This document shows positions 1-64,000 of a DNA stretch of 64,000 nucleotides, piece by piece (position 1 is the first letter of the stretch; every line of letters starts with the position of its first letter). Below the pieces are notes generated by a model that saw only the letters and a list, made by a program, of their open reading frames with translations, had not been told where the DNA came from and searched no databases. The DNA is from an uncultured Myxococcales bacterium (GTDB lineage: Bacteria > Myxococcota_A > Polyangia > GCA-2747355 > CAZCFB01), in contig CAZEFW010000015.1 of the NCBI GenBank assembly GCA_964511535.1, forward strand, positions 3,754 to 67,753, in the 5' to 3' direction. The position numbers and the translations under genes were made by a program.

Positions 1-500
1 GGGGACAGTGACCAGACCAGGGTGATGAACAGCGGGATCAGCAGCAGGGCCATCATGGTGTCGTTCTGGGCCAGCTCGAACTTCGGCTCCCAGAACAGCG
101 CCAGGGCCAGGGCGCCGATCCAGCGCTCCCGCCGGGGCAGCGCGGCGCCCGTGGGCCAGTAGAACCAGATCCCGATGCAGAGGAACTCCAGCAGCAAGTA
201 CGCCAGGTGAGTGCCCACCACCGGGTTGTCCGCCAGGCGGGCGGGCAACGAGAGCCAGGTGTAGAGCGGGCCGCCCAGGGAGTAGCCGGTGCGGCCCAGC
301 TCCTCGCCCAGCACCCACCAGCCGACCTGGTCGAAGTGCTGAAACTGCAGGTCCAGCAGGTGCAGGTGGGGCATGATCGAGGCGGTGTAGAAGATGTGCA
401 GGTGGCGCAGCGCCAGCGCGCCGGTCACCAGCAGGAACAGCAAGTGCGCCGCAAGCGGCGGCCGCCCCTCCTCGGCCGAGGGGTGGCTCAGCCCGACCAC
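1..500 (-). CDS. Membrane protein, partial (runs off window start); possible GTG start at 500..498 ten nt upstream of the TGA stop of the preceding gene
   Basis: Minus-strand frame translated manually from the sequence; it is an open frame of hydrophobic helices with no stops that reaches position 1 (ending ...ALFWEPKFELAQNDTMMALLLIPLFITLVWSLS). It is not in the ORF track because it is truncated by the window edge. Confidence 0.45.
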   Translation of the reverse strand, partial: MVGLSHPSAEEGRPPLAAHLLFLLVTGALALRHLHIFYTASIMPHLHLLDLQFQHFDQVGWWVLGEELGRTGYSLGGPLYTWLSLPARLADNPVVGTHLAYLLLEFLCIGIWFYWPTGAALPRRERWIGALALALFWEPKFELAQNDTMMALLLIPLFITLVWSLS

Positions 501-1054
501 TCGCCCTGCTCGTAGAACACCACGCCCGGGATCTGCCGCCGCTCCACCTCGGCGCGGACCACCTCGTCCACGACGATGGCCGAGCAGCTCTCGGCCAGGC
601 GGAACAGGCGCAGCCCGCGGGCGCGGTCCTCGTCAATCACCAGGCTGTCGAAGCCGGTGGCCAGCGGCCCGCCCGGCATCCCGGGCATCAGGGCCGAGGC
701 CGCCAGGTCCGCGGCCGCCACCAGCCCCAGCACGTTGAAGGCGACGTAGTCGGCGTGGCGCTCCCCGGCCTCAGGGTCGATGAGCAACGCCGGGAACAGC
801 TCCAGGTTGGTGACGCCCACCGCCTCGAGCGCCTCGAGCAGGTCGGCCCGCATCACCGGGAAGGCCTCGGCGTCGTACAGCGCGCCGAGGTTGCCCGGCT
901 CGTCCGGATCCATATCCAGGGTGTACTCCAGGGGCGTGGGCACCTCGATGGCCAGCTTGCGCCCCCGGTACCAGGGGCCGCCGGGCAGCTCCGGCCCCTC
1001 CTCGATGTCCACGCCAGGATAGGGGCCCTCTCCAACCATCACGAAATGGGCCAT
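488..1054 (-). CDS. Hypothetical cytoplasmic protein (188 aa); weak resemblance to DUF1629/Imm-type immunity proteins
   Basis: Complete ORF, acidic, no signal peptide, GC3-rich codon usage; last gene of a coupled operon. Confidence 0.5.
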   Translation of the reverse strand: MAHFVMVGEGPYPGVDIEEGPELPGGPWYRGRKLAIEVPTPLEYTLDMDPDEPGNLGALYDAEAFPVMRADLLEALEAVGVTNLELFPALLIDPEAGERHADYVAFNVLGLVAAADLAASALMPGMPGGPLATGFDSLVIDEDRARGLRLFRLAESCSAIVVDEVVRAEVERRQIPGVVFYEQGEWSG

Positions 1055-1111
1055 GAAGAGATAAACGCACCGCCGCCGGTGAAGGTCAAGCTGGCCGGCG
1101 GCGCCGCCGCC

Positions 1112-1903
1112 TCAGAACATGCAGGGGATCTGCAGGTTGAGCAGCACCTTGTCGCCGGCCTTCTTGACGGCGTAGGTGGGCGAGCGGACGTCCACGTTGC
1201 GCTCCTGATTGCTGGCGTTGCGCAGGGTGATACGGAACCAGCTGGCCCGGCCCGCCGGGATGTCCTTGAGCGTCAGGGTGTAGCTGAAGAGCGTCCGGTC
1301 CAGGGTGACCAGGGAGCGCGGGTAGATGGCCAGGGCCTCGGCGTCCACCACGGAGATGGCGTACGGCTGCCAGGCGCCGGTGTTGCCCGACTTGCAGCGC
1401 ACGGTGCCCTCCATGGTGCCGGTCTCGTGGGACACCATGTCCAGGGTCAGGTCGGTCTGCTTGCCCGCCACCAGGTCCACGGTCTGCACCTTCTGCTGCC
1501 GGTAGGTGCGCAGGCCGGCGGCGGTCACCAGCCACGCCACGGCGCCGACGCTGTATGAAGGCCCGCTCGGCACGGTGAGGCTCAGCACCACCTCGCCCGA
1601 GGCGCCCTCCCCCGCGCCGACGCCCTTTTTGGGGTCGGGCCAGGTGCCGGCCACGGTCTTCTTGCCCGAGGCGCCCACGGTGACGCGCACCAGCTTGGGG
1701 AACTGGTTGTCCTTGGCCGACTGGCCCAGGCGGAACAGCCCCTGGCTGTCCCAGGGCGAGTAGGAGCCGCCCCCGGTGAGGGCCGCGGGGGGCGTGTCCA
1801 GGACAACGGACAGGGCGACATACTCCTGGTCCATGGGATCGACCAGGCAGCCGCCGGCGAGCAGCGCCCACAGCAGGGCCAGGGTCCGCAGGGTGAGGGT
1901 CAC
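1112..1903 (-). CDS. Lipoprotein, hypothetical (263 aa)
   Basis: N-terminal signal peptide with lipobox LLAGGC; start overlaps the upstream stop (ATGA-type coupling). Confidence 0.6.
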   Translation of the reverse strand: MTLTLRTLALLWALLAGGCLVDPMDQEYVALSVVLDTPPAALTGGGSYSPWDSQGLFRLGQSAKDNQFPKLVRVTVGASGKKTVAGTWPDPKKGVGAGEGASGEVVLSLTVPSGPSYSVGAVAWLVTAAGLRTYRQQKVQTVDLVAGKQTDLTLDMVSHETGTMEGTVRCKSGNTGAWQPYAISVVDAEALAIYPRSLVTLDRTLFSYTLTLKDIPAGRASWFRITLRNASNQERNVDVRSPTYAVKKAGDKVLLNLQIPCMF

Positions 1904-2700
1904 TTGAACGCCCCCTTGGGTACGCCGCGGACGGTGATGCGTACCGGCGCGGTGAAGGTCTCCGGCGTGGAGGTGCCGCCGCTCTTGCCGTCGCCCACGC
2001 CCTCGCCCGCGCCGCCGCCCTCGGTGCAGCCGCAGGCGGCGGTCTCGCGCTGGGCCTGGCGCTCACGCTGGGCCGTGCCCTCGGCGCGCTGGATGTCCTC
2101 AAGGTCGAGCTCTCCGGCGGGGGGCGCCCAGGCGGGCGGGGGCTGATACCGGGCGGCGTCGGCGAGCAGCGCCGCCGGCGGGGGGCCCTGCACCGGGGCG
2201 GTCTTGCCGTCGGACAGCAGCGCGACGCCCTGCCCGGCGCGGACCTGGCGCCGCGCGCCGCCAGCCCGCGAGACGTTGACCATCCCGGACGTGACGTACA
2301 GCTTGCCCGGGGCCAGCAGCATCACCGCGCCCGCCCGGGGGGCGACCTTCCAGCCGCTCCAGCTGACCACCGCCGGGCCGCCCGCCAGGCGCATGGCCCC
2401 CGGTCCGGAGAAGGACAGGCCGCCGAGGAACGGATCCTCCGGCGTGAGCCTGGCCGGGCCGACCACCCCCACGGCCACGGCTCCCATCACGAGCTGAGCC
2501 ACCGCGCCCCGGGCCAGGACGAGGGTCTTCTTTTCGGCCACGACGCCGCCGGCGCCCTTGAGCGGCGCGCCGTCCAGGGTCGCCTCGCCCACCAGGGAGA
2601 GCAGGCTCAGCCCCGGCCCCGGCGCGCCGGGCTCGGGCGCGGCGCTCGCGCTGGAGGCCGCCAGCAGCAGCAGCAAGGTGAAGGCTCCGGTGCGCATCAT
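1900..2700 (-). CDS. Secreted FecR-like domain protein (start MMRTGAF..., about 267 aa)
   Basis: Signal peptide; the ATG overlaps the TGA of the upstream gene (AATGATG). The track ORF 1900..2874 is an upstream extension in the same frame. Confidence 0.55.
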   Translation of the reverse strand: MMRTGAFTLLLLLAASSASAAPEPGAPGPGLSLLSLVGEATLDGAPLKGAGGVVAEKKTLVLARGAVAQLVMGAVAVGVVGPARLTPEDPFLGGLSFSGPGAMRLAGGPAVVSWSGWKVAPRAGAVMLLAPGKLYVTSGMVNVSRAGGARRQVRAGQGVALLSDGKTAPVQGPPPAALLADAARYQPPPAWAPPAGELDLEDIQRAEGTAQRERQAQRETAACGCTEGGGAGEGVGDGKSGGTSTPETFTAPVRITVRGVPKGAFK

Positions 2701-4243
2701 TGGTAGCTCCACGAGACGTTGACCGACCCGAGGTGGCGCCGGATGTCGAAGCTGGCCACGGTGGAGGGGCGCCAGTCGCGTTGATAGGAGGCCCACACGC
2801 GAAAGCCGAGGGGCAGCGTCCGTCCCAGCTCCACCGCGAGCTGGATCTGGTGGTCCTCGCGCAGCTCCTTCCACGGGCCTCCCTCCGAGTGGGGGAAACG
2901 CTGGTGCTCGTAGGCGCCGCGCAGGCCGAGCACCAGGTCCAGGGGCAGCAGCAGCGACCCGCCCACCCCCTGGCCGTAGGCGAGGGCCGTGTAGTAATCC
3001 CGGTCGGCCATGCGGTAGCGGCCGTAGAGCCAGAACAGCAGCCGCAGGCGATCCGAGAGCACCGACAGCCCGTGCTCCAGCGACAGCTCCAGGCCGAGGT
3101 TGCTGCGGGGGAAGTGGGCGAAGGTCTCCCGGGCCACGCTGTAGGTCACGCGGGTGGCCCCGCCGTCAGCGGCCCGGCGCTCCAGGGTCAGGTGCCCTGC
3201 GTGGCGCTCGAGGAAGATGTGGTGGTCGTCGGCCACCGGTGGCGTGCCGTCCTCGAACAGCTCGTTGAACCCGTCGAGGAACACCAGGTCGAAGCTGTAG
3301 CTGGCCCCGAGGGTCCAGAGGTCCGGGCCGGAGGTGAGCACCCGCGAATAGCCCGCCACGGTGGACAGGGCGGTGGCGGCCACGTCAGACGCCGTGGGCG
3401 AGCCGCCGCCGGTGTCGGCCGGAAAGTAGAAGGTGCGCGCCACGCCGACCCTGCCCTCCACCCGGTTGAACCGATCGATCCAGGGGCGCAGGGTGAGGCT
3501 GCCCGCCAGGGAGAGGCCGAAGACCGGGTCCCCCTGGGCGTCATGCTCGTACAGCGGGTTTTCGTCCACCAGTCCGCCGGCGGCCAGGGAGCCGGAGAGG
3601 AACCCGGAGGGCAGGCCCCCTGCGTCGTGGGTCGCGCGCATCAGGCGGCGGGCCAGCTCACCCCGCTCGCCCAGCAGCAGGGGCGACAGCACGGCGCGGC
3701 TGCGGTCCAGCTCCCGCGCCCGGAACAGCGCAAGGGCCAGCTGCAGATCCGACTCCTGGCGTGGGCCCCCCTTCAGCTTGCGGGCCGCCCGCAGGGCCGC
3801 GGCCGCCTCGGCGGGCTCGTCCATGGCGAGGTAGGCGATGCCGAGGTAGTGCGCGGCGGCCCAGGAGCGCGGGGCGAGCTCGTGCGCCCGGCTCAGGGCG
3901 CGCACCGCCCAGACGGCGTTCCCCTCGGCCAGGTAGATCAGCCCGAGGTCCAGCTGCAACCGCGCGTCCTGCGGGGCCAGGCGGGCGGCGCCGCGCAGCA
4001 CCCGCCGCCCCTCCTCGAGCTGGCCCAGCCGCGCCAGGGCCAGGCCCAGGTGGTGCGCCGCGGCCAGGTGCTCCGGGTTCCCGCGCAGCGCGGCGCGCAG
4101 CAGGGGCACGGCCTTGCCCAGCTCGCCCTGCTGGTAGCGCAGGATCCCGCGCGCGGCTGACAGCTCCGGGGGCACGTCCGCGGCCAGCGCCGGGGCCGCC
4201 GCGAGGAACAACAGCAGGCCTGAGAGCAGGCTACTGCGCATTG
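2697..4243 (-). CDS. TPR-repeat N-terminal domain plus C-terminal outer-membrane beta-barrel-like protein (about 515 aa from MRSSLLSG...)
   Basis: Signal peptide; TPR-like repeats (AAHHLGLALARLG, AAHYLGIAYLAMDEP); the C-terminus alternates hydrophobic residues and ends ...SVNVSWSYQ (aromatic OMP-like terminus); GGGAG RBS before the ATG at 4243. Confidence 0.6.
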
Positions 4244-4911
4244 AGCTCCCGTACCTTCTTGGCCGCCGCGGGCGCGTCCTTGTCCGAAAACTCGGACAGC
4301 TTGGAGGCCAGGCGGCCCTGCTTGTCGACGAAGAAGAAGTCGTAGTAGTTGGCACCGTAGAGGTACCAGACCCCCTTGGTGTCAGGCGTCACGGGGAAGC
4401 TCACCTTGTCGAAGCCGGGCGCGGCGTACTCCCAGGTGACGCCGCCGGCGGTCACCGCCAGCAGCTCAAAGTCGGTGATCCCCTCGGCCTGGAGGGGCTT
4501 GACCAGCTTGTTCTCGAAGGCAACAACCTGCTGCCCACAGTAGCCTCACCCGAGTAACCCGAAGTAGAGCATCACCACCTTCCCCTTGAGGGCGTTGAGG
4601 CAGACCTGCTTGTTGTAGTGGGCGCTCCTGGGGTTGACCGCCTTGAGGCAGAAGTTGGGGGCGGGGACCCGATCGGAGATGGCGAAGACGCAGCGGTTGC
4701 TCTTGCACGACTTGCCCACGGGCACGCCCTTGACGTAGCAGTCGGCGTCCTTCTCGCACTGCAGGTAGCAGCTGCCGGTGGCCAGCTCGCAGATCTGGCC
4801 GCCCGGGCAGTCGCCGTCCGCGGCGCAGCGACCGTAGGTGGAGTCCACCAGGCAGCCGCCCGCCAGCAGCAGGCAGGGGATCAGCAGCAGCGGGAGGTGG
4901 CGGCCGGGCAT
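4231..4911 (-). CDS. Candidate selenoprotein: Cys-rich lipoprotein with a TlpA/ResA-like thioredoxin-fold domain; in-frame TGA at 4548..4546 sits at the first position of CxxC (KGKVVMLYFGLLG-U-GYCGQQ)
   Basis: Track ORFs 4546..5559(-) and 4231..4455(-) are in the same frame, separated only by one TGA. Translation continues across it without stops (...UGYCGQQVVAFENKLVKPLQAEGITDFELLAVTAGGVTWEY...FFFVDKQGRL...). GGGAGG RBS lies 7 nt before the ATG at 4911. Signal peptide with lipobox LLLAGGC. A 6-bp stem with loop AGGUU lies 10 nt 3' of the UGA on the mRNA (+ strand 4535..4519). Confidence 0.6.
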
Positions 4912-6041
4912 CACTTGCCTCCCGTGGTTGTGTGGAGCATCACGCCGCCCTCGCCCACGGCCCACCCCTCGGAGGCAGAGCTGAAGCAGACCGACTCGAG
5001 CCGCTTGGTGGTGCCGGACGGCTGCACCTTCCAGGAGCCGCCGCCGTCGGTGGTGTGCAGGATGGTCCCCTTGTCGCCCACGGCCCAGCCGAGCTTGCTG
5101 CTGTACATGTAGACGTCCCACAGGTGGTTCTTGGTGGGAGACGTGATCGCCTTCCAGACCTTGCCCTTGCCGTCGGTGCTGCGCAGGATGCCGCCGAACT
5201 CGCCCACCGTGACGCCCAGGGAGGGGCCCACGAAGTCGAGGCCGCGCAGGGCGTACTTGAAGGCCGTCTTGACCGACGCCCAGGTGACGCCGCCATCGCT
5301 GGTGTAGTACACCTTGCCGCCGGTCTTGCCCACCATCCAGCCGAGCTTGTTGAACGAGAAGATGTCGTAGAACTCCTCGCTCTTGTAGGTGGGCGTGGCG
5401 CAGACCCAGCTGTAGGAGACCGAGCCGTCGTAATACTTGGACCCGCCGCCCTGCTTGTTCACCGCCACCCCGGCGCCGAGGCCGCGGTCGTAGTCGTGCA
5501 GGTGCAGGGCGTAGAAGGTGTCGAAGATGTAGGCGCTGCACTGGGGAGCGACCCCCCACTTGGTGCCCAGGTCCATGGTCTGCCAGATGTTGTAGTCCTT
5601 GCCCGCGACCACGCCGTAGGTCGCGCCCTTGGCGTTCTCACCGAACGCCACGGTGAACAGCTCCTTCTTGGTGCTGGCGGACTGGTTGACGAAGGTCTTC
5701 TTGCCCTTGGCCCGGTACAGGATGGTGCCCTTCTTGCCCACGGCGAAGACATGGCCCTTGAAGCAGGCCACGGCGTGCAGGTCCACCGGGGCCGACAGCT
5801 CCGCCTTCCACTTGGGCGGCCCCATGGTGTCGGGGGGCGGCGCCTTGTCGGGAGGCGGCTGGGTGTCCGGCGGCGGGGCGGTGTCCGGGACGGGGGCGCT
5901 GTCCGGCTTCAGGTCCGGCGTGGAGCCCAGGTCGGGCCAGACCGCCCCCGAGTCGGCGGAGGCCGCCCGGTCCGAGCAGGCGGAGGCCAGCCCTACGGAC
6001 AGGGCGATGATGGCGAGGGTTATATAGGGTACGCGCTGCAT
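4911..6041 (-). CDS. Lipoprotein with Ycf48-like/BNR (sialidase-type) beta-propeller repeats
   Basis: Signal peptide plus lipobox (LASAC); repeated motifs GWAVG...GTILHTTDGGGSW / YYTSDGGVTW; stop overlaps the start of the downstream gene (ATGA). Confidence 0.65.
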   Translation of the reverse strand: MQRVPYITLAIIALSVGLASACSDRAASADSGAVWPDLGSTPDLKPDSAPVPDTAPPPDTQPPPDKAPPPDTMGPPKWKAELSAPVDLHAVACFKGHVFAVGKKGTILYRAKGKKTFVNQSASTKKELFTVAFGENAKGATYGVVAGKDYNIWQTMDLGTKWGVAPQCSAYIFDTFYALHLHDYDRGLGAGVAVNKQGGGSKYYDGSVSYSWVCATPTYKSEEFYDIFSFNKLGWMVGKTGGKVYYTSDGGVTWASVKTAFKYALRGLDFVGPSLGVTVGEFGGILRSTDGKGKVWKAITSPTKNHLWDVYMYSSKLGWAVGDKGTILHTTDGGGSWKVQPSGTTKRLESVCFSSASEGWAVGEGGVMLHTTTGGK

Positions 6042-6098
6042 GGGGGGATCGTACCAGAGGATCTCCCGGAAACTAAAGGGGGCAAAAGCCTCCAGCAG

Positions 6099-7106
6099 TC
6101 AGCCCACCAGCTCGTGTGGGTACCGCTCCAGCGCCTCCGGGTTCACCAGGTTCGGCGGCATCCGCCCACTCAGCACCGCGTGGGCGTTGGCCGCCGCCGC
6201 CCGGGCCATGCCGGCGCGAGCCCCCACGGTGGCGCTGCCCAGGTGCGGCAGCACCAGCACGTTGTCCAGATCGGCCAGCCCCTGCGCCATGGCCGGCTCA
6301 CGCTCGAAGACGTCCAGCGCCGCGCCGGCGATGCCGCCGCGCTGGAGGCACGACACCAGCGCGGCCTCGTCGACGATGGGCCCCCGGGCGGTGTTGATCA
6401 GGTGGGCGGTGGGCTTCATCAACCCCAGGCGCTCGGCGTCGATGAGGTGCCGGGTCTGCTCGGTCAACGGCGTGTGGATCGTCACGAAGTCCGCCTCGCC
6501 CAGCAGCTGCTCCAGGGAGACCCCGTGCGCCCGGGTCAGCCCCAGGTCGACCTCGCCCTGCGCGCCGGTGTCGTGAAACAGGATCCGCATGTCGAACCCC
6601 GCCGCTCGCCGCGCCACGGCCCGGCCGATCTGTCCCAGCCCGACGATGCCGAGGGTCTTGCCCGCGACGTCCGCGCCCAGCAGCAGCAGCGGCCCCCACC
6701 CGTCGTACTGCCCCGCGCGCATGAAGCGGTCCCCCTCCACCAGCCGCCTCGCGATGCCCAGGATCAACGCCCAGGTCAGGTCCGCGGTGGCCTCGGTGAG
6801 CACCCCGGGCGTGTTGGTCACCAGCACGCCGCGCCGCGTGGCCGCGGGCACGTCCACGTTGTCGAAGCCCACCGCGTAGTTGGCCACCACCCGCAGCCGC
6901 GGCGATGCCGCCGCCAACAGCTCCTCGTCCACGGCGACGGTGAGCAGCGGCAGCAGGGCGTCGAACCGCCCCACCCGCTCCAGCACCGCGGACCGCGGCT
7001 CTGTCCCTTGAAGCTGCACCACCCGGTGGTGCTGGTGCAGCAGGTCGAGGCCGCCCTGCACCAGCGGATGCGTCACCAGGATCCGCCCGCCATCAGACAT
7101 GCTCAT
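6099..7106 (-). CDS. D-isomer-specific 2-hydroxyacid dehydrogenase (glyoxylate/hydroxypyruvate reductase family)
   Basis: NAD-binding GxGxxG (GIVGLGQIGRAVARRA), catalytic-domain pattern and overall length typical of the family. Confidence 0.85.
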   Translation of the reverse strand: MSMSDGGRILVTHPLVQGGLDLLHQHHRVVQLQGTEPRSAVLERVGRFDALLPLLTVAVDEELLAAASPRLRVVANYAVGFDNVDVPAATRRGVLVTNTPGVLTEATADLTWALILGIARRLVEGDRFMRAGQYDGWGPLLLLGADVAGKTLGIVGLGQIGRAVARRAAGFDMRILFHDTGAQGEVDLGLTRAHGVSLEQLLGEADFVTIHTPLTEQTRHLIDAERLGLMKPTAHLINTARGPIVDEAALVSCLQRGGIAGAALDVFEREPAMAQGLADLDNVLVLPHLGSATVGARAGMARAAAANAHAVLSGRMPPNLVNPEALERYPHELVG

Positions 7107-7629
7107 GCTCCTTCATCGTCCACGCCGCCAGCGCTCCGAACGCCAGCATCGCGCCCTTGGCCAGGGCCAGCGGGGCCACTGAAAGCGGCGTGAGCAGCCC
7201 GAGGGCGGTGCCCGCGCCCGCCACGGCCATGGCCGCCAGGCAGAACCACCGCGACCGCCCGGTGATGAGCAGCACGGCCGCGGCGAAGGCCATCAGCCCG
7301 CCCAGAACGGACACCGCGCCAGAGACCATCATGATGGCGCTCGAGTCCTCGAGCTCCTCGACGATCTTCGTCGCCCGGGCCTTGACTCGGGCCAGCGCTT
7401 GCCGCTCGCCCAGCTGCTTGAGCTTCACGCCCCGCTTGCGCAACAGCCGGCGCTCCGACGCGCTGAGCCCCCCCGCCGCGCTGCCGACGTTCTGTTCCAG
7501 CAGCTTGAGGCCGGCGTGGATCACGGTGCGCCCCGCGCGGCTCGCCCCGGCCGCGGCCATGTTGCACGCCCCACTGCTGAAACAGAGGATGGCAGCCAGC
7601 AAAACCACCATCCCGCCTGCGATACGCAT
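7093..7629 (-). CDS. Membrane protein, hypothetical (178 aa)
   Basis: N-terminal hydrophobic segment plus two C-terminal TM helices; overlaps the downstream gene by 14 nt. Confidence 0.5.
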   Translation of the reverse strand: MRIAGGMVVLLAAILCFSSGACNMAAAGASRAGRTVIHAGLKLLEQNVGSAAGGLSASERRLLRKRGVKLKQLGERQALARVKARATKIVEELEDSSAIMMVSGAVSVLGGLMAFAAAVLLITGRSRWFCLAAMAVAGAGTALGLLTPLSVAPLALAKGAMLAFGALAAWTMKEHEHV

Positions 7630-7694
7630 CGCTGTGCTCCTCTGTAGGTCACTTTAGCTCAAACTACGCCGGGTGAGGTACACTGCTCCCCACC

Positions 7695-8165
7695 ATGCGT
7701 GTGCTGGCTTCCATGCTGTTCATCACCGCTGCGGTGGTCCAGCTCCTGCTCGGGGGGCTGCTCATCTTCTCCGGGCAGGACCAGGAGCATGACGCCCGGG
7801 CGGAGGTGGGCGACCTGTCGTCTGTGAGCGCCGACCTGGTGAGCGAAGAGGAGCTCGCCGCCATGAAGGCCACCGGCGACCGGGAGGCCGGCGGGGCAGG
7901 CAAGCAGACCCAGGCGCTGGGCATCCTGGCGCTGGCCCTGGCCGCCCTGCTGCTGGTGGCCGCCCTGCTGGTGATGCTGCGCAAGGGACCCGCCCCGGTC
8001 CGCCTGGCCCCGGGGGTGCTCTCCATGGCCTGCCTTGCCGCCATCTGGTTCCTGGAGGGCGGGCCGCTCACCGCGATCATCGCCCTGGCCCTGCTCGCCC
8101 TTGGCCTGATCCTCGCCGGCGCGGACGCGGCTCGAAATTCCACCGCCAAGCAGGTGGCGCCGTGA
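7695..8165 (+). CDS. Membrane protein, hypothetical (156 aa, 4 predicted TM helices)
   Basis: Hydrophobic helices; stop overlaps the GTG start of the HAD gene (GTGA). Confidence 0.5.
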   Translation: MRVLASMLFITAAVVQLLLGGLLIFSGQDQEHDARAEVGDLSSVSADLVSEEELAAMKATGDREAGGAGKQTQALGILALALAALLLVAALLVMLRKGPAPVRLAPGVLSMACLAAIWFLEGGPLTAIIALALLALGLILAGADAARNSTAKQVAP

Positions 8166-8824
8166 GCGCCCCGACGCCCGGCATCATCTTCGACCTCGAC
8201 GGCCTGCTGGCTGACACCGAGCCGGTGTGGGCCGAGTCGGCCCGGCGCCTGCTGGCCCGCCGCGGCCTGGCGTGGGAGCCCCGGCTCAAGGCCCGCATCA
8301 TGGGCCGCCACCCGCTGGAGGTGGCGCGGATACTGGCGGACCACTACGACCTGGACGAGCCCCCGGAGGTGCTGTTCGAGGAGCGCATCGCGCTGGTGCA
8401 CGCGCTGTACGACGAGCAGCCGGCCCGGCCCATGCCCGGCGCCCTGGCCCTGGTGGGCGCCCTGCACGGGGCGGGGCATCCCATGGCCGTGGCGTCCGGC
8501 TCGTTGACCCCCCTCGTGGATCGCGTGGTCAGCCACCTCGGCGTCGGCCCGGCCATGAATGCCTGCATCGGCTCGGACCAGGTGGCCCGAGGCAAGCCGG
8601 CCCCGGACATCTTCTTGCTCGCCGCCCGCCGCCTGGACCTCCCGCCGGAGCGCTGCTTCGTGCTCGAGGACGCCGCCGCCGGCGTGGAGGCGGCCCTGGC
8701 CGCCGGCATGACCTGCATTTGCGTGCCCTCCCCGGAGACGCCCCCCGACGCCGCGGCCCGGGCCCATCGCGTGGTGGCAAGCCTCGAGGCGCTGGGGGTC
8801 GCGGACTTCCGACAGACATCTTAG
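8162..8824 (+). CDS. HAD-superfamily hydrolase (beta-phosphoglucomutase-like subfamily IA)
   Basis: DxDG motif (IIFDLDGLLADTE), S/T motif, K...DD motifs typical of HAD. Confidence 0.8.
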   Translation: MSAPTPGIIFDLDGLLADTEPVWAESARRLLARRGLAWEPRLKARIMGRHPLEVARILADHYDLDEPPEVLFEERIALVHALYDEQPARPMPGALALVGALHGAGHPMAVASGSLTPLVDRVVSHLGVGPAMNACIGSDQVARGKPAPDIFLLAARRLDLPPERCFVLEDAAAGVEAALAAGMTCICVPSPETPPDAAARAHRVVASLEALGVADFRQTS

Positions 8825-8833
8825 ACTTGGGGC

Positions 8834-10312
<1,479 letters not shown>

Positions 10313-10368
10313 CCCGCTGTCATTCTGCCATTTTGGCCCCAGCCCTGGCCCTCCCTGGCCCTGTACAG

Positions 10369-10426
10369 AAGTTCAAAGGTTGGCACTGACCCGATAAACC
10401 GAAAGTTCAAAGGTTGGCACTGACCC
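10369..10426. repeat. Two perfect 24-bp direct repeats (AAGTTCAAAGGTTGGCACTGACCC) at 10369..10392 and 10403..10426, between convergent gene ends
   Basis: Seen directly in the sequence. Confidence 0.8.
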
Positions 10427-10440
10427 CAATATCCGCTGAC

Positions 10441-10490
10441 CTGAAGCCTGAAGTCTGAAGCCTGATGCCTGGGCTCGCGAAGCGAGCTCT
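10441..10490. repeat. Copy of dispersed repeat family 1 (CTGAAGCCTGAAGTCTGAAGCC ... GCGAAGCGAGC)
   Basis: Same heptamer/GCGAGCGAAGCGAGC modules recur at 26527-26904, 34511-34791, 50449-50562 and 57745-57780. Confidence 0.7.
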
Positions 10491-12502
10491 CACACCTCCA
10501 TGCCCGCTCGAAACCCTTCATGGATCGCGTCGTACGCCCGCCGCGGGCTCTTGGCATCGCCCACCACGAAGATGCCGTCCCCCTCGCCCAGCGCCCCGGC
10601 CAGCGCGTCGTCCGCGGCCGCCCCCATGGCCAGCACCACCGTATCAGCCGGCAGCAGCCGCTCGCCATCGCCGCTGTCCACCGTCACGCCCTCGGCCGAG
10701 ATGCCCACCACGCAGGTCTCCGTCAGGGTCTCCACGGCGAACCGCTTGAGGTCCTGGATCAGGCTCCAGCGGGTGCTCTTGCCGATCCCCTCCCCCGCCC
10801 TCGCCTTCAGCTCCACCATGGTCACTTCATGGGTGCCGTGCAGGCATGCCTGCCGCAGCCGCTCGGGCTCCTCCGCCTCGTTGACCAGCAGGAACCGCAA
10901 GGTCTCGCCGTCCAGGGTCCCTCGCTGGGACAGCTCCCGCGCCACGTCCACCGCCACCGGCCCGCCGCCCACCACCACCACACGGCGCCCCACCAGCGCC
11001 TTGCCCGACAGCACGTCCCAGGCCTGAACCGCGCTCGGATGGTCTGCGCCCGGCAGCGCCGCCGCCACCGGCTGCGCCCCGGTGGCCACGATCACCGCGT
11101 CCGCGCCCAGCTCGGCCAGGCCCTCGGCCGTGGCCTCCTCGCCCAGCCTGATCTCCGCCCCGCTGGCGCGCAGCCGCCGCTCCAGGTCCTCTGCCACCAC
11201 CAGCAGCTCCGCCCGGTCCTCAGTGGACCCCGCCAGCAACAGCTGCCCCCCCAGGAGCAGGCCGCGCTCCATCAGCACCACCTCGTGTCCCCGGCCCGCC
11301 GCGGTGAGGGCCGCCATCATGCCCGCAGGGCCCCCGCCCACCACCGCCACCTTGCGCGGCCGCTTGACCTTGCTCAACAGGGCCGTCTGCTCCACCCCCG
11401 CCCGCGGGTTGACCATGCAGCGCACGGGCATGCCCTTGAACACATGGTCGAAGCACCCCTGGTTGCAGGCGACGCAGTGCACCGGCGCGCCTTCGCCCCT
11501 GAGGACCTTGTTCGGCAGCGCCGGGTCCGCGATGAGCGGCCGCCCGAGGTTGATGATGTCGGCCATGCCGTCTCTCAGCGCCGCCTCGGCCATGGCGGGC
11601 TTCGAGATGCGGTTGGACGCCATCACCGGCACCTCCACCGCCTCACGAATCCGCCGGGCCAGGTAGAGGTACGCGCCGCGCGGCACGCCCATGCTCAGCT
11701 GGGGCACGCGGGTCTCGTGCCAGCCGCCGGTGACGTTGATGGAGTCGGCGCCGGCCTCCTGGAAAAGCTTGCTGGCCGCCGCGCTCTCGTCGCTGCCGTG
11801 GCTCCCGGGCATGAAGTCCGAGCCCGCCACCCGCACCACCACCCCCGTGTCCGGCCCCACCGCCGCCCTGACCTGCTGCACGATCTCCTGGCCGAAGCGC
11901 GCCCGGTTCTCGAACGAGCCGCCGTATTCATCCTCCCTGTGGTTGGTCACCGGCGAGAGGAACTGGCTGATGAGGTACCCCGCCGAGCCGAGCACCTCCA
12001 CCCCATCGAAGCCCGCCTCCACTGCCCGCCGCGCGGCCTCGGCGAAGCTCGCCTGCACCGCCGGGATCTCGTCCAGCGCCAGCGCGCGCGGGGTCTCACG
12101 GGTCAGCTTCGAGGGGATGGCCGAAGGCGCCACCGCGGGCTGCCCGGTGAACATGGTGTAGGCGTATCGGCCCGCGTGGTACAGCTGAGCCACGGCGAGG
12201 CTGCCGCCGTCGTGGATGGCGTCGGCCAGGCGGCGGAGCCCCGGGATGAACCGGTCCTCGTGCAGCCCGATGAGCATCGGGCCTCCCCCGGCGAGGTCCA
12301 CGCCGCAGCCGCCCACGGTGATCAGCGCCACGCCCCCGCGTGCCCGCTCGGCGTAGAACGCCACCAGCTGGTCCGAGACCTCACCGCCCATGGTGTAGTT
12401 CAGGTGCATGGCGGGCATGGCCATGCGGTTCTTCAGCTTCATTGGGCCGACCTGGATCGGCTCGGACAGGCGAACGACGCTGGCGACAGGGGAGTGGATC
12501 AT
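10490..12502 (-). CDS. NADH:flavin oxidoreductase (Old Yellow Enzyme N-terminal domain) fused to an FAD/NAD(P)-binding domain; 2,4-dienoyl-CoA reductase (FadH)-like
   Basis: OYE TIM-barrel motifs, Cys cluster (CVACNQGC) and a C-terminal GGGPAG dinucleotide-binding domain. Start chosen at MIHSP (12502), which has a GGAGGTG RBS. Confidence 0.8.
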   Translation of the reverse strand: MIHSPVASVVRLSEPIQVGPMKLKNRMAMPAMHLNYTMGGEVSDQLVAFYAERARGGVALITVGGCGVDLAGGGPMLIGLHEDRFIPGLRRLADAIHDGGSLAVAQLYHAGRYAYTMFTGQPAVAPSAIPSKLTRETPRALALDEIPAVQASFAEAARRAVEAGFDGVEVLGSAGYLISQFLSPVTNHREDEYGGSFENRARFGQEIVQQVRAAVGPDTGVVVRVAGSDFMPGSHGSDESAAASKLFQEAGADSINVTGGWHETRVPQLSMGVPRGAYLYLARRIREAVEVPVMASNRISKPAMAEAALRDGMADIINLGRPLIADPALPNKVLRGEGAPVHCVACNQGCFDHVFKGMPVRCMVNPRAGVEQTALLSKVKRPRKVAVVGGGPAGMMAALTAAGRGHEVVLMERGLLLGGQLLLAGSTEDRAELLVVAEDLERRLRASGAEIRLGEEATAEGLAELGADAVIVATGAQPVAAALPGADHPSAVQAWDVLSGKALVGRRVVVVGGGPVAVDVARELSQRGTLDGETLRFLLVNEAEEPERLRQACLHGTHEVTMVELKARAGEGIGKSTRWSLIQDLKRFAVETLTETCVVGISAEGVTVDSGDGERLLPADTVVLAMGAAADDALAGALGEGDGIFVVGDAKSPRRAYDAIHEGFRAGMEV

Positions 12503-12551
12503 CGGCGCACCTCCGGTTGGGAGGCACAACCGTACCACAGCGTCCCTGCGG

Positions 12552-12710
12552 CTAATTATTGACCAGGCTGGCGCCCACGATGGTGCCCACGACCCCGGTG
12601 ACCACCGGGTTGCAGGTCATGACTCAGGTGGATCCGACGGTCTGCAAAAGGAACCCCAGTCCCACGCCCAGTACACCGCCGATGGTCGCGAATATGATGC
12701 CCTGCTTCAT
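12552..12710 (-). CDS. Small glycine-zipper membrane ORF with an in-frame TGA (MKQGIIFATIGGVLGVGLGFLLQTVGST-U-VMTCNPVVTGVVGTIVGASLVNN); very speculative
   Basis: Manual translation; GxxxG-type helices on both sides of the TGA at 12626..12624; hairpin CCGGUGGUCACCGG 15 nt downstream; weak RBS. Confidence 0.2.
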
Positions 12711-12846
12711 GCTGCAAAATTAGCACAAACCGGGCGGTGATCCATGATGGGTGCGGCCCCGGGACCATCCCGGCTCCTGCCTCCACTCCTAAATAGCAGG
12801 TATTTTCTGGTACTATGGGTCTCGCGGACCTGCCAAGGAGGGTTAA

Positions 12847-13965
12847 ATGCAATTGAATCCGTTACTTGCCCGGCTATTACTCCCGGGCGTCCTGGCCGTT
12901 GCCCTCACGGGCTGCAGCGATGGTACGGGCAGCAGCGACCCGGCCACCACGGAGTGGAAGCGGCAGACCATGATTGACGCCTGCGTGCGCATGCACTCCT
13001 GCGGGGTCTTCGCGGTCACCGACGTCTACGGCTGCATCACGGACTTCGAGGAGACCAAGGCCACGCCCACGGGGACTGCCGCCATGTACAAGAAGCGGCA
13101 CTTCTGCGTCAACAAGGCCGGCGGCGATTGTGACGCCATTCGCGCCTGCTTCGGCGGCCAGAAGTGGGACCTGGAGAAGCAAGGCCCTGAGTGCGACAGC
13201 ACCTTCAAGCCGAGCTGCGAGGGGACCAAGATGCGCATCTGCGACTCGCTCAACAAGCGCATCTTCGCCCTGGACTGCGCGGAGGCCGGGCTCTCCTGCG
13301 CCACCGACGTCAACGGCCAGCCCTTCTGCAGCGCAGGCCCGTGCAAGACGGCCAAGAAGAACGACAACACCTGCAGCGAGGACAAGACGCAGCACCTGTT
13401 CTGCAACGGCACCGGCCTGCAGATCGAGCAGTGTGACTGGCTCAGCCTCGTGTGCGGAAAGGACCGGGACGGCAAGATCGATTGCGTCGGGACCGGAAAG
13501 GAATGCAAGGGGTGAGCTAGCAAAGACGGCCTTTCGTGTAAAGGCATCGGCACCCCGACTTACTGCGAGACTGGCGACACCTGCGAAGACAAGGCGGCCT
13601 GGAAGTGCAAGCGGGCCAGCAACAGCAAGACCTACCTCTCGGCCGCGAGCGCCAAGGGCCCCGCCTGCGGACTGCACCCCGGCTACCGCACCGGCTGCAT
13701 GTGCGGCAACGAGGCGAACATCGACTGCCGCTCCATGCCTGGCAAACGCATCTGCGACCCGAAGGCCGACAAGTTCGACTACTGCGCCCCCGCGGGCAAG
13801 GAGTGCGGCGTCGCATCGGGCGTCAAGGACGCCTGCGACGGCGACACGCTCGTCTTCTGCGTGGACGGCTTCAAGACCCGGGTAGACTGCACCAAGTTCG
13901 GCTTCAAGGGCTGCAAGAGCCTCACCGTGGGCGGCGGCTCGGTCCTCGGCGCGCTCTGTTACTGA
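12847..13965 (+). CDS. Cys-rich secreted lipoprotein; single in-frame TGA at 13513..13515 (candidate selenocysteine, or a nonsense-interrupted pseudogene)
   Basis: Track ORFs 12847..13515 and 13699..13965 share a frame. The 183 nt between them are open and encode Cys-rich sequence of the same character (ASKDGLSCKGIGTPTYCETGDTCEDKAAWKCK...). Signal peptide with lipobox LTGC. Stem-loop GCCUUUCGUGUAAAGGC at 13529..13545, 13 nt after the TGA. Confidence 0.5.
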
Positions 13966-14193
13966 CCCCTCGGCTCTGAAGCGATATCAGCGCCGCCGGC
14001 CAACCTGGCCCGGCGGGTGGGATCCACCGTCAGTTCGTCGTACTATCTTCATAAATCAAGGATCTTCGTGGCCCTGGTACCCTGCACTCGGGTCACGGCG
14101 CCGTAGCGGAACCTTGCCCCCGGGGTGGGGCATGGGCTAGGATGCTGCGCCGGAACTACCAGTACGGCGCAGGACCAGCTTGGAGGTTGTCTC

Positions 14194-17100
14194 TTGGCCA
14201 AGAAGTTCGGGCGATATGAGCTGATCGACCGCATCAGCGTGGGCGGGATGGCCGAGATCTTCAAGGGGAGATCCTCCGGCGCGGCGGGGTTCGAAAAAAT
14301 CGTCGCCATCAAGCGCATCCTGCCCCACCTGTCCGACGATGAAGACTTCATCAACATGTTCATCGATGAGGCCAAGCTGTCCGCCAACCTGAACCACTCC
14401 AACATTGGCCAGGTGTTCGAGTTCGGGCGCATCGAGGGCCGCTACTTCATCGCCATGGAGTTCATCCATGGCAAGGATCTGCGCCGGCTGCAGCAGTTCT
14501 TCCGCTCCAAAAACAAGGTGATGCCCATCACCATGGCGGTCCGGGTGGTGCTGGAGATCTGTAACGCGCTGGAGTACGCCCACAACAAGGTGGACGCCAT
14601 GGGCAACAGCCTCGGCATCGTCCACCGGGACATCTCCCCCCAGAACGTGATCATCTCCTACGAGGGGGCGGTCAAGCTCATCGACTTCGGCATCGCCAAG
14701 GCGCTCAGCCGCTCCACCAAGACGGCCGAGGGCAACCTGAAGGGCAAGTTCGGCTACATGTCCCCCGAGCAGGTGGAGGGTGGCGAGATAGACGGGCGCT
14801 CCGACCTGTTCGCCCTCGGCACGCTGCTGTTCGAGCTGGTCACCGGCAAGCGCCTGTTCCAGGGAGAGAGCGAACTGGCCGTGCTCGAGAAGGTGCGCAA
14901 GGCCCAGGTGCCCAGCCCGTCGGGCATGAACCCCTCTGTGCCGCAGCCGCTCGAGGCGATCATCATGCGCGCGCTGTCCCGGCGTCCGGACCAGCGCTAC
15001 CAGCACGCCGAGGAGATGCACGAGGACCTGGAGGGTTTCGCCCAGCAGGCGAAGCTGGTGTTCACCGGCAAGCAGCTGTCGCGCTGGATGAAGAAGACCT
15101 TCGAGGACGAGCTCCGTCAGGAGAAGCGCTCCGCAGGGGAAGAGTCCCAGCCCTCCATGCCCACCAGCCCCGGAAGCGGCGAGACCGGGAAAGCTGTCTC
15201 GGGGACCGCGCCCACCGAGCCTCAGCCGCAGGTGGAGGACGTGGACCGGTCCACGGCGTTCCTCGACCCGTCGACCCTGGGCGGCGCCGGCAAGGCGCCG
15301 CAGCCCGGCAAGGCGCAGCAGCCCGGGCAGGCGCAGCAGCCTGTCCAGGGCGAGCAGACCTCCGACCGGGTTGCTCAGCTGCGCGCCTCGCTGCTGGGGC
15401 CCCAGGCCGCCGGTGCCGAGGGCGGGAGCAGGCAGGAGAAGAAGACTGTCCCCTTCGACCCGGCGGCCCACAGCCGGCCCCCGGGGCCATCCACGCCGCT
15501 CACGGGCGCCCAGGCCGGCGTCCCGGGCGCGGCCGGCGAGGCAACCGGCAGGGCGCGCACCATGCCGCTGCTTCAGGATGAGCCCGCGGTCCGCCCCGGA
15601 AACCAGGCCCAGGGCAGCGAGCCCACCCCCGAAGACCTCGTGGCGCAGCTCCAGTCCGTGGACGTGAGCGATGACCAGGCCACCATGGTCGTTGACGATG
15701 ACGAGGCGGTGGAGGTTGCGGCACCCGGCAACCCCACGGTGCGCCAGGTGGTGGTGAGCCCGGGCGAGGGCGAGGTGCCCGCCGCTCAGGTGCCGCACGA
15801 GGTGCTCAACGCGCCCACCCTGCGGCCTGACGCTGTGGGCCCGGGTGGCGTGACCGGGGACCAGGTGTTGGAGCGCGCTCGGCAGGAGCAACAGGCCAGC
15901 GAGGCGGCGGGAGACGCGGCCCAGGACCCAGCCGCGGTCACGCTGCAAGGACATGGCGCGGGCGGCTTCCAGGACTCCTTCACCATGGTGGATCCTGACG
16001 CCATCGAGGACCTCGTGCCCAAGCCGGGCGCGCAGATGGCCGCCCCGCCCGAGACGGCGCCCGGCTCCGAGCAGCTCACGGCGGCCGACCTGCCCGACCT
16101 GCCCGATCCCTCCGAGCTGATGGATCCCTTTGACGACGGCCCCACGGTTGTGGATCCGGACGCCAGCGCCGAGCTGTTCAAGCAGCTTCAGGCCACCGAC
16201 GGCGATCCGCAGCCGCCGGCCCGCACCATGGCCGAGACCCAGCTGGACGCTGAAGCCCAGCCCGAGCAGCCGGTGGAGATGGTGGTCTCCCCAGACGACA
16301 GCACGCCGCTGGACTCGATCCCCACCGCCGCCAAGGTGCCGGTGGTCCCTGACGAGCCGACCCCTGCCCAGGAGCCCGAGCTCGCCCCGGACCCCTACGC
16401 CGAGGAAGAGGAGCACGCGGCCACGGCGCTGTACAACCCGCCGGTGCCGATGCAGCAGCTGCTGGACGAGACGTCGGCCCAGGACATCGCCGCGAAGCAG
16501 GCCGCAGGCGTGGCGCCCACCATGACGCCGGACCAGATGGCCGAGGCCCAGGGCGGCGTCACCGTCCCGGTGCCTCCAGACACCCTCGAGGAAGCGCCTG
16601 CCATGCAGCCGCCCATGGCCCAGGTCCCCACGCCGCAGCCGGCGGACCTGGCCCCTGCAGCGCTGGATCCGCTGGCCCAGGTAGAGACCCCCGCCATGGC
16701 CGGGCCCGGCGCGGCCGCGCCCATGCCGGCGCCGCCGCCCAAGAAGAAGCGCGGATTTCTGCTGCCGGTGGTGCTGTTCCTGGTGATCTTGCTGCTGGCC
16801 GGCGGCGGCGCTGCCGCCTATTACTTCCTGGTGGTCAAGAAGGACGGCACGGGCACCGCCACCACCGCTGGCAAGACGGCGACGGGAACCGCAGCGGGCA
16901 AGGCCGCCACGACGGCAGAGGCTGGCGACAGCGACAAGCCCGGCATCGTGACGATCCAGTCTGACAGCCCCATCAGCGGCAAGCTGCTGCTCAACGGCAA
17001 GGACCGGGGGACCCTGGCCAACACCGGCAAGTACTCGCTGGAGGATATCCCGGCGGGTACCCACGAGCTGGAGATCCGCGACGGCGATCGCGTGTTCAAG

Positions 17101-17700
17101 AAGACCATCAAGCTGCGCGGCGGTGAGGCGGTCTCCATCAAGGTGGTCATGCCCGTCGAGCCGGCCAAGGAGCCGGACGCCGCACCTCCCAAGGAGGAGC
17201 CTGCTCCCAAGGAGGAGCCTGCTCCCAAGGAGGAGCCTGCTCCCAAGGAGGAGCCCATACCGGAGCCGAAGCCGGAGCCCAAGGCCGAGCCGAAGCCGGA
17301 GCCCAAGGCCGAGCCGAAGCCGAAGCCCAAGCCCAAGCCCAAGGCTGACCCGAAGCCGAAGCCCAAGCCCAAGGCCAAGCCCAAGCCCAAGCCCAAGGCC
17401 AAGCCCAAGCCCAAACCGAAGCCCAAGGCAAAGCCGAAGACCAAGCCCAAGACCAGGGTGCGCAAGCCGCGGGGCAAGCCTGGCATGCTGGTGGTGGCTT
17501 CGAGGCCGTGGGCCAAGATCTACGTGGACGGCAAGGCCACTGGGCGCAACTCCCCCATCCCCCCCTCCAACCCGCTGTCCATTCCGGCGGGCCGGCGAAA
17601 GATCACCCTGGAGGCCAAGGGGCAGAAATTTCACTTCACGGTCACCATCAAGGCCGGGAAGCTGAGCAAGCTGGTGAAGATCCTGCCGGTCAAAAAATAG
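14194..17700 (+). CDS. Ser/Thr protein kinase with a long disordered Pro/Ala/Glu-rich region, a TM segment and two C-terminal PEGA-like domains separated by (EEPAPK)n/(PKPK)n repeats
   Basis: Hanks kinase motifs (VGGMAEIFKG, VAIKRI, HRDISPQN, DFGIAK, GYMSPE). GGAGG sits 7 nt upstream of TTG 14194; the track ORF starts at GTG 14125. TM segment LLPVVLFLVILLLAGGGAAAYYFLVV. Confidence 0.85.
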   Translation: MAKKFGRYELIDRISVGGMAEIFKGRSSGAAGFEKIVAIKRILPHLSDDEDFINMFIDEAKLSANLNHSNIGQVFEFGRIEGRYFIAMEFIHGKDLRRLQQFFRSKNKVMPITMAVRVVLEICNALEYAHNKVDAMGNSLGIVHRDISPQNVIISYEGAVKLIDFGIAKALSRSTKTAEGNLKGKFGYMSPEQVEGGEIDGRSDLFALGTLLFELVTGKRLFQGESELAVLEKVRKAQVPSPSGMNPSVPQPLEAIIMRALSRRPDQRYQHAEEMHEDLEGFAQQAKLVFTGKQLSRWMKKTFEDELRQEKRSAGEESQPSMPTSPGSGETGKAVSGTAPTEPQPQVEDVDRSTAFLDPSTLGGAGKAPQPGKAQQPGQAQQPVQGEQTSDRVAQLRASLLGPQAAGAEGGSRQEKKTVPFDPAAHSRPPGPSTPLTGAQAGVPGAAGEATGRARTMPLLQDEPAVRPGNQAQGSEPTPEDLVAQLQSVDVSDDQATMVVDDDEAVEVAAPGNPTVRQVVVSPGEGEVPAAQVPHEVLNAPTLRPDAVGPGGVTGDQVLERARQEQQASEAAGDAAQDPAAVTLQGHGAGGFQDSFTMVDPDAIEDLVPKPGAQMAAPPETAPGSEQLTAADLPDLPDPSELMDPFDDGPTVVDPDASAELFKQLQATDGDPQPPARTMAETQLDAEAQPEQPVEMVVSPDDSTPLDSIPTAAKVPVVPDEPTPAQEPELAPDPYAEEEEHAATALYNPPVPMQQLLDETSAQDIAAKQAAGVAPTMTPDQMAEAQGGVTVPVPPDTLEEAPAMQPPMAQVPTPQPADLAPAALDPLAQVETPAMAGPGAAAPMPAPPPKKKRGFLLPVVLFLVILLLAGGGAAAYYFLVVKKDGTGTATTAGKTATGTAAGKAATTAEAGDSDKPGIVTIQSDSPISGKLLLNGKDRGTLANTGKYSLEDIPAGTHELEIRDGDRVFKKTIKLRGGEAVSIKVVMPVEPAKEPDAAPPKEEPAPKEEPAPKEEPAPKEEPIPEPKPEPKAEPKPEPKAEPKPKPKPKPKADPKPKPKPKAKPKPKPKAKPKPKPKPKAKPKTKPKTRVRKPRGKPGMLVVASRPWAKIYVDGKATGRNSPIPPSNPLSIPAGRRKITLEAKGQKFHFTVTIKAGKLSKLVKILPVKK

Positions 17701-17791
17701 GCCAAAACAGGCAGGACAAATAAAACTTGCATTTCTGATAAACTCTGCACACCCTGGTATTCATCACAGACCTTTAGAGGAGGGAGTCCAG

Positions 17792-18820
17792 ATGAATGCG
17801 CGGATGGGTGCACTCGTATTGGCCGTTGTCATCGGATCGACTGGATGCGGGACGATTCTCAGGAGCCTGGGACCAAAGGGGGGCGGCGGAGGCGGAGGTG
17901 GAGGAGGTGACTCCAGGGAGGAGCGAGTTCGCGCCAAGGCTGAGCGCGAAAAGCAACGCTTCCTGACCTTGCAGGCGCCCGACTCGGCCGCCGCTCACAT
18001 GAACTGGATCAAGCAGTACGAGAAATCCCGGGGCTACTGCCACACCTGGGCCTGGAAGGACCACGGGATGAAGGACAAGATCGAGGCGTGCGCCAAGGCC
18101 GTCAACGCCCACTACCTCGACCTCGCCCCGGTAGCCGTTCAGATGCTCATCGACAAGGGCAAGGCCCTGCAGGCCCACTGGGCCGTACGCAAGCTGGGCG
18201 ACCACTCCCGCCACCGCTTCTGGAACCTGGACAGCCAGGCCCCGGTGAAGCTGGCCCAGACAGCGGCCAAGGCCAGGGCCGAGTGGGCCCAGAAGCTGTA
18301 CGAGGGCTCCAAGAAGTACGTGGAGCCCAACAACATGGGCTGCGTGGCCAGCGCCTCGCCGCTGCCCAAGGACAACGGCCGCATCGCAGAGCCGGTCTAC
18401 CACGTCAAGATCGGCCAGAAGCTGTACGTGCGCTGCTACTTCCCGTCCACCGTCGCCAGCGTGCTGTCCGGCAAGGAGGGCGCGGTGCTCAAGGGCGAGG
18501 TCAACACCACCGACCAGAACCTCTCCAACTGCAAGGGGTACGAGTGTGAGAAGGACCCCGACCTGAGCTTCCACTACGACATGGCCATCAACCACGCCAA
18601 GTTCGCGAGCAAAGATTACATCGACTACGAGATCAACACCGGCGCCTCGCCCAAGGGCACCAAGGTGACCAAGGACAACTTCGGCACCATCGAGCTCACC
18701 GGCAGCGTGTACTGGGTGATCAAGTACGAGAAGAAATACAACGACAAGACCAAGGCCGTTGAGGTGGTGCCGATCTACGAGAAGGCGGGCGGGACCACCT
18801 CCATCAGCTATCACAACTAG
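17792..18820 (+). CDS. Lipoprotein, hypothetical (342 aa), Gly-rich linker
   Basis: Signal peptide plus lipobox (GSTGC); AGGAGGGAG RBS; noticeably less GC3-biased than its neighbours. Confidence 0.6.
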   Translation: MNARMGALVLAVVIGSTGCGTILRSLGPKGGGGGGGGGGDSREERVRAKAEREKQRFLTLQAPDSAAAHMNWIKQYEKSRGYCHTWAWKDHGMKDKIEACAKAVNAHYLDLAPVAVQMLIDKGKALQAHWAVRKLGDHSRHRFWNLDSQAPVKLAQTAAKARAEWAQKLYEGSKKYVEPNNMGCVASASPLPKDNGRIAEPVYHVKIGQKLYVRCYFPSTVASVLSGKEGAVLKGEVNTTDQNLSNCKGYECEKDPDLSFHYDMAINHAKFASKDYIDYEINTGASPKGTKVTKDNFGTIELTGSVYWVIKYEKKYNDKTKAVEVVPIYEKAGGTTSISYHN

Positions 18821-18829
18821 AGATCTCCG

Positions 18830-19522
18830 CTATAGCTCCCCCCTCTCGGCCAGGCTGACATACCCGCCGGCGCCCACCACCAGATGATCCAGCAGCGGAA
18901 TGCCCATCAGGTCCCCTGCGCGCTGGAGCCGCAATGTCAGGTCGAGGTCTTCTCCGCTCGGCTCGGGATCACCGCTCGGGTGGTTATGGGCCACGATTGC
19001 CGCGGCCGCGCCCTCACGTACAGCCGGCCCGAACACCTCGCGCGGGTGAACTTCCACGCAGGTCGCGCTCCCCTGGGCGACCCGCCGCAGCGCCAGCACC
19101 CGGTGGCGGCCATCCAGGGCCAGGGCGATGAACACCTCCTGGCGCAGCATGGACAGCCGAGATCTGACGCGAAGGTAGGCGTCCTCGGCACACCGGATGG
19201 CGTCCCCGCGTAGCAGCGCGCTGCTCCCCAGCCGGCGGGCGAGCTCGGTGGCGGCGCACAGAGCGCTGGCGCGGGCCTCTCCGATCCCCGGCACCTGCAT
19301 CAACTCTCCAGGCCCACAGTTGCCCAGCCCCTCCAGCCCGCCCAGGTCCACCAGCACACGACGCGCCGTCTGCAAAACGCCCCCTGATCCGCGGCTCGAG
19401 CTGCCGAGCACAAGGGCCAGCAGCTCGGAGTCGGTCATCACCTCCGGGCCGCTGCACAGGATGCGCTCGCGCGGACGCTCGGCCGCAGGCCAGTGGTCGA
19501 GTTCGCTCATGCGCGCTGGCAT
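18830..19522 (-). CDS. radC: RadC-family JAB/MPN domain protein (UPF0758)
   Basis: JAMM motif HNHPSG(D)PEPSxxD and N-terminal helix-hairpin-helix region. Confidence 0.85.
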   Translation of the reverse strand: MPARMSELDHWPAAERPRERILCSGPEVMTDSELLALVLGSSSRGSGGVLQTARRVLVDLGGLEGLGNCGPGELMQVPGIGEARASALCAATELARRLGSSALLRGDAIRCAEDAYLRVRSRLSMLRQEVFIALALDGRHRVLALRRVAQGSATCVEVHPREVFGPAVREGAAAAIVAHNHPSGDPEPSGEDLDLTLRLQRAGDLMGIPLLDHLVVGAGGYVSLAERGEL

Positions 19523-19651
19523 TGCACGCAGCGTTCCATCCAGGGACGACGCGGCCGCGTGCTGTATTTTCAGCAGCTTCCGCGTGGACTGCTGACGCCC
19601 GGATGCTCAGCCCCGTCCGCTATCCGGATCAAGATCCGGTGGCCGGATCAA

Positions 19652-20567
19652 TCAGTCCACCCGGTTGACCACCAGGTCCACGGTCTCCCCCCGGGTGGCT
19701 GGCGTGCCAGACCGGGGCGACTGAGAGAGCACGTAGTCCTCCATGTGGTCCTCATCTCTGCTGTAGCTGATCTTGCCCGGCGCCAGGCCGCTGGAGCGCA
19801 GCCGGTTGATCGCGAACTTCAGCCGGATTCCGGTCACCCGCGGAACCCGCGGAACCCGCGGCACCGCCCCCTTGCGCGCGCGGGCCGGCGGGGCCGCGGG
19901 AAGCGCCGGAGCCGCGGTGGGCCGGGCGGGCGCGCCCCTGGAGGCCGCGGGATTCGCGCCGCTGGAGACCACCAGCGCCACCCTGGCGCCATCGGTGAGC
20001 ACGCTCCCCGGTCCCGGGCTGCTGGCCAGCACCTGCCCTGCAGCCGCCGACGGGTGGTGCCTGTAGGTCACCTCGCCCGCGCCGATCCCGATGCTCCGCA
20101 GCCGATCCCTGGCGTCGGTGAGCGACAGACCGGCCAGCGCCCCCAGGGTGATCTGCCCGTACCCCGAGGAGAGGGTCACCGCCACCGCCGCCCCCGGCTT
20201 CGCCTGGGCTCCGGCCAGCGGATCCTGTCGGGCCACGCGCCCCTTCTCGATCACCGGGTCCTTCATCTGCCCCGCGGTGTTGATGACGAGCCGCGCGTTG
20301 GCGGCCGCCGCCTGGGCCTGCTCGAGGGTCATGCCCACCAGGGCCGGGACCGGCACCTTGCCCCCGGCCGTCACCGTCTCCATCACCAGGAACAGCGACA
20401 CCACGGTCAGCGCAGAGATCAGCGCCGAGCAGATGATCACCAGCAAGTATGGCGGCCGGGATGCGTCCTCATCGTAGTCGGGCGGCACCCAGCGATCGCC
20501 GTACGGCGTCGGCTCCTGGACCTGCCCTTGCCACGCTTGATCCGGCCCCTGATAAGAAGGACCCATG
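19652..20567 (-). CDS. Membrane-anchored protein with three PASTA domains (no kinase or PBP domain)
   Basis: One TM helix followed by three repeats of about 65 aa resembling PASTA (VPALVGMTLEQAQ..., ITLGALAGLSLTDARDRL..., VTGIRLKFAINRLRSSG...). Start taken at MGPSYQ so it does not overlap the divergent gene. Confidence 0.55.
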
Positions 20568-20633
20568 AACAGAAATATTACCCGGGCGGATTCTGATGGC
20601 CAATCAAAAGGCGCGCGTGTAATAGACCATGCA

Positions 20634-21821
20634 ATGCGCCCCCTGCTGACAAACATCGAATCCACCGCGGCCCGGTTGGAAGAGGTGCTGTGGGATCTGG
20701 CCCGCGAGCAGCTGGGCCCGGTGCGCCAGCGCGAGCTGGTCCAGGCGATCCAGGAGCTCTCCAGCAGCTACAACCGGCCCGAGGGCAAGCCCTTGCGCGC
20801 CGGCGCGACCCTCCCGCTTCAACAGGCGCGGTTGCTGTTCTTCACGGCTGCCGACCTGCCCAAGGTGGCGTTGCCGCTGGGGGAGCTCCGCGCCGCCGGG
20901 CGGCTCCCTGCTCCGCCCGACGGGGAGCCGCTGCGGGTGCTGGATCTGGGCGCGGGTCACGGAGCCCTGTCCCTGGGGCTGCTGGCGTTTCGTGCGGCCT
21001 GCGGCCCGGACTGGGACGGCCCTGTGGAGCTGTGGGCCATGGACCGGGAGCCCGGGGCGCTGCAGCTCATGGGCCAGGCCATCGAGGCTGCCGTGGGCGA
21101 TGGGATCGTCCCCGGCCCCGTGTCATTCCACCCGCGCACTGTGGACCTGGCGCGGTCCGTGGACCTGCAGCCCCCATTCCACCTGGTGCTGTCCGGCGCG
21201 GTGCTCAACGAGCTGCCCCCCCGGCGCGACGAGGACCTGGCCCGGACAGCCCTGGACGCCCTGACCCCCGACGGCGTGGCCCTGCTGCTGGAGCCGGCCC
21301 TGCGCCACACCTCCAGGCGGTTGCACCGGCTGCGTGACCTGCTGCTGCGGGACGGCGCCGCCACCGTGCTGGCGCCGTGCACCCACAGCGCGCCCTGCCC
21401 CATGCTCGAGACCGACCGTGACTGGTGCCACGAGCGCAGGCCCTGGCAGCCGCCACCCCGCCTCAGGACCCTGGCCGCGGCCACCGCCCTGCGCCGGCGG
21501 GACCTGCGGTTCTCCTTCCTCGCCCTGGCCCCCCCCGGAGCGGCGCCCGTGGAGCGGGCACCCGGCGCCCACCGCGTGGTGAGCGACCCCCTGGGCAGCA
21601 AGGGGCGGGTCGAGCGGTTCCTGTGTGGCGCTGACGGCCGGCAGCGGGTGGTGCTGCTAAAGCGGCATCGCGGTCAGGGCAACCGTGACTTCGGCCGCCT
21701 GGCGAGAGGAGATCTGGCGTGGTTCCAGGGCGCGCGCCCCGCCGCTGACGGCCTCCGGCTGGAGCCCGGCTCGCGGGTACGCGGCGCGGACCCGGTCAGC
21801 GGAGAGGAAGAGGAAGCGTAG
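20634..21821 (+). CDS. Rsm22-family SAM-dependent methyltransferase-like protein
   Basis: SAM-binding motif VLDLGAGHGALS and the C-terminal Cys cluster (CTHSAPCPM...DWCHE) characteristic of Rsm22-like proteins. Confidence 0.55.
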   Translation: MRPLLTNIESTAARLEEVLWDLAREQLGPVRQRELVQAIQELSSSYNRPEGKPLRAGATLPLQQARLLFFTAADLPKVALPLGELRAAGRLPAPPDGEPLRVLDLGAGHGALSLGLLAFRAACGPDWDGPVELWAMDREPGALQLMGQAIEAAVGDGIVPGPVSFHPRTVDLARSVDLQPPFHLVLSGAVLNELPPRRDEDLARTALDALTPDGVALLLEPALRHTSRRLHRLRDLLLRDGAATVLAPCTHSAPCPMLETDRDWCHERRPWQPPPRLRTLAAATALRRRDLRFSFLALAPPGAAPVERAPGAHRVVSDPLGSKGRVERFLCGADGRQRVVLLKRHRGQGNRDFGRLARGDLAWFQGARPAADGLRLEPGSRVRGADPVSGEEEEA

Positions 21822-22313
21822 CTACTCCGAGGCCACCGGGGCGATGCAGGTGAGCTCGCCATGCACCGGGATCGCCTCTTCGTTGTCCATGATCTCGATG
21901 ATCAGGTCGTCGGCGTTGAACGCCTCTTCCAGCTCGAGGTTGTCGATGGCCCGGCGCTCGCCCTCGCGCCGCTCGCCGCACGTGTCCCGCGGATCGGGCA
22001 GCTCCCGCCGGCGGTCGTTCCAGCGCCGGTCCCGGCTGAGCCGCTGGCGCAGGCCCTCGATGCTGTGTGGCATGGGGGCGATGCGCATGGCCCGGGCCCC
22101 ACAGTTGTGGCACATGGGCAGCCAGGCGTTGCGAAACTCCACCAGCTTCAGGTTCTCGTGTCGGCGGTCATTGCAGATGACGCAGGCCGCGCCATGCCCC
22201 ACCGGGCGCGCCTCGGCCCAGCGGATGTAGCATATCCAACAACGGCCCCGGCGCAGGTTCTGTACGCGCGCGCCGCACACTTCGCAGGTCTGTGTGTCCT
22301 GGGACTCGATCAT
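21822..22313 (-). CDS. Zinc-ribbon protein, hypothetical (two CxxC...CxxC pairs); track ORF extends to 22328
   Basis: CEVCG...CWIC and CVICN...CHNCG motifs; acidic C-terminus. Confidence 0.45.
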   Translation of the reverse strand: MIESQDTQTCEVCGARVQNLRRGRCWICYIRWAEARPVGHGAACVICNDRRHENLKLVEFRNAWLPMCHNCGARAMRIAPMPHSIEGLRQRLSRDRRWNDRRRELPDPRDTCGERREGERRAIDNLELEEAFNADDLIIEIMDNEEAIPVHGELTCIAPVASE

Positions 22314-22440
22314 GGGTTCACCTCGCATAGTTCCTTACATTGTCGTACACGTCGCCAACGGGCCGGGCAAATTTTTCGCCCGCGATAATTGCCAGGCCCG
22401 ACCGGGTCAGCCTAACCTGTGGAGCAGAGGAGTTTTTTTG

Positions 22441-23157
22441 ATGCGCCGTCCGCGTTGGACCCTTGCCGTTGCCGCCCCCCTGCTGCTGCTGGTGTGCGGC
22501 GCCTTTGACTGCCCCATCGCCCTGGACGAGCCCACGCCCAAGAACAAGGACGGCGGGACCAGCGCCACGCCCGCCATCATCATCGGCGGCAACACCCCCG
22601 TCTATTGGACCCTGACCACCACGCCGTACATCACGGTCACTGCCCACGGCCCCAAGGCGGTGCAGACCAAGGTGCTGCAGGCCACGACGTCCGGCCAGGT
22701 GGGCGACAGCTTCATCAGCCTGCTCTCCTTTTGTGGCCTGGCCAACGCCGTCTGCCCCCACAAGGTGTTGCCCAACCCCACCGCCGTGGCCCAGTACTTG
22801 AGCCAGCCGTCGACGCCGGTGTTCGGGTTCAACCGAACCGGGCCGCTGGCGCTGCTCAAGAAGGCCATGGGCCTGCTCGGGACGCTGTCGGGCAACCAGC
22901 TGATCATCTCCCTGGCCACGGACCACCTGAGCGCCGCCAAGGCCGACCCCTGCGCCCTGGGCCAGGCGTCGCGCATCAGCGCCACGGTGAGCGGCAAGGG
23001 GGGCAAGGTCATCGCGGCCCCGGCCAAGGGGGAGCTGATCCAGGGCACCATCAAGCTGGCCTACAAGTCCGACTGCTTCACACTCTCCGGTCAGAGCGTG
23101 GTGCCCACCGGCACCCGGGTGGAGCTGAGCGTGCCGTTCACGGCGAGCCGCAGGTAA
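22441..23157 (+). CDS. Secreted hypothetical protein (238 aa, 6 Cys)
   Basis: AGGAG RBS; signal peptide MRRPRWTLAVAAPLLLLVCGA; lies 17 nt upstream of the radical SAM gene. Confidence 0.55.
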   Translation: MRRPRWTLAVAAPLLLLVCGAFDCPIALDEPTPKNKDGGTSATPAIIIGGNTPVYWTLTTTPYITVTAHGPKAVQTKVLQATTSGQVGDSFISLLSFCGLANAVCPHKVLPNPTAVAQYLSQPSTPVFGFNRTGPLALLKKAMGLLGTLSGNQLIISLATDHLSAAKADPCALGQASRISATVSGKGGKVIAAPAKGELIQGTIKLAYKSDCFTLSGQSVVPTGTRVELSVPFTASRR

Positions 23158-23173
23158 GCGGGAGCGCGGCGCC

Positions 23174-24145
23174 GTGGCAGTGCCCGAGGTACCCACCTGC
23201 CTCATCGCGGTGCCCACCTTCCGCTGCCCCCTGCGCTGCATGCACTGCGACCTGCCGGGGCTGCGCGGCGACGAGGTGCCGCCTGCCCTGTGGCGGCAGC
23301 GGCTGCAGGAGCTCGGCCAGGAGGTCGAGCGGCCGTTTCTGGTGGGGATCTCCGGCGGCGAGCCGCTGGTGTACGAGGGGATCGACGAGCTCGTCGGGGC
23401 CTGCGCGGAGGCGGACATGCTCACCGCCCTGGCCACCAGCACCCTCCCCCTGACCGAGGACCGCGCCCGCAGCCTGCTGGCCGCCGGCGTCAACGCCCTG
23501 GTGCTGCCCCTGGACGGCATCGGCCTGCACCACGACGAGCTGCGACGCAAGCCGGGCATGTTCGAGCGCACCGTGAAGGCCGCGCAGATGGTCAAGGGCT
23601 TCAGCCCCATGCTGCATGTCAGCGCCGTGTCCACGGTGACCCAACGCAACGCGGACCAGCTGGTCTCCATCGCCCACTGGATCTACGGGCAGCCCGAGAC
23701 CTTCAACCAGATCTGCTTCCACACCCTGAGCGGCAACCTCGGCGGGCCCCTGGAGCATGACCCGCAGTGGCACCGCAAGAGCCCGCTCTGGCCCGGCGGA
23801 CATGAGCACCTGCAGGACCAGATCGAGCAGCTGGCCGCGCTGGCCGAGGAGGGGCTCCCGTTCGTCAACAGCGCCGACGAGCTGCGCGCCATGGCGCGCT
23901 TCTACGCCCGGCCCGACGAGCCCCTGCGCAGCTGCGATCAGTACAACCGCGGCATGCTCGCGCTGCCCGACGGCCACGTGAAGATCTGCCCGCTTCACGA
24001 CCCGGTGGGCAACTTCCGCGAGCAGTCGCTGCTGGAGATCTGGCGTTCACCCGCCGCCCGGGCGCTGCGGCAGGAGATGCGCGGCTGCCGGCGCAACTGC
24101 CACTTCATCACCAACTACGCGTACCAGCGGCACGAGGTGCGCTGA
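23174..24145 (+). CDS. Radical SAM enzyme with C-terminal SPASM-like domain
   Basis: CxxxCxxC (CPLRCMHC) near the N-terminus; C-terminal Cys cluster (CDQYNRG...KICPLH...CRRNCHF). Confidence 0.8.
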   Translation: MAVPEVPTCLIAVPTFRCPLRCMHCDLPGLRGDEVPPALWRQRLQELGQEVERPFLVGISGGEPLVYEGIDELVGACAEADMLTALATSTLPLTEDRARSLLAAGVNALVLPLDGIGLHHDELRRKPGMFERTVKAAQMVKGFSPMLHVSAVSTVTQRNADQLVSIAHWIYGQPETFNQICFHTLSGNLGGPLEHDPQWHRKSPLWPGGHEHLQDQIEQLAALAEEGLPFVNSADELRAMARFYARPDEPLRSCDQYNRGMLALPDGHVKICPLHDPVGNFREQSLLEIWRSPAARALRQEMRGCRRNCHFITNYAYQRHEVR

Positions 24146-24149
24146 AGGA

Positions 24150-24986
24150 TCAGAAGGGCAGGTAGTTGGGGCCGAAGACCATCTTGGCGCCGAGGTGCCC
24201 GCCGATGAAGGCCAGCACCACGGCCGCGGCCACCATCACCAGGTAGATGGTGCGCACCCCGCCCTCGAGGTTGTTGCGCACGCGCACTCTCAGGAGGAGG
24301 GCCAGCACGCAGATCCCCACCACGGAGAGCATCAGGTTCTGGTGCAGCCCCACCAGCTGCTGCTTGAAGAACCCGCTGACATAGTCCGCCCGCAGAAATC
24401 CGGTAATGGCGGCCGGGATGGCGCTGAGGATGGTGGCGAACAGGATCAGCGGCCCGGCCCTGCGCCAGTCGGTGATGCGCAGCAGGAAGGTGCCGAGGTC
24501 CACGATGAGCAGCAGCACGAGCCAGGCCAACGGCAGGTGCACCAGCACCGGGTGGAAGCGGCTGATCAGATCCTTGCCGTCGGCGGGTTTCTTGACCGTG
24601 GGCGGACCGCCCATCGGGTCGAGGTCGTCCTGGGCCCGGGCAATCTGCCGGGCGCGCTCCCGCTGCGCGGGCGTGGCGCCCTCTGACGCTGGCGCGCCGC
24701 CCCCTCCCGTTGCGCCTTTCTCCCCGGCCGGCTCGGCAGGTGGCTTGGGCGGGGGGGTGTCGGGATCCGCCATCACCGCCGGGGAGGCGAGCAGGATCGC
24801 GGCGAAAGCACCGATCAGGTAGACGGACCGAGCATGGTGAGGGTATTGGAATCCCTGGCGAGGCGTGAGGAGGGAGCTTGCTGGAGGCAAGTGACCGACG
24901 AGCAACGAAGCCAGGGATTTCAAGGGCAAGCCAGGCGACGGGAGTCTGGCTGTTCGGTGCTCTCGCAGTGGCAAGATTTTGCGCAT
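24150..24986 (-). CDS. Membrane protein, DUF2231-like (FHPVLVHLP motif), with Pro/Ala-rich N-terminal region
   Basis: Four TM helices in the C-terminal half; no SD, so the start is uncertain. Confidence 0.5.
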   Translation of the reverse strand: MRKILPLREHRTARLPSPGLPLKSLASLLVGHLPPASSLLTPRQGFQYPHHARSVYLIGAFAAILLASPAVMADPDTPPPKPPAEPAGEKGATGGGGAPASEGATPAQRERARQIARAQDDLDPMGGPPTVKKPADGKDLISRFHPVLVHLPLAWLVLLLIVDLGTFLLRITDWRRAGPLILFATILSAIPAAITGFLRADYVSGFFKQQLVGLHQNLMLSVVGICVLALLLRVRVRNNLEGGVRTIYLVMVAAAVVLAFIGGHLGAKMVFGPNYLPF

Positions 24987-25110
24987 GGCTCTCGCTTGGC
25001 TGACGATTTTGGGGGCCTATTTATTAAATGCCACAGGTCGGCTCAATAGTGGAACAGATTTCATGTCGCAGCCATCAATGGATGGCGCGCGATGAGGCAT
25101 AATTCAGCCA

Positions 25111-26547
25111 GTGGAACGCAAGCAACAGGTGTGGGCGCTGGCTCGGCGCGAGATGACGCGCCTCGGGTATTCTCCCGAACAGCTGGGCAACGCCAGCTCC
25201 CTGCTGGACCAGTACTTCGAACGGCGCCGGCCCCGGATCCACAAGCCGGCGGTGGCCGCGGCGGCGCTCGAGTACACCATCGCCCGCATCGACTTCCACG
25301 ACGAGGTGACCCAGGCCGACGTGGCCGCGCGCTACGAGGTGAGCGTGTCCTCGGTCTCCCGGGTGCACGGCGACATGGTGGAGAGCCTGGGCATCGCCAT
25401 GTTCGACGAGCGGTTCTGCACCGTGGAGGCGCCGCTGGAGGGCGCGCTCGACCTGGCAGACCTGATGCTCTCCGGCGGCCTTCGAGACGAGGCGCTGGAG
25501 GCCGGACAGTGGGACGATCCCCTGTTTCAGGACAGCCCGTCCCTCAGCGCGCTGGGGCAGCTGCCCCGGGCGGAGGAGGTGTGGGGCGGGGCGCGGAGCA
25601 CCCTGCGCTCGTACATCCTTACGCCGCGGCCCTTCCGCCCGGACCTGGTGATCTTCGCCGACGAGGCGTCGAGCCTCATCGTCGGGCAGCGCCTGATCTA
25701 CCCGGATGATGGCCTGGACGCCGTGCTCGGCGCGCTGGTGGAGGCCATGGAGGAGCCGGCGGTGGGTGAGCCCCGGCGCCCGCGGGCGCTGCTGGTGCCC
25801 GACGAGGCGCTGGCCCGGCAGCTGGCAGAGGTGCTCGAGCCGCTCGAGATCGCGGTGGGGCACGGGCCGGCCCCATCGGTGGAGGCGGCCCTCCGCTTCC
25901 TGGAGCGCACCATGGCCGCGGACGCGCCGCGGGCGGGCTACCTCGACGGCGGACAGGTGGGGCCGGAGGTCGCGGCCCGGTTGTTTGCCAGCGCCGCCCG
26001 GCTCCACGCGGCCGCCCCCTGGGACAGCGCTCGCGACTACCAGGTCTCCGGGGTGGACCTGCACCGGTGGGGCTACGAGCGCGCCAGCGTCTCCATCATG
26101 GGAGCGGGGGGCGTGGTGCGAGGCCTGCTCATCTTCCGCACCCTGCGCGACTTCTTAACCTTCGACCAGCTTGCGAGCCTGGCGGACCGGACCGGGCGCC
26201 GCATCACGCGCCCCCACGTGGAGGTGCTCTCCCTGAGCTACCAGAACGGCGCGGATCTGGGCGCGCCCCTGCTCAAGGAGGTGCTGCGGCATGGCTGGCA
26301 GGTGGCCGACGCGCACTCCTACCCGGTGCTGCTGCACACGGACCCGGACAACATCGCGATCCCGGTGTCGGAGGAGTCCTGCCTGGCAGCGGCGGCATGC
26401 GCCGAGGCCGTGGCCCGGATGGCCAGCAAGCACCCGCATGTCCTGTCGGCCCGCGGCAGGTGGAGCGAGGTGCCGCGCGCGGAAGAGCGGCTGGAGGTGG
26501 TCGGGGAGCCGGTGGTGATCTCGGCGCCGCACCCGGACCTGAGGTAG
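25111..26547 (+). CDS. Hypothetical protein (478 aa)
   Basis: Long ORF with consistent codon bias. The last approximately 20 nt plus the stop lie inside a family-1 repeat unit. Confidence 0.55.
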   Translation: MERKQQVWALARREMTRLGYSPEQLGNASSLLDQYFERRRPRIHKPAVAAAALEYTIARIDFHDEVTQADVAARYEVSVSSVSRVHGDMVESLGIAMFDERFCTVEAPLEGALDLADLMLSGGLRDEALEAGQWDDPLFQDSPSLSALGQLPRAEEVWGGARSTLRSYILTPRPFRPDLVIFADEASSLIVGQRLIYPDDGLDAVLGALVEAMEEPAVGEPRRPRALLVPDEALARQLAEVLEPLEIAVGHGPAPSVEAALRFLERTMAADAPRAGYLDGGQVGPEVAARLFASAARLHAAAPWDSARDYQVSGVDLHRWGYERASVSIMGAGGVVRGLLIFRTLRDFLTFDQLASLADRTGRRITRPHVEVLSLSYQNGADLGAPLLKEVLRHGWQVADAHSYPVLLHTDPDNIAIPVSEESCLAAAACAEAVARMASKHPHVLSARGRWSEVPRAEERLEVVGEPVVISAPHPDLR

Positions 26548-26904
26548 CGCTCGCTTCGCTCGCGGACTTGAGACTTGAGACTTGAGGGCAATTCGCCCCT
26601 GCAGCCAGGGCTCCCGCACCCGGATCTGAGGTAGCGCTCGCTTCGCTCGCGGACTTGAGACTTGAGGCTTGAGACTTGAGGGTAGATAGCCCCTGCGGCC
26701 TGGGCTTTTCAAGCCTCAAGCCCAAAGCCTCAAGCCTGGCCGACGCGAAGCGGCGGCCTAGTTGAGGTAGCGCTCGCTTCGCTCGCGGACTTGAGACTTG
26801 AGGCTTGAGACTTGAGGGTAGATAGCCCCTGCGGCCTGGGCTTTTCAAGCCTCAAGCCCAAAGCCTCAAGCCTCAAGCCTGGCCGGCGCGAAGCGGCGGC
26901 CTAA
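26527..26904. repeat. Tandem array of repeat family 1: one short unit plus two units of about 146 bp, each unit internally palindromic (GACTTGAGACTTGAGG...CCTCAAGCCCAAAGCCTCAAGCC)
   Basis: Direct inspection. Units begin at about 26527, 26613 and 26759 and overlap the 3' ends of the flanking convergent genes. Confidence 0.85.
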
Positions 26905-28109
26905 TGCAGGTCCTCGTCGTTGACCCAGCCCTCGCGGCCGAACAGGTCGCGGACCTTGACCTTCTTGCCCTTGCGGTCCAGCTCCCGCAGGCGGTAGTCC
27001 TTGCCGACCTTGCCGGTTGAGCGGCCCTTGCCGCTGGCGCGGGACTTGAGCGGGAGCGCCTTCTTGGCCCGGCGCTTGTACTTCTTGAGCAGCTTCTTGT
27101 TGGCCTTCTGCTTGCTCACCACCACGTTGGCCGTGACCTGCTGCATTGAGTAAGCGCTGTTCAGCTCCCCCGCCTTGACCTTGTCCAGCCCCTTCTTCTT
27201 GAGCGCCTTGACCTCCTGACGGTCCAGCCCGGCGGACCGGGCGAAGGCGGTGCCCCGGGCCTTCTCGGCGGAGCTGCGCAGCTTGGCCTGCTGTAGGTAG
27301 AAGTGGCTGGTCATGTGCAACACCTTGCCGTCGTCGTAGCGGAAGGAGACGGCGATGGGCGAGTGGCCGTACTTCTTGCGCATCTCCTTGCTGTCGATGA
27401 GCACCTTGACCTTCTGCTTGTTCAGGATCCGGATCGGGTAGCTCGACCCCTCCAGCCACCAGCGCGGGTTCTCCTTCATGCCCTTGATGTTCTGCAGGAA
27501 CGGCGCGTCGTCGTCGTGAATCGACACCTTCACCACGTCGTCCTTGGTGTTGCGCTTGCCGCGCTTGACGTAGCCGGGGAAGGCCCTGGTCAGCAGGGTG
27601 AGCGCCCAGTCGGTGGTCACAAGGAAGCCGCCGGTCTTGACGAAGCGGTTGACCTTCTTGGTGGCCGCCTTGCTCAGCCGCCCGGGGCAGTTGATCATCA
27701 GCGTCTGGGTGCTCATGAGCGGGATGCGCGACACCAGCCGCGGCGGCACCACCACATGCTTGACCTTCAGCGCCTTGAGCACGTCCTGCACCCGGTCGTA
27801 GCCACCGCGCACCACCACGATGTCAGCGGCGCCGGCCTTGCGCAGCAGCTTGAGATCCCGCGGGCGCTTCTTGGCCATGCGCTTCTTGACGATCTCCGAC
27901 GCCACCTCGTTGGCCTGGCGCATGCGCTTTGAGCCGAGCTTGCCCTTGGCGGTGCCGTCGGTGGACTTGGCCGCGGGCTTGCTCTTGGTCACGGCCTGCA
28001 TGAACTCTTCCTGCTCCGGCGAGACCTTCCCGCCGCCCGCCCGGGCCGGCGCGGCCATGGCGAGGGTGAGGGTCAGGGCGACTGCGGTGTTGGCGACCAG
28101 GCGTGACAT
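26901..28109 (-). CDS. Secreted Lys-rich protein, paralog family A (GATase1/ThuA-like core followed by a basic C-terminal tail)
   Basis: Signal peptide; paralog of the 42673..43890 gene (shared blocks GGYDRVQDVL, HVV(V/I)PPRLV, VNCPGR, GGFLVTTDWAL, SPRWWLEG(S/A)SYPIR, LTSHFYLQQ). Confidence 0.6.
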   Translation of the reverse strand: MSRLVANTAVALTLTLAMAAPARAGGGKVSPEQEEFMQAVTKSKPAAKSTDGTAKGKLGSKRMRQANEVASEIVKKRMAKKRPRDLKLLRKAGAADIVVVRGGYDRVQDVLKALKVKHVVVPPRLVSRIPLMSTQTLMINCPGRLSKAATKKVNRFVKTGGFLVTTDWALTLLTRAFPGYVKRGKRNTKDDVVKVSIHDDDAPFLQNIKGMKENPRWWLEGSSYPIRILNKQKVKVLIDSKEMRKKYGHSPIAVSFRYDDGKVLHMTSHFYLQQAKLRSSAEKARGTAFARSAGLDRQEVKALKKKGLDKVKAGELNSAYSMQQVTANVVVSKQKANKKLLKKYKRRAKKALPLKSRASGKGRSTGKVGKDYRLRELDRKGKKVKVRDLFGREGWVNDEDLH

Positions 28110-28187
28110 CGGGTCCTCTCCTGTTGGGGTATCCCCGTTGCCAACGCACGGGGTGCGGTGAGGTTCTGAAAAAAATCAGATAACCTT

Positions 28188-29471
28188 GTGGACGACATGG
28201 GATCGGTCCTGACATCGCTGCTGCTGCTGCTGCCCTTCCTGCTCTGGGACCTGGCGGCTTACCTCCTGCGGCGCCGCGGGGACCGCTCACCGGAGCGCAG
28301 GGCGGCGCTGCTGCGCCACTTCACCGGGGAAGAGCTGGAGGCGGGGCGGCGCCATGTGCTGATCCATAACCGCCTGGTCCCGCTGTCCCGGGCGCTGTAC
28401 TACGCATACTTCGTCGCGCTGCTGCCCGGCGGCCTCGGGTCCTGGATGGAGCAGCAGCTGCTCCACCTGACGGGCGGGCGCTGGGTCCTCGCGCTGCCGC
28501 TGTTCCTGCTGGCGGTGATGCTGCTCTGGACCGTCACGCGCCTGCCCCTCGAGGCGTACCGGGAGCTGGTCATCGAGCGGAACCTGGGCCTCTCCAACAC
28601 CACGGCGGGGCTCTTCGTCGCCGACGCGGCCAAGGGGTTGCTGGTGGGCTGGGTCCTGGCCTGGGTGGTCGGCTTCTGCGTCATGGGGCTGGTGCGAGCC
28701 ATGCCCGGCACCTGGCCGGTCCCGGCGGCGGCGACCCTGCTCTGCATCAGCGCCTTCATCACCTGGATCAGCCCGTGGTTCATCGCGCCGCTGTTCAACA
28801 AGTTCCAGCCGCTGCAGGACGAGGCGCTGGAGGCGGACCTGCGCGCGCTGGTGGACCGCGCCGGGCTCGCGCTGGAGCATGTCCATGTCATGGACGCCAG
28901 CCGCCGCTCGCGCTACCTCAACGCCTACTTCACCGGCATGGGCAACAGCCGGCGCGTGGTGCTGTACGACACCCTGGTGGAGGCGTGCCCGCCTGGAGAG
29001 ATCCTCTCGGTGGTGGCTCACGAGCTGGGGCACTGGCGCGGCCGGCACATCGCCAAAGGGTTCGCCATGTCCAGCGTCGGGCTGGTGCTGGGGCTGCTGC
29101 TGCTGAAGGGCGCCCTCGCGTGGCCCGCGGCCCTGGCGCTGCTCGGCCTCCCCGGGCCGGACAGCCTGGTGCTGCTGGTGGCCCTGCCCTTCGTGGCCGC
29201 GCTTGCGGGCACGCTCACCGCCCCGCTGGGCGCGGCCATCTCCCGGCGCTTCGAGCGCGAGGCGGATCAGGCGGCGTTCGACCTCACCGGCGACCCGGAC
29301 GCCTTCGTCAGCCTGGAGCAGCGGCTGGTGCGCCGGGCCCAGGCGGATCTGCTGACGCCGAAGCTGCTGCACTGGTGGTATGCGAGCCACCCGCTGCCGG
29401 AAGACAGAATCGCTGCTGCGCTGCGCTGGCAGCGATTAAACAAAAAACAAGGAACAAGAAACTCCAAATAA
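28188..29471 (+). CDS. M48-family zinc metallopeptidase (Ste24/HtpX-like) with N-terminal TM helices
   Basis: HELGHW zinc-binding motif with a downstream E; multiple TM segments. The last approximately 11 codons are encoded by the left inverted repeat of the adjacent cassette. Confidence 0.8.
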   Translation: MDDMGSVLTSLLLLLPFLLWDLAAYLLRRRGDRSPERRAALLRHFTGEELEAGRRHVLIHNRLVPLSRALYYAYFVALLPGGLGSWMEQQLLHLTGGRWVLALPLFLLAVMLLWTVTRLPLEAYRELVIERNLGLSNTTAGLFVADAAKGLLVGWVLAWVVGFCVMGLVRAMPGTWPVPAAATLLCISAFITWISPWFIAPLFNKFQPLQDEALEADLRALVDRAGLALEHVHVMDASRRSRYLNAYFTGMGNSRRVVLYDTLVEACPPGEILSVVAHELGHWRGRHIAKGFAMSSVGLVLGLLLLKGALAWPAALALLGLPGPDSLVLLVALPFVAALAGTLTAPLGAAISRRFEREADQAAFDLTGDPDAFVSLEQRLVRRAQADLLTPKLLHWWYASHPLPEDRIAAALRWQRLNKKQGTRNSK

Positions 29472-29920
29472 GAAATGAGCTAGCTTCCGCGGTCGCGGGC
29501 TGTTTTCGTCGAGGCGGTCAAGATGGCTATGAGTTCAGTAGCCTCCCTCAGGAGTCTGTCCGTGGGGCCGTCAGGCAGGAGATCCGATCTGACAGCCAGC
29601 CTCAGCCAGTAGCGTGACTCCCTCAGTTCTTTTGTACAGATCCTGAGCTTGTGGATGAAATCGGCTCTACTCTCTGCGCTTCTCGCCTCTTCGTAGTTCG
29701 CTCCCGGCGCGGTGCCTGCGCGAAGCAACTGTCCCTTGATGTGGGCGGTCGAGGGGGCTCCCTTGAATTTCGAGCAGATCCAAACAATGTTCGAGGCGAA
29801 GTTCAACAGCCTCTCGGATATATCCTGTCCAGGGCGTTTGTTTGTCATGCATGGTTTTCGCCCCTCGCCCTCGAATGTTGCTTCAATTTTTAATTTCTTG
29901 TTTCTTGTTCCTTGTTTTTT
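29442..29920. mobile_element. Small cassette bounded by perfect 21-bp inverted repeats (AAAAAACAAGGAACAAGAAAC at 29442..29462; reverse complement at 29900..29920) carrying a four-helix-bundle protein gene; AT-rich relative to its surroundings
   Basis: Inverted repeats seen directly; local GC is clearly lower than the flanks. Confidence 0.6.
29480..29848 (-). CDS. Four-helix-bundle protein (23S rRNA intervening-sequence protein family, PF05635-like)
   Basis: Pattern ERLLNFASNIVW...GANYEEA(R)S..S..DF..KL.I...EL.ES..WL.LA resembles the IVS four-helix-bundle family. Start at MTNKRP; the track ORF 29480..29947 extends into the right inverted repeat. Confidence 0.55.
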   Translation of the reverse strand: MTNKRPGQDISERLLNFASNIVWICSKFKGAPSTAHIKGQLLRAGTAPGANYEEARSAESRADFIHKLRICTKELRESRYWLRLAVRSDLLPDGPTDRLLREATELIAILTASTKTARDRGS

Positions 29921-29995
29921 GTTGTCATTTTTTGTTCCCCTTCGCACATCTTCAAGCCGCTATCGTATTAGGATCTCCCTCTCTCAGGAGTTCAT

Positions 29996-30691
29996 ATGCC
30001 CTCGATAACGGTTCTTGTAATCGACGACGACGCTCACCTTCGCGAGGTGGCTCAGTACGCCCTGGAGCGGGAGGGGTATGTGGTGGAGACGGCGGCGGAT
30101 GGGGCGGCGGGGCTGGCTCGGGCTTTGGCTGGCGGTGTGGATCTGGTGGTGCTCGACGTCATGATGCCCGAGCTGGACGGGCGCGAGGTGTGCCGGCGCA
30201 TCCGGGCCGAGGGTAACCTGCCCATCATCTTCCTCTCATCCCGCGGCGACGAGGTGGACCGCATCGTCGGGCTCGAGCTGGGCGGGGACGATTACATGAC
30301 CAAGCCCTTCTCTCCGCGGGAGCTGGTGGCCCGGGTCAAGGCGGTGCTGCGGCGTCACAAGGCGCCGGCCGAGGCGGCGCCGGCGAAGGGCCCCGAGGTG
30401 CTCGAGCTGGGCCCGGTTCGGCTCGACCCCGCGCGCCACGAGCTCACCTGCCACGGCGAGCCGGTGGCGCTGACGGTCACCGAGTTCACGCTGCTGCAGG
30501 TCATGCTGGGGCGTCCGGGCCGGGTGATGACCCGCGCCGGGCTGGTGGAGGAGGTCTACAGCTTCAACCACCACATCACCGAGCGCACCATCGACACCCA
30601 CGTGCGCCGCATCCGCGCCAAGTTCCGCGCCCTGGACCATGATCCCATCGAGACGGTGCACGGCCTGGGCTACAAGGCCCGCGAGGCGTAG
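29996..30691 (+). CDS. OmpR/PhoB-family response regulator
   Basis: Receiver motifs ([14 protein letters not shown]) plus a winged-helix output domain. Confidence 0.9.
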
Positions 30692-30697
30692 GGCGCG

Positions 30698-32203
30698 GTG
30701 GACCGGTTGAGGCGCGCGCTGGCATGGCTGCACCGCCACCTGGTGGCCATCCGCACCCGGCTGCTGCTGATCAACCTGATCATCGTGATGGTGCCGGTGG
30801 TGGGCATCGAGTGGGCGCGCACCTTCGAGCGAGAGGGCCTGCAGGCGCTGGAGCAGGACATGCAGCACCAGGCCCAGCTGCTGCGCACGCTGCTGGAGAA
30901 GAACCTCGACTGGGCCGGGATCCCGCGGTTCGAGCTGGTCTCCCCTGCCCTGGAGGCCATGGCCAAGCGCACCCGCACGCGCATCCGCATCCTCGACCGG
31001 GAGGGGCGGCTGCTGGCGGACTCCCACCGGCGCGGCGCGCCCGAGGGGCCGGAGCCGGCCGTCTCCGGCCTCTGGACCCGGGGCAAGCAGCCCGAGCGGC
31101 GCCACGCGGCCACCAGGCCGTCCACCGATCCCGGGCCGGTGCTCGATCGCGTGGAGGTCCGCGCCGCGCGCAAGGGGCAGCTCGGCACCGCCACCCGCAT
31201 CCACAAGCGCATCGGGCGGGTGTTCCTGTTCCTCACCATGCCGGTGATGGTGGAGCGGCGGGTGCGCGGCATCGTCTACCTCACCCGCTCCACCGTGCCG
31301 GTAATGCAGTCGATGATCCGCCTGCGCCAGCACCTGATCCAGGTGCTGACCGTGGCCCTCTGCGTCACCGCCCTGCTTACGCTCTTTTTGGCCGGCACCA
31401 TCTCGCGCCCCCTCGCCCGGCTGAGCCGCTCGGCCGGCCGTATCAGCTCTGGCGACCGGACCATCAGCCTGCAGCTGCGACGCGCCGACGAGATCGGCCA
31501 GCTGGCGCGCACCTTCGACGATCTGGTGCAGCGCCTGGACGCCCGCGCGCGCTACATCTCGGAGTTCGCGGCGAACATGTCCCACGAGTTCAAGACGCCG
31601 CTGGCCTCCATCCGGGGCGCGGCCGAGCTGCTGGACGACGGGGCCGACGACGACCCGGCGGCGCGCCGGCGCTTCCTGGCCAACATCCAGGAGGACGTGG
31701 CGCGGCTGGACCGGCTGGTCTCGCGCATCCTGGAGCTGAGCCGCATCGAGGCCACCCTGGAGCTGCGCGAGCCGCTGGACCTGGCAGACCTGGTGCTCGA
31801 GGTGGCCGACCGGTTCCCCGACCACCCGGTGGAGGTGGAGCTGCTGCATGACCGCCTGCCCTATAGCGGCAACGGGCCCCACCTCACCGCGGCCATGGCC
31901 GCGCTGGTTGAGAACGCAGTGCGGTTCAGCCCGGACGAGAGTCCGGTGGTGCTGCGCGCCGCCGCCGCGGGAGACGGCGGGGTGGTCATCTCGGTCATCG
32001 ACCGCGGCCCCGGCATCAGCGCGGCGAACCGGGACAAGGTGTTCGAGCGCTTCTTCACCACCGAGAGCAAGCGGGGCGGCACCGGCCTGGGCCTGGCCAT
32101 CGTCACGGCGGTGGTGGGGGCCCACGGCGGGGAGGTGACCCTGCAGAGCGAGCCGGGCGAGGGGACCACCTTCACCATCGAGCTGCCGCCCGCGGCGGCG
32201 TGA
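30698..32203 (+). CDS. Sensor histidine kinase (two TM helices, HAMP, HisKA, HATPase_c)
   Basis: H-box HEFKTPLASIRG; N, G1 and G2 boxes (DRGPGI, GGTGLGL). Confidence 0.9.
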   Translation: MDRLRRALAWLHRHLVAIRTRLLLINLIIVMVPVVGIEWARTFEREGLQALEQDMQHQAQLLRTLLEKNLDWAGIPRFELVSPALEAMAKRTRTRIRILDREGRLLADSHRRGAPEGPEPAVSGLWTRGKQPERRHAATRPSTDPGPVLDRVEVRAARKGQLGTATRIHKRIGRVFLFLTMPVMVERRVRGIVYLTRSTVPVMQSMIRLRQHLIQVLTVALCVTALLTLFLAGTISRPLARLSRSAGRISSGDRTISLQLRRADEIGQLARTFDDLVQRLDARARYISEFAANMSHEFKTPLASIRGAAELLDDGADDDPAARRRFLANIQEDVARLDRLVSRILELSRIEATLELREPLDLADLVLEVADRFPDHPVEVELLHDRLPYSGNGPHLTAAMAALVENAVRFSPDESPVVLRAAAAGDGGVVISVIDRGPGISAANRDKVFERFFTTESKRGGTGLGLAIVTAVVGAHGGEVTLQSEPGEGTTFTIELPPAAA

Positions 32204-33313
32204 TCACAGCCGGGTCAGGAAGAACACCAGGCTGCGCAGCTGCTCGTCGCGCAGCTGCGCGCTGTGGTGGTAGGTGGTGAAGCCTGCTCTGCCCTGCCCT
32301 TGATCCCAGACCACCACGTGGGGCTCGCCGGTCTCCCGATCCGACAGCAGCACCCGGGTGCCTCGCTGCGCCTGCTTCAGCCGGCGCCACCCGCCGAGGT
32401 TGAAGTTGATCTGAACCTCCGAAGTGGGCGCCAGGAACGACGCCATCTCCGGATCGGCGGGCCGCGCCCATCGCCGCTGAACGCCGTGATTGCCCGGCCG
32501 GGGGGTCAACCGTCCGGGCCACGCCTGAAGCAGCTTCGGCAGGGTCAGGTCCGAGAAGTAGAGCGCCCCACCCTGCTGGACGAACCGACGCAGCCGCGTC
32601 ACCTCGGCGTCCTTCAGCGCGCGGGGGTGCCTGCAGTTGATGAAGGCCAGGTCGAACTTCTCACGATCCAGCTCGCCGTACGCGTCGGGGCCGAGCAACT
32701 CGAAGGGCACGCCGAGGCTGGCCAGGATCACCTCCACCCGGTCGAAGCGGCCCCTGAGCACCGCCGTGCGCACGAGGGCCTTTTCCACGCGAAAGACGCG
32801 CCGCTCCACGCCCGCCTCCAGCTCCACCGAGAAGCTGCCGCGGAAGGATCGCACGCGGAATTCGCCCCGGTAGCGCCCCACTGCCAGGCCCGTGATGGCG
32901 AAGCGCCCGCAGCCGTCGGATCGGGCCCGGGCCACCTCCGCGCCGGCCTCCACGCGCAGGACGATCTCGGCCGCCGCCAGGGGCACCTGGCTCAGCGGCA
33001 GCTTCAGCCGCCCCTGCAGGGTGGCCTCCCCCCGGCCCGCCACCACCACCGCCTCGCCGGTCAGCGGGCCCTGGCAGTGAGCGCGCTCTGCCTCACGGGC
33101 GTCGAGCCGGCCGCGCAGCTTCTTGACCAGCCGGGCCATCAGCGCGGTCCCCTCGGGCCCCCTGGCCCGCTCCAGCAGGGCCTCGAGCCGGCCACGCTTT
33201 GTCTTTTTCAGGGCTGGCTCGGCAGGTGGCGCCGCACCGGAGCACGCCCCCAGCGTCACCAGGAGAAACGCCAGGGCCGAGCAGACGCCGCCGCGCCTCA
33301 CAGCCCCGGGCAT
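32204..33313 (-). CDS. Lipoprotein with a carboxypeptidase-regulatory-like beta-sandwich segment and a GATase1/ThuA-like C-terminal domain
   Basis: Signal peptide plus lipobox (LVTLGAC) from MPGAV; GCGRFAITGLAVGRY motif; C-terminus (ILASLGVPF...FINCRH...GGALYFSD) is related to family A. Confidence 0.5.
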   Translation of the reverse strand: MPGAVRRGGVCSALAFLLVTLGACSGAAPPAEPALKKTKRGRLEALLERARGPEGTALMARLVKKLRGRLDAREAERAHCQGPLTGEAVVVAGRGEATLQGRLKLPLSQVPLAAAEIVLRVEAGAEVARARSDGCGRFAITGLAVGRYRGEFRVRSFRGSFSVELEAGVERRVFRVEKALVRTAVLRGRFDRVEVILASLGVPFELLGPDAYGELDREKFDLAFINCRHPRALKDAEVTRLRRFVQQGGALYFSDLTLPKLLQAWPGRLTPRPGNHGVQRRWARPADPEMASFLAPTSEVQINFNLGGWRRLKQAQRGTRVLLSDRETGEPHVVVWDQGQGRAGFTTYHHSAQLRDEQLRSLVFFLTRL

Positions 33314-34359
33314 CGCCGACGATCGCGCTGGCGCAGCAGCAGCACCGCCTCGGGGGCCACGGCGAACCATCGGGCGCCAGGCAGCGTGATCCGCAGCCAC
33401 CCCTCGCCGCCGCCGTTGTGGGCCCGCACCCGGGCCCCCTGCCGCACCACCCCGACGCGCGCGGTCTTGCCCCCGGCGCGGGCGTAGAGCTTGAGGTCCA
33501 CCGGGCAGGCCACGGCGCCGTCCGAGATCGGCTCGCTGGAGGCAGGCTCCCCGATGCCCACCGGCGTCTGCTCGCCGCCCTTGCGGCGCAGGGCGCGCGC
33601 GTTGACCCAGCCCACGATGTCCAGGTTCCAGGCGGGGGTCAGGATCTTCATCCGTCCCTTCTTCAGCTTGATGAAGTACATCTGCCGACCGGAGTCCGCG
33701 TCGAAGAATGGGTCCTTGATGGCAGGCGGCAGGAAGATCCGCGGCCCGCCCCCCGGCTCCGCGGACACGGGCACCTCCTCCTTCAGCCGAACCCAGCGCA
33801 TCTCGGCGTGCCGCTTGACCCCGTGGGTCTTGCGGAACCTGGCGCCCGCCCCCTCCTCGAGCCCCACGTCAGCGCACATCACCATGGCGCTGGTTCGCGG
33901 GTTGACGGCCCGGTAGGACCGGTGCAGCTCGGGGAAGCCCACCTTGACCCTCCCCTTTTTGCCGCCCAGCCATCGCAGCCTGGTGCGCTGGTGAGCATGC
34001 AGCACCTCGCTGACCCTGATGGGGCGCTGAGGATAGAGCAGGTCCCGGCTCTCCACCCCCCCGTTGAGCACCACCCCGCCATGCTCCAGCTTCACCCGGG
34101 GCGGCACAGCCTCGTTCTCGGGCAGCTCCACCCGCGCCTCCAGCGCTGCCCAGAGGCGGAGCCGCACGAACCGCGGTGAGGTCCCGTCCGGGGTCGGGCT
34201 CTGGGCCTCGCGCACGCTCCAGGTCTTGGTGCGGTAGGTGCAAGCGATGGCCCCCTTCTTCTCAACGGGCAGAAACAGCGCGGGGCCGTGGGCATGCTCG
34301 GCCAGCGCCGGAGCGGGGAGCAGCAAAACAAGCGAGGCTATGAGGCTAAGACGGCTCAT
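33298..34359 (-). CDS. Secreted hypothetical protein (start MSRLSLIAS...)
   Basis: Signal peptide; consistent codon usage. Confidence 0.5.
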   Translation of the reverse strand: MSRLSLIASLVLLLPAPALAEHAHGPALFLPVEKKGAIACTYRTKTWSVREAQSPTPDGTSPRFVRLRLWAALEARVELPENEAVPPRVKLEHGGVVLNGGVESRDLLYPQRPIRVSEVLHAHQRTRLRWLGGKKGRVKVGFPELHRSYRAVNPRTSAMVMCADVGLEEGAGARFRKTHGVKRHAEMRWVRLKEEVPVSAEPGGGPRIFLPPAIKDPFFDADSGRQMYFIKLKKGRMKILTPAWNLDIVGWVNARALRRKGGEQTPVGIGEPASSEPISDGAVACPVDLKLYARAGGKTARVGVVRQGARVRAHNGGGEGWLRITLPGARWFAVAPEAVLLLRQRDRRRCPGL

Positions 34360-34420
34360 ACGAGCACCAATGCCTAAGATCCTACACCAAGGTTGGCCTG
34401 GACGCCCAAAAGTGGCCGGG

Positions 34421-34476
34421 CAACAGTCGACCGTTAGTAGTCGACAGTTCACAGTCGACAGTTGACACCCAACAGC
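34421..34476. repeat. Repeat family 2 (GTCGACAGTT-type: CAACAGTCGACCGTTAGTAGTCGACAGTTCACAGTCGACAGTTGACA)
   Basis: Related copies at 46541..46573 and in the inverted pair 47909..47938 / 48009..48040. Confidence 0.7.
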
Positions 34477-34510
34477 TTGGGGTCGGTCGTCTTCAGTCGG
34501 CAGGGCACCC

Positions 34511-34791
34511 TCCCCTCAAGCCTCAAGCCCCAAGCCGCCGAGCGCAGCGAGGCCACGGATCACGCGGCAGGATGCCGCGTCTACACAAGCCGCCGAGCGA
34601 AGCGAGGCCCAACCATCTCCCCTGAAGTCTGAAGCCCGAAGCCTGAAGCCGGCGAGCGCAGCGAGCCAGCCATCTCCCCTCAAGCCTCAAGTCTCAAGCC
34701 CCAAGTCTCAAGCCGGCGAGCGAAGCTCGCCAGCCATCTCCCCTGAAGCCCGAAGCCTGAAGCCTGAAGCCAGGCGAGCGAAGCTCGGCCC
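34511..34791. repeat. Array of about four units of repeat family 1 (CATCTCCCCT[C/G]AAG[C/T]CT[C/G]AAGCC...GCGAGCG[A/C]AGCGAGCC)
   Basis: Direct inspection. Confidence 0.8.
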
Positions 34792-36609
34792 CTACGGCGG
34801 GTAGGCGCCGCCGCACTTCTTCCACCACCAGCTCACCATGGGCAGCTTGAGCGAAGTGGGGAAGACATGGTGGCCGCCCTTGAACTCGGTGTAGGTCACG
34901 TCGTAGCCGGCGGTCTTGAGGTTCTTGGAGATGGCCCGTGCGTTGGCCACGGGCAGGATCTTGTCCGCGTCGCCGTGGGTGATCCAGAACGGCGGCTTGT
35001 GGCCGGCCAGCGCCTTTTTGCCCATGCCGCCCGGCGAGTTGGGCATGGCCGCGCAGAACGACTTGTGGTTCAGGCCCATGTACAGCGTCATGGATCCGCC
35101 GTCGCTGAAGCCCTCCACCGCCACCCTGTTGCCCGCCACGTTGTAGCGCCCCTTGAGCCAGCTGAGCGCCTTGATGATGGGCGCCTCCTCGTCCACCGGG
35201 TTGCTCGGCGACGGGTAGAACACCGCCGAAAGATCCCATGACTTCTTCATGGACGATGGGGCCAGCACGATGAAGCCGGTCTCCTCGGCCAGGGTCTTCC
35301 AGACGTTGACCATCCAGATCCCCTGCTCATAGGCGCCGTGCAGCGCCACCAGCACCGGCGTCGGCCGGTGGGCGTCGTAGGAGGTGGGGATGATGTACTT
35401 GCCCTGGATGCCCACGGTGGCCGACGGCAGGTCGAAGATGCCGCCCGACATGTTGCCCGCCTTGCCCGAGGGCAATCCCCCCTTCTCCGGCGCCGGCGCG
35501 CCGATGGCCTTGAACCCGGACGGCACCGCCACGTTGAGGTTGCTGCCCGAGGCCGCCACCTTGAGCGCGGTCGTCCCCCCGCCGTGGGTGGCGTGGCAGG
35601 TCACCCCGTTGGGCTTGGTGTAGCTGCTGCCGCCGATGTCCACGTAGAAGCGCACCTTGTCCCCGGGCCGGGCCAGGCCGAGGTGCGGGAACAGCCGCCC
35701 CTTGCCGATCTGCGCCGACAGGCGGCAGCTGTAGATGGCGTCGCCCTTCTTCTTGTCCCCCTTGAGCCCCTCGTCGTTGCACAGCAGCGGCGCCCAGTGG
35801 GTGGCCGTGGAGCGGATCACCACCGCCTGATACCCCGGGTCCACCTTCTTGCCCGACAGGTACTTGTTGTCCACGGTCCACAGCAGGTCCACGCCGGCGC
35901 GCGGCGGCAGCTTGTGGCCGGGCATGTTCACCGTGCCGCCGCCCGGCTTGATGGTCACCTTGGCGTTTCCCGACGAGGGCCACATCCATCCGGCTGGCGA
36001 GATCAGGCCGTACTGATAGGTGGTGGTGGAGCCGGGCTGGGCGTAGACCACGGTGCCGAGCTTGTGGTCCCACGCCTTGGATCCGGGGCCCTCCCGGCCG
36101 CCCGGCCCGTCGTCCCACAGCGGTACGAAGGGCCCGCTCCACTTGCTGTCGGGCGAGATGACGTTGGTCTTGGGGTTGTACTTGAAGTTCCCCTTGAGCA
36201 GCAGCTCACCGCCGGAGTAGGTCTTGTCGATGCTGTCGTCCACGCTGATCCGCAGGATCACCGCGCCGGGCGGGGGCGGCGGCAGCTTGGCCGACACCTG
36301 GCCGTCCTTCTTGGGCGTCGCCTTGTCGGGCTGGGGCTGGCCCTTGTCCTTCTTGGGCCCCACCGGACCGTCCTTCTTCGGGTTGACCGGCCCGTCCTTC
36401 TTCGGGTTGACCGGTCCGTCCTTCTTCGGGTTGACCGGTCCATCCTTCTTCGGGCCGACCTTGCCGTCCTTCTTCGGGCCTACCTTGCTGTCCTTGCCCG
36501 GGCCCAGGTCCGCCCCGGTGCCCACATCCACGCCCTCGAAGCCATCGTCGCTGCAGCCGGCCAGGGCCAGGAGCAGGGACATGGCCGCGGCCATGCTCGT
36601 TCTGTTCAT
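34792..36609 (-). CDS. Lipoprotein with (KKDGPVNP)n repeats and a C-terminal alpha/beta-hydrolase domain (esterase/PHB-depolymerase-like)
   Basis: Lipobox LALAGC; GxSxG-type nucleophile elbow GFSDGGSM; VLVALHGAYEQG block; 24-bp tandem DNA repeats at about 36363..36460. Confidence 0.6.
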   Translation of the reverse strand: MNRTSMAAAMSLLLALAGCSDDGFEGVDVGTGADLGPGKDSKVGPKKDGKVGPKKDGPVNPKKDGPVNPKKDGPVNPKKDGPVGPKKDKGQPQPDKATPKKDGQVSAKLPPPPPGAVILRISVDDSIDKTYSGGELLLKGNFKYNPKTNVISPDSKWSGPFVPLWDDGPGGREGPGSKAWDHKLGTVVYAQPGSTTTYQYGLISPAGWMWPSSGNAKVTIKPGGGTVNMPGHKLPPRAGVDLLWTVDNKYLSGKKVDPGYQAVVIRSTATHWAPLLCNDEGLKGDKKKGDAIYSCRLSAQIGKGRLFPHLGLARPGDKVRFYVDIGGSSYTKPNGVTCHATHGGGTTALKVAASGSNLNVAVPSGFKAIGAPAPEKGGLPSGKAGNMSGGIFDLPSATVGIQGKYIIPTSYDAHRPTPVLVALHGAYEQGIWMVNVWKTLAEETGFIVLAPSSMKKSWDLSAVFYPSPSNPVDEEAPIIKALSWLKGRYNVAGNRVAVEGFSDGGSMTLYMGLNHKSFCAAMPNSPGGMGKKALAGHKPPFWITHGDADKILPVANARAISKNLKTAGYDVTYTEFKGGHHVFPTSLKLPMVSWWWKKCGGAYPP

Positions 36610-36657
36610 GATTGCTGCCTCTGAAAGGTTAAGCCTCAGTCTATTTCCGACCCGCTG

Positions 36658-39225
36658 TTACCGCTTGTAGTTCTGCCGTCCCTTGTAGCCGCCGCCCCGC
36701 TGGCCCTTGGCGTTCCAGCCGGACTTGTTCTTCACCACCTTCAGGTGAGGCCGCCCCTGGACCACCTGCTTCTTGTGAAACTTGGTGGTCTTCTTGGCCT
36801 TCGCCTTGCGCACCCGCGGCGCCTTGAGCTTGTGGGTGTGGAGCGCCGCGGTGCCCGACTTCTGGATCGCCCGCTGCAGAGCGCGCTGGTGGCGCGGCGT
36901 GCGGGGTTTGGTGGTCTTCTTGGTGGTGGCGGTCTTCTTCTTGCCCCTGGAGGCCTGCCGCGAGCGCTCGTTGTTGAACAGCGCCTTGCTCACCGCGCGC
37001 AGGGAGTTGGACTTGAGCGCCCCGCGGCTACCGCCGCGCCGCCGCGCCTCCACGGAGAGGGCCACCTGCACGTCGCTGCTGTCGAGCACCGACTGGATCC
37101 CCTTGCCGTAGTTGCGCCCGCCGTTGTTGAGCCACTTCTTGTTGCGGCCGGTGGCGTCGAAGAACGCGGCCCGGATCTTCTTGATCGGCGCCTCGCCCAG
37201 CGGGATGTCATAGGTCGCCTCCGCCCCGTTTACCGAGGAGGGGCTGTAGTCCTTCCAGCTGTCGCCGCCCAGGTTCAGGTGGAGCTTGTAGTTCTTGCCG
37301 GTGCGCAGGCCCAGCGGGTCGCCCTTGACCGTGACCCGCACCATGTCCTTGGTGCCGTTGGAGAGCTGCTGGATGGTGACGCCGTCCTCCTTGTGCTTGC
37401 TCAGCACCAGGTAGCCGTCCCGGGTCTTGGGCGCCCGACCGCCCAGCACCATGTCCGCGGTGTGCACCGCCGAGCCCGGGCCGAGCACGTTGTTCTTGCG
37501 CATGAAGGCGTTGAGGTCGGCGCGCACCTGGTTCAGGGGCTCGCCGCCCTTGACCCGGTCGGTGACGCTGATGGAGTAGTCGCGCAGGTCCTGGCGCACC
37601 AGAGAGACGGCGTGGCGGTTGCGGTGCCCTGCCCGCTCCTTCATCAGCTTGATGCGCCCGCGCGCCTCGGCGGCGCCCAGCTTGCCCACCACCGGCTTGA
37701 TCACCTTGTCGTAGGCCTCCACCAGCATCTTGGCGCGGTTGGTGTCCGTGGTGTCCAGCTTGGCCCCCGGGCGCATGGCCCTGGCCACCGCGTCCACCCG
37801 CTGCGCCATGGTCATGGTGCCCAGCTTCGTCTCCGGCAGCTTGTTCAGCGCGGCGAACATGTCGTAGCGCGCCGGGTTCTCCACCTGGGTGCTCTTGCCC
37901 ATCTTGTGCTTCTTGCCCTGCTCCACGATGTTGCCCATGGTGGTGAAGGCCGTCATGAAGGTCTTGGCCGCGCCGCGGTCCTTGTTCATGGCCTTCTTGG
38001 CCTCGGCCTTGGACATGCCCGCGTGCAGCAGGGTGTTCTGGGTGAAGCGGCGCTCCAGCATGCCGTCGGCGATCTTGTCCGGGCGCAGCTTCTTGAGCTC
38101 CTTCTGCTCCGCCGGTGTGGCGGACTTCATCATCAGGTTGTACAGCTCGGTCTTGACGTAGCGGTCCATGACGAACTTGGGCTCGCCGCCGTAGCCGATC
38201 CACTTGGAGAAGAAGGAGTAGTTCTTGTGGGTCCGGTCCACGGTGGAGCCGGTGCCGTGGTCCATGTTCTCCATCAGGCCGATGTTGTCGTAGGTGGTGG
38301 AGCCGTGCACCGTGCGCAGGAAGAACATGTCGGCCATCTCGTTGGCCTTGCGCTGGGTCAGCGTCTTGTACAGGCCGGGGATGGACATCTTGCGGCTGCG
38401 GCCCATCTCCATGCTCACCTGGGTGTTGGCGAAGTCCACCAGCTGGCGCAGGGCCTTCTTGTCGTTGCGCACCAGGTTCCAGTGGGCCAGGCGGGTGAAG
38501 TTGCCGCCACGGATCAGCAGGCCGGCGCGCTCGCGCCCGCCGTTGGGGTGGACGATGTCGCTGCCGCTGTCGATGACCGCCAGCCACTTGTTGGTCTTTA
38601 TGCCGTTGCGGGAGAGGTAGTCGGAGAACAGCGCGTCCTCGGTGGCCTGGCGCAGCGACTCCTTGCCGTGGCGGTGGCCGAAGCCTTTCCAGTTGGGGTG
38701 CAGCCCGGTGCCAACGCCCTTGACCTGGATGTCGTACACGCCGGTGATGTTGCCCTTGCGATCCTTGATCACCACCTCGCCCGTGAGCGCGGCGCGGCCG
38801 TCGCCCTTGACGCCCTTTTCGCCGCCGCGGGCGTCCGCGTAGCGCGTGGCCAGGCCCATGTGGGTGTGCTTACCGGCCTTGATCTCGGCCTCGGTGGCCG
38901 GGCGGAAGGCGAAGTTGTTGACCACGCCCTTCTCGAGGTTGTGGTCATGGCGGCTGCCGGGGGAGGTCCGGAAGCCCAGCCTCTTGAGCTCGCGATGGTT
39001 GGCCATCACCACCCGCGCGCCCTCCTCGCGTACCAGCGGGACCTCCTTGACCATGGTCTTGCGGACCTGGTTATCGAAGGCCCTGCCAAAGCTGCTGCCG
39101 CCAGAGAAGCGGGCCAGCTGACCGGGCTCCTGGGCGTGGGCGGCTGAGAGGCTCAGGGCGAGCACGCCGGCCATCAGCGCGGTGGCCAGCTGCTTCAGGA
39201 TATGATTTCGGCGGTTCAATCTCAT
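36658..39225 (-). CDS. Secreted SelO/YdiU (UPF0061)-like pseudokinase-fold protein with a long Lys-rich C-terminal extension (about 855 aa)
   Basis: Signal peptide (start MRLNRR, with GGAG RBS). Blocks match SelO/YdiU conserved motifs: GDGRAALTGE, DIQVKGVGTG, ERAGLLIRGGNFTRLAHWN, HGSTTYDNIGLMENMDHGTGSTVD (cf. E. coli YdiU GDGRGILLGE / DWHLKGAGLTP / GAMLMRVAPSHLRFGHFE / [25 protein letters not shown]). Lower GC than neighbours. Confidence 0.6.
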   Translation of the reverse strand: MRLNRRNHILKQLATALMAGVLALSLSAAHAQEPGQLARFSGGSSFGRAFDNQVRKTMVKEVPLVREEGARVVMANHRELKRLGFRTSPGSRHDHNLEKGVVNNFAFRPATEAEIKAGKHTHMGLATRYADARGGEKGVKGDGRAALTGEVVIKDRKGNITGVYDIQVKGVGTGLHPNWKGFGHRHGKESLRQATEDALFSDYLSRNGIKTNKWLAVIDSGSDIVHPNGGRERAGLLIRGGNFTRLAHWNLVRNDKKALRQLVDFANTQVSMEMGRSRKMSIPGLYKTLTQRKANEMADMFFLRTVHGSTTYDNIGLMENMDHGTGSTVDRTHKNYSFFSKWIGYGGEPKFVMDRYVKTELYNLMMKSATPAEQKELKKLRPDKIADGMLERRFTQNTLLHAGMSKAEAKKAMNKDRGAAKTFMTAFTTMGNIVEQGKKHKMGKSTQVENPARYDMFAALNKLPETKLGTMTMAQRVDAVARAMRPGAKLDTTDTNRAKMLVEAYDKVIKPVVGKLGAAEARGRIKLMKERAGHRNRHAVSLVRQDLRDYSISVTDRVKGGEPLNQVRADLNAFMRKNNVLGPGSAVHTADMVLGGRAPKTRDGYLVLSKHKEDGVTIQQLSNGTKDMVRVTVKGDPLGLRTGKNYKLHLNLGGDSWKDYSPSSVNGAEATYDIPLGEAPIKKIRAAFFDATGRNKKWLNNGGRNYGKGIQSVLDSSDVQVALSVEARRRGGSRGALKSNSLRAVSKALFNNERSRQASRGKKKTATTKKTTKPRTPRHQRALQRAIQKSGTAALHTHKLKAPRVRKAKAKKTTKFHKKQVVQGRPHLKVVKNKSGWNAKGQRGGGYKGRQNYKR

Positions 39226-39392
39226 GTCACGCAATCTCCAGCACCTCTTTATAGCAACAGAGGTGCCAGATCGTAAAATCAAAAATTACGCTTACTTGAA
39301 AGATCGGGCTGGGGTGAGATGACCCTGGCGGTGGTACCCCGGGTGGCCACCTGGGGGCCGGATCCCTCAAATGCCCCATGCTCTCGGGGTGT

Positions 39393-40490
39393 TTACTCAA
39401 TAATTTCGTAAGTATGAATCAGGCCCTTGCCGCGCCGGATCAGGGCGAAGGTGAGCTTCTTCGCCCCTCGGAGTTTGGAGTACACCCGCAGCGCCCGGTC
39501 GGGGCTGGCAATGGACATCCCGTTGACAGCGGTGATGGTATCGCCGTTGCGCAGCCCCAGAACGGCGTAAATACTGCCCGGACGGATGGCGTACAGCTTG
39601 AACCCGATGGGCTTGCCATCGCGGACGGTCGGGACGATTCGCGCGCTCCGCGCCAGCTTGCTGGGATCCCCGAGCAGGTTGTCCAACAGCTCTCGCTGGA
39701 TGGTCCAGTGGCCATCTCCGACCTTGCTGACGAGCCGGGTTGCCCAGTCCGCAGGGAGCGGCTTCGGGCGGCGCGGAGGAAAGGGATCCTCACTGGGATC
39801 CGGCGGATCGGGCGGCGCGGTCTCCTTGCGGATCATCCCGCTCATTCGTCGAAGCGGCCCCTGGATCGTGAACAGGTAGCTGCCGTCATCCTGCTGCTTG
39901 TTGGCGTAGGTGGCGTAGAAGATCTTCAGCGCGACGCTCTTTTCCAGCAGGGCCTTGCCCAGGCGTACGCGGATCCGCGCCGAAACCACGGACGCTTCAA
40001 TGGGATGTCGGAGGCGCACGGAACCCGATACCTTGAGCGTGATGTCCCCCTTCTCTGCAGTGAGCGACTCCAGCGCCAGGTTGCCGTTTCCAAGGGTGAT
40101 CCGGGCGCGCACCTGACCCAGATCGATGTCCGGCAGGGTCATGCTGGCCCACACCGGGTGTCCACGTGCGGAGAGCTGCGAGGCCGGGATGCGGCACCCC
40201 TTGCAGGTCAGCTCCAGGGCGCCGGTGGCCTGGCTGATGTTCTCGCCGGGGGGCAGAAGGATCTCCCCGGTGGCGGTCACCTCGCCCTCCAGGGGCACTC
40301 CCAACACAGATCTTGCCATCTCTGCAGGAACTCTCATTTTTCGCCCGGTGAAGCTGAGCCGTAGCCCATCCGGCGGTGCTGGTTTTACGCATGGACGCGG
40401 GGAGGGGGGCGGTTTTGGCGGCGGGGTGGCGCTGCAGGCGCACAGGGCGAAGAGAGTCGGGATCAGGCAGTGGATCGGTTTCATGCGCAC
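39393..40490 (-). CDS. Lipoprotein with C-terminal PDZ domain (T2SS GspC/GspN-like architecture)
   Basis: Lipobox LFALCAC, Pro-rich linker, C-terminal PDZ-like segment (GFKLYAIRPGSIYAVLGLRNGDTITAVNGMSI). Confidence 0.45.
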   Translation of the reverse strand: MRMKPIHCLIPTLFALCACSATPPPKPPPSPRPCVKPAPPDGLRLSFTGRKMRVPAEMARSVLGVPLEGEVTATGEILLPPGENISQATGALELTCKGCRIPASQLSARGHPVWASMTLPDIDLGQVRARITLGNGNLALESLTAEKGDITLKVSGSVRLRHPIEASVVSARIRVRLGKALLEKSVALKIFYATYANKQQDDGSYLFTIQGPLRRMSGMIRKETAPPDPPDPSEDPFPPRRPKPLPADWATRLVSKVGDGHWTIQRELLDNLLGDPSKLARSARIVPTVRDGKPIGFKLYAIRPGSIYAVLGLRNGDTITAVNGMSIASPDRALRVYSKLRGAKKLTFALIRRGKGLIHTYEIIE

Positions 40491-40658
40491 CAGTTGAACC
40501 TACTAATGGCCCTGACAACAACTTCGGCGACCAGTTTTCGGCCTGGTCACGCCGAAAATCCACGCTCATTGAAATAGTTCACAACTACTGGTCCCCATTC
40601 CTGGGGTCGCCAACACTATAGAGGCAGATTACGTCGCGGCCTTTGCCCTGGAGCATTC

Positions 40659-41597
40659 ATGCTGACCCGCTGCTCGCCTCTACTCGTTGCTCTGCTGACC
40701 CCACTGACGCTGGCCTGTACTGACATTGACCGCGCCATCAATCAGGATCCCTCCCCTGGAGCCTGCGACCTGGAGCGACGGCTGGGCGAGCCCCCCCGCG
40801 CCATCAAGCAGGTCAAGCTTCAGGGCGTCTTCAACGCCTCGGGCATGGTGCTCGACCGGCACGCAGAGCAGCGCGTGGTGACCGGCTCGGACTGGGTCAT
40901 GGGCAATCCGCTGCCCGGCCTGCTCGAGGGCACGGTCCCGCCATCACTGGTGGTCTCCGCTGCCGCGAGCGGCAAGATGATCGAGGGCCGTTCAGCTGCC
41001 AAGACGGTGTTTGAACTCGAGGGACTCTCCTGGAAAGGTTCCGAGATCGCTGCGCTTTATCAAGAAGGTGGCAAAGCCTTCATTCAGGTCGGGAGCACCC
41101 GGACAGATCTGGATACCGACGCGGCCGGCGCGGCCACGGGCAAGCACTCCCTGCGCCTGTTCGAGGGCCTGGCCCACAATTCCGGGCACTGGGTGGTGCT
41201 GATGACCATCAGCCGTCAAGCAGCCGGGGGCGATCCCCATCCGCACCAGATGGAGATGTACCTGGCGTCCTTCAAGGATGGCTCGGGAGCGCTGGCAGGG
41301 GTGAAGGGACCGGTGCAGACCTCAAACGGCGAGATCATCAGGGAGCTGGGCGGCGACCTGCTGAGGCTGCCGAGCGGCAAATTTCTCATCCCGGGGTTCA
41401 ACTCCAGGGGGCTTAAGGTCGTGTCGCCCGACGGCACGGTGCTGAAGCAGGTGGATCTGGACACCCGTCGGGTGGAGGGCATCGCCTTCGACAAAAAGCG
41501 CTGTGATTTGCTGCTGGTACGCGAATGTGCCGGCCCTGGAGACTTGTGCAACGAGCCTCCTACCCTCGGTACGCCCCTCTGGATCATGAGCTATTGA
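40659..41597 (+). CDS. Lipoprotein, hypothetical; tandem paralog 1
   Basis: Lipobox LTLAC; shares VFNASGMVLDR..., GLAH(N/T)...WVVLMTISRQA..., EMY..., RELGGDLLRL..., ...GTPLW(I/V) blocks with the next gene. Confidence 0.55.
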   Translation: MLTRCSPLLVALLTPLTLACTDIDRAINQDPSPGACDLERRLGEPPRAIKQVKLQGVFNASGMVLDRHAEQRVVTGSDWVMGNPLPGLLEGTVPPSLVVSAAASGKMIEGRSAAKTVFELEGLSWKGSEIAALYQEGGKAFIQVGSTRTDLDTDAAGAATGKHSLRLFEGLAHNSGHWVVLMTISRQAAGGDPHPHQMEMYLASFKDGSGALAGVKGPVQTSNGEIIRELGGDLLRLPSGKFLIPGFNSRGLKVVSPDGTVLKQVDLDTRRVEGIAFDKKRCDLLLVRECAGPGDLCNEPPTLGTPLWIMSY

Positions 41598-41704
41598 GCA
41601 CAGATCCGGGATCCGGATTCGCCCAATACGCCCAAAACCTGCATAATTTGACAAACCAGATTTCCCCTGCTAATCAATCATAAGACTCATAGCGGGAGAA
41701 AGCC

Positions 41705-42667
41705 ATGTATACGCTGAATAGCAGGGATTTCAGGATCGCCAGTTGCTTGCTGGGGCTGAGCCTCGTGGCAGCGTGCGGGGACCCGGAGCCGGATGTCCAG
41801 GGTACGCGGCAGGGCATGGACAGCTGCAACCTGACGCAGCTGATGCAGAAAGGCCCCGCCTCCCTGGACCGGGTCACCCTGAATCGGGTATTCAACGCCT
41901 CCGGCATGGTGCTCGACCGCAAGGGCCCGACTCGCCAGGTGATCACCGGGGCGGACTGGCGCGAGGGCGATCCCCTGCCCGTCAACTGGAAGGAGTCTGA
42001 AAAACCGAGCCTGCTCACGACCTCTTCGGCGGACAGCGGGCTGTTCATCGACGCACCGGTCCTGCCTGCGCCCAAGTATTCGGAGCTCGAGGCCCTCACA
42101 TGGGCCGGATCCAGGCTCTCGGCTCTGTTCCAGAAGGGAGGCAACGTGACTGTGGGGGACACCGAGCGCCAGGTCATCCTGGACACGCCTGCCGCCGAGG
42201 CGCGGGTGGGTAAGCATCGCTACCCAATTTACGAGGGGCTGGCCCACACCGACGGCACCTGGTACGTGCTGATGACCATCAGCCGCCAGGCCAAGGCGGG
42301 CGACCAGGTGCGGGACAAGATGGAGATGTACATCGTCACCTTTCGGGAGGAAACCGGCGGGCTGATGGACGTGCAAGGCCCGGTGCGGCACAGGGACGGC
42401 CGCATCGTGCGTGAGCTCGGCGGCGACCTTCTGCGGCTGGACGACGGCAACTACATCATCCCCGGCTTCTACGACGAGGGCCTGCTGCTGGTGGACCGCT
42501 CCGGGCAGGTGATCACCCACGTACAGATGAAGGTCAACCGCGTGGAGGGGATCGACCTGGACCGCGACGCCTGCGAGCTGCTGCTGGCCCGCGAGTGCCA
42601 CGGTACGGGTCACACCTGCACCGAGCCCACCGTCACCGGCACGCCCCTGTGGGTGGCCGGGTTCTGA
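41705..42667 (+). CDS. Lipoprotein, hypothetical; tandem paralog 2
   Basis: Lipobox LVAAC; paralog of 40659..41597. Confidence 0.55.
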   Translation: MYTLNSRDFRIASCLLGLSLVAACGDPEPDVQGTRQGMDSCNLTQLMQKGPASLDRVTLNRVFNASGMVLDRKGPTRQVITGADWREGDPLPVNWKESEKPSLLTTSSADSGLFIDAPVLPAPKYSELEALTWAGSRLSALFQKGGNVTVGDTERQVILDTPAAEARVGKHRYPIYEGLAHTDGTWYVLMTISRQAKAGDQVRDKMEMYIVTFREETGGLMDVQGPVRHRDGRIVRELGGDLLRLDDGNYIIPGFYDEGLLLVDRSGQVITHVQMKVNRVEGIDLDRDACELLLARECHGTGHTCTEPTVTGTPLWVAGF

Positions 42668-42672
42668 GGTCC

Positions 42673-43890
42673 TCACCGCTTCTCGATATTTCCCGCCCCG
42701 GTCCACCCCTGGCGCGCCAGCAGATCTCGCACCAGCACCCATTTGCCAGCGCGCCTGATCACGCGCAACAGGAACCCGGCCTTGACCTGCCCCCCGGGCA
42801 GCGGCGCCGCGCCGGCTGCAGGCCCCGCGCGCAGGGTGAATGACCTCGCCGCCCGCCAGGGGTGGTTCATGATCAGGACCCGGTTCTCCCGGGCCTTGGA
42901 CACCAGCAGGTTCGTGGTCACCTGCTGCATGGCGTAGGCGCTGTTCAGGGAGCCTGCCGCCACCTGGTCCAGGCCCTGGCGCCGCAGGGCCTCCAGGTCA
43001 GCGCCCGACAGCCCCGCAGAGCGCGCGAAGGCGCTGCCCCGGGCGCGCTCCGCCGCGGTCTTCAGCTTCGACTGTTGCAGGTAGAAGTGGCTGGTCAGGT
43101 GCATCACCTGGCCGTCATGCCAGCGGAAGGCCACCGCGATGGGGGCGTGGCCGTACTTGCGCTTCATCTCACGGCTGGAGATGAGCACCTTCACCCGTTT
43201 GGGATCCAGCACCCGGATCGGGTAGCTCGCGCCCTCCAGCCACCAGCGCGGCGAGGCCTTCATCGCCCTGGCCTGGCTCACCAGCCCGCCGGCGCTCTTC
43301 GTGATCTGTACCGCCACCACGTCATCCTTGGTGTTGCGCCCCCCCCGGGCGATTGTGCGGGGGAAGGTGCGCTGCACCAGGGACAGGGCCCAGTCGGTGG
43401 TCACCAGAAAACCGCCGGTGCGCACGAACCGCCCCAGCCTCTTCTCGGCGGCGCGGCTCATGCGGCCGGGGCAGTTGACCATCACGGTCTGCAGGGACAT
43501 GAGCGGGACCTTCGCCACCAGGCGCGGCGGGATCACCACATGCTTGATCTTCACCGCCCGCAGCACGTCCTGCACCCGGTCGTAGCCGCCGCTGACCACC
43601 ACCACGTCGGCCGCGCCGGCCCGGCGGATCAGCTTCATGTCGGTGGGCCGGCTGCGCCGCATGCGCCGCTGCAGGATCTCCCCGGCCAGGCGGTTGGCCC
43701 GCTTCATCCGGCCCGTGCCGAGGGACTGGTACGCGCCGTCCGGGCGGCTCAGGTCGGCCTCCACCACGTCGTCTGAAAAGTCATAGAAGAACTTGCGCTC
43801 GGCCTCCTGGGCCAGCAGGGGGGGCGCCGGGGCGCACAACACCAGGGCGAGGCCCGCCAGCGGGAGCCCGCGTCTCCGTCTCGCATACAT
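42673..43890 (-). CDS. Secreted protein, paralog family A (second copy)
   Basis: Signal peptide from MYARRRRGLPLAGLALVLCAPA; collinear with the 26901..28109 gene. Confidence 0.6.
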   Translation of the reverse strand: MYARRRRGLPLAGLALVLCAPAPPLLAQEAERKFFYDFSDDVVEADLSRPDGAYQSLGTGRMKRANRLAGEILQRRMRRSRPTDMKLIRRAGAADVVVVSGGYDRVQDVLRAVKIKHVVIPPRLVAKVPLMSLQTVMVNCPGRMSRAAEKRLGRFVRTGGFLVTTDWALSLVQRTFPRTIARGGRNTKDDVVAVQITKSAGGLVSQARAMKASPRWWLEGASYPIRVLDPKRVKVLISSREMKRKYGHAPIAVAFRWHDGQVMHLTSHFYLQQSKLKTAAERARGSAFARSAGLSGADLEALRRQGLDQVAAGSLNSAYAMQQVTTNLLVSKARENRVLIMNHPWRAARSFTLRAGPAAGAAPLPGGQVKAGFLLRVIRRAGKWVLVRDLLARQGWTGAGNIEKR

Positions 43891-43973
43891 GGTTGATTCC
43901 TCCTCGTGCATGACTGACGCGCAGGGCGGGGCTTTTTGTCCCTGCCTGCTACCCTTGTGCTTTCCCCTGGGAG

Positions 43974-45509
43974 GTGTCGGTGATGAAGCGGCTCATCTAC
44001 AGCGGCGACGACCTGCTCCTGGCCGACCTGCCGGACGATACGCGGGTCATCGCGCCGCCGACGCCAGGGCCACCGCCCGGCGATGCGGGCCCTGTCATCG
44101 CCCGCGCCCTGGACCGACCGGTGGGCGCGGGCCCCCTGGAGGAGCTGGTGCGCCCTGGCTCCCGGATTGTCATCGCATTCGATGACAACGCCCTGCCCTT
44201 GCCGGCCATGCGGCGAGATCTGCGGCCCGTGGCCGTGGCGTTGATCCTCGAGCGACTGAAGCGGGCCGGCGTGAGCGAGCAGCAGGTTCGGCTGCTCTGC
44301 GCCCAGGGCCTGCACCGCCGGCTCACCGACGGGGAGCTGGCGCGGCTGGTGGGCCGGCGCACCTTCCGCCGCTTCGCGCCTGACCGGGTGGGGAACCACG
44401 ACGCCGAGGACCCCGCCGGGGTGGTGGAGCTCGGGTCCACCGACGAGGGCGAGGTGGTGGAGATCAACCGCGCGGCCGCCGAGTGCGACCTGCTGATCTA
44501 CGTCAACATCAACTGGACGCAGATGAACGGCGGCTGGAAATCGGTGGCGGTGGGCCTCGGGACCTACCGCTCCATCAGCCAGCACCACAACCCGGGCGTG
44601 CTCACAACCAGCCGCTCGCTCATGGAGCCGGGCCAGTCTGCCATGCACGGCATGTACGAGCGCATGGGCCAGGTGATCCAGGACCGGGTGCGTTGCCTCA
44701 GCCTGGAGATGGTCATCGACTGGCGGCTCTGGTGGGGCCCGTGGCGCGGGCTGACCCTCGATCCCGGGGCGCGGCGCCTCCCCCTGGCGGCGCGGGCAGC
44801 GGGCCTGTTGCCGCGCCGGGCCAGGGACCTGATGCGCGGCGCCTTCACCGCCGACTACGGCCTGCGCCAGGCAAACTTCGGCCAGGTGGATCAGGTGCAT
44901 CGCCGGACCCTCTCGGCGCTGGACCAGGCGCCGGCCGTGCAGGTGCAGGGGCAGACCGACGCGCTGCTGCTCGGGGTGGCCAACCTGAGCCCCTACGCCG
45001 TGGGCGGCTACCCGAACCCGATCCTGGTGGCCAACCTCGGCCTCGGCTACATCTTCAACCTGCACCAGGGCGCGCCCCTGGTACGCCGGGGGGGCACGGT
45101 GATCATCGCCAGCCCGTGCGAGGCGCGGTTCCACCCGGTGCACCACCCGTCGTACGCCAGGTTCTACGAGCACGCCCTGGCCGAGACCTTCGATCCGGAG
45201 GTGCTGCACAGAGAGTTCGAGCGAGGGTACGCCGAGGACCCGGAGTTCCGCCGGCTCTACCGCGAGTCGTACGCCTACCACGGCGTGCACCCGTTCTTCA
45301 CCTGGTACTGGTGCTGTCACGCCCGGGCCCACGCGGGCAGGATCATCGTGGCGGGCGCCCAGGAGCCAGAGGCCGCGCGGCGGCTCGGCTTCGAGGCGGC
45401 GCCCACCGTGGAGCGGGCGCTGGAGATGGCGCGCGAGGATCACCCGGACGGCATGAGCCTGACCTACCAGATGGTGCCGCCGGCGTTCGTATGTCAGGTC
45501 ACGGTGTGA
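43974..45509 (+). CDS. LarA-like (nickel-dependent lactate racemase, DUF2088) family protein
   Basis: N-terminal DUF2088-like region (RIVIAFDDNALPLP) and the overall pattern; assignment by recall only. Confidence 0.45.
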   Translation: MSVMKRLIYSGDDLLLADLPDDTRVIAPPTPGPPPGDAGPVIARALDRPVGAGPLEELVRPGSRIVIAFDDNALPLPAMRRDLRPVAVALILERLKRAGVSEQQVRLLCAQGLHRRLTDGELARLVGRRTFRRFAPDRVGNHDAEDPAGVVELGSTDEGEVVEINRAAAECDLLIYVNINWTQMNGGWKSVAVGLGTYRSISQHHNPGVLTTSRSLMEPGQSAMHGMYERMGQVIQDRVRCLSLEMVIDWRLWWGPWRGLTLDPGARRLPLAARAAGLLPRRARDLMRGAFTADYGLRQANFGQVDQVHRRTLSALDQAPAVQVQGQTDALLLGVANLSPYAVGGYPNPILVANLGLGYIFNLHQGAPLVRRGGTVIIASPCEARFHPVHHPSYARFYEHALAETFDPEVLHREFERGYAEDPEFRRLYRESYAYHGVHPFFTWYWCCHARAHAGRIIVAGAQEPEAARRLGFEAAPTVERALEMAREDHPDGMSLTYQMVPPAFVCQVTV

Positions 45510-45528
45510 GCTGGAGGCGGGGGTGTCC

Positions 45529-45777
45529 GCCGTGCTCGCCTCGCTACGCTTAGAACGTGCAACGCCCCTCCGGGGGAGCGCCCCGTGCTCGCCTCGCTAC
45601 GCTTGGAACGTGCAACGCCCCTCCGGGGGAGCGCCCCGTGCTCGCCTCGCTACGCTTGGAACGTGCAACGCCCCTCCGGGGGAGCGCCCCGTGCTCGCCT
45701 CCTTCGGAGGCTCCGCGATGAAGCGGGGCGCTGCTCCGCGATGAAGCGGGGCGCTGCTCCGTGATGAAGCGGGGCGC
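45529..45777. repeat. Tandem repeats: 3 x 53 bp (CCGTGCTCGCCTCGCTACGCTTRGAACGTGCAACGCCCCTCCGGGGGAGCGCC) then 3 x 23 bp (CGCGATGAAGCGGGGCGCTGCTC)
   Basis: Direct inspection. A single degenerate copy lies at 48096..48175, downstream of the paralogous Cys-rich gene. Confidence 0.85.
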
Positions 45778-46499
45778 TACTTGAACGGGTTGTAGCTCTG
45801 GCAGGTGTAGCCGGCCTTGAGGGCGCCGCCCTGGAACTCCGGATTGTTGTTCTTGTCCAGGGTCAGCAGGATGAGCCACTGCTCGCCGCCGGCGATGGTG
45901 GCCGAGCCCTTGATCATCACCTGCCCGTTGTACCAGACCTCCATGGGCATGTTGTTGCCGATGGGCATCTGGTGGCACTGCACGCCCACCACGGTGCTGC
46001 AGGCGCCGGACCACGCCGACAGGGATACCTGGCTCGAGCCGGTGCCGATCTTGAGGGTCAGGGTGATGGTCTTGTTGTTCTTGTCCACCAGGTTGTGACA
46101 GAACTTGCCCACCGACTTCTTGCCGGTGCCGCCCTTGTCCAGCTTCACGCCGCCGCCGTCCAGCTTGGAGCAGTCGCAGCCGCTGAAGCCCTTGCCGTCC
46201 TGGTTGCAGCTCTGCACGCCCTTGACCCCGCCGCTGCAGCTGCACTGCTGGGTGGTGCCGGGCACGCAAACCTTGCCGCCGGAGCCGCCGTCATGCTTGG
46301 TGCCGCCGCAGTTGCACGTGCTCCAGGAGGCGCCGGTGATGTTGCAGGTCTGCACGCCCTGAGCCCCGCCGGGGCAGGCGCACACCTGGGTGGCGCCCGG
46401 CGCGCAGATCTTGTTGTTGTTGCCACCGTCATCGTCGGCGCAAGCCAACGACAGGGCCGCTGCGGACAGCACCACACAGATAAGCCAGGACCTCTTCAT
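45777..46499 (-). CDS. Secreted Cys-rich protein (Myxococcales-type Cys-rich repeat), paralog 1
   Basis: Signal peptide; CAPGATQVCACPGGAQGVQTCNITGASWSTCNCGG repeat; 78-80% identical blocks with the 48171..48899 gene. Confidence 0.6.
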   Translation of the reverse strand: MKRSWLICVVLSAAALSLACADDDGGNNNKICAPGATQVCACPGGAQGVQTCNITGASWSTCNCGGTKHDGGSGGKVCVPGTTQQCSCSGGVKGVQSCNQDGKGFSGCDCSKLDGGGVKLDKGGTGKKSVGKFCHNLVDKNNKTITLTLKIGTGSSQVSLSAWSGACSTVVGVQCHQMPIGNNMPMEVWYNGQVMIKGSATIAGGEQWLILLTLDKNNNPEFQGGALKAGYTCQSYNPFK

Positions 46500-46574
46500 G
46501 TCAAAACTCCAGGGCTAAATTATTTCCACTGACCATCTTAAAACTGTCGACTGTCGACTGTCGACTCCCGACGC

Positions 46575-47831
46575 TCACCCCTCCTTGATCTTCTTCAGCT
46601 CCAGCGCCGTCTTCAGCCCCTTCTCGCGGATGGTGTGCAGGATCAGCCGGGTCTTTGTCAGGTTGTAGAACCGCCGGCCGTACCGCCGCAGGCGCCCGGG
46701 ATCCACGCGCAGGCCGAGGCCTGGCTCCTGGGGCACCGGCAAGGTGCCTCGCGGGGTGAGGCTCATGGGCTCGGCCATGACGCCGTCGCGCGCCTCGGGG
46801 ATCCAGCCGGGGGGCTGGAAAGGGTACTCCAGCGGCAGGTGGCGCCCGGTCCAGGCGGCCTTGACGTGCAGGTTGATCAGCAACCCGATGCCGTTGGTCC
46901 AGGTGTGGGGCGAGAAGGCCACCTCTCCGTCTGCCAGGCAGGCGCGCATCACCTGCATGGCCTGGGCGATGCCGCCGGCCAGGGTGACGTCGGGCTGGTA
47001 GATGTCGTAGCTCCCCTTCTCCAGCATCACCTTGAACTCATGCCAGCCGGCGTTCAGCTCGCCGCCCGCGATGGCGGTCTTGACCCGGCGGCGCAGCTCG
47101 GCCTGGCCGTCGTAGTCGTACATCTCCAGCGGCTCCTCGATCCAGGTGTAGCGGCACTCGTCGCACACCGCGCCGAAGCGCGCCGCGCGCTCCAGATCCC
47201 ACAGCGGCGCGCCGCCGAACAGGTCCACGCGCCAGCCCTGGTTGGCGTCCACCATCAGCTGCAGATCGTCGCCGGCCAGGCGCCGCGCCTCGCGCACCGC
47301 GGCGTGGTCCTCGGCCTCGTCCTGGGCGTGCACGCGGATCTTCACCGCGCCCACGCCGCGCTCCTTTGCGCCGTCCAGGTATTCGCGCAGGGCGGCCCCG
47401 CGGCTCAGGTCACCCATGGAGAAGTAGACCGGCACCTCGGCCACTGCCTCGTCGGCCACCCCCATCTCCCGGCGCAGCAGCCGGTACAGCGGCAGCCCCT
47501 CGGCCTGGGCGCGGATGTCCCAGAAGGCGGCCTCGATGAAGCTGTTGCGCCAGCCCAGATAGCTCGCCTCGCGCAGGCGCTGGTTGACCGCGTCGATGTC
47601 CAGGGCGTCGGCGCCCAGCAGGTACGGACCGAGCAGGCTGCCCAGCCCCTGGCGCTCGCGCTCCATGGCCACCCCGGCGCTCTGCCCCACCAGGCCCCCC
47701 TCGGTGGTGAGCCGCAGCAGGGTGAAGTTGCACGCCGTCTGCGGATACTTCGGGATCCAGGAGGGATAGAAGCTGTGCTTCAGCGGGATGGAGACATGAA
47801 ACAGCTCGATACGTGAGATCAGCTCGGGCAT
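46575..47831 (-). CDS. Enolase-superfamily enzyme (mandelate racemase / muconate-lactonizing enzyme family)
   Basis: KIRV, MVDANQGW and D/E metal-ligand pattern typical of MR/MLE proteins. Confidence 0.8.
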   Translation of the reverse strand: MPELISRIELFHVSIPLKHSFYPSWIPKYPQTACNFTLLRLTTEGGLVGQSAGVAMERERQGLGSLLGPYLLGADALDIDAVNQRLREASYLGWRNSFIEAAFWDIRAQAEGLPLYRLLRREMGVADEAVAEVPVYFSMGDLSRGAALREYLDGAKERGVGAVKIRVHAQDEAEDHAAVREARRLAGDDLQLMVDANQGWRVDLFGGAPLWDLERAARFGAVCDECRYTWIEEPLEMYDYDGQAELRRRVKTAIAGGELNAGWHEFKVMLEKGSYDIYQPDVTLAGGIAQAMQVMRACLADGEVAFSPHTWTNGIGLLINLHVKAAWTGRHLPLEYPFQPPGWIPEARDGVMAEPMSLTPRGTLPVPQEPGLGLRVDPGRLRRYGRRFYNLTKTRLILHTIREKGLKTALELKKIKEG

Positions 47832-47908
47832 GGGCGCACCTCCGGGGGATGAGTGGTCGCAGATTTTAGCAGAGCGTTGGACAGAGCTGTCCGTGAAGGG
47901 CGGCCAGC

Positions 47909-48040
47909 GGTTGACGGTTGACAGTTAACAGTTGAAGGCGGCGAGGCAACGGGTGGTTAGCATCCAAGGGCGTGAAATTGAAGCCAGACGCCATCACCTG
48001 CACGAAGGCTCAACCGTCAACTGATAACTGTCAACGAACC
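47909..48040. repeat. Inverted pair of family-2 repeats (GGTTGACGGTTGACAGTTAACAGTTGA ... TCAACCGTCAACTGATAACTGTCAAC) separated by about 70 bp
   Basis: Direct inspection; lies upstream of the MR/MLE-family gene. Confidence 0.7.
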
Positions 48041-48170
48041 TTGCCGCAGCTCACAGCGCCTCCAGGCAGGTGAAATCGCCCTCATGAGAGGTTGTGCCCG
48101 CGCGATGCCCCTCCGGGGGAGCTCGCGCTTGCTCGCCTCGCTTCGCGAGGCTCCGCGATGAAGGCGCGAG

Positions 48171-48899
48171 CTACTTGTACGGCTTGAAGCTCTGACAGGT
48201 ATACCCGGCCTTCAGCTCGCCGCCGGAGAGCAGCGCCGTGCCGGTCTTGTCCATGTCCAGGAAGAAGACGTAGTCCTTTCCTGCGGAGATGTTCACCGAG
48301 CCCTTGGCCACCACCTGGCCCTGCAGCCAGAACTCCACCGGGAGGTTGTTGCCCGTGGGCAGCTGATGGCACTGCACGCCGACCACGGTGCTGCACGCCT
48401 TGGACCACGCCGCCAGGGACACCTGGCTGGCGCCGGAGCCGATCTTCATGGTGATGGTCAGGGTGCCCCCGCCGTTCTTGCCCACCAGCGCGTGACAGAA
48501 CTTGCCCACCGCCTTCTTGCCGCCGCCGCCCTTGTCCAGCTTCACCGCGCCGCCGTCCAGCTTGGAGCAGTCGCAGCCGCTGTAGCTCTTGCCGTCCTGC
48601 TTGCAGCTCTGCACGCCGCTGAGGCCGCCGCTGCAAGTGCACGCCTTGGTGCTGCCCGGCACGCAAACCTTGCCGCCGCCGCCGCCGTCATGCTTGGTGC
48701 CGCCGCAGTTGCAGGTGCTCCAGGACGCGCCGGTGATGTTGCAGGTCTGGACCCCCTGGGTGCCGCCGGGGCAGGCGCACACCTGGGTCGCCCCGGGCGC
48801 GCAGATCTTGTTGTTGTTGCTGCTGCCGTCGTCATCGCTGCAGGCCAGGGAGAGCGCGCCGAGCAAGACAACGGAGAGTGACAGGGCTGTTAATCTCAT
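48171..48899 (-). CDS. Secreted Cys-rich protein, paralog 2 (start MRLTALSL...)
   Basis: GGAGAAAC RBS; signal peptide; collinear with the 45777..46499 gene. Confidence 0.6.
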   Translation of the reverse strand: MRLTALSLSVVLLGALSLACSDDDGSSNNNKICAPGATQVCACPGGTQGVQTCNITGASWSTCNCGGTKHDGGGGGKVCVPGSTKACTCSGGLSGVQSCKQDGKSYSGCDCSKLDGGAVKLDKGGGGKKAVGKFCHALVGKNGGGTLTITMKIGSGASQVSLAAWSKACSTVVGVQCHQLPTGNNLPVEFWLQGQVVAKGSVNISAGKDYVFFLDMDKTGTALLSGGELKAGYTCQSFKPYK

Positions 48900-48957
48900 T
48901 TCAAGTTTCTCCATGCGACATCTTAGGTATTGACCCGCCATGATAGCCTAATTCCCC

Positions 48958-50448
48958 GTGGCGGCGAACAGGGACCTCATCCTCTACAGCCTGCTGCTGG
49001 TCTGCGTGGCCGGGCTGCAGGTGCTGCTGGTGCTGGGCCAGGGACATGGCCCACCGCCGGGGGATCTGCACGACCTGCTCAAGGGGCCGGAGCTGTGGCA
49101 GACCCACGGGGGCGAGCTCCCTCCCCTGGCCCGGGTGTTCGGCAGCTACGGCGCCTGCGATGACTACCCGCCCCCGTTGATGCTGGTGGGTCAGCTGGCA
49201 TTCCTGGTCGCCACCGGCTCACCGCGGCTGCTGCCCCTGCTCAACCTGCTCTACCTGGCCGGGTTCGGCCTGTTCTTCTGGCTGCTGGTGCGGCGAGTGT
49301 CCGGGCCCGCGGCTGCGCTGCTGGCGCTGGTGATGTTCTTCTCCCGGCCGGCCTCCCTCTGGGCGGCCCTGGCCATCGGCCCCGAGGCGCCGCTGCTCTG
49401 TCTGCTGAGCGCGCTGTTCTACCTGCTGCACCGCTGGCGCGCCGACCTGCGGCGTCCTCTGTGGCCGGCCCTGGCCGCCCTCTGCCTGGGGCTCGTCTCG
49501 CTGACCAAGGTCACCTTCTTCCTGCACGCGGCCGCGCCGACGCTGCTGGTGCTCTGGTGGAGCCGCCGGGAACGAAGGGGGGTCGCGCTCTTCGTGGGGG
49601 TGGCGTTGCTCTGCTGCTTGCCCTGGTACCTGGCCCACCTGCCCGAGCTGATGTGCTACGTCTCGAGCAACCTGCAACCGTCGGACGGCGCCGACATGGC
49701 CGGGGACTTCCTGTTCAAGGAGTTCCTCCCATCGGCCGCGGCCCGCGCGCTGGGGGCCCTGGCCGCCCCGGGCCTGGCCGCCCTGCTGGCGGCGGTGCTG
49801 TGGCGCTCCTCGTCGACGAAGCCGGGCAAGGGGCCGGCGTTCCTGGCGGCCTGCTGCGTGCCGGCGCTGGGGTTGATCTGGATCGCCAGCTCCCTGGGCC
49901 GCTTTCAGCTGCTGGAGCTCACCGTGGCGCTGCCCTTTGCGCTGGCCCTGGCGTCACACCTGATCATCAGCCGGGGCGGCGTGGTGGCGCGCAGCCTGGC
50001 GTTCCTGGTGGCCGGCGTGCTGCTCGTGGCCAACCTGTCCAACTTCATCCCGGAGGGACGCCTGGAGCGGGCCCTGGGCGGTGGCGCGAACCCGGGCGCG
50101 ATGTTGGACGAGACCACCCTGCACGAGGCAGTGGCGCGGCAGGTGCTGACGCGGCGGGTGCTGACGCAGCAGGCTCCTGCCGGCGGCCATGTTCTCCTGG
50201 TCAACGCGGCCGACCTTCCCAACCGGGTGATGCTGGATCCCATCTGCTTCTGGTGGGCAGCCATGACCCTGGGCCACGACCTGGAGTTCCGCTGCCAGGG
50301 CTGCCGCCCGGAGCGCTACGAGATGCAGCGCGAGCTGAAGCCTGCCGCCGGCGAGCCGGCGGTGAAGGTGATCTTCGGCGAAGAGGGCGCGCTACGCGTG
50401 CGAGCGGGCGTGCTGGCGCCGGCAGAGGTTGGCGTGAGGTTCGAGTAG
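48958..50448 (+). CDS. Polytopic membrane protein, glycosyltransferase family 39/83-like (ArnT/PMT-type)
   Basis: About 11 TM helices with an N-terminal DxD-like loop and a C-terminal soluble domain; call from architecture only. Confidence 0.45.
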   Translation: MAANRDLILYSLLLVCVAGLQVLLVLGQGHGPPPGDLHDLLKGPELWQTHGGELPPLARVFGSYGACDDYPPPLMLVGQLAFLVATGSPRLLPLLNLLYLAGFGLFFWLLVRRVSGPAAALLALVMFFSRPASLWAALAIGPEAPLLCLLSALFYLLHRWRADLRRPLWPALAALCLGLVSLTKVTFFLHAAAPTLLVLWWSRRERRGVALFVGVALLCCLPWYLAHLPELMCYVSSNLQPSDGADMAGDFLFKEFLPSAAARALGALAAPGLAALLAAVLWRSSSTKPGKGPAFLAACCVPALGLIWIASSLGRFQLLELTVALPFALALASHLIISRGGVVARSLAFLVAGVLLVANLSNFIPEGRLERALGGGANPGAMLDETTLHEAVARQVLTRRVLTQQAPAGGHVLLVNAADLPNRVMLDPICFWWAAMTLGHDLEFRCQGCRPERYEMQRELKPAAGEPAVKVIFGEEGALRVRAGVLAPAEVGVRFE

Positions 50449-50559
50449 AAGATGAGGATGGCTTCAGACTTCAGGCTTCAGGCTTCAGGTGTGATTGCCT
50501 TGGCACTTCAGCCTGAAGCCCGAGGCCTGAAGCCCGAAGCCGCAGCCGCGCAGCGGCTG

Positions 50560-50562
<3 letters not shown>
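50449..50562. terminator. Long imperfect palindrome built from family-1 heptamer repeats, plus a perfect 8-bp stem (GCAGCCGC/GCGGCTGC), between convergent genes; probable bidirectional terminator
   Basis: Arms GGCTTCAGACTTCAGGCTTCAGGCTTCAGG and CCTGAAGCCCGAGGCCTGAAGCCCGAAGCC. Confidence 0.5.
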
Positions 50563-51075
<513 letters not shown>

Positions 51076-51126
51076 TGTGGTCGCTCCTTGTGATCGGGTC
51101 TTGGTCAAATGAGTTGGGAGTATGGC

Positions 51127-51582
51127 TCAGGCTCGGGCGCGGCGCACGTTGTACACACCGCTGCCCGTGGTGATGATTCTGTCGGGGTTCGAGCGCGCCC
51201 AGACCTTCATGGAGGTGGCGCCCACGTGGTTGCCGATGCGCACCACCACGGCCTCGCAGATCAGGTCTTCAAGGGGGCCGGGCCGCAGGTAATCCACCCG
51301 CAGGTCCACCGTGGAGACCCGGTCGCTGGGCCGCGCGGCGCACCACACCGCGGCGCCGCCGCAGGTGTCCACCAGGGTGCTCATGGCGCCGCCGTGCATG
51401 GCCGGCCTGAACGGATCGCCGATGAGCTCGTCGCGGAACGGCAACTCCATCACCGCGCGGCCGCCGCCGATCTCCAGCAGGTGGATGCCGAGGAACTTGT
51501 TGAACGGCACCTGCTCGTCCATGAATTTGGTGACGCGGGCGTTGACCTCGCTCATGTCCATGTCGGGGTTGTCGTCGGGCAT
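51127..51582 (-). CDS. PaaI/YbgC-type hotdog-fold thioesterase
   Basis: Pattern LG....E.G.G.AV.EL.....L....G..HGGA..TL.D. Confidence 0.7.
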   Translation of the reverse strand: MPDDNPDMDMSEVNARVTKFMDEQVPFNKFLGIHLLEIGGGRAVMELPFRDELIGDPFRPAMHGGAMSTLVDTCGGAAVWCAARPSDRVSTVDLRVDYLRPGPLEDLICEAVVVRIGNHVGATSMKVWARSNPDRIITTGSGVYNVRRARA

Positions 51583-51595
51583 GTCGGTCAGGACC

Positions 51596-52813
51596 CTACA
51601 CCCAGTTGCGCAGCACGAGCAAGGTCAGGTGGATGCCCCCCATGAGGCCGCCGAGCAGCGCGCCGTAGATCACCAGGTATATCTCCTCGGCGGCGAACAG
51701 CTGGCGGATGAACTGCTCGAAGCGCAGCTTCGGCAGCGCCACCACCTTCTTGACCAGGATGTCGTGCACGTCGAGCTGACGCGCGGCCGCTTCCACCACT
51801 CGCTCCAGCGCGGCGGGCAGCTCATCCCGGTACAGCTCCAGCAGCCGCTGGCGCAGCTCCTCTTGCTGCTCGGGCTTGAGCGTGGCGTTGACCAGCCCCT
51901 GCACCGCGGGCATGCGCTGGTAGAGCGCCTGCTCCAGCTGCCCTGCCAGCTCCGGGGAAGCGGCGTCGGGCAGGGCGCGCTCGGCCAGGCGGGAGAAGAT
52001 CTTCTCCGGCACGATGAACTGGTCGGCGGCGATGCTGGCCAGCTCGGTGGCGATCTCCTCCTGGCGTTTCGGGAACATGCCCTGGAACGAGAAGGGCCCC
52101 AGGTTCAGCGGCCGGCGCGGCACGAACAGCATCTTTATGGCCAGGAAGTTGGTCACCGCTCCCACCACCATGCCCATGACCACCAGCGACAGGCGCACCG
52201 GGAAGAAGGCGCTGACCGTGAACTGGATCAGACCGATGAGCAGGCCGAACACCCCGCCGTAGACGCGGATCCAGAACAGCTCCCCCTTGCCCAGCTCGCG
52301 GATGATGGCCACAAAGCGCGCCGGCCCCAGCTCCAGCAGCTTGTCCACGATGAGCTGGTTCAGGTCGAGCAGGCGGTCGGCCCGCGCGGCCAAACCCCCC
52401 AGGGCGCCGGGGAGCTCGGCGGCCATCTCCTGCTCCAGCCGGGCGCGGGCCTTGGCCACCACCCGTTCGCCCAGCAGCATCTCGGCCTGGGCAGGCGGCA
52501 GCAGGGCCCTGAGATCCGCCAGCGCGCGGTCGAGCAGCGGCTCCAGCTGCGGCCGCACCTCCTCGAGCAGCCGCCCGGGATCGAGGCGCTGCACAAGCTC
52601 GCCGGTGGTCATGAAGTCGCCAGTGACCGCCGCGGCCATCTCCCCGCAGAAGAACTTGTGGTGCTTGGGCAGCACGCCCTGCCAGCGAAACCCGAGGTAG
52701 CGCCGCGGCTCGATGGGGAAGAAGATCATCCGCACCGCGATGACGTTGGTCACCCACCCCACCAGCGCGAAGAAGCAGGGGAAGATGATCAGGAGCCCGT
52801 ACCAGGGAATCAT
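51596..52813 (-). CDS. DUF445-family membrane protein
   Basis: N- and C-terminal TM helices with a central helical region. Start at MIPWYG; track ORF extends to 53005. Confidence 0.55.
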   Translation of the reverse strand: MIPWYGLLIIFPCFFALVGWVTNVIAVRMIFFPIEPRRYLGFRWQGVLPKHHKFFCGEMAAAVTGDFMTTGELVQRLDPGRLLEEVRPQLEPLLDRALADLRALLPPAQAEMLLGERVVAKARARLEQEMAAELPGALGGLAARADRLLDLNQLIVDKLLELGPARFVAIIRELGKGELFWIRVYGGVFGLLIGLIQFTVSAFFPVRLSLVVMGMVVGAVTNFLAIKMLFVPRRPLNLGPFSFQGMFPKRQEEIATELASIAADQFIVPEKIFSRLAERALPDAASPELAGQLEQALYQRMPAVQGLVNATLKPEQQEELRQRLLELYRDELPAALERVVEAAARQLDVHDILVKKVVALPKLRFEQFIRQLFAAEEIYLVIYGALLGGLMGGIHLTLLVLRNWV

Positions 52814-52913
52814 GCTGACTCGGATTCTACGGCGCGCTCCCGCGAGGGGCCACAACAACCGCTGCCCCCTCAAAATGTCAAGTAGGGGGGTCTGACCCCT
52901 ACACTTGACATTT

Positions 52914-53873
52914 TTACTGGGGGAAGATGACTTCCAGCAGGCGGGCGCCGCCGGCGCCTGCCGCCACGCGCGCGGGGCGGCACGCGGCGGGGAGCAGCAC
53001 CACATCGCCCAGGCCGCAGGTCTCCTCGAACACGCACGCTTCGAGCCGCGCGCCGCCGTACAGGCCCACCACCACCACCGGCCCCTCCTCCGCGATGGTC
53101 GCGGTCTCGCCCGGCGTCAGGTCCACCAGGCGGAACCTGAACATCGCCACCGGCACGCTGCCGGTGCGGATGATGGGCGGCGGCGCCTCGCCGAAGTGGA
53201 TGCTCTGCAGGGCCTGCTCAACATGGAGGTCGCGCGGTTTGCCGTCCAGGCCCAGCCGCCCCCAGTCGTAGACCCGGTAGGTGGTGTCCGAGGGCTGCTG
53301 CACTTCTGCCAGCAGCACGCCGGCGCCGATGGCGTGCACGGTGCCCGGTGGCACCGGAACCAGATCCCCCGGCTCCACCTGTTCGGCCTCCAGCAGCTGC
53401 TCCACCTCGCCCGAGGCCAGGGCCGCGGCCAGCGCCTCGCGGTCCGTGCCCTGCTTCAGCCCACGGTAGATCACGCCGCCAGGCTGCACGCCGAGGATGT
53501 ACCACGCCTCGCTCTTGGGTCTCCCCCCCAGCTTCGCCGCCGTCTCTGCGTCCGGGTGTACCTGCACGCTCAGGGTCTGGCAGGCGTCCAGGTACTTGAC
53601 CAGCAGCGGGAAGCGACCGCCGTCCAGGCCGGCGCTGCCCATGAGGAGCGGCCCCCAGCTGTGAATCAACTGCTCGAGGCTGGCACCCCTGGCCGGCCCG
53701 GCACGCACCACGCTCTGATCGCCGGGCAGGTCCACCAGGTCCCAGCTCTCCCCCACTGGCCCGTCGCCGGGCAGGGTCTTGTTGACATCCACCAGCCGCC
53801 TGCCCCCCCACACCTTGTCCTTGAGGATCGGTTCGAAGGTCAGGGGGTACGGATCCACCTGTTTGAGATCCAT
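52914..53873 (-). CDS. manA: Mannose-6-phosphate isomerase, class I (cupin)
   Basis: Motifs KVWGG, SWDLVDLP, QVHPD, SEAWYIL; GGAG RBS before the ATG at 53873. Confidence 0.75.
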   Translation of the reverse strand: MDLKQVDPYPLTFEPILKDKVWGGRRLVDVNKTLPGDGPVGESWDLVDLPGDQSVVRAGPARGASLEQLIHSWGPLLMGSAGLDGGRFPLLVKYLDACQTLSVQVHPDAETAAKLGGRPKSEAWYILGVQPGGVIYRGLKQGTDREALAAALASGEVEQLLEAEQVEPGDLVPVPPGTVHAIGAGVLLAEVQQPSDTTYRVYDWGRLGLDGKPRDLHVEQALQSIHFGEAPPPIIRTGSVPVAMFRFRLVDLTPGETATIAEEGPVVVVGLYGGARLEACVFEETCGLGDVVLLPAACRPARVAAGAGGARLLEVIFPQ

Positions 53874-54008
53874 CGATTGTCTCCAGTCCGGGCCACGCCA
53901 CTCGCCCAATGACGTTTATACCAGCCTCGTCATTTTGGTCCATCTCGCCGCAGCGCGTCGTAAGGGCAGCCGTAAGATACTGACCGGACAGTCATTTTCG
54001 CTACCCTG

Positions 54009-54037
54009 TTGACGATACTCGCAAAAATCGCTATGAC
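54009..54037 (+). promoter_or_regulatory. Candidate sigma70-like promoter (TTGACG - 17 bp - TATGAC) upstream of the beta-oxidation operon
   Basis: Hexamers and spacing seen in sequence, about 100 nt upstream of ATG 54141. Confidence 0.25.
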
Positions 54038-54140
54038 TCGCCGTGTCAAACGTATGAGTCCATCGAACAAAAAGAGCGAGGCGAACGGAGCCAGAGAGTC
54101 TGGCAGCCGTGAAGGCCTCGCGTATTCCTAAGGAGAGATC

Positions 54141-56540
54141 ATGGCTCAGAGGATCAAGACTGTCGCCGTGCTCGGCTCCGGCGTGATGGGAAGCGGAATA
54201 GCGGCCCATCTTGCCGGCGTCGGCCTGAAGACCCTGCTGCTGGACATCGTTCCGCCCGAGTTCACCGAGGCGGACCAGAAGAAGGGCCTCACCCAGGATG
54301 ACCCTGCCTTCAGGAACAAGTTCGCCTTAAGCAACATCGCGGCGGCCAAGAAGTCCAAGCCGCCGGTCTTCTACAACACCGAGGACGCCGAGTTCATCCA
54401 CGCCGGCAACTTCGACGACGACCTGGACAAGATCGCCGAGTGCGACTGGATCGTCGAGGCCATCATCGAGCGGCTGGACATCAAGCAGCAGCTGTTCGCA
54501 AAGCTCGACGCCATCCGCAAGCCGGGCTCCCTGATCACGTCCAACACCAGCGGGCTGTCCATCAAGGGTATGTGCGAGGGGCGCACCGACGACTTCCGCC
54601 AGAACTTCTTCGTGACCCACTTCTTCAACCCGGTGCGCTTCATGCGCCTGCTGGAGCTGGTGGCTGGCGAGGAGACCAACCTCGACGCCATGCACAGCTT
54701 CGCCCAGTTCGGCGCCGACGTGCTGGGCAAGGGCATCGTCTACGGCAAGGACACGCCCAACTTCATCGCCAACCGCATCGGCACCTACGGCATGATGTAC
54801 CTGCTCAACGCCATGGTGGAGCAGGACTTCACCATCGGCGAGATCGACGCCCTGTTCGGCCCGGCGTCGGGGCGTCCCAAGAGCGCCGTGTTCCGCACCG
54901 CCGATCTGGTGGGCCTCGACACCCTCGCTCACGTGGCGCAGAACTGCTACGACAGCCTCACCGAGGACGAGTGCCGCGACACCTTCAAGATGCCGCAGTT
55001 CGTGCTCGACATGATCGACAAGGGGATGCTCGGCTCCAAGACCAAGGGCGGCTTCTACAAGAAGATCGACGGCAAGATCTGCGCCCTCGACTGGAAGACC
55101 GGCGAGTACGCGCCCAAGGAGAAGGTCCGGGCCGACTCCATCGGCGCCGCCCGCGGCGTGGAGGACGTGGGCAAGCGCATCAAGACCCTGGTCAACGGCA
55201 CCGACCGGTTCGCCCAGCTGGCCTGGGAGTGCACGGCCCAGACCCTGATCTACTCCGCCAACAGGCTGGGTGAGATCGCCGACGACGTGGTCAACTGCGA
55301 CCGCGCCATGCGCTGGGGCTTCGCCTGGGATCTCGGGCCGTTCCAGACCTGGGACGCCATCGGCGTGGCCGAGAGCTGCGAGCGCATGGCCAAGGACGGC
55401 TACGAGGTGCCCAAGCTGGTCACCGAGATGCTGGACAAGGGCGTGACCTCTTTTTATGGCGGCACCGCGGTCAAGCCGCTGTACTACGACGTGGTCAAGA
55501 AGGAGGAGGTGCCCAAGCCAGTGGACGCGCGCCTCATCACCCTGGCCGCGCTCAAGGAGCAGGACAAGGTGCTGGAGCAGAACGCTGGCGCCACCATGTA
55601 CGACATGGGCGACGGTGTCCTGCTGCTGGAGTTCCACACCAAGATGAACGCGGTGGACGATGACATCATCGCGATGATCCACAAGACCATCGACAAGGCC
55701 GAGGATGAGGGCTGGAACGGCGTGGTCATCGGCAACGAGGGCAAGGACGCCTTCAGCGCCGGCGCCAACATCTTCGCCGTGATGATGGCGATCCAGATGG
55801 GCCAGTGGGACCAGCTGGAGCAGATGATCAACAGCTTCCAGCAGTCCACCCTGCGCCTGCGTCAGTCGGACATCCCGGTGGTCACCGCGCCTGCGGGCCT
55901 GGCCCTGGGTGGCGGCGCCGAGATCGTCATGGGCGCCGACCGCGTGCGCGCCTTCGCCGAGCTGTACATGGGCCTGGTGGAGCTGGGCGTGGGCCTCATC
56001 CCGGCCGGCGGCGGCTGCCTCGAGCTGCTGGAGCGCTTCATGGAAGGCGCGCCGGACGACCCGAGCTTCAACCCGCTGCCGCTGATCCAGGGCGCGTTCA
56101 TGAACATCGGCATGGCCAAGGTGTGCGTGGGCGCCGAGGAGGGGCGCAAGTTCGGCATGCTGCGGCCGCATGATCAGATCACCCTCAACAAGGACCGGCT
56201 GTTCCACGACGCCAAGGAGACGGCGCTCGGCATGGCGCGGGCAGGTTACCGCCAGCCGCGGCCGGCCAAGTTCCGCCTGCCCGGCGAGAACGGCGCCACG
56301 GCGATCCGCTGGTTCCTCGACGGCATGATGCGCGGCGGGCAGATCACCGAGCACGAGTACCTGATGGCCGGCAAGCTGGCCCGGGTGCTGTGCGGCGGCG
56401 ACACGTCCTGCCGTGTCAAGGTTGGTCAGCAGCACATCCTCGACCTGGAGCGTGAGACGTTCCTGTCGCTGTGCGGCGAGACCAAGAGTCAGGAGCGGAT
56501 CCAGCACATGCTGACCAAGAACAAGCCGCTGCGTAACTAG
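54141..56540 (+). CDS. Bifunctional 3-hydroxyacyl-CoA dehydrogenase (N-terminal) / enoyl-CoA hydratase (C-terminal), FadN-type domain order
   Basis: AAGGAGAG RBS; NAD-binding motif VAVLGSGVMGSGIAAHLA; C-terminal crotonase-fold region. Confidence 0.9.
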   Translation: MAQRIKTVAVLGSGVMGSGIAAHLAGVGLKTLLLDIVPPEFTEADQKKGLTQDDPAFRNKFALSNIAAAKKSKPPVFYNTEDAEFIHAGNFDDDLDKIAECDWIVEAIIERLDIKQQLFAKLDAIRKPGSLITSNTSGLSIKGMCEGRTDDFRQNFFVTHFFNPVRFMRLLELVAGEETNLDAMHSFAQFGADVLGKGIVYGKDTPNFIANRIGTYGMMYLLNAMVEQDFTIGEIDALFGPASGRPKSAVFRTADLVGLDTLAHVAQNCYDSLTEDECRDTFKMPQFVLDMIDKGMLGSKTKGGFYKKIDGKICALDWKTGEYAPKEKVRADSIGAARGVEDVGKRIKTLVNGTDRFAQLAWECTAQTLIYSANRLGEIADDVVNCDRAMRWGFAWDLGPFQTWDAIGVAESCERMAKDGYEVPKLVTEMLDKGVTSFYGGTAVKPLYYDVVKKEEVPKPVDARLITLAALKEQDKVLEQNAGATMYDMGDGVLLLEFHTKMNAVDDDIIAMIHKTIDKAEDEGWNGVVIGNEGKDAFSAGANIFAVMMAIQMGQWDQLEQMINSFQQSTLRLRQSDIPVVTAPAGLALGGGAEIVMGADRVRAFAELYMGLVELGVGLIPAGGGCLELLERFMEGAPDDPSFNPLPLIQGAFMNIGMAKVCVGAEEGRKFGMLRPHDQITLNKDRLFHDAKETALGMARAGYRQPRPAKFRLPGENGATAIRWFLDGMMRGGQITEHEYLMAGKLARVLCGGDTSCRVKVGQQHILDLERETFLSLCGETKSQERIQHMLTKNKPLRN

Positions 56541-56569
56541 AGCGGCTTGGACCGATAAAGGAGAATCAG

Positions 56570-57733
56570 ATGCGAGATATCGCTGTCGTTTCCATAGCCC
56601 GGACGCCGGTGGCCAAAGCCCTCAAGGGGGGCTTCCGCGACACCCGCCCGGACACACTTCTCGGCCTCGCCATCAAGGAGGCCATCAACAGAGCCGAGGG
56701 GCTCGACCCGGCCGTACTGGGTGACGTCATCGCTGGCTGCGCCTTCCCCGAGGGCGACCAGGGCATGAACGTCGCCCGGGTGGCCAGCTTCCTGGCGGGC
56801 GTCCCCAACGAGGTGCCGGCCATGACCGTCAACCGGTTCTGCTCGTCGGGCATCCAGGCCATGGCCTCGGCCGCCGGGCGCATCGCCATGGGCGGCATCG
56901 ACGCGGCCATCGCGGGCGGCGTGGAGTGCATGAGCGCGGTGCCCATGGGCGGCGGCAAGCCGTCGGCCAACCCGGAGCTGTTCGAGCGTTACCCCGAGGC
57001 CTACGCCTCCATGGGCATCACCGCCGAGAACGTGGCCAAGAAATACGACGTCTCGCGGGAGGTCCAGGACGAGGTGGCCGCCAACAGCAACCAGCGCGCC
57101 TGCGCCGCCATCGAGGCGGGCAAGTTCGACAAGGAGACCTTCCCGGTGACCACCACCGTGTTCACCGACGACGGCCCCGAGGAGATCACCGTCACCACCG
57201 ACGAGGGCCCGCGCGCCGGCACCACCAAGGAAGGCCTGGCCAAGCTGCGCCCGGTGTTCGACGTCAAGGGCACGGTCACCGCGGGTAACGCCTCGCAGAT
57301 GAGCGACGGCGCGGCCGCAGCGGTGCTGATGACCGTGGAGAAGGCGGAGGAGCTCAACATCAAGCCGCTGGCAATCTTCCGCCACTTCGTGGTGGTGGGC
57401 TGCGATCCCGAGATCATGGGCATCGGGCCCCTGCCGGCCATCAAGAAGCTGTGGGAGACCTCCGGCCTCACCGACGCGGACATCCCGGTCTACGAGATCA
57501 ACGAGGCGTTCGCGGCCCAGGCCGCCTACTGCGTGCGCGAGCTCGGCATCGACCCGGCCAAGGTCAACCCCAACGGCGGGGCCATCGCCCTGGGCCACCC
57601 CCTGGGCGGCACCGGCGCCATCCTCTCGGCCAAGATCCTGCACGAGATGGAGCGCGAGGATCACCGCTTCGGCGTGGTGAGCATGTGCATCGGCGGCGGC
57701 ATGGGCGCCGCAGGCCTGTTCGAGCGGGTTTAG
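56570..57733 (+). CDS. fadA: Acetyl-CoA C-acyltransferase (3-ketoacyl-CoA thiolase)
   Basis: Thiolase motifs (NRFCSSG active-site Cys, [18 protein letters not shown]-terminal CIGGG). Confidence 0.9.
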
Positions 57734-57813
57734 GGCTGGCCCCTGGCCGGCAGGCTTGAGGCTTCAGGCCTCGGGCGCAAATGAATCCTGCCCCCGGGCT
57801 TCGGTCCGGGGGC

Positions 57814-58494
57814 TTATTTCTTCCGCCCCATGAAGAACCCGTCGATCACCTCGATCTTGCCCTTGCTCTTGGCGCCCGGGTCGCGGCGGCGGGAGATGGT
57901 GTTCACCCTGAACACGCGGCTGCCGCTGTACATCTCGCGGTAGTTGCGCACGTGGGCGAAGTCATTGTCGTAGAAGGCCAGCGGCTTGCCGTGAGCCAAC
58001 ACCCGCGGCTTGGCGCTGCGCTTCCACAGGTCTCCCTTGAGGCGAGTGTCGTTCATGAGCAGGTGGTCCGCGCCGGCCACCGGCAGGCGCTTGCGCTTGA
58101 GCATGGCCGTGGTCTCGGCGCGCGCCTTCTCCTTGCGGGCCGTGAGGTAGACGATGGTGGCCCCGGCCTTGTGCAGAGACTTGACGTATTTCACCGCGCC
58201 ATACATCGCCCTGGACTTGCCGGTGGTGTGGTTCTTGCGCACGAGGGTGTCGTCGATGTCGAACACCACCACGGGCTTCTTGCCCGCGCGGGCCAGGCTC
58301 CGCACCTGGCGGTACACCTGCTTCAGCCGCAGGCGCCCCTGAGCCTTTGGCAGCGACTTGCTCAGCTGCTTTGACTTGTAGCCCTTCCAGACCCAGCCGC
58401 TGGCTCGGGCATGGGCGCAGGGCGATGCCAGCAAGACGGCCAGCAACAGGAGCAGCGGGGTGATGTTGGATTTGCGTGGCGACTGGAGTTGCAT
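57814..58494 (-). CDS. Secreted HAD-superfamily acid phosphatase-like protein (class B/IIIB-like)
   Basis: Signal peptide; DxDxT motif (VVFDIDDTL); K and DD motifs. ATG at 58494 is immediately preceded by TATATAAG. Confidence 0.65.
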   Translation of the reverse strand: MQLQSPRKSNITPLLLLLAVLLASPCAHARASGWVWKGYKSKQLSKSLPKAQGRLRLKQVYRQVRSLARAGKKPVVVFDIDDTLVRKNHTTGKSRAMYGAVKYVKSLHKAGATIVYLTARKEKARAETTAMLKRKRLPVAGADHLLMNDTRLKGDLWKRSAKPRVLAHGKPLAFYDNDFAHVRNYREMYSGSRVFRVNTISRRRDPGAKSKGKIEVIDGFFMGRKK

Positions 58495-58559
58495 GCCGCT
58501 TATATAAGCAACTCGCGTGCCCAATGGCCGCGGGGCAACTTTGGGCTGCGATCTCTCCT

Positions 58560-58703
58560 ACTTGGACGCCTGGGTGCTGTCGTCGCCCCTGGCGGCCCTC
58601 ACCGATATTCGAACGATCACGAACAACAGCCCCAGCAGGACCAGGGCCGCCGCGCCGCACACACCACGCCGATGATGACGCCGAGCATGATCGTTCTGCG
58701 CAT
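58560..58703 (-). CDS. Small membrane protein (47 aa, MRRTIMLGVIIGVVCAAAALVLLGLLFVIVRISV...)
   Basis: Manual translation; single TM helix; GGAGAG-like RBS. Confidence 0.3.
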
Positions 58704-58740
58704 GGGACTCTCCAGGGGTTTGGAGGATGGAGACCCCAGG

Positions 58741-59568
58741 TTATCGCTTCAGCTTCACCTCTTCCAGGATGACCGGGTACCGGTAGCCGTGGCCGAAGTC
58801 CTTGTCCACGCGCACCACCCCGGTGGCCACCACCACCTCGCCCAGCTTGGCGTCCTCGGCGGTGGTCAGCGTCAGGTCATGGGTGCCGGCTGCCGCGGCC
58901 CCCGAGCCGTCCTGCATGTGGAGCCAGTTGCGCCCCATGATGCCCCGGTTGATCTTGACCACCTTGCCCCGCACCGAGACCTTCTTGTCGGCCAGCGCCT
59001 TGCCCTGGCCGAAGATCTCCGCGATGGTCCGGCCGTCAACCCCCTCGGCCTTTTTCAGCGGTTCGCCGATGTCCATCACGGGCTGCTTGCGGGTGCCTGA
59101 TTTCTGTCCCCCGCCCGCCGTCGGCGGGTGACCGGCCGGCAGCTTGCCTGCCGGCGACGCGCCGCCGTGGCTCCCGCCCTCCCGCGCCAGGGCGCCGAAG
59201 TAGATCTCCTCGAAGGTGCGCTCCAGGCTCTTGCTCTTGAAGCCCTTCATCAGGGTGGGCCCCGAGATCGTCACCTCCTGGCCCACCTTCACCGCGCTCT
59301 TGCTCACCGCAGCCCACTTCTCCCCGCCGGTGGTCTTGAGCTTCATGTAGGTGTAGCCGCCGGAGTCCATGGTCTCCACCACGGCGCCAGAGAGCCTGCC
59401 GACCTCCGGCACCGGGACCGCCGCCGGATCACTCGGCGACGCCTTGACCGCGCCGGCGTGGGCGCCCTCCTCTTTGGCAGGCGCCTTCTCCTTCTTGCAC
59501 GCCCCCAGGGGCGCGAGCAGTGACAGGGTGAGCGTAAAGATTAGCTGGCGCATGGGTGTCCCTCTCAT
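58741..59568 (-). CDS. Lipoprotein, hypothetical (275 aa) with OB-fold-like C-terminal domain
   Basis: Lipobox LAPLGAC; the ATG overlaps the TGA of the NHL gene (ATGA). The track ORF 58741..60969 is a spurious upstream extension. Confidence 0.55.
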   Translation of the reverse strand: MRGTPMRQLIFTLTLSLLAPLGACKKEKAPAKEEGAHAGAVKASPSDPAAVPVPEVGRLSGAVVETMDSGGYTYMKLKTTGGEKWAAVSKSAVKVGQEVTISGPTLMKGFKSKSLERTFEEIYFGALAREGGSHGGASPAGKLPAGHPPTAGGGQKSGTRKQPVMDIGEPLKKAEGVDGRTIAEIFGQGKALADKKVSVRGKVVKINRGIMGRNWLHMQDGSGAAAAGTHDLTLTTAEDAKLGEVVVATGVVRVDKDFGHGYRYPVILEEVKLKR

Positions 59569-61055
59569 GGTTTGACCAGCCTGAGCCGGTGATTGTCCCA
59601 GTCCGCAACATATACGCCAGAAGCGCCGGCGAACGCCACCCCCTGGGGGTTCTTGAACCGCGCGGCGCCGAGGGCGCCCTCCGCGAAGCCGCCGCCGTTG
59701 GGGCCCCAGCCGCCGCCGCCGGCGATGGTGGAGACCACGCCCCCGGAGATCATCCGCACCAGGTGGTTGTACCGGTCCACCACGTAGACCTTGGTGCCCG
59801 TCGGGTTTACGTCCACGTCGTAGGTGTGCCAGAAGCGCGCCTTGTTCGCCGGGCCGTCCACCTTGCCGCTTGATGGCAGCGAGCCGCAGTGGCCACCGAT
59901 GGTGGATACCGTGGCGTTGCCGGCCGCGACCTTGCGCACCAGGTAGTTGGAGGTGTCGCCCACGTAGATGTTTCCACTGCTGTCCACCGCCACCCCGTTC
60001 GGCTTGTAGAACCGCGCCTGGCCCGGCGCCCCGTCGGTGCAGCCGAACTTTCCGCTGCCGGCCAGGGTGGTCACCATCCCGCCCTTGATCATCCGGATCA
60101 GGTGGTTGTCCGTGTCGGCCACATAGACCACGCCCTTGCCGTCCACGGCCACGCCCCGGGGTTTTTTGAACTCGGCGCTGCTCGCCAGCCCGTTTTTGAG
60201 CCCGGCGGTGCCCGACCCGGCCAGCACCTTCACCTTGCCGCCGCTGATGATCTTGATCTGGCTGGAACCACGGTCCGCCACGTAGACCGTGGTGCCGGCG
60301 CTGTTGACCGCCACGTCCGCCACCTCCCCGAAGGTGACCGCCGGCGCCAGGGTGCTGACCTTGGCCGCGGACAGCACCCGCACCCGGTTGTTGCTGTCGG
60401 CGATGTAGACCACGCCCTTGCCGTCCACGGCCACGCCGAGGGGCTTCTTCAGCTGGGCCACCGAGACTGGCCCGTCCTGGTAGCCGCCCGTGGTCCCCGC
60501 GGCGGTGGTCACGCACGCCTTGCCCGGGGTGTGCTTGCAGAACCCCTTGTCGCAGGCGTCGGTGGTGCAGCCGATCTTGTCGTCGCAGTCCTTGGCCGTC
60601 TTGCACTCGGTGCCCCAGGGCATGTCCTTCCACGGCGGCGCATCTGCCAGCAGCGTCTTGTCCGGCAGGGGCGCCTGGTCCAGGACCCCGGCGTCCTTGC
60701 CGCCGCTGGACCGGTCCGGGCGGCCCGCATCTGTCGGCCCCTTCGCCGCGTCGCACTTGCCGTTGACGCACCGCCCGCTGGCACACTCCTGGCCGTTGAG
60801 GCATGGCCCTCCGCCGGGGTCCTTGCCCGCCACGCAGACGCCGCCAACGCAGAGGTACGACAGGCAGCTCGCCGCCGAGGCGCAGGGCTGGCCATTGTCT
60901 GCTGGCGCGGGGGAAGCGCACAGCCCCTTGTGACACACATGGTCGGCGCAGTCGGTCTTTGCGGCGCACACGCTGCCTGCGGCGCCGCCGCCATCATCGG
61001 CGCTGCAGGCAGCCATGATCAGGGCCGCCATCATAACCATCGGATTCCTGGACAT
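59565..61055 (-). CDS. Lipoprotein with N-terminal Cys-rich modules and C-terminal NHL-repeat beta-propeller
   Basis: Lipobox MAACS; repeated GVAVD..G.VYVAD..N..I NHL-type blades. Confidence 0.75.
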   Translation of the reverse strand: MSRNPMVMMAALIMAACSADDGGGAAGSVCAAKTDCADHVCHKGLCASPAPADNGQPCASAASCLSYLCVGGVCVAGKDPGGGPCLNGQECASGRCVNGKCDAAKGPTDAGRPDRSSGGKDAGVLDQAPLPDKTLLADAPPWKDMPWGTECKTAKDCDDKIGCTTDACDKGFCKHTPGKACVTTAAGTTGGYQDGPVSVAQLKKPLGVAVDGKGVVYIADSNNRVRVLSAAKVSTLAPAVTFGEVADVAVNSAGTTVYVADRGSSQIKIISGGKVKVLAGSGTAGLKNGLASSAEFKKPRGVAVDGKGVVYVADTDNHLIRMIKGGMVTTLAGSGKFGCTDGAPGQARFYKPNGVAVDSSGNIYVGDTSNYLVRKVAAGNATVSTIGGHCGSLPSSGKVDGPANKARFWHTYDVDVNPTGTKVYVVDRYNHLVRMISGGVVSTIAGGGGWGPNGGGFAEGALGAARFKNPQGVAFAGASGVYVADWDNHRLRLVKP

Positions 61056-61157
61056 GGTCAGAGAGCTACCACGACAACGACATCGCCGCCACGGTGGCTG
61101 TACGGGATCAGAGGCTGGGAGCTGCGGGGTTCAGGCAGGAACGGCGCCGGGGTCGGC

Positions 61158-63087
61158 TCAGGCGAATCGCTCCTCGAGCACCGCCTCGGCGGCGGACCTC
61201 GTGGGCGGGTCGGCCTCACCCTCGCGGGTGTTGAGCCCGCGCTCGTACACGTCGGCCATTGTGGCGCGGGCCACCTCACCGTGCAGCTTGCCGTCGATGA
61301 CCTTGGGCACCACCTCGCCGAAGTCCGGCTTCTCCCCGCGCAGGTCGCGGGTGCGCGAGGCGATGGCCCTGGCCGCCGCCACGCCCGCGGGGATGTCCAG
61401 GGTCAGCGCCCCCGAGAACATCAGCCCGGCCAGCAGCCCGGGGAAGGCCACGGCGTTGTTGATCTGGTTCGGGTAGAGCGAGGAGCCGGTGCCGAACACC
61501 AGGTCGGGCCGGCTGGCCTTGGCTTCATCGAAGGAGATCTCCGGGTGCGGGTTGGCGCAGGCGAACACCACCGGCTTGTCGTTCATGGAGCGCACCATCT
61601 CCTGGCTGATGATGTTTGCCACGGACATGCCGATGAACACGTCAGCGCCATCGAGGGACAGCGCCCGGTCGGCCTCCAGGATCGGGTTGCGGTCCGTGGG
61701 GGCAGGCTCGCCCTTCATGGCGGCCTGGGCGAACCCGCCCTGAAGATCGCTGTTGATGTCCCGCATCAGCTCGATCTTCTCCTCCTGGCTCTTGTAGCGC
61801 GGGTTCACCTCCGGGTCGTCCAGCAGGTCAGGCCGCCGGGAGGACAGGATCCCCTTGGAGTCGAGCATGACGATGTTCTCGCCCCGGGCCCCGGCCTCCA
61901 TCAGGAAGCGCGCGATCTTGATGCCCGCCGCGCCCGCGCCGGACATGACGATCTTGGCGTCCGACAGCTCCTTGCCCTGGTCCTGCAGCGCCGTGAACAG
62001 GCCGGCCAGGGTGATGATGGCCGTGCCGTCCTGGTCGTCGTGGAAGATCGGAATCGGCAGGCGGCTCTGCAGCTCTCGCTGGATGCGGAAGCAGCGCCCG
62101 CCCTTGCCGGTGATGTCCTCCAGGTTGATCGCCTTGACGCCCTCGGTCTGGGCCAGGTACTCGGTGATCTCCACGATGTTGTCGTCCCGCGTGGAGTCGA
62201 TGCTCACCGGCAGCGCGGTGAACCGGCCGGCCGAGGCGTTGATCTTGGCCTTGCCCACCATCACCGGGTGGCCGCCGCGGGGGCCGATGTTCTCCAGGCC
62301 GAGCACCGCGGTCTGGTCGGTGACCACCAGGCAGATGGGGCCTGGCAGCGACTCGATGTAGGCCCGGGCGCCGCGCAGCACCGGGTGGACCTCCCACTTG
62401 CGCGTGGCCGGGTTGCGCCACTCGATGCCGTGGGACAGGCGCGGGATGTGGATCGAGCCGGTGGCGCCGGTGAGGGAGCGCACCGCCTCGTCCACCCGGT
62501 CCTGCACCACGTGGATCACCTTGCGCATCAGGCCGCGCAGGTCCATGAAGCTGATGTTGGACAGGATGGCCTTGTGGGTGTGCAGCGCCTGCACCAGCAG
62601 GCACATCTGAGCCACGCCCGGGGTGTAGGCCACCTTGTACGCCTCCATGTCTTTGAGCTCGGTGATGCCCCGCTCGACATGGGAGAACCCGGGGTAGTCG
62701 GTGGTCTCCAGGTAGCGGCGCACGAAGCTGAGGAACGCCTCGCCGTTGTACTCGCTGGACAGCAGGTGGGCCAGGTTCGACAGCCCCTCCTTGATGCCTT
62801 CCAGCCCCTCGTCCGTCATGGCGGGCACGTAGCGCTTGATGCTGCGCAGCAGGAAATCGTTGATCCGTTCCGAGCTGTCGCGCAGGTGCGCCAGCAGCAG
62901 GACCACCTCGGCGATGCGCTTGTGGTTCGGCACCGACGGCGATGCGTCCAGGGTCTCGGCGTCCCGGATCAGCCCCTCGATCTCGAGGTCGAACAGGCGA
63001 ATGCGGTCGGCGGCCTTGGCCAGGTACGGGCCAGCCAGGTCGAGGATTTCCTCGGGGTGACCCTGCGTGGGACGGTCGGCGGACATG
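61158..63087 (-). CDS. NAD(P)-dependent malic enzyme with an N-terminal extension of about 190 aa
   Basis: Malic-enzyme N-terminal motif (AYTPGVAQMC) and NAD-binding domain (SGAGAAGIKIARFL). AAGGAG RBS before the ATG at 63087; track ORF extends to 63197. Confidence 0.8.
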
Positions 63088-63187
63088 AGCGGTCTCCTTG
63101 GTCGGTAGTTGTGGCAAACAAAGTTAGTACCAATAACGCGCTGCGCAAGAGGCGAAGTGAATCCGGACCTATTCAGCCGTGTTATGA

Positions 63188-63691
63188 ATGGGATCAATGA
63201 TCGATACCCCGTGCCCCTGCGGCTCCGGCCGCGCCCTGGACCGTTGCTGCGGCCCGTACCTCGAGGGGGCCGCGCAGGCCCCCACAGCCGAGGCGCTGAT
63301 GCGCTCGCGCTACACCGCGCATGTCAAGCTGGCGGCCGGGTACCTGAACCGCACCCAGCGCAGCGACCGGCTACCTCCGTTCGACGCCGCGGAGATGGCG
63401 CGGGCGGCCAACAACATCCGCTGGACCGGCTTGCGGGTGCTGGGCACCACGGCGGGCGGCCCGGAGGACACGCAGGGCGAGGTGGAGTTCCAGGCCGCCT
63501 TCGAGCAGCATGGCCAGCCCGGCGCGCACCACGAGCGCTCCCGCTTCGAGCGCCACGGCGGGCGCTGGTTCTACACCAAAGGCACCGTGATCCAGGAGCC
63601 GGCGCGGCGCGGCGCGCCCAGGGTGGGGCGCAACGAGCCGTGCCCTTGCGGCTCGGGCAAGAAGTACAAGAAATGCTGCGCGCGGCGGTAG
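63188..63691 (+). CDS. ychJ: YchJ-family (UPF0225) protein with terminal SEC-C metal-binding motifs
   Basis: CPCGSG...CC motifs at both ends. Confidence 0.75.
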
Positions 63692-63737
63692 CGGTCCCCC
63701 GCTCCGCCGACGCGCCGAACAGAGGAGAAGCTGTCAG

Positions 63738-64000
63738 ATGAACATCGGAATCGTCATCGGCCGCATGGGCGGCATCGACGGGGTCGCCCTCGAGACCGAG
63801 AAGTGGATCACGGTGCTGCAGCGCATGGGCCACCAGGTCCGGCTGCTCACCGGCGAGCTCGAGGCCGAGGTGCAAGACGCCGACCTGCTGCCCGAGCTGG
63901 CCTTCAGCCACCCGGCCACGGTGGCCGAGCAGGCGTACGCCTTCTTCGGCGAGCCCATCGCGGAGGCCGAGTTCATGGCCGACCTGCAGCGCCGGGCGGC
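63738..64000 (+). CDS. Partial ORF running off window end; glycosyltransferase GT4-like N-terminus ([19 protein letters not shown]...)
   Basis: Open frame to the window end; weak pattern resemblance only. Confidence 0.3.

What the first reader, a model, noticed from the sequence alone, without database searches (positions are those of the whole stretch)
36658..39225. Secreted, double-length, divergent SelO/YdiU-like (AMPylase-fold) protein in a lower-GC island
The central about 350 aa reproduce the SelO/YdiU signature blocks (GDGRAALTGE; DIQVKGVGTG...; ...AGLLIRGGNFTRLAHWN; HGSTTYDNIGLMENMDHGTGSTVD), including the lysine and DN/D residues used for inverted ATP binding and AMP transfer. Unlike cytoplasmic YdiU it has a Sec-type signal peptide and about 400 additional Lys-rich C-terminal residues, and its GC content is lower than its neighbours. 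An exported AMPylating or UMPylating enzyme could be an effector or toxin, or an extracellular protein-modifying enzyme. The GspC/N-like PDZ lipoprotein lies immediately upstream on the same strand.
Basis: partly seen in the sequence, partly recalled or inferred. Interest (0 to 1): 0.7.

Follow-up and report, generated by a model that had tools for sequence, protein, structure and literature searches.

The report
Exported, supercharged SelO-type AMPylase homologue
This gene encodes a very divergent relative of the protein-AMPylating enzyme SelO/YdiU that keeps the phosphate-, metal-binding and proposed catalytic residues but, unlike all studied SelO enzymes, carries a secretion signal, a sugar-binding-like domain and a very positively charged tail, so it probably works outside the cytoplasm, where ATP is not normally available.

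Summary
Window 36658-39225 (minus strand) is one 855-aa ORF, and all four quoted motifs are present.

**What it is**
- Every phosphate-, metal-binding and proposed catalytic residue of E. coli YdiU has an identical or conservative counterpart.
- A Sec-type signal peptide is present. A crude test finds one in 19 of 25 homologues.

- SelO homology covers about aa 45-590, not 350 aa.
- The true additions are about 265 aa: an Ig/CBM-like beta-sandwich, a helical hairpin and a disordered tail of net charge +32. The whole protein has pI 10.6, net charge +89 and no cysteine.
- The "low-GC island" is a composition effect. GC3 is 0.96 and Lys uses AAG 85 times against AAA 2.
- The upstream gene is GspN/GspC-like, but it is an orphan and is kept only in the nearest relative.

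**Context**
- The conserved partner is a downstream lipoprotein esterase, present in 5 of 6 close-clade loci.
- Related signal-peptide-bearing SelO-likes occur in Bdellovibrio, Bacteriovoracaceae and Planctomycetota.

**Verdict:** a new exported variant of a known enzyme kind. Activity, substrate and nucleotide source are inferred, not shown.

The parts
36658..39225 (-). Whole gene, 855-aa exported SelO-like protein (stop codon at 36658-36660)
   Evidence: ORF list. An identical protein, P0001, occurs on metagenome contigs of up to 118 kb. Pfam SelO scores above its gathering cut-off.
39236..39239 (-). GGAG ribosome-binding site, 10 nt upstream of the ATG at 39225
   Evidence: Read directly from the sequence. 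It supports the ATG start rather than the TTG at 39282.
39133..39225 (-). Sec-type signal peptide, aa 1-31 (MRLNRRNHILKQ-LATALMAGVLALSLSAA-HA|QE)
   Evidence: It has a positively charged n-region, a hydrophobic core (mean Kyte-Doolittle over 12 aa of 2.3) and an AXA site. An equivalent peptide is seen in 19 of 25 homologues despite sequence divergence. AF2 pLDDT is below 50 here. No dedicated predictor was available.
38191..39093 (-). Kinase-like catalytic core of the SelO fold, aa 45-345
38794..38805 (-). GDGR motif (G141-R144). R144 corresponds to YdiU Arg87, a phosphate ligand.
   Evidence: Alignments. The role of Arg87 is taken from the YdiU structure paper 10.1101/692707. G, D and G are invariant in family alignment A1.
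38662..38721 (-). K169 (equivalent to YdiU Lys107) and the base-fixing loop K169-K188. The loop is 5 aa longer than in YdiU, and His186 replaces the base-contacting Asp119.
   Evidence: K169 and G187 are invariant in A1, while position 186 varies (H/T/N/D).
38491..38511 (-). R239 and R245, equivalent to YdiU Arg170 and Arg177, which hold the beta/gamma phosphates of the flipped ATP
   Evidence: R245 is invariant. R239 is replaced by L or E only in the most distant clade.
38254..38307 (-). Catalytic motif HGSTTYDNIGLMENMDHG. D313 corresponds to YdiU Asp246 (proposed general base), N314 to Asn247 and D322 to Asp256 (metal ligands). T311 replaces Asn244.
   Evidence: D313, N314 and D322 are invariant in A1.
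37456..38190 (-). Helical C-terminal half of the SelO fold, aa 346-590, diverged beyond Pfam's reach
37081..37440 (-). Beta-sandwich domain, aa 596-715, Ig/CBM-like, with a conserved W-x-N-x-G-x-x-[FY]-G motif
36946..37080 (-). Conserved helical hairpin, aa 716-760
   Evidence: AF2 helices 717-729 and 740-759. It is conserved in A1 (L723, A727, R734).
36661..36945 (-). Disordered polycationic tail, aa 761-855, net charge +32
   Evidence: pLDDT is below 50. Sequence is poorly conserved, but the charge is conserved (+14 to +35) throughout the close clade P0001-P0011.
34792..36609 (-). Co-transcribed partner: a 605-aa lipoprotein with a PKKDG-repeat linker, a middle domain of unknown fold and a C-terminal alpha/beta-hydrolase (PHA-depolymerase-family esterase with a GFSDG serine motif)
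   Evidence: Pfam and NCBIfam hits. The gap is 48 bp, with no terminator-like site on the minus strand. Orthologues (51-52% identity) lie directly downstream in L003, L006, L011 and L013.
39393..40490 (-). Upstream GspN/GspC-like PDZ lipoprotein. It is a neighbour that is probably not functionally tied to the SelO-like gene.
   Evidence: NF041515 GspC_delta scores 160.5 bits (cut-off 150) and TIGR04411 GspN scores 87.5 bits (cut-off 50). It is conserved upstream only in L011. No other T2SS genes are in the window.

Best explanation
The gene encodes a catalytically competent SelO/YdiU-type nucleotidyltransferase that is exported by the Sec pathway and works outside the producer's cytoplasm, in the periplasm, at the cell surface or in the extracellular matrix.

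Shown:
- The complete SelO fold is present.
- The residues that hold ATP in the flipped orientation are identical or conservatively replaced: R144, K169, D197, R239 and R245.
- The two metal ligands (N314, D322) and the proposed general base (D313) are also in place.

Inferred mechanism:
- It transfers AMP, or another NMP, from an NTP to hydroxyl (or His) side chains of protein substrates, as SelO and YdiU do.
- Base preference may differ, because the base-fixing loop is 5 aa longer and Asp119 is replaced by His.

Inferred localisation and partner:
- The added C-terminal modules are localisation devices. They are an Ig/CBM-like beta-sandwich and a +32 disordered tail, and the catalytic body is itself supercharged.
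- These modules would hold the enzyme on anionic or glycan polymers such as LPS, exopolysaccharide, peptidoglycan or eDNA. This parallels the LGFP cell-wall repeats carried by distant family members.
- It is made together with a membrane-anchored esterase lipoprotein, which probably acts on the same envelope or matrix substrate.
- The nucleotide donor must come from outside the cytoplasm, for example nucleotides released from lysed cells in a predatory or biofilm setting. This is the weakest link in the explanation.
For: SelO homology and fold:
- Pfam PF02696 scores above its gathering cut-off.
- The family profile hits YdiU and SelO in the PDB.
- hhalign gives 99.9%, E 3.9e-31 over 407 columns.
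- Foldseek finds only SelO/YdiU as strong hits, with TM 0.66-0.71 normalised by target.
- The AF2 model has pLDDT 83 and pTM 0.82.

Active site:
- YdiU R87, K107, R170, R177, D246, N247 and D256 map to identical residues, and E130 maps to Asp197.
- Their roles come from the YdiU structure paper.
- They are invariant or nearly so across the 24-member family.

Export:
- The signal peptide has n-h-c architecture with an AXA site and sits directly before the conserved start of the fold.
- It is present in 19 of 25 homologues and in 69 of 118 longer relatives by a crude test.
- The protein has no cysteine.
- Neighbouring genes are lipoproteins.

Localisation modules:
- The sandwich's best structural matches are CBM48- and CBM56-type modules.
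- The charge pattern is conserved in the close clade.
- LGFP repeats are present in P0017, P0022-24 and P0030.

Partner:
- An esterase lipoprotein is directly downstream in 5 of 6 close-clade loci.
- A different CBM26-esterase lies next to the gene in L014.
Against: - No activity, substrate or localisation has been measured.
- The periplasm and extracellular space are not known to hold usable ATP or UTP.
- The signal peptide was judged only by hydrophobicity, charge and AXA rules, not by a trained predictor.
- Five or six distant family members lack a recognisable signal peptide.
- The base-contacting Asp119 and the AMP-phosphate ligand Asn244 of YdiU are not conserved (His186, Thr311), so the donor may not be ATP or UTP.
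- The esterase link is lost outside the close clade.
Confidence: 0.5

Rival explanations
1. It is a predation or competition toxin. The protein is secreted (through the T2SS, outer-membrane vesicles or lysis). The polycationic surface and tail bind the anionic envelope of other bacteria. The SelO domain then AMPylates or UMPylates essential proteins inside the target, using the target's own ATP.
For: - The family sits in Myxococcota: P0016 and L010 are Myxococcales MAGs, and myxo-specific domains occur in neighbours.
- Related signal-peptide-bearing SelO-likes are named from Bdellovibrio and Bacteriovoracaceae, both obligate predators.
- This reading solves the ATP-source problem.
- The extreme positive charge (net +89) is conserved in the close clade.
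- A GspN/C-like gene lies upstream.
Against: - No known delivery or translocation domain was found, and no small immunity-like gene lies next to it.
- The gene has fully native codon usage and a housekeeping chromosomal context.
- Family members also occur in Planctomycetota and in LGFP-bearing lineages that are not known predators.
- No mechanism for crossing a target's inner membrane is evident.
Confidence: 0.25
2. The fold is the same but the chemistry differs. The enzyme would not modify proteins. It would hydrolyse or transfer from extracellular nucleotides or dinucleotides (NAD+, FAD, ApnA, for nucleotide scavenging), or adenylylate a carboxylate or glycan on an envelope polymer or secreted peptide, as the SelO-related MchC branch and the structurally similar NIS synthetases do.
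For: - SelO was reported in 2026 to hydrolyse NAD+ to NMN and AMP, and YdiU-NAD structures exist.
- MchC, a divergent SelO, acts in microcin maturation (PMC3281104).
- The base-fixing loop is altered.
- A CBM-like domain and an esterase partner hint at a polymer substrate.
Against: - The reported NADase activity depends on the C-terminal Sec/Cys tail. This protein has no cysteine and no such tail.
- Every residue that positions the beta/gamma phosphates of a nucleoside triphosphate is kept.
- There are no microcin, siderophore or polysaccharide-synthesis genes nearby.
Confidence: 0.15
3. The N-terminal hydrophobic segment is not a cleaved signal. The protein would be cytoplasmic or inner-membrane-anchored, and its basic tail would bind nucleic acid, making it a nucleoid- or ribosome-associated SelO.
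For: - The tail resembles histone-H1-like K/T/P-rich tails.
- No trained signal-peptide predictor was run.
- A few family members lack the hydrophobic N-terminus.
Against: - The n-h-c pattern with an AXA site recurs in most homologues although the sequence itself is not conserved.
- Cysteine is absent.
- Some relatives carry LGFP cell-wall repeats.
- The operon partner is a lipoprotein.
Confidence: 0.05
4. It is a non-catalytic binding protein: a true pseudoenzyme that uses the SelO scaffold and nucleotide pocket only as a structural or ligand-sensing module on the cell surface.
For: - There is no ATP where the protein is predicted to reside.
- In the wider exported superfamily, the residue equivalent to the proposed general base (D313) is often Gly or Ser.
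Against: In this clade all phosphate-binding, metal-binding and proposed catalytic residues are invariant over sequences down to 27% identity. That pattern is the signature of selection for catalysis.
Confidence: 0.05

Closest known systems
SelO / YdiU (Pfam PF02696, UPF0061): P. syringae SelO (PDB 6EAC), E. coli YdiU (6K20, 6III, 6LNA)
   Same: - It has the GDGR motif, the Lys / alphaC-acid pair and the two Arg that hold the flipped ATP's beta/gamma phosphates.
- It has the D-N...D catalytic and metal motif.
- It probably carries out the same NMP-transfer chemistry.
   Different: - Sequence identity is only about 15%. It fails the NCBIfam YdiU and SelO cut-offs by a wide margin (48.9 against 431 bits; 32.7 against 850 bits).
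- It has an N-terminal Sec signal peptide, whereas known SelO enzymes are cytoplasmic, mitochondrial or plastidial.
- It has no Cys/Sec redox tail and no cysteine at all.
- The base-fixing loop is 5 aa longer, with Asp119 replaced by His, and Asn244 is replaced by Thr.
- About 120 aa of insertions lie within the fold.
- It has about 265 aa of added beta-sandwich, hairpin and polycationic tail.
- It has pI 10.6 and net charge +89.
Signal-peptide-bearing SelO-like proteins of about 560-780 aa in Bdellovibrionota (e.g. WP_413582737.1 from Bdellovibrio sp. HCB288; MCK5073107.1 from Bacteriovoracaceae), annotated only as 'SelO/YdiU family protein'
   Same: They are exported SelO-fold proteins that match the family profile over the kinase core and the helical half. 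This shows that export of SelO-like enzymes is a recurrent theme and not an annotation accident.
   Different: - They lack the beta-sandwich and the basic tail.
- Many have Gly or Ser at the position of the proposed general base.
- They come from low-GC lineages.
- I found no study of them.
MchC/MceJ branch of the SelO family (microcin H47/E492 maturation)
   Same: It is a divergent SelO-fold enzyme tied to a secreted product (PMC3281104).
   Different: - MchC is itself cytoplasmic and sits in a microcin/siderophore gene cluster.
- No such genes are present here.
- Similarity to MchC was not tested directly.
CBM56 and CBM48-type glucan-binding beta-sandwich modules (PDB 5T7A, 7QUZ, 6A6C; isoamylase N-terminal domain in 9LFN)
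   Different: - There is no sequence similarity.
- No ligand is known.
Exported nucleotide-dependent enzymes such as periplasmic ATP-dependent DNA ligase Lig E, or secreted Fic AMPylators (from my own knowledge, not tested here)
   Same: They raise the same paradox of an ATP-using enzyme carrying a Sec signal. Secreted AMPylators act on another cell's proteins.
   Different: They have unrelated folds. The comparison is by analogy only.

Membership tests
SelO/YdiU (Pfam PF02696) | Significant match to the family HMM | tested here: met
   PF02696 scores 38.8 bits against a gathering cut-off of 22.8, E 6e-10, but only over aa 101-330, which is profile positions 49-269 of 466. hhalign against a canonical SelO alignment gives 99.9%, E 3.9e-31, 407 columns.
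SelO/YdiU (NCBIfam YdiU subfamily NF000658; SelO equivalog NF045949) | Score above the curated cut-off for orthologue-level naming | tested here: not met
   It scores 48.9 against 431 bits and 32.7 against 850 bits. It is a distant paralogous branch, not an orthologue of YdiU.
SelO/YdiU | SelO pseudokinase fold, including the C-terminal helical half | tested here: met
   [not shown]
SelO/YdiU | Residues for flipped-ATP binding and catalysis (YdiU R87, K107, E130, R170, R177, D246, N247, D256) | tested here: met
   They map to R144, K169, D197, R239, R245, D313, N314 and D322. Their roles come from 10.1101/692707. They are invariant or nearly invariant in A1.
SelO/YdiU | Base-fixing loop with Asp119/Gly120, and Asn244 | tested here: not met
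   The loop is 20 aa instead of 15. Asp119 becomes His186, a variable position in the family. Gly120 is kept as G187. Asn244 becomes Thr311.
SelO/YdiU | C-terminal Cys/Sec redox tail (CxxC/U). It is common but not universal, and is required for the reported NADase activity. | tested here: not met
   The protein has no cysteine, and the canonical C-terminus is replaced by other domains.
SelO/YdiU | Intracellular location (cytoplasm, mitochondrion or plastid), with no secretion signal | tested here: not met
   A Sec-type signal peptide occupies aa 1-31 and is conserved as a feature in 19 of 25 homologues. This was a rule-based test only.
SelO/YdiU | Protein AMPylation or UMPylation activity | not testable with these tools
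   This needs in vitro assays with labelled NTPs.
Carbohydrate-binding module (CBM56/CBM48-like) | Beta-sandwich fold similar to characterised CBMs | tested here: inconclusive
   [not shown]
Carbohydrate-binding module (CBM56/CBM48-like) | Sequence match to a CBM family model | tested here: not met
   There are no Pfam hits at E up to 10 for 16 family members of the domain, and no PDB sequence hits.
Type II secretion substrate | Sec/Tat signal plus association with a T2SS | tested here: inconclusive
   The signal peptide is present. An orphan GspN/GspC-like gene lies upstream. No GspD, E, F or G was found in the 64-kb window, and the neighbour is absent in L003, L006 and L012; L013 begins 143 nt upstream of the gene, so it cannot be scored.
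Polymorphic toxin / secreted effector | Recognisable delivery domain, or an adjacent immunity gene | tested here: not met
   There are no such Pfam or NCBIfam domains in the protein or its neighbours. The conserved neighbour is a 560-605-aa esterase with an intact GxSxG motif, which does not resemble an immunity protein.

The most novel reading that the evidence does not exclude
Myxococcota and Bdellovibrionota (the named examples), and at least some Planctomycetota, deploy a previously unstudied class of Sec-exported SelO-type nucleotidyltransferases that catalyse protein AMPylation or UMPylation outside the producer's cytoplasm. They would act on the cell envelope or matrix, or in or on prey cells. 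In the myxobacterial clade the enzyme is supercharged (net +89), is tethered by a CBM-like domain and a polycationic tail, and is paired with a lipoprotein esterase. This would be the first extracytoplasmic activity for the SelO family. It would also be a new type of bacterial extracellular post-translational modification or predation weapon.
Probability: 0.3. Interest if true: 0.8.

Novelty: new variant of a known kind. Interest (0 to 1): 0.6.

Why it matters
All characterised SelO/YdiU enzymes act inside cells, in the bacterial cytoplasm or in mitochondria. There they AMPylate or UMPylate redox and chaperone proteins, or hydrolyse NAD+.

A conserved family has the full catalytic apparatus and also a secretion signal, surface-binding modules and no cysteine. 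This implies that the chemistry is also used outside the cytoplasm, a compartment generally regarded as lacking ATP.

If the enzyme is active there, it would raise three questions:
- where the nucleotide donor comes from;
- whether extracellular or envelope proteins are nucleotidylylated;
- whether predatory bacteria use AMPylation against prey.

It also shows that Pfam sees only about 230 aa of a SelO domain of roughly 545 aa in such divergent members, so domain architectures inferred from Pfam alone are misleading.

Tried and rejected
- phmmer of the single protein against PDB sequences found nothing. A family profile was needed.
- The genome-contig scan with the 24-sequence alignment failed because it had no conserved stretch. 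The 12-sequence alignment found only one locus, a Myxococcales MAG. The taxonomic picture therefore rests on a few named proteins and on myxo-specific domains in neighbours.
- Foldseek against AFDB50 was not available.
- Pfam and PDB sequence searches of the beta-sandwich gave only noise.
- The 'low-GC foreign island' idea was rejected. GC3 is 0.963, Lys uses AAG 85 times against AAA 2, and other 2-kb bins of the window are equally low.
- The T2SS-operon idea was rejected. There are no other gsp genes in 64 kb and the neighbour is poorly conserved.
- The NADase reading was weakened by the absence of the required C-terminal Cys/Sec.
- The toxin-immunity pair idea has no support from neighbours.
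- Literature searches for exported, secreted or periplasmic SelO, for SelO in Bdellovibrio or Myxococcus, and for 'SelO-like' families found no description of such proteins. The library does not cover most subscription journals, so this is absence of evidence only.
- The promoter/terminator scan was uninformative, apart from showing no minus-strand terminator between the two genes.


Full report
**1. The observation**

The window carries one long ORF on the minus strand, 36658-39282 from a TTG. All four quoted motifs are in the translation. An identical protein (P0001) exists in public metagenome assemblies on contigs of up to 118 kb.

**2. Is it SelO?**

Yes, and far beyond chance.
- Pfam PF02696 scores 38.8 bits (gathering cut-off 22.8, E 6e-10), but only over aa 101-330.
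- The NCBIfam YdiU and SelO models hit at 48.9 and 32.7 bits, far below their orthologue-level cut-offs of 431 and 850.
- The single sequence finds nothing in PDB sequences. A profile of 24 homologues (A1) finds E. coli YdiU (E 1.6e-8) and P. syringae SelO.
- Profile-profile comparison with six canonical SelO-like sequences gives probability 99.9%, E 3.9e-31. It aligns target aa 58-512 with canonical positions 29-454 of 493.
- An AlphaFold2 model built on A1 is confident (pLDDT 83.4, pTM 0.82; aa 45-760 mostly above 85).
- In Foldseek, SelO and YdiU entries are the only strong hits (E about 1e-14, TM 0.66-0.71 normalised by target).

The SelO fold therefore spans about aa 45-590. Pfam simply cannot see its helical C-terminal half.

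**3. Active site**

I used the HMMER alignments and the roles assigned in the YdiU structure paper (10.1101/692707).

| YdiU residue | Role | Target residue |
|---|---|---|
| Arg87 | phosphate ligand | R144 |
| Lys107 | phosphate ligand | K169 |
| Glu130 | alphaC acid | D197 |
| Arg170 | beta/gamma phosphate | R239 |
| Arg177 | beta/gamma phosphate | R245 |
| Asp246 | proposed general base | D313 |
| Asn247 | metal ligand | N314 |
| Asp256 | metal ligand; D256A is inactive | D322 |

- These residues are invariant or nearly so across a family that diverges to 27% identity.
- Not conserved: the base-fixing loop is 20 aa rather than 15, the base-contacting Asp119 is His186 (a variable position), and Asn244 is Thr311.
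- The phosphate, metal and catalytic machinery is thus under selection, while nucleotide-base preference may differ.

**4. What is added to SelO**

- **Signal peptide.** Aa 1-31 form a classic n-h-c signal peptide ending AHA|QE. By a crude hydrophobicity/charge/AXA test, an equivalent peptide is present in 19 of 25 first-round homologues and in 69 of 118 longer relatives, although its sequence is not conserved. No trained predictor was available.
- **Beta-sandwich.** Aa 596-715 fold as a beta-sandwich.
  - Generic Ig/FnIII folds follow closely, and there is no sequence-level support.
- **Hairpin and tail.** Aa 716-760 are a conserved helical hairpin. Aa 761-855 are a disordered tail of net charge +32.
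- **Charge.** The whole protein has pI 10.6, net charge +89 and no cysteine. The supercharge is shared by the close clade P0001-P0011 (body +33 to +56, tail +14 to +35). Distant clades are nearly neutral.
- **LGFP repeats.** Four first-round family members (P0017, P0022-P0024) carry C-terminal LGFP repeats. P0030 has only a sub-threshold N-terminal LGFP match.
- **Missing redox tail.** The canonical Cys/Sec tail of SelO is absent. That tail is reported to be essential for the newly described NADase activity and dispensable for AMPylation (PMC13391479).

**5.

- The 'about 400 extra residues' are really about 265.
- The 'lower-GC island' does not hold.
  - The gene's GC is 0.666 against a window mean of 0.686.
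  - Its GC3 is 0.963, the highest among its neighbours, and Lys is encoded AAG 85 times against AAA 2.
  - The dip is caused by 10% Lys in a 69%-GC genome, and several other 2-kb bins are equally low.
- The upstream protein (39393-40490) has only sub-threshold PDZ hits in Pfam. NCBIfam, however, places it above cut-off in GspC_delta (160.5 against 150 bits, aa 222-363) and GspN (87.5 against 50 bits, aa 56-216). The 'GspC/N-like' label is therefore right.
  - It is an orphan: no other T2SS component occurs in the 64-kb window.
  - It is kept next to the SelO-like gene only in the nearest relative (L011, 52% identity).
  - It is absent in L003, L006 and L012. L013 begins 143 nt upstream of the gene and cannot be scored.

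**6. Conserved context**

- The gene immediately downstream (34792-36609) follows after a 48-bp gap with no minus-strand terminator-like site.
- It encodes a 605-aa lipoprotein with these parts:
  - a PKKDG-repeat linker, encoded by 24-nt tandem repeats at 36346-36495;
  - a middle domain of unknown fold;
  - a C-terminal alpha/beta-hydrolase of the extracellular PHA-depolymerase/esterase type with a GFSDG motif.
- Orthologues at 51-52% identity sit directly downstream of the SelO-like gene in L003, L006, L011 and L013. Counting the window, that is 5 of 6 close-clade loci.
- In L012 an IS110 transposase follows instead.
- More distant relatives share no context. In L014, however, a different CBM26 + esterase + Big_2 gene lies 0.8 kb away.

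**7. Family size and distribution**

- The word-indexed search found only 25 proteins, nearly all from metagenomes.
- The exhaustive profile search found 60 representatives at E <= 1e-30, 242 at E <= 1e-10 and 1148 at E <= 1e-3.
- About 35 representatives are full-length, with the sandwich.
- A second tier of proteins of about 560-780 aa matches only the SelO part. These hit Pfam SelO over up to positions 8-445 of 466, and most carry signal peptides.
- Named examples are a Bdellovibrio sp. protein, a Bacteriovoracaceae MAG protein, a 1407-aa Planctomycetota protein and a 'Deltaproteobacteria' YdiU-family protein.
- In this second tier the proposed general base is often Gly or Ser.
- A pattern scan of one genome for each of 185,579 GTDB species found a single locus, a Myxococcales MAG.
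- Neighbour genes carry MYXO-CTERM-like and AgmX/PglI-type domains. The window itself has typical myxobacterial content, such as a Ser/Thr kinase with a PEGA domain.

**8. Interpretation**

Shown:
- It is a complete SelO fold with an intact NTP-binding and catalytic apparatus.
- It has a signal-peptide-like N-terminus, conserved as a feature across the family.
- It has added beta-sandwich and polycationic modules.
- It has a conserved esterase-lipoprotein partner.
- Its codon usage is native.

Inferred:
- The protein is exported and transfers an NMP to substrates outside the cytoplasm.
- The sandwich and the charge localise it on glycan or anionic polymers.
- The esterase works on the same target.

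Open problem:
- The main difficulty is the nucleotide source.
- The toxin or predation reading uses the target cell's ATP and solves that problem. It also fits the Myxococcota and Bdellovibrionota distribution. However, no delivery domain or immunity gene supports it.
- Alternative chemistry (dinucleotide hydrolysis, or adenylylation of non-protein substrates) is possible. The reported SelO NADase mechanism needs a Cys/Sec tail that is absent here.

**9. Novelty**

- Automatic pipelines already label some members 'SelO/YdiU family protein', so the fold assignment is not new.
- In the searchable literature I found no description of exported SelO-like proteins or of this architecture.
- I rate it a new variant of a known kind, of moderate to high interest. 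The interest comes mainly from the ATP-outside-the-cytoplasm paradox and the possible link to predation.

Noticed in passing
window 39393-40490 (-): This is an orphan lipoprotein that looks like a GspN-GspC fusion. NCBIfam GspN matches aa 56-216 and GspC_delta with a PDZ matches aa 222-363, both above cut-off. No other T2SS gene occurs anywhere in the 64-kb window. Its GC3 (0.80) is lower than that of its neighbours.
   Followed up: partly
window 40659-41597 (+) and 41705-42667 (+): These are two tandem paralogous lipoproteins (47% identity, 6 Cys each) with no Pfam or NCBIfam match. They are transcribed divergently from the GspN/C-like gene. The first has a lower GC3 (0.79).
   Followed up: partly
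window 36346-36495 (within the esterase gene, - strand): There are about six tandem 24-nt repeats encoding a PKKDGPVN/PKKDGKVG linker just after the lipobox of the esterase. The linker is Lys-rich, like the SelO-like protein (10% K in both, against 2-5% in neighbours).
   Followed up: partly
proteins P0060-P0168, e.g. P0074 (Bdellovibrio sp. HCB288, WP_413582737.1) and P0080 (Bacteriovoracaceae MAG): This is a larger second tier of signal-peptide-bearing SelO-like proteins of about 560-780 aa. They share a conserved mature N-terminus (SNGxHSFRxLGxxFYVxVPV). In many, Gly or Ser replaces the proposed general-base Asp, while the Asn and Asp metal ligands are kept.
   Followed up: partly
L014 2342-4219 (-), next to the P0016 SelO-like gene: A 625-aa CBM26 + Esterase + Big_2 protein lies 0.8 kb from a distant family member. 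This is a second, non-orthologous esterase association.
   Followed up: no
L003 5966-7867 (+), upstream of the P0007 SelO-like gene: A 633-aa purple-acid-phosphatase-like metallophosphatase sits immediately upstream of a close family member. It could be relevant to extracellular nucleotide or phosphate metabolism, or it could be coincidental.
   Followed up: no
window 54141-56540 (+) and 56570-57733 (+): This is a FadB-like (3-hydroxyacyl-CoA dehydrogenase + enoyl-CoA hydratase) and FadA-like thiolase pair, about 15 kb from the SelO-like gene. A 2026 report says YdiU binds FadA/FadB. At this distance, and with an exported protein, the proximity is probably coincidental.
   Followed up: no
window 33298-34452 (-) and 32204-33400 (-), then 30698-32203 (+): Downstream of the esterase lie two exported proteins without a family match (one has a weak CarboxypepD_reg hit), followed by a HAMP histidine kinase and response regulator pair. 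The same order recurs in the nearest relative L011, so local synteny extends beyond the two-gene core.
   Followed up: partly
P0017, P0022-P0025: P0017 and P0022-P0025 have no recognisable Sec signal peptide (four of them, all but P0025, carry C-terminal LGFP repeats), and they have 2-7 cysteines. They may use another export route (Tat or type VII), or their starts may be mis-called.
   Followed up: no
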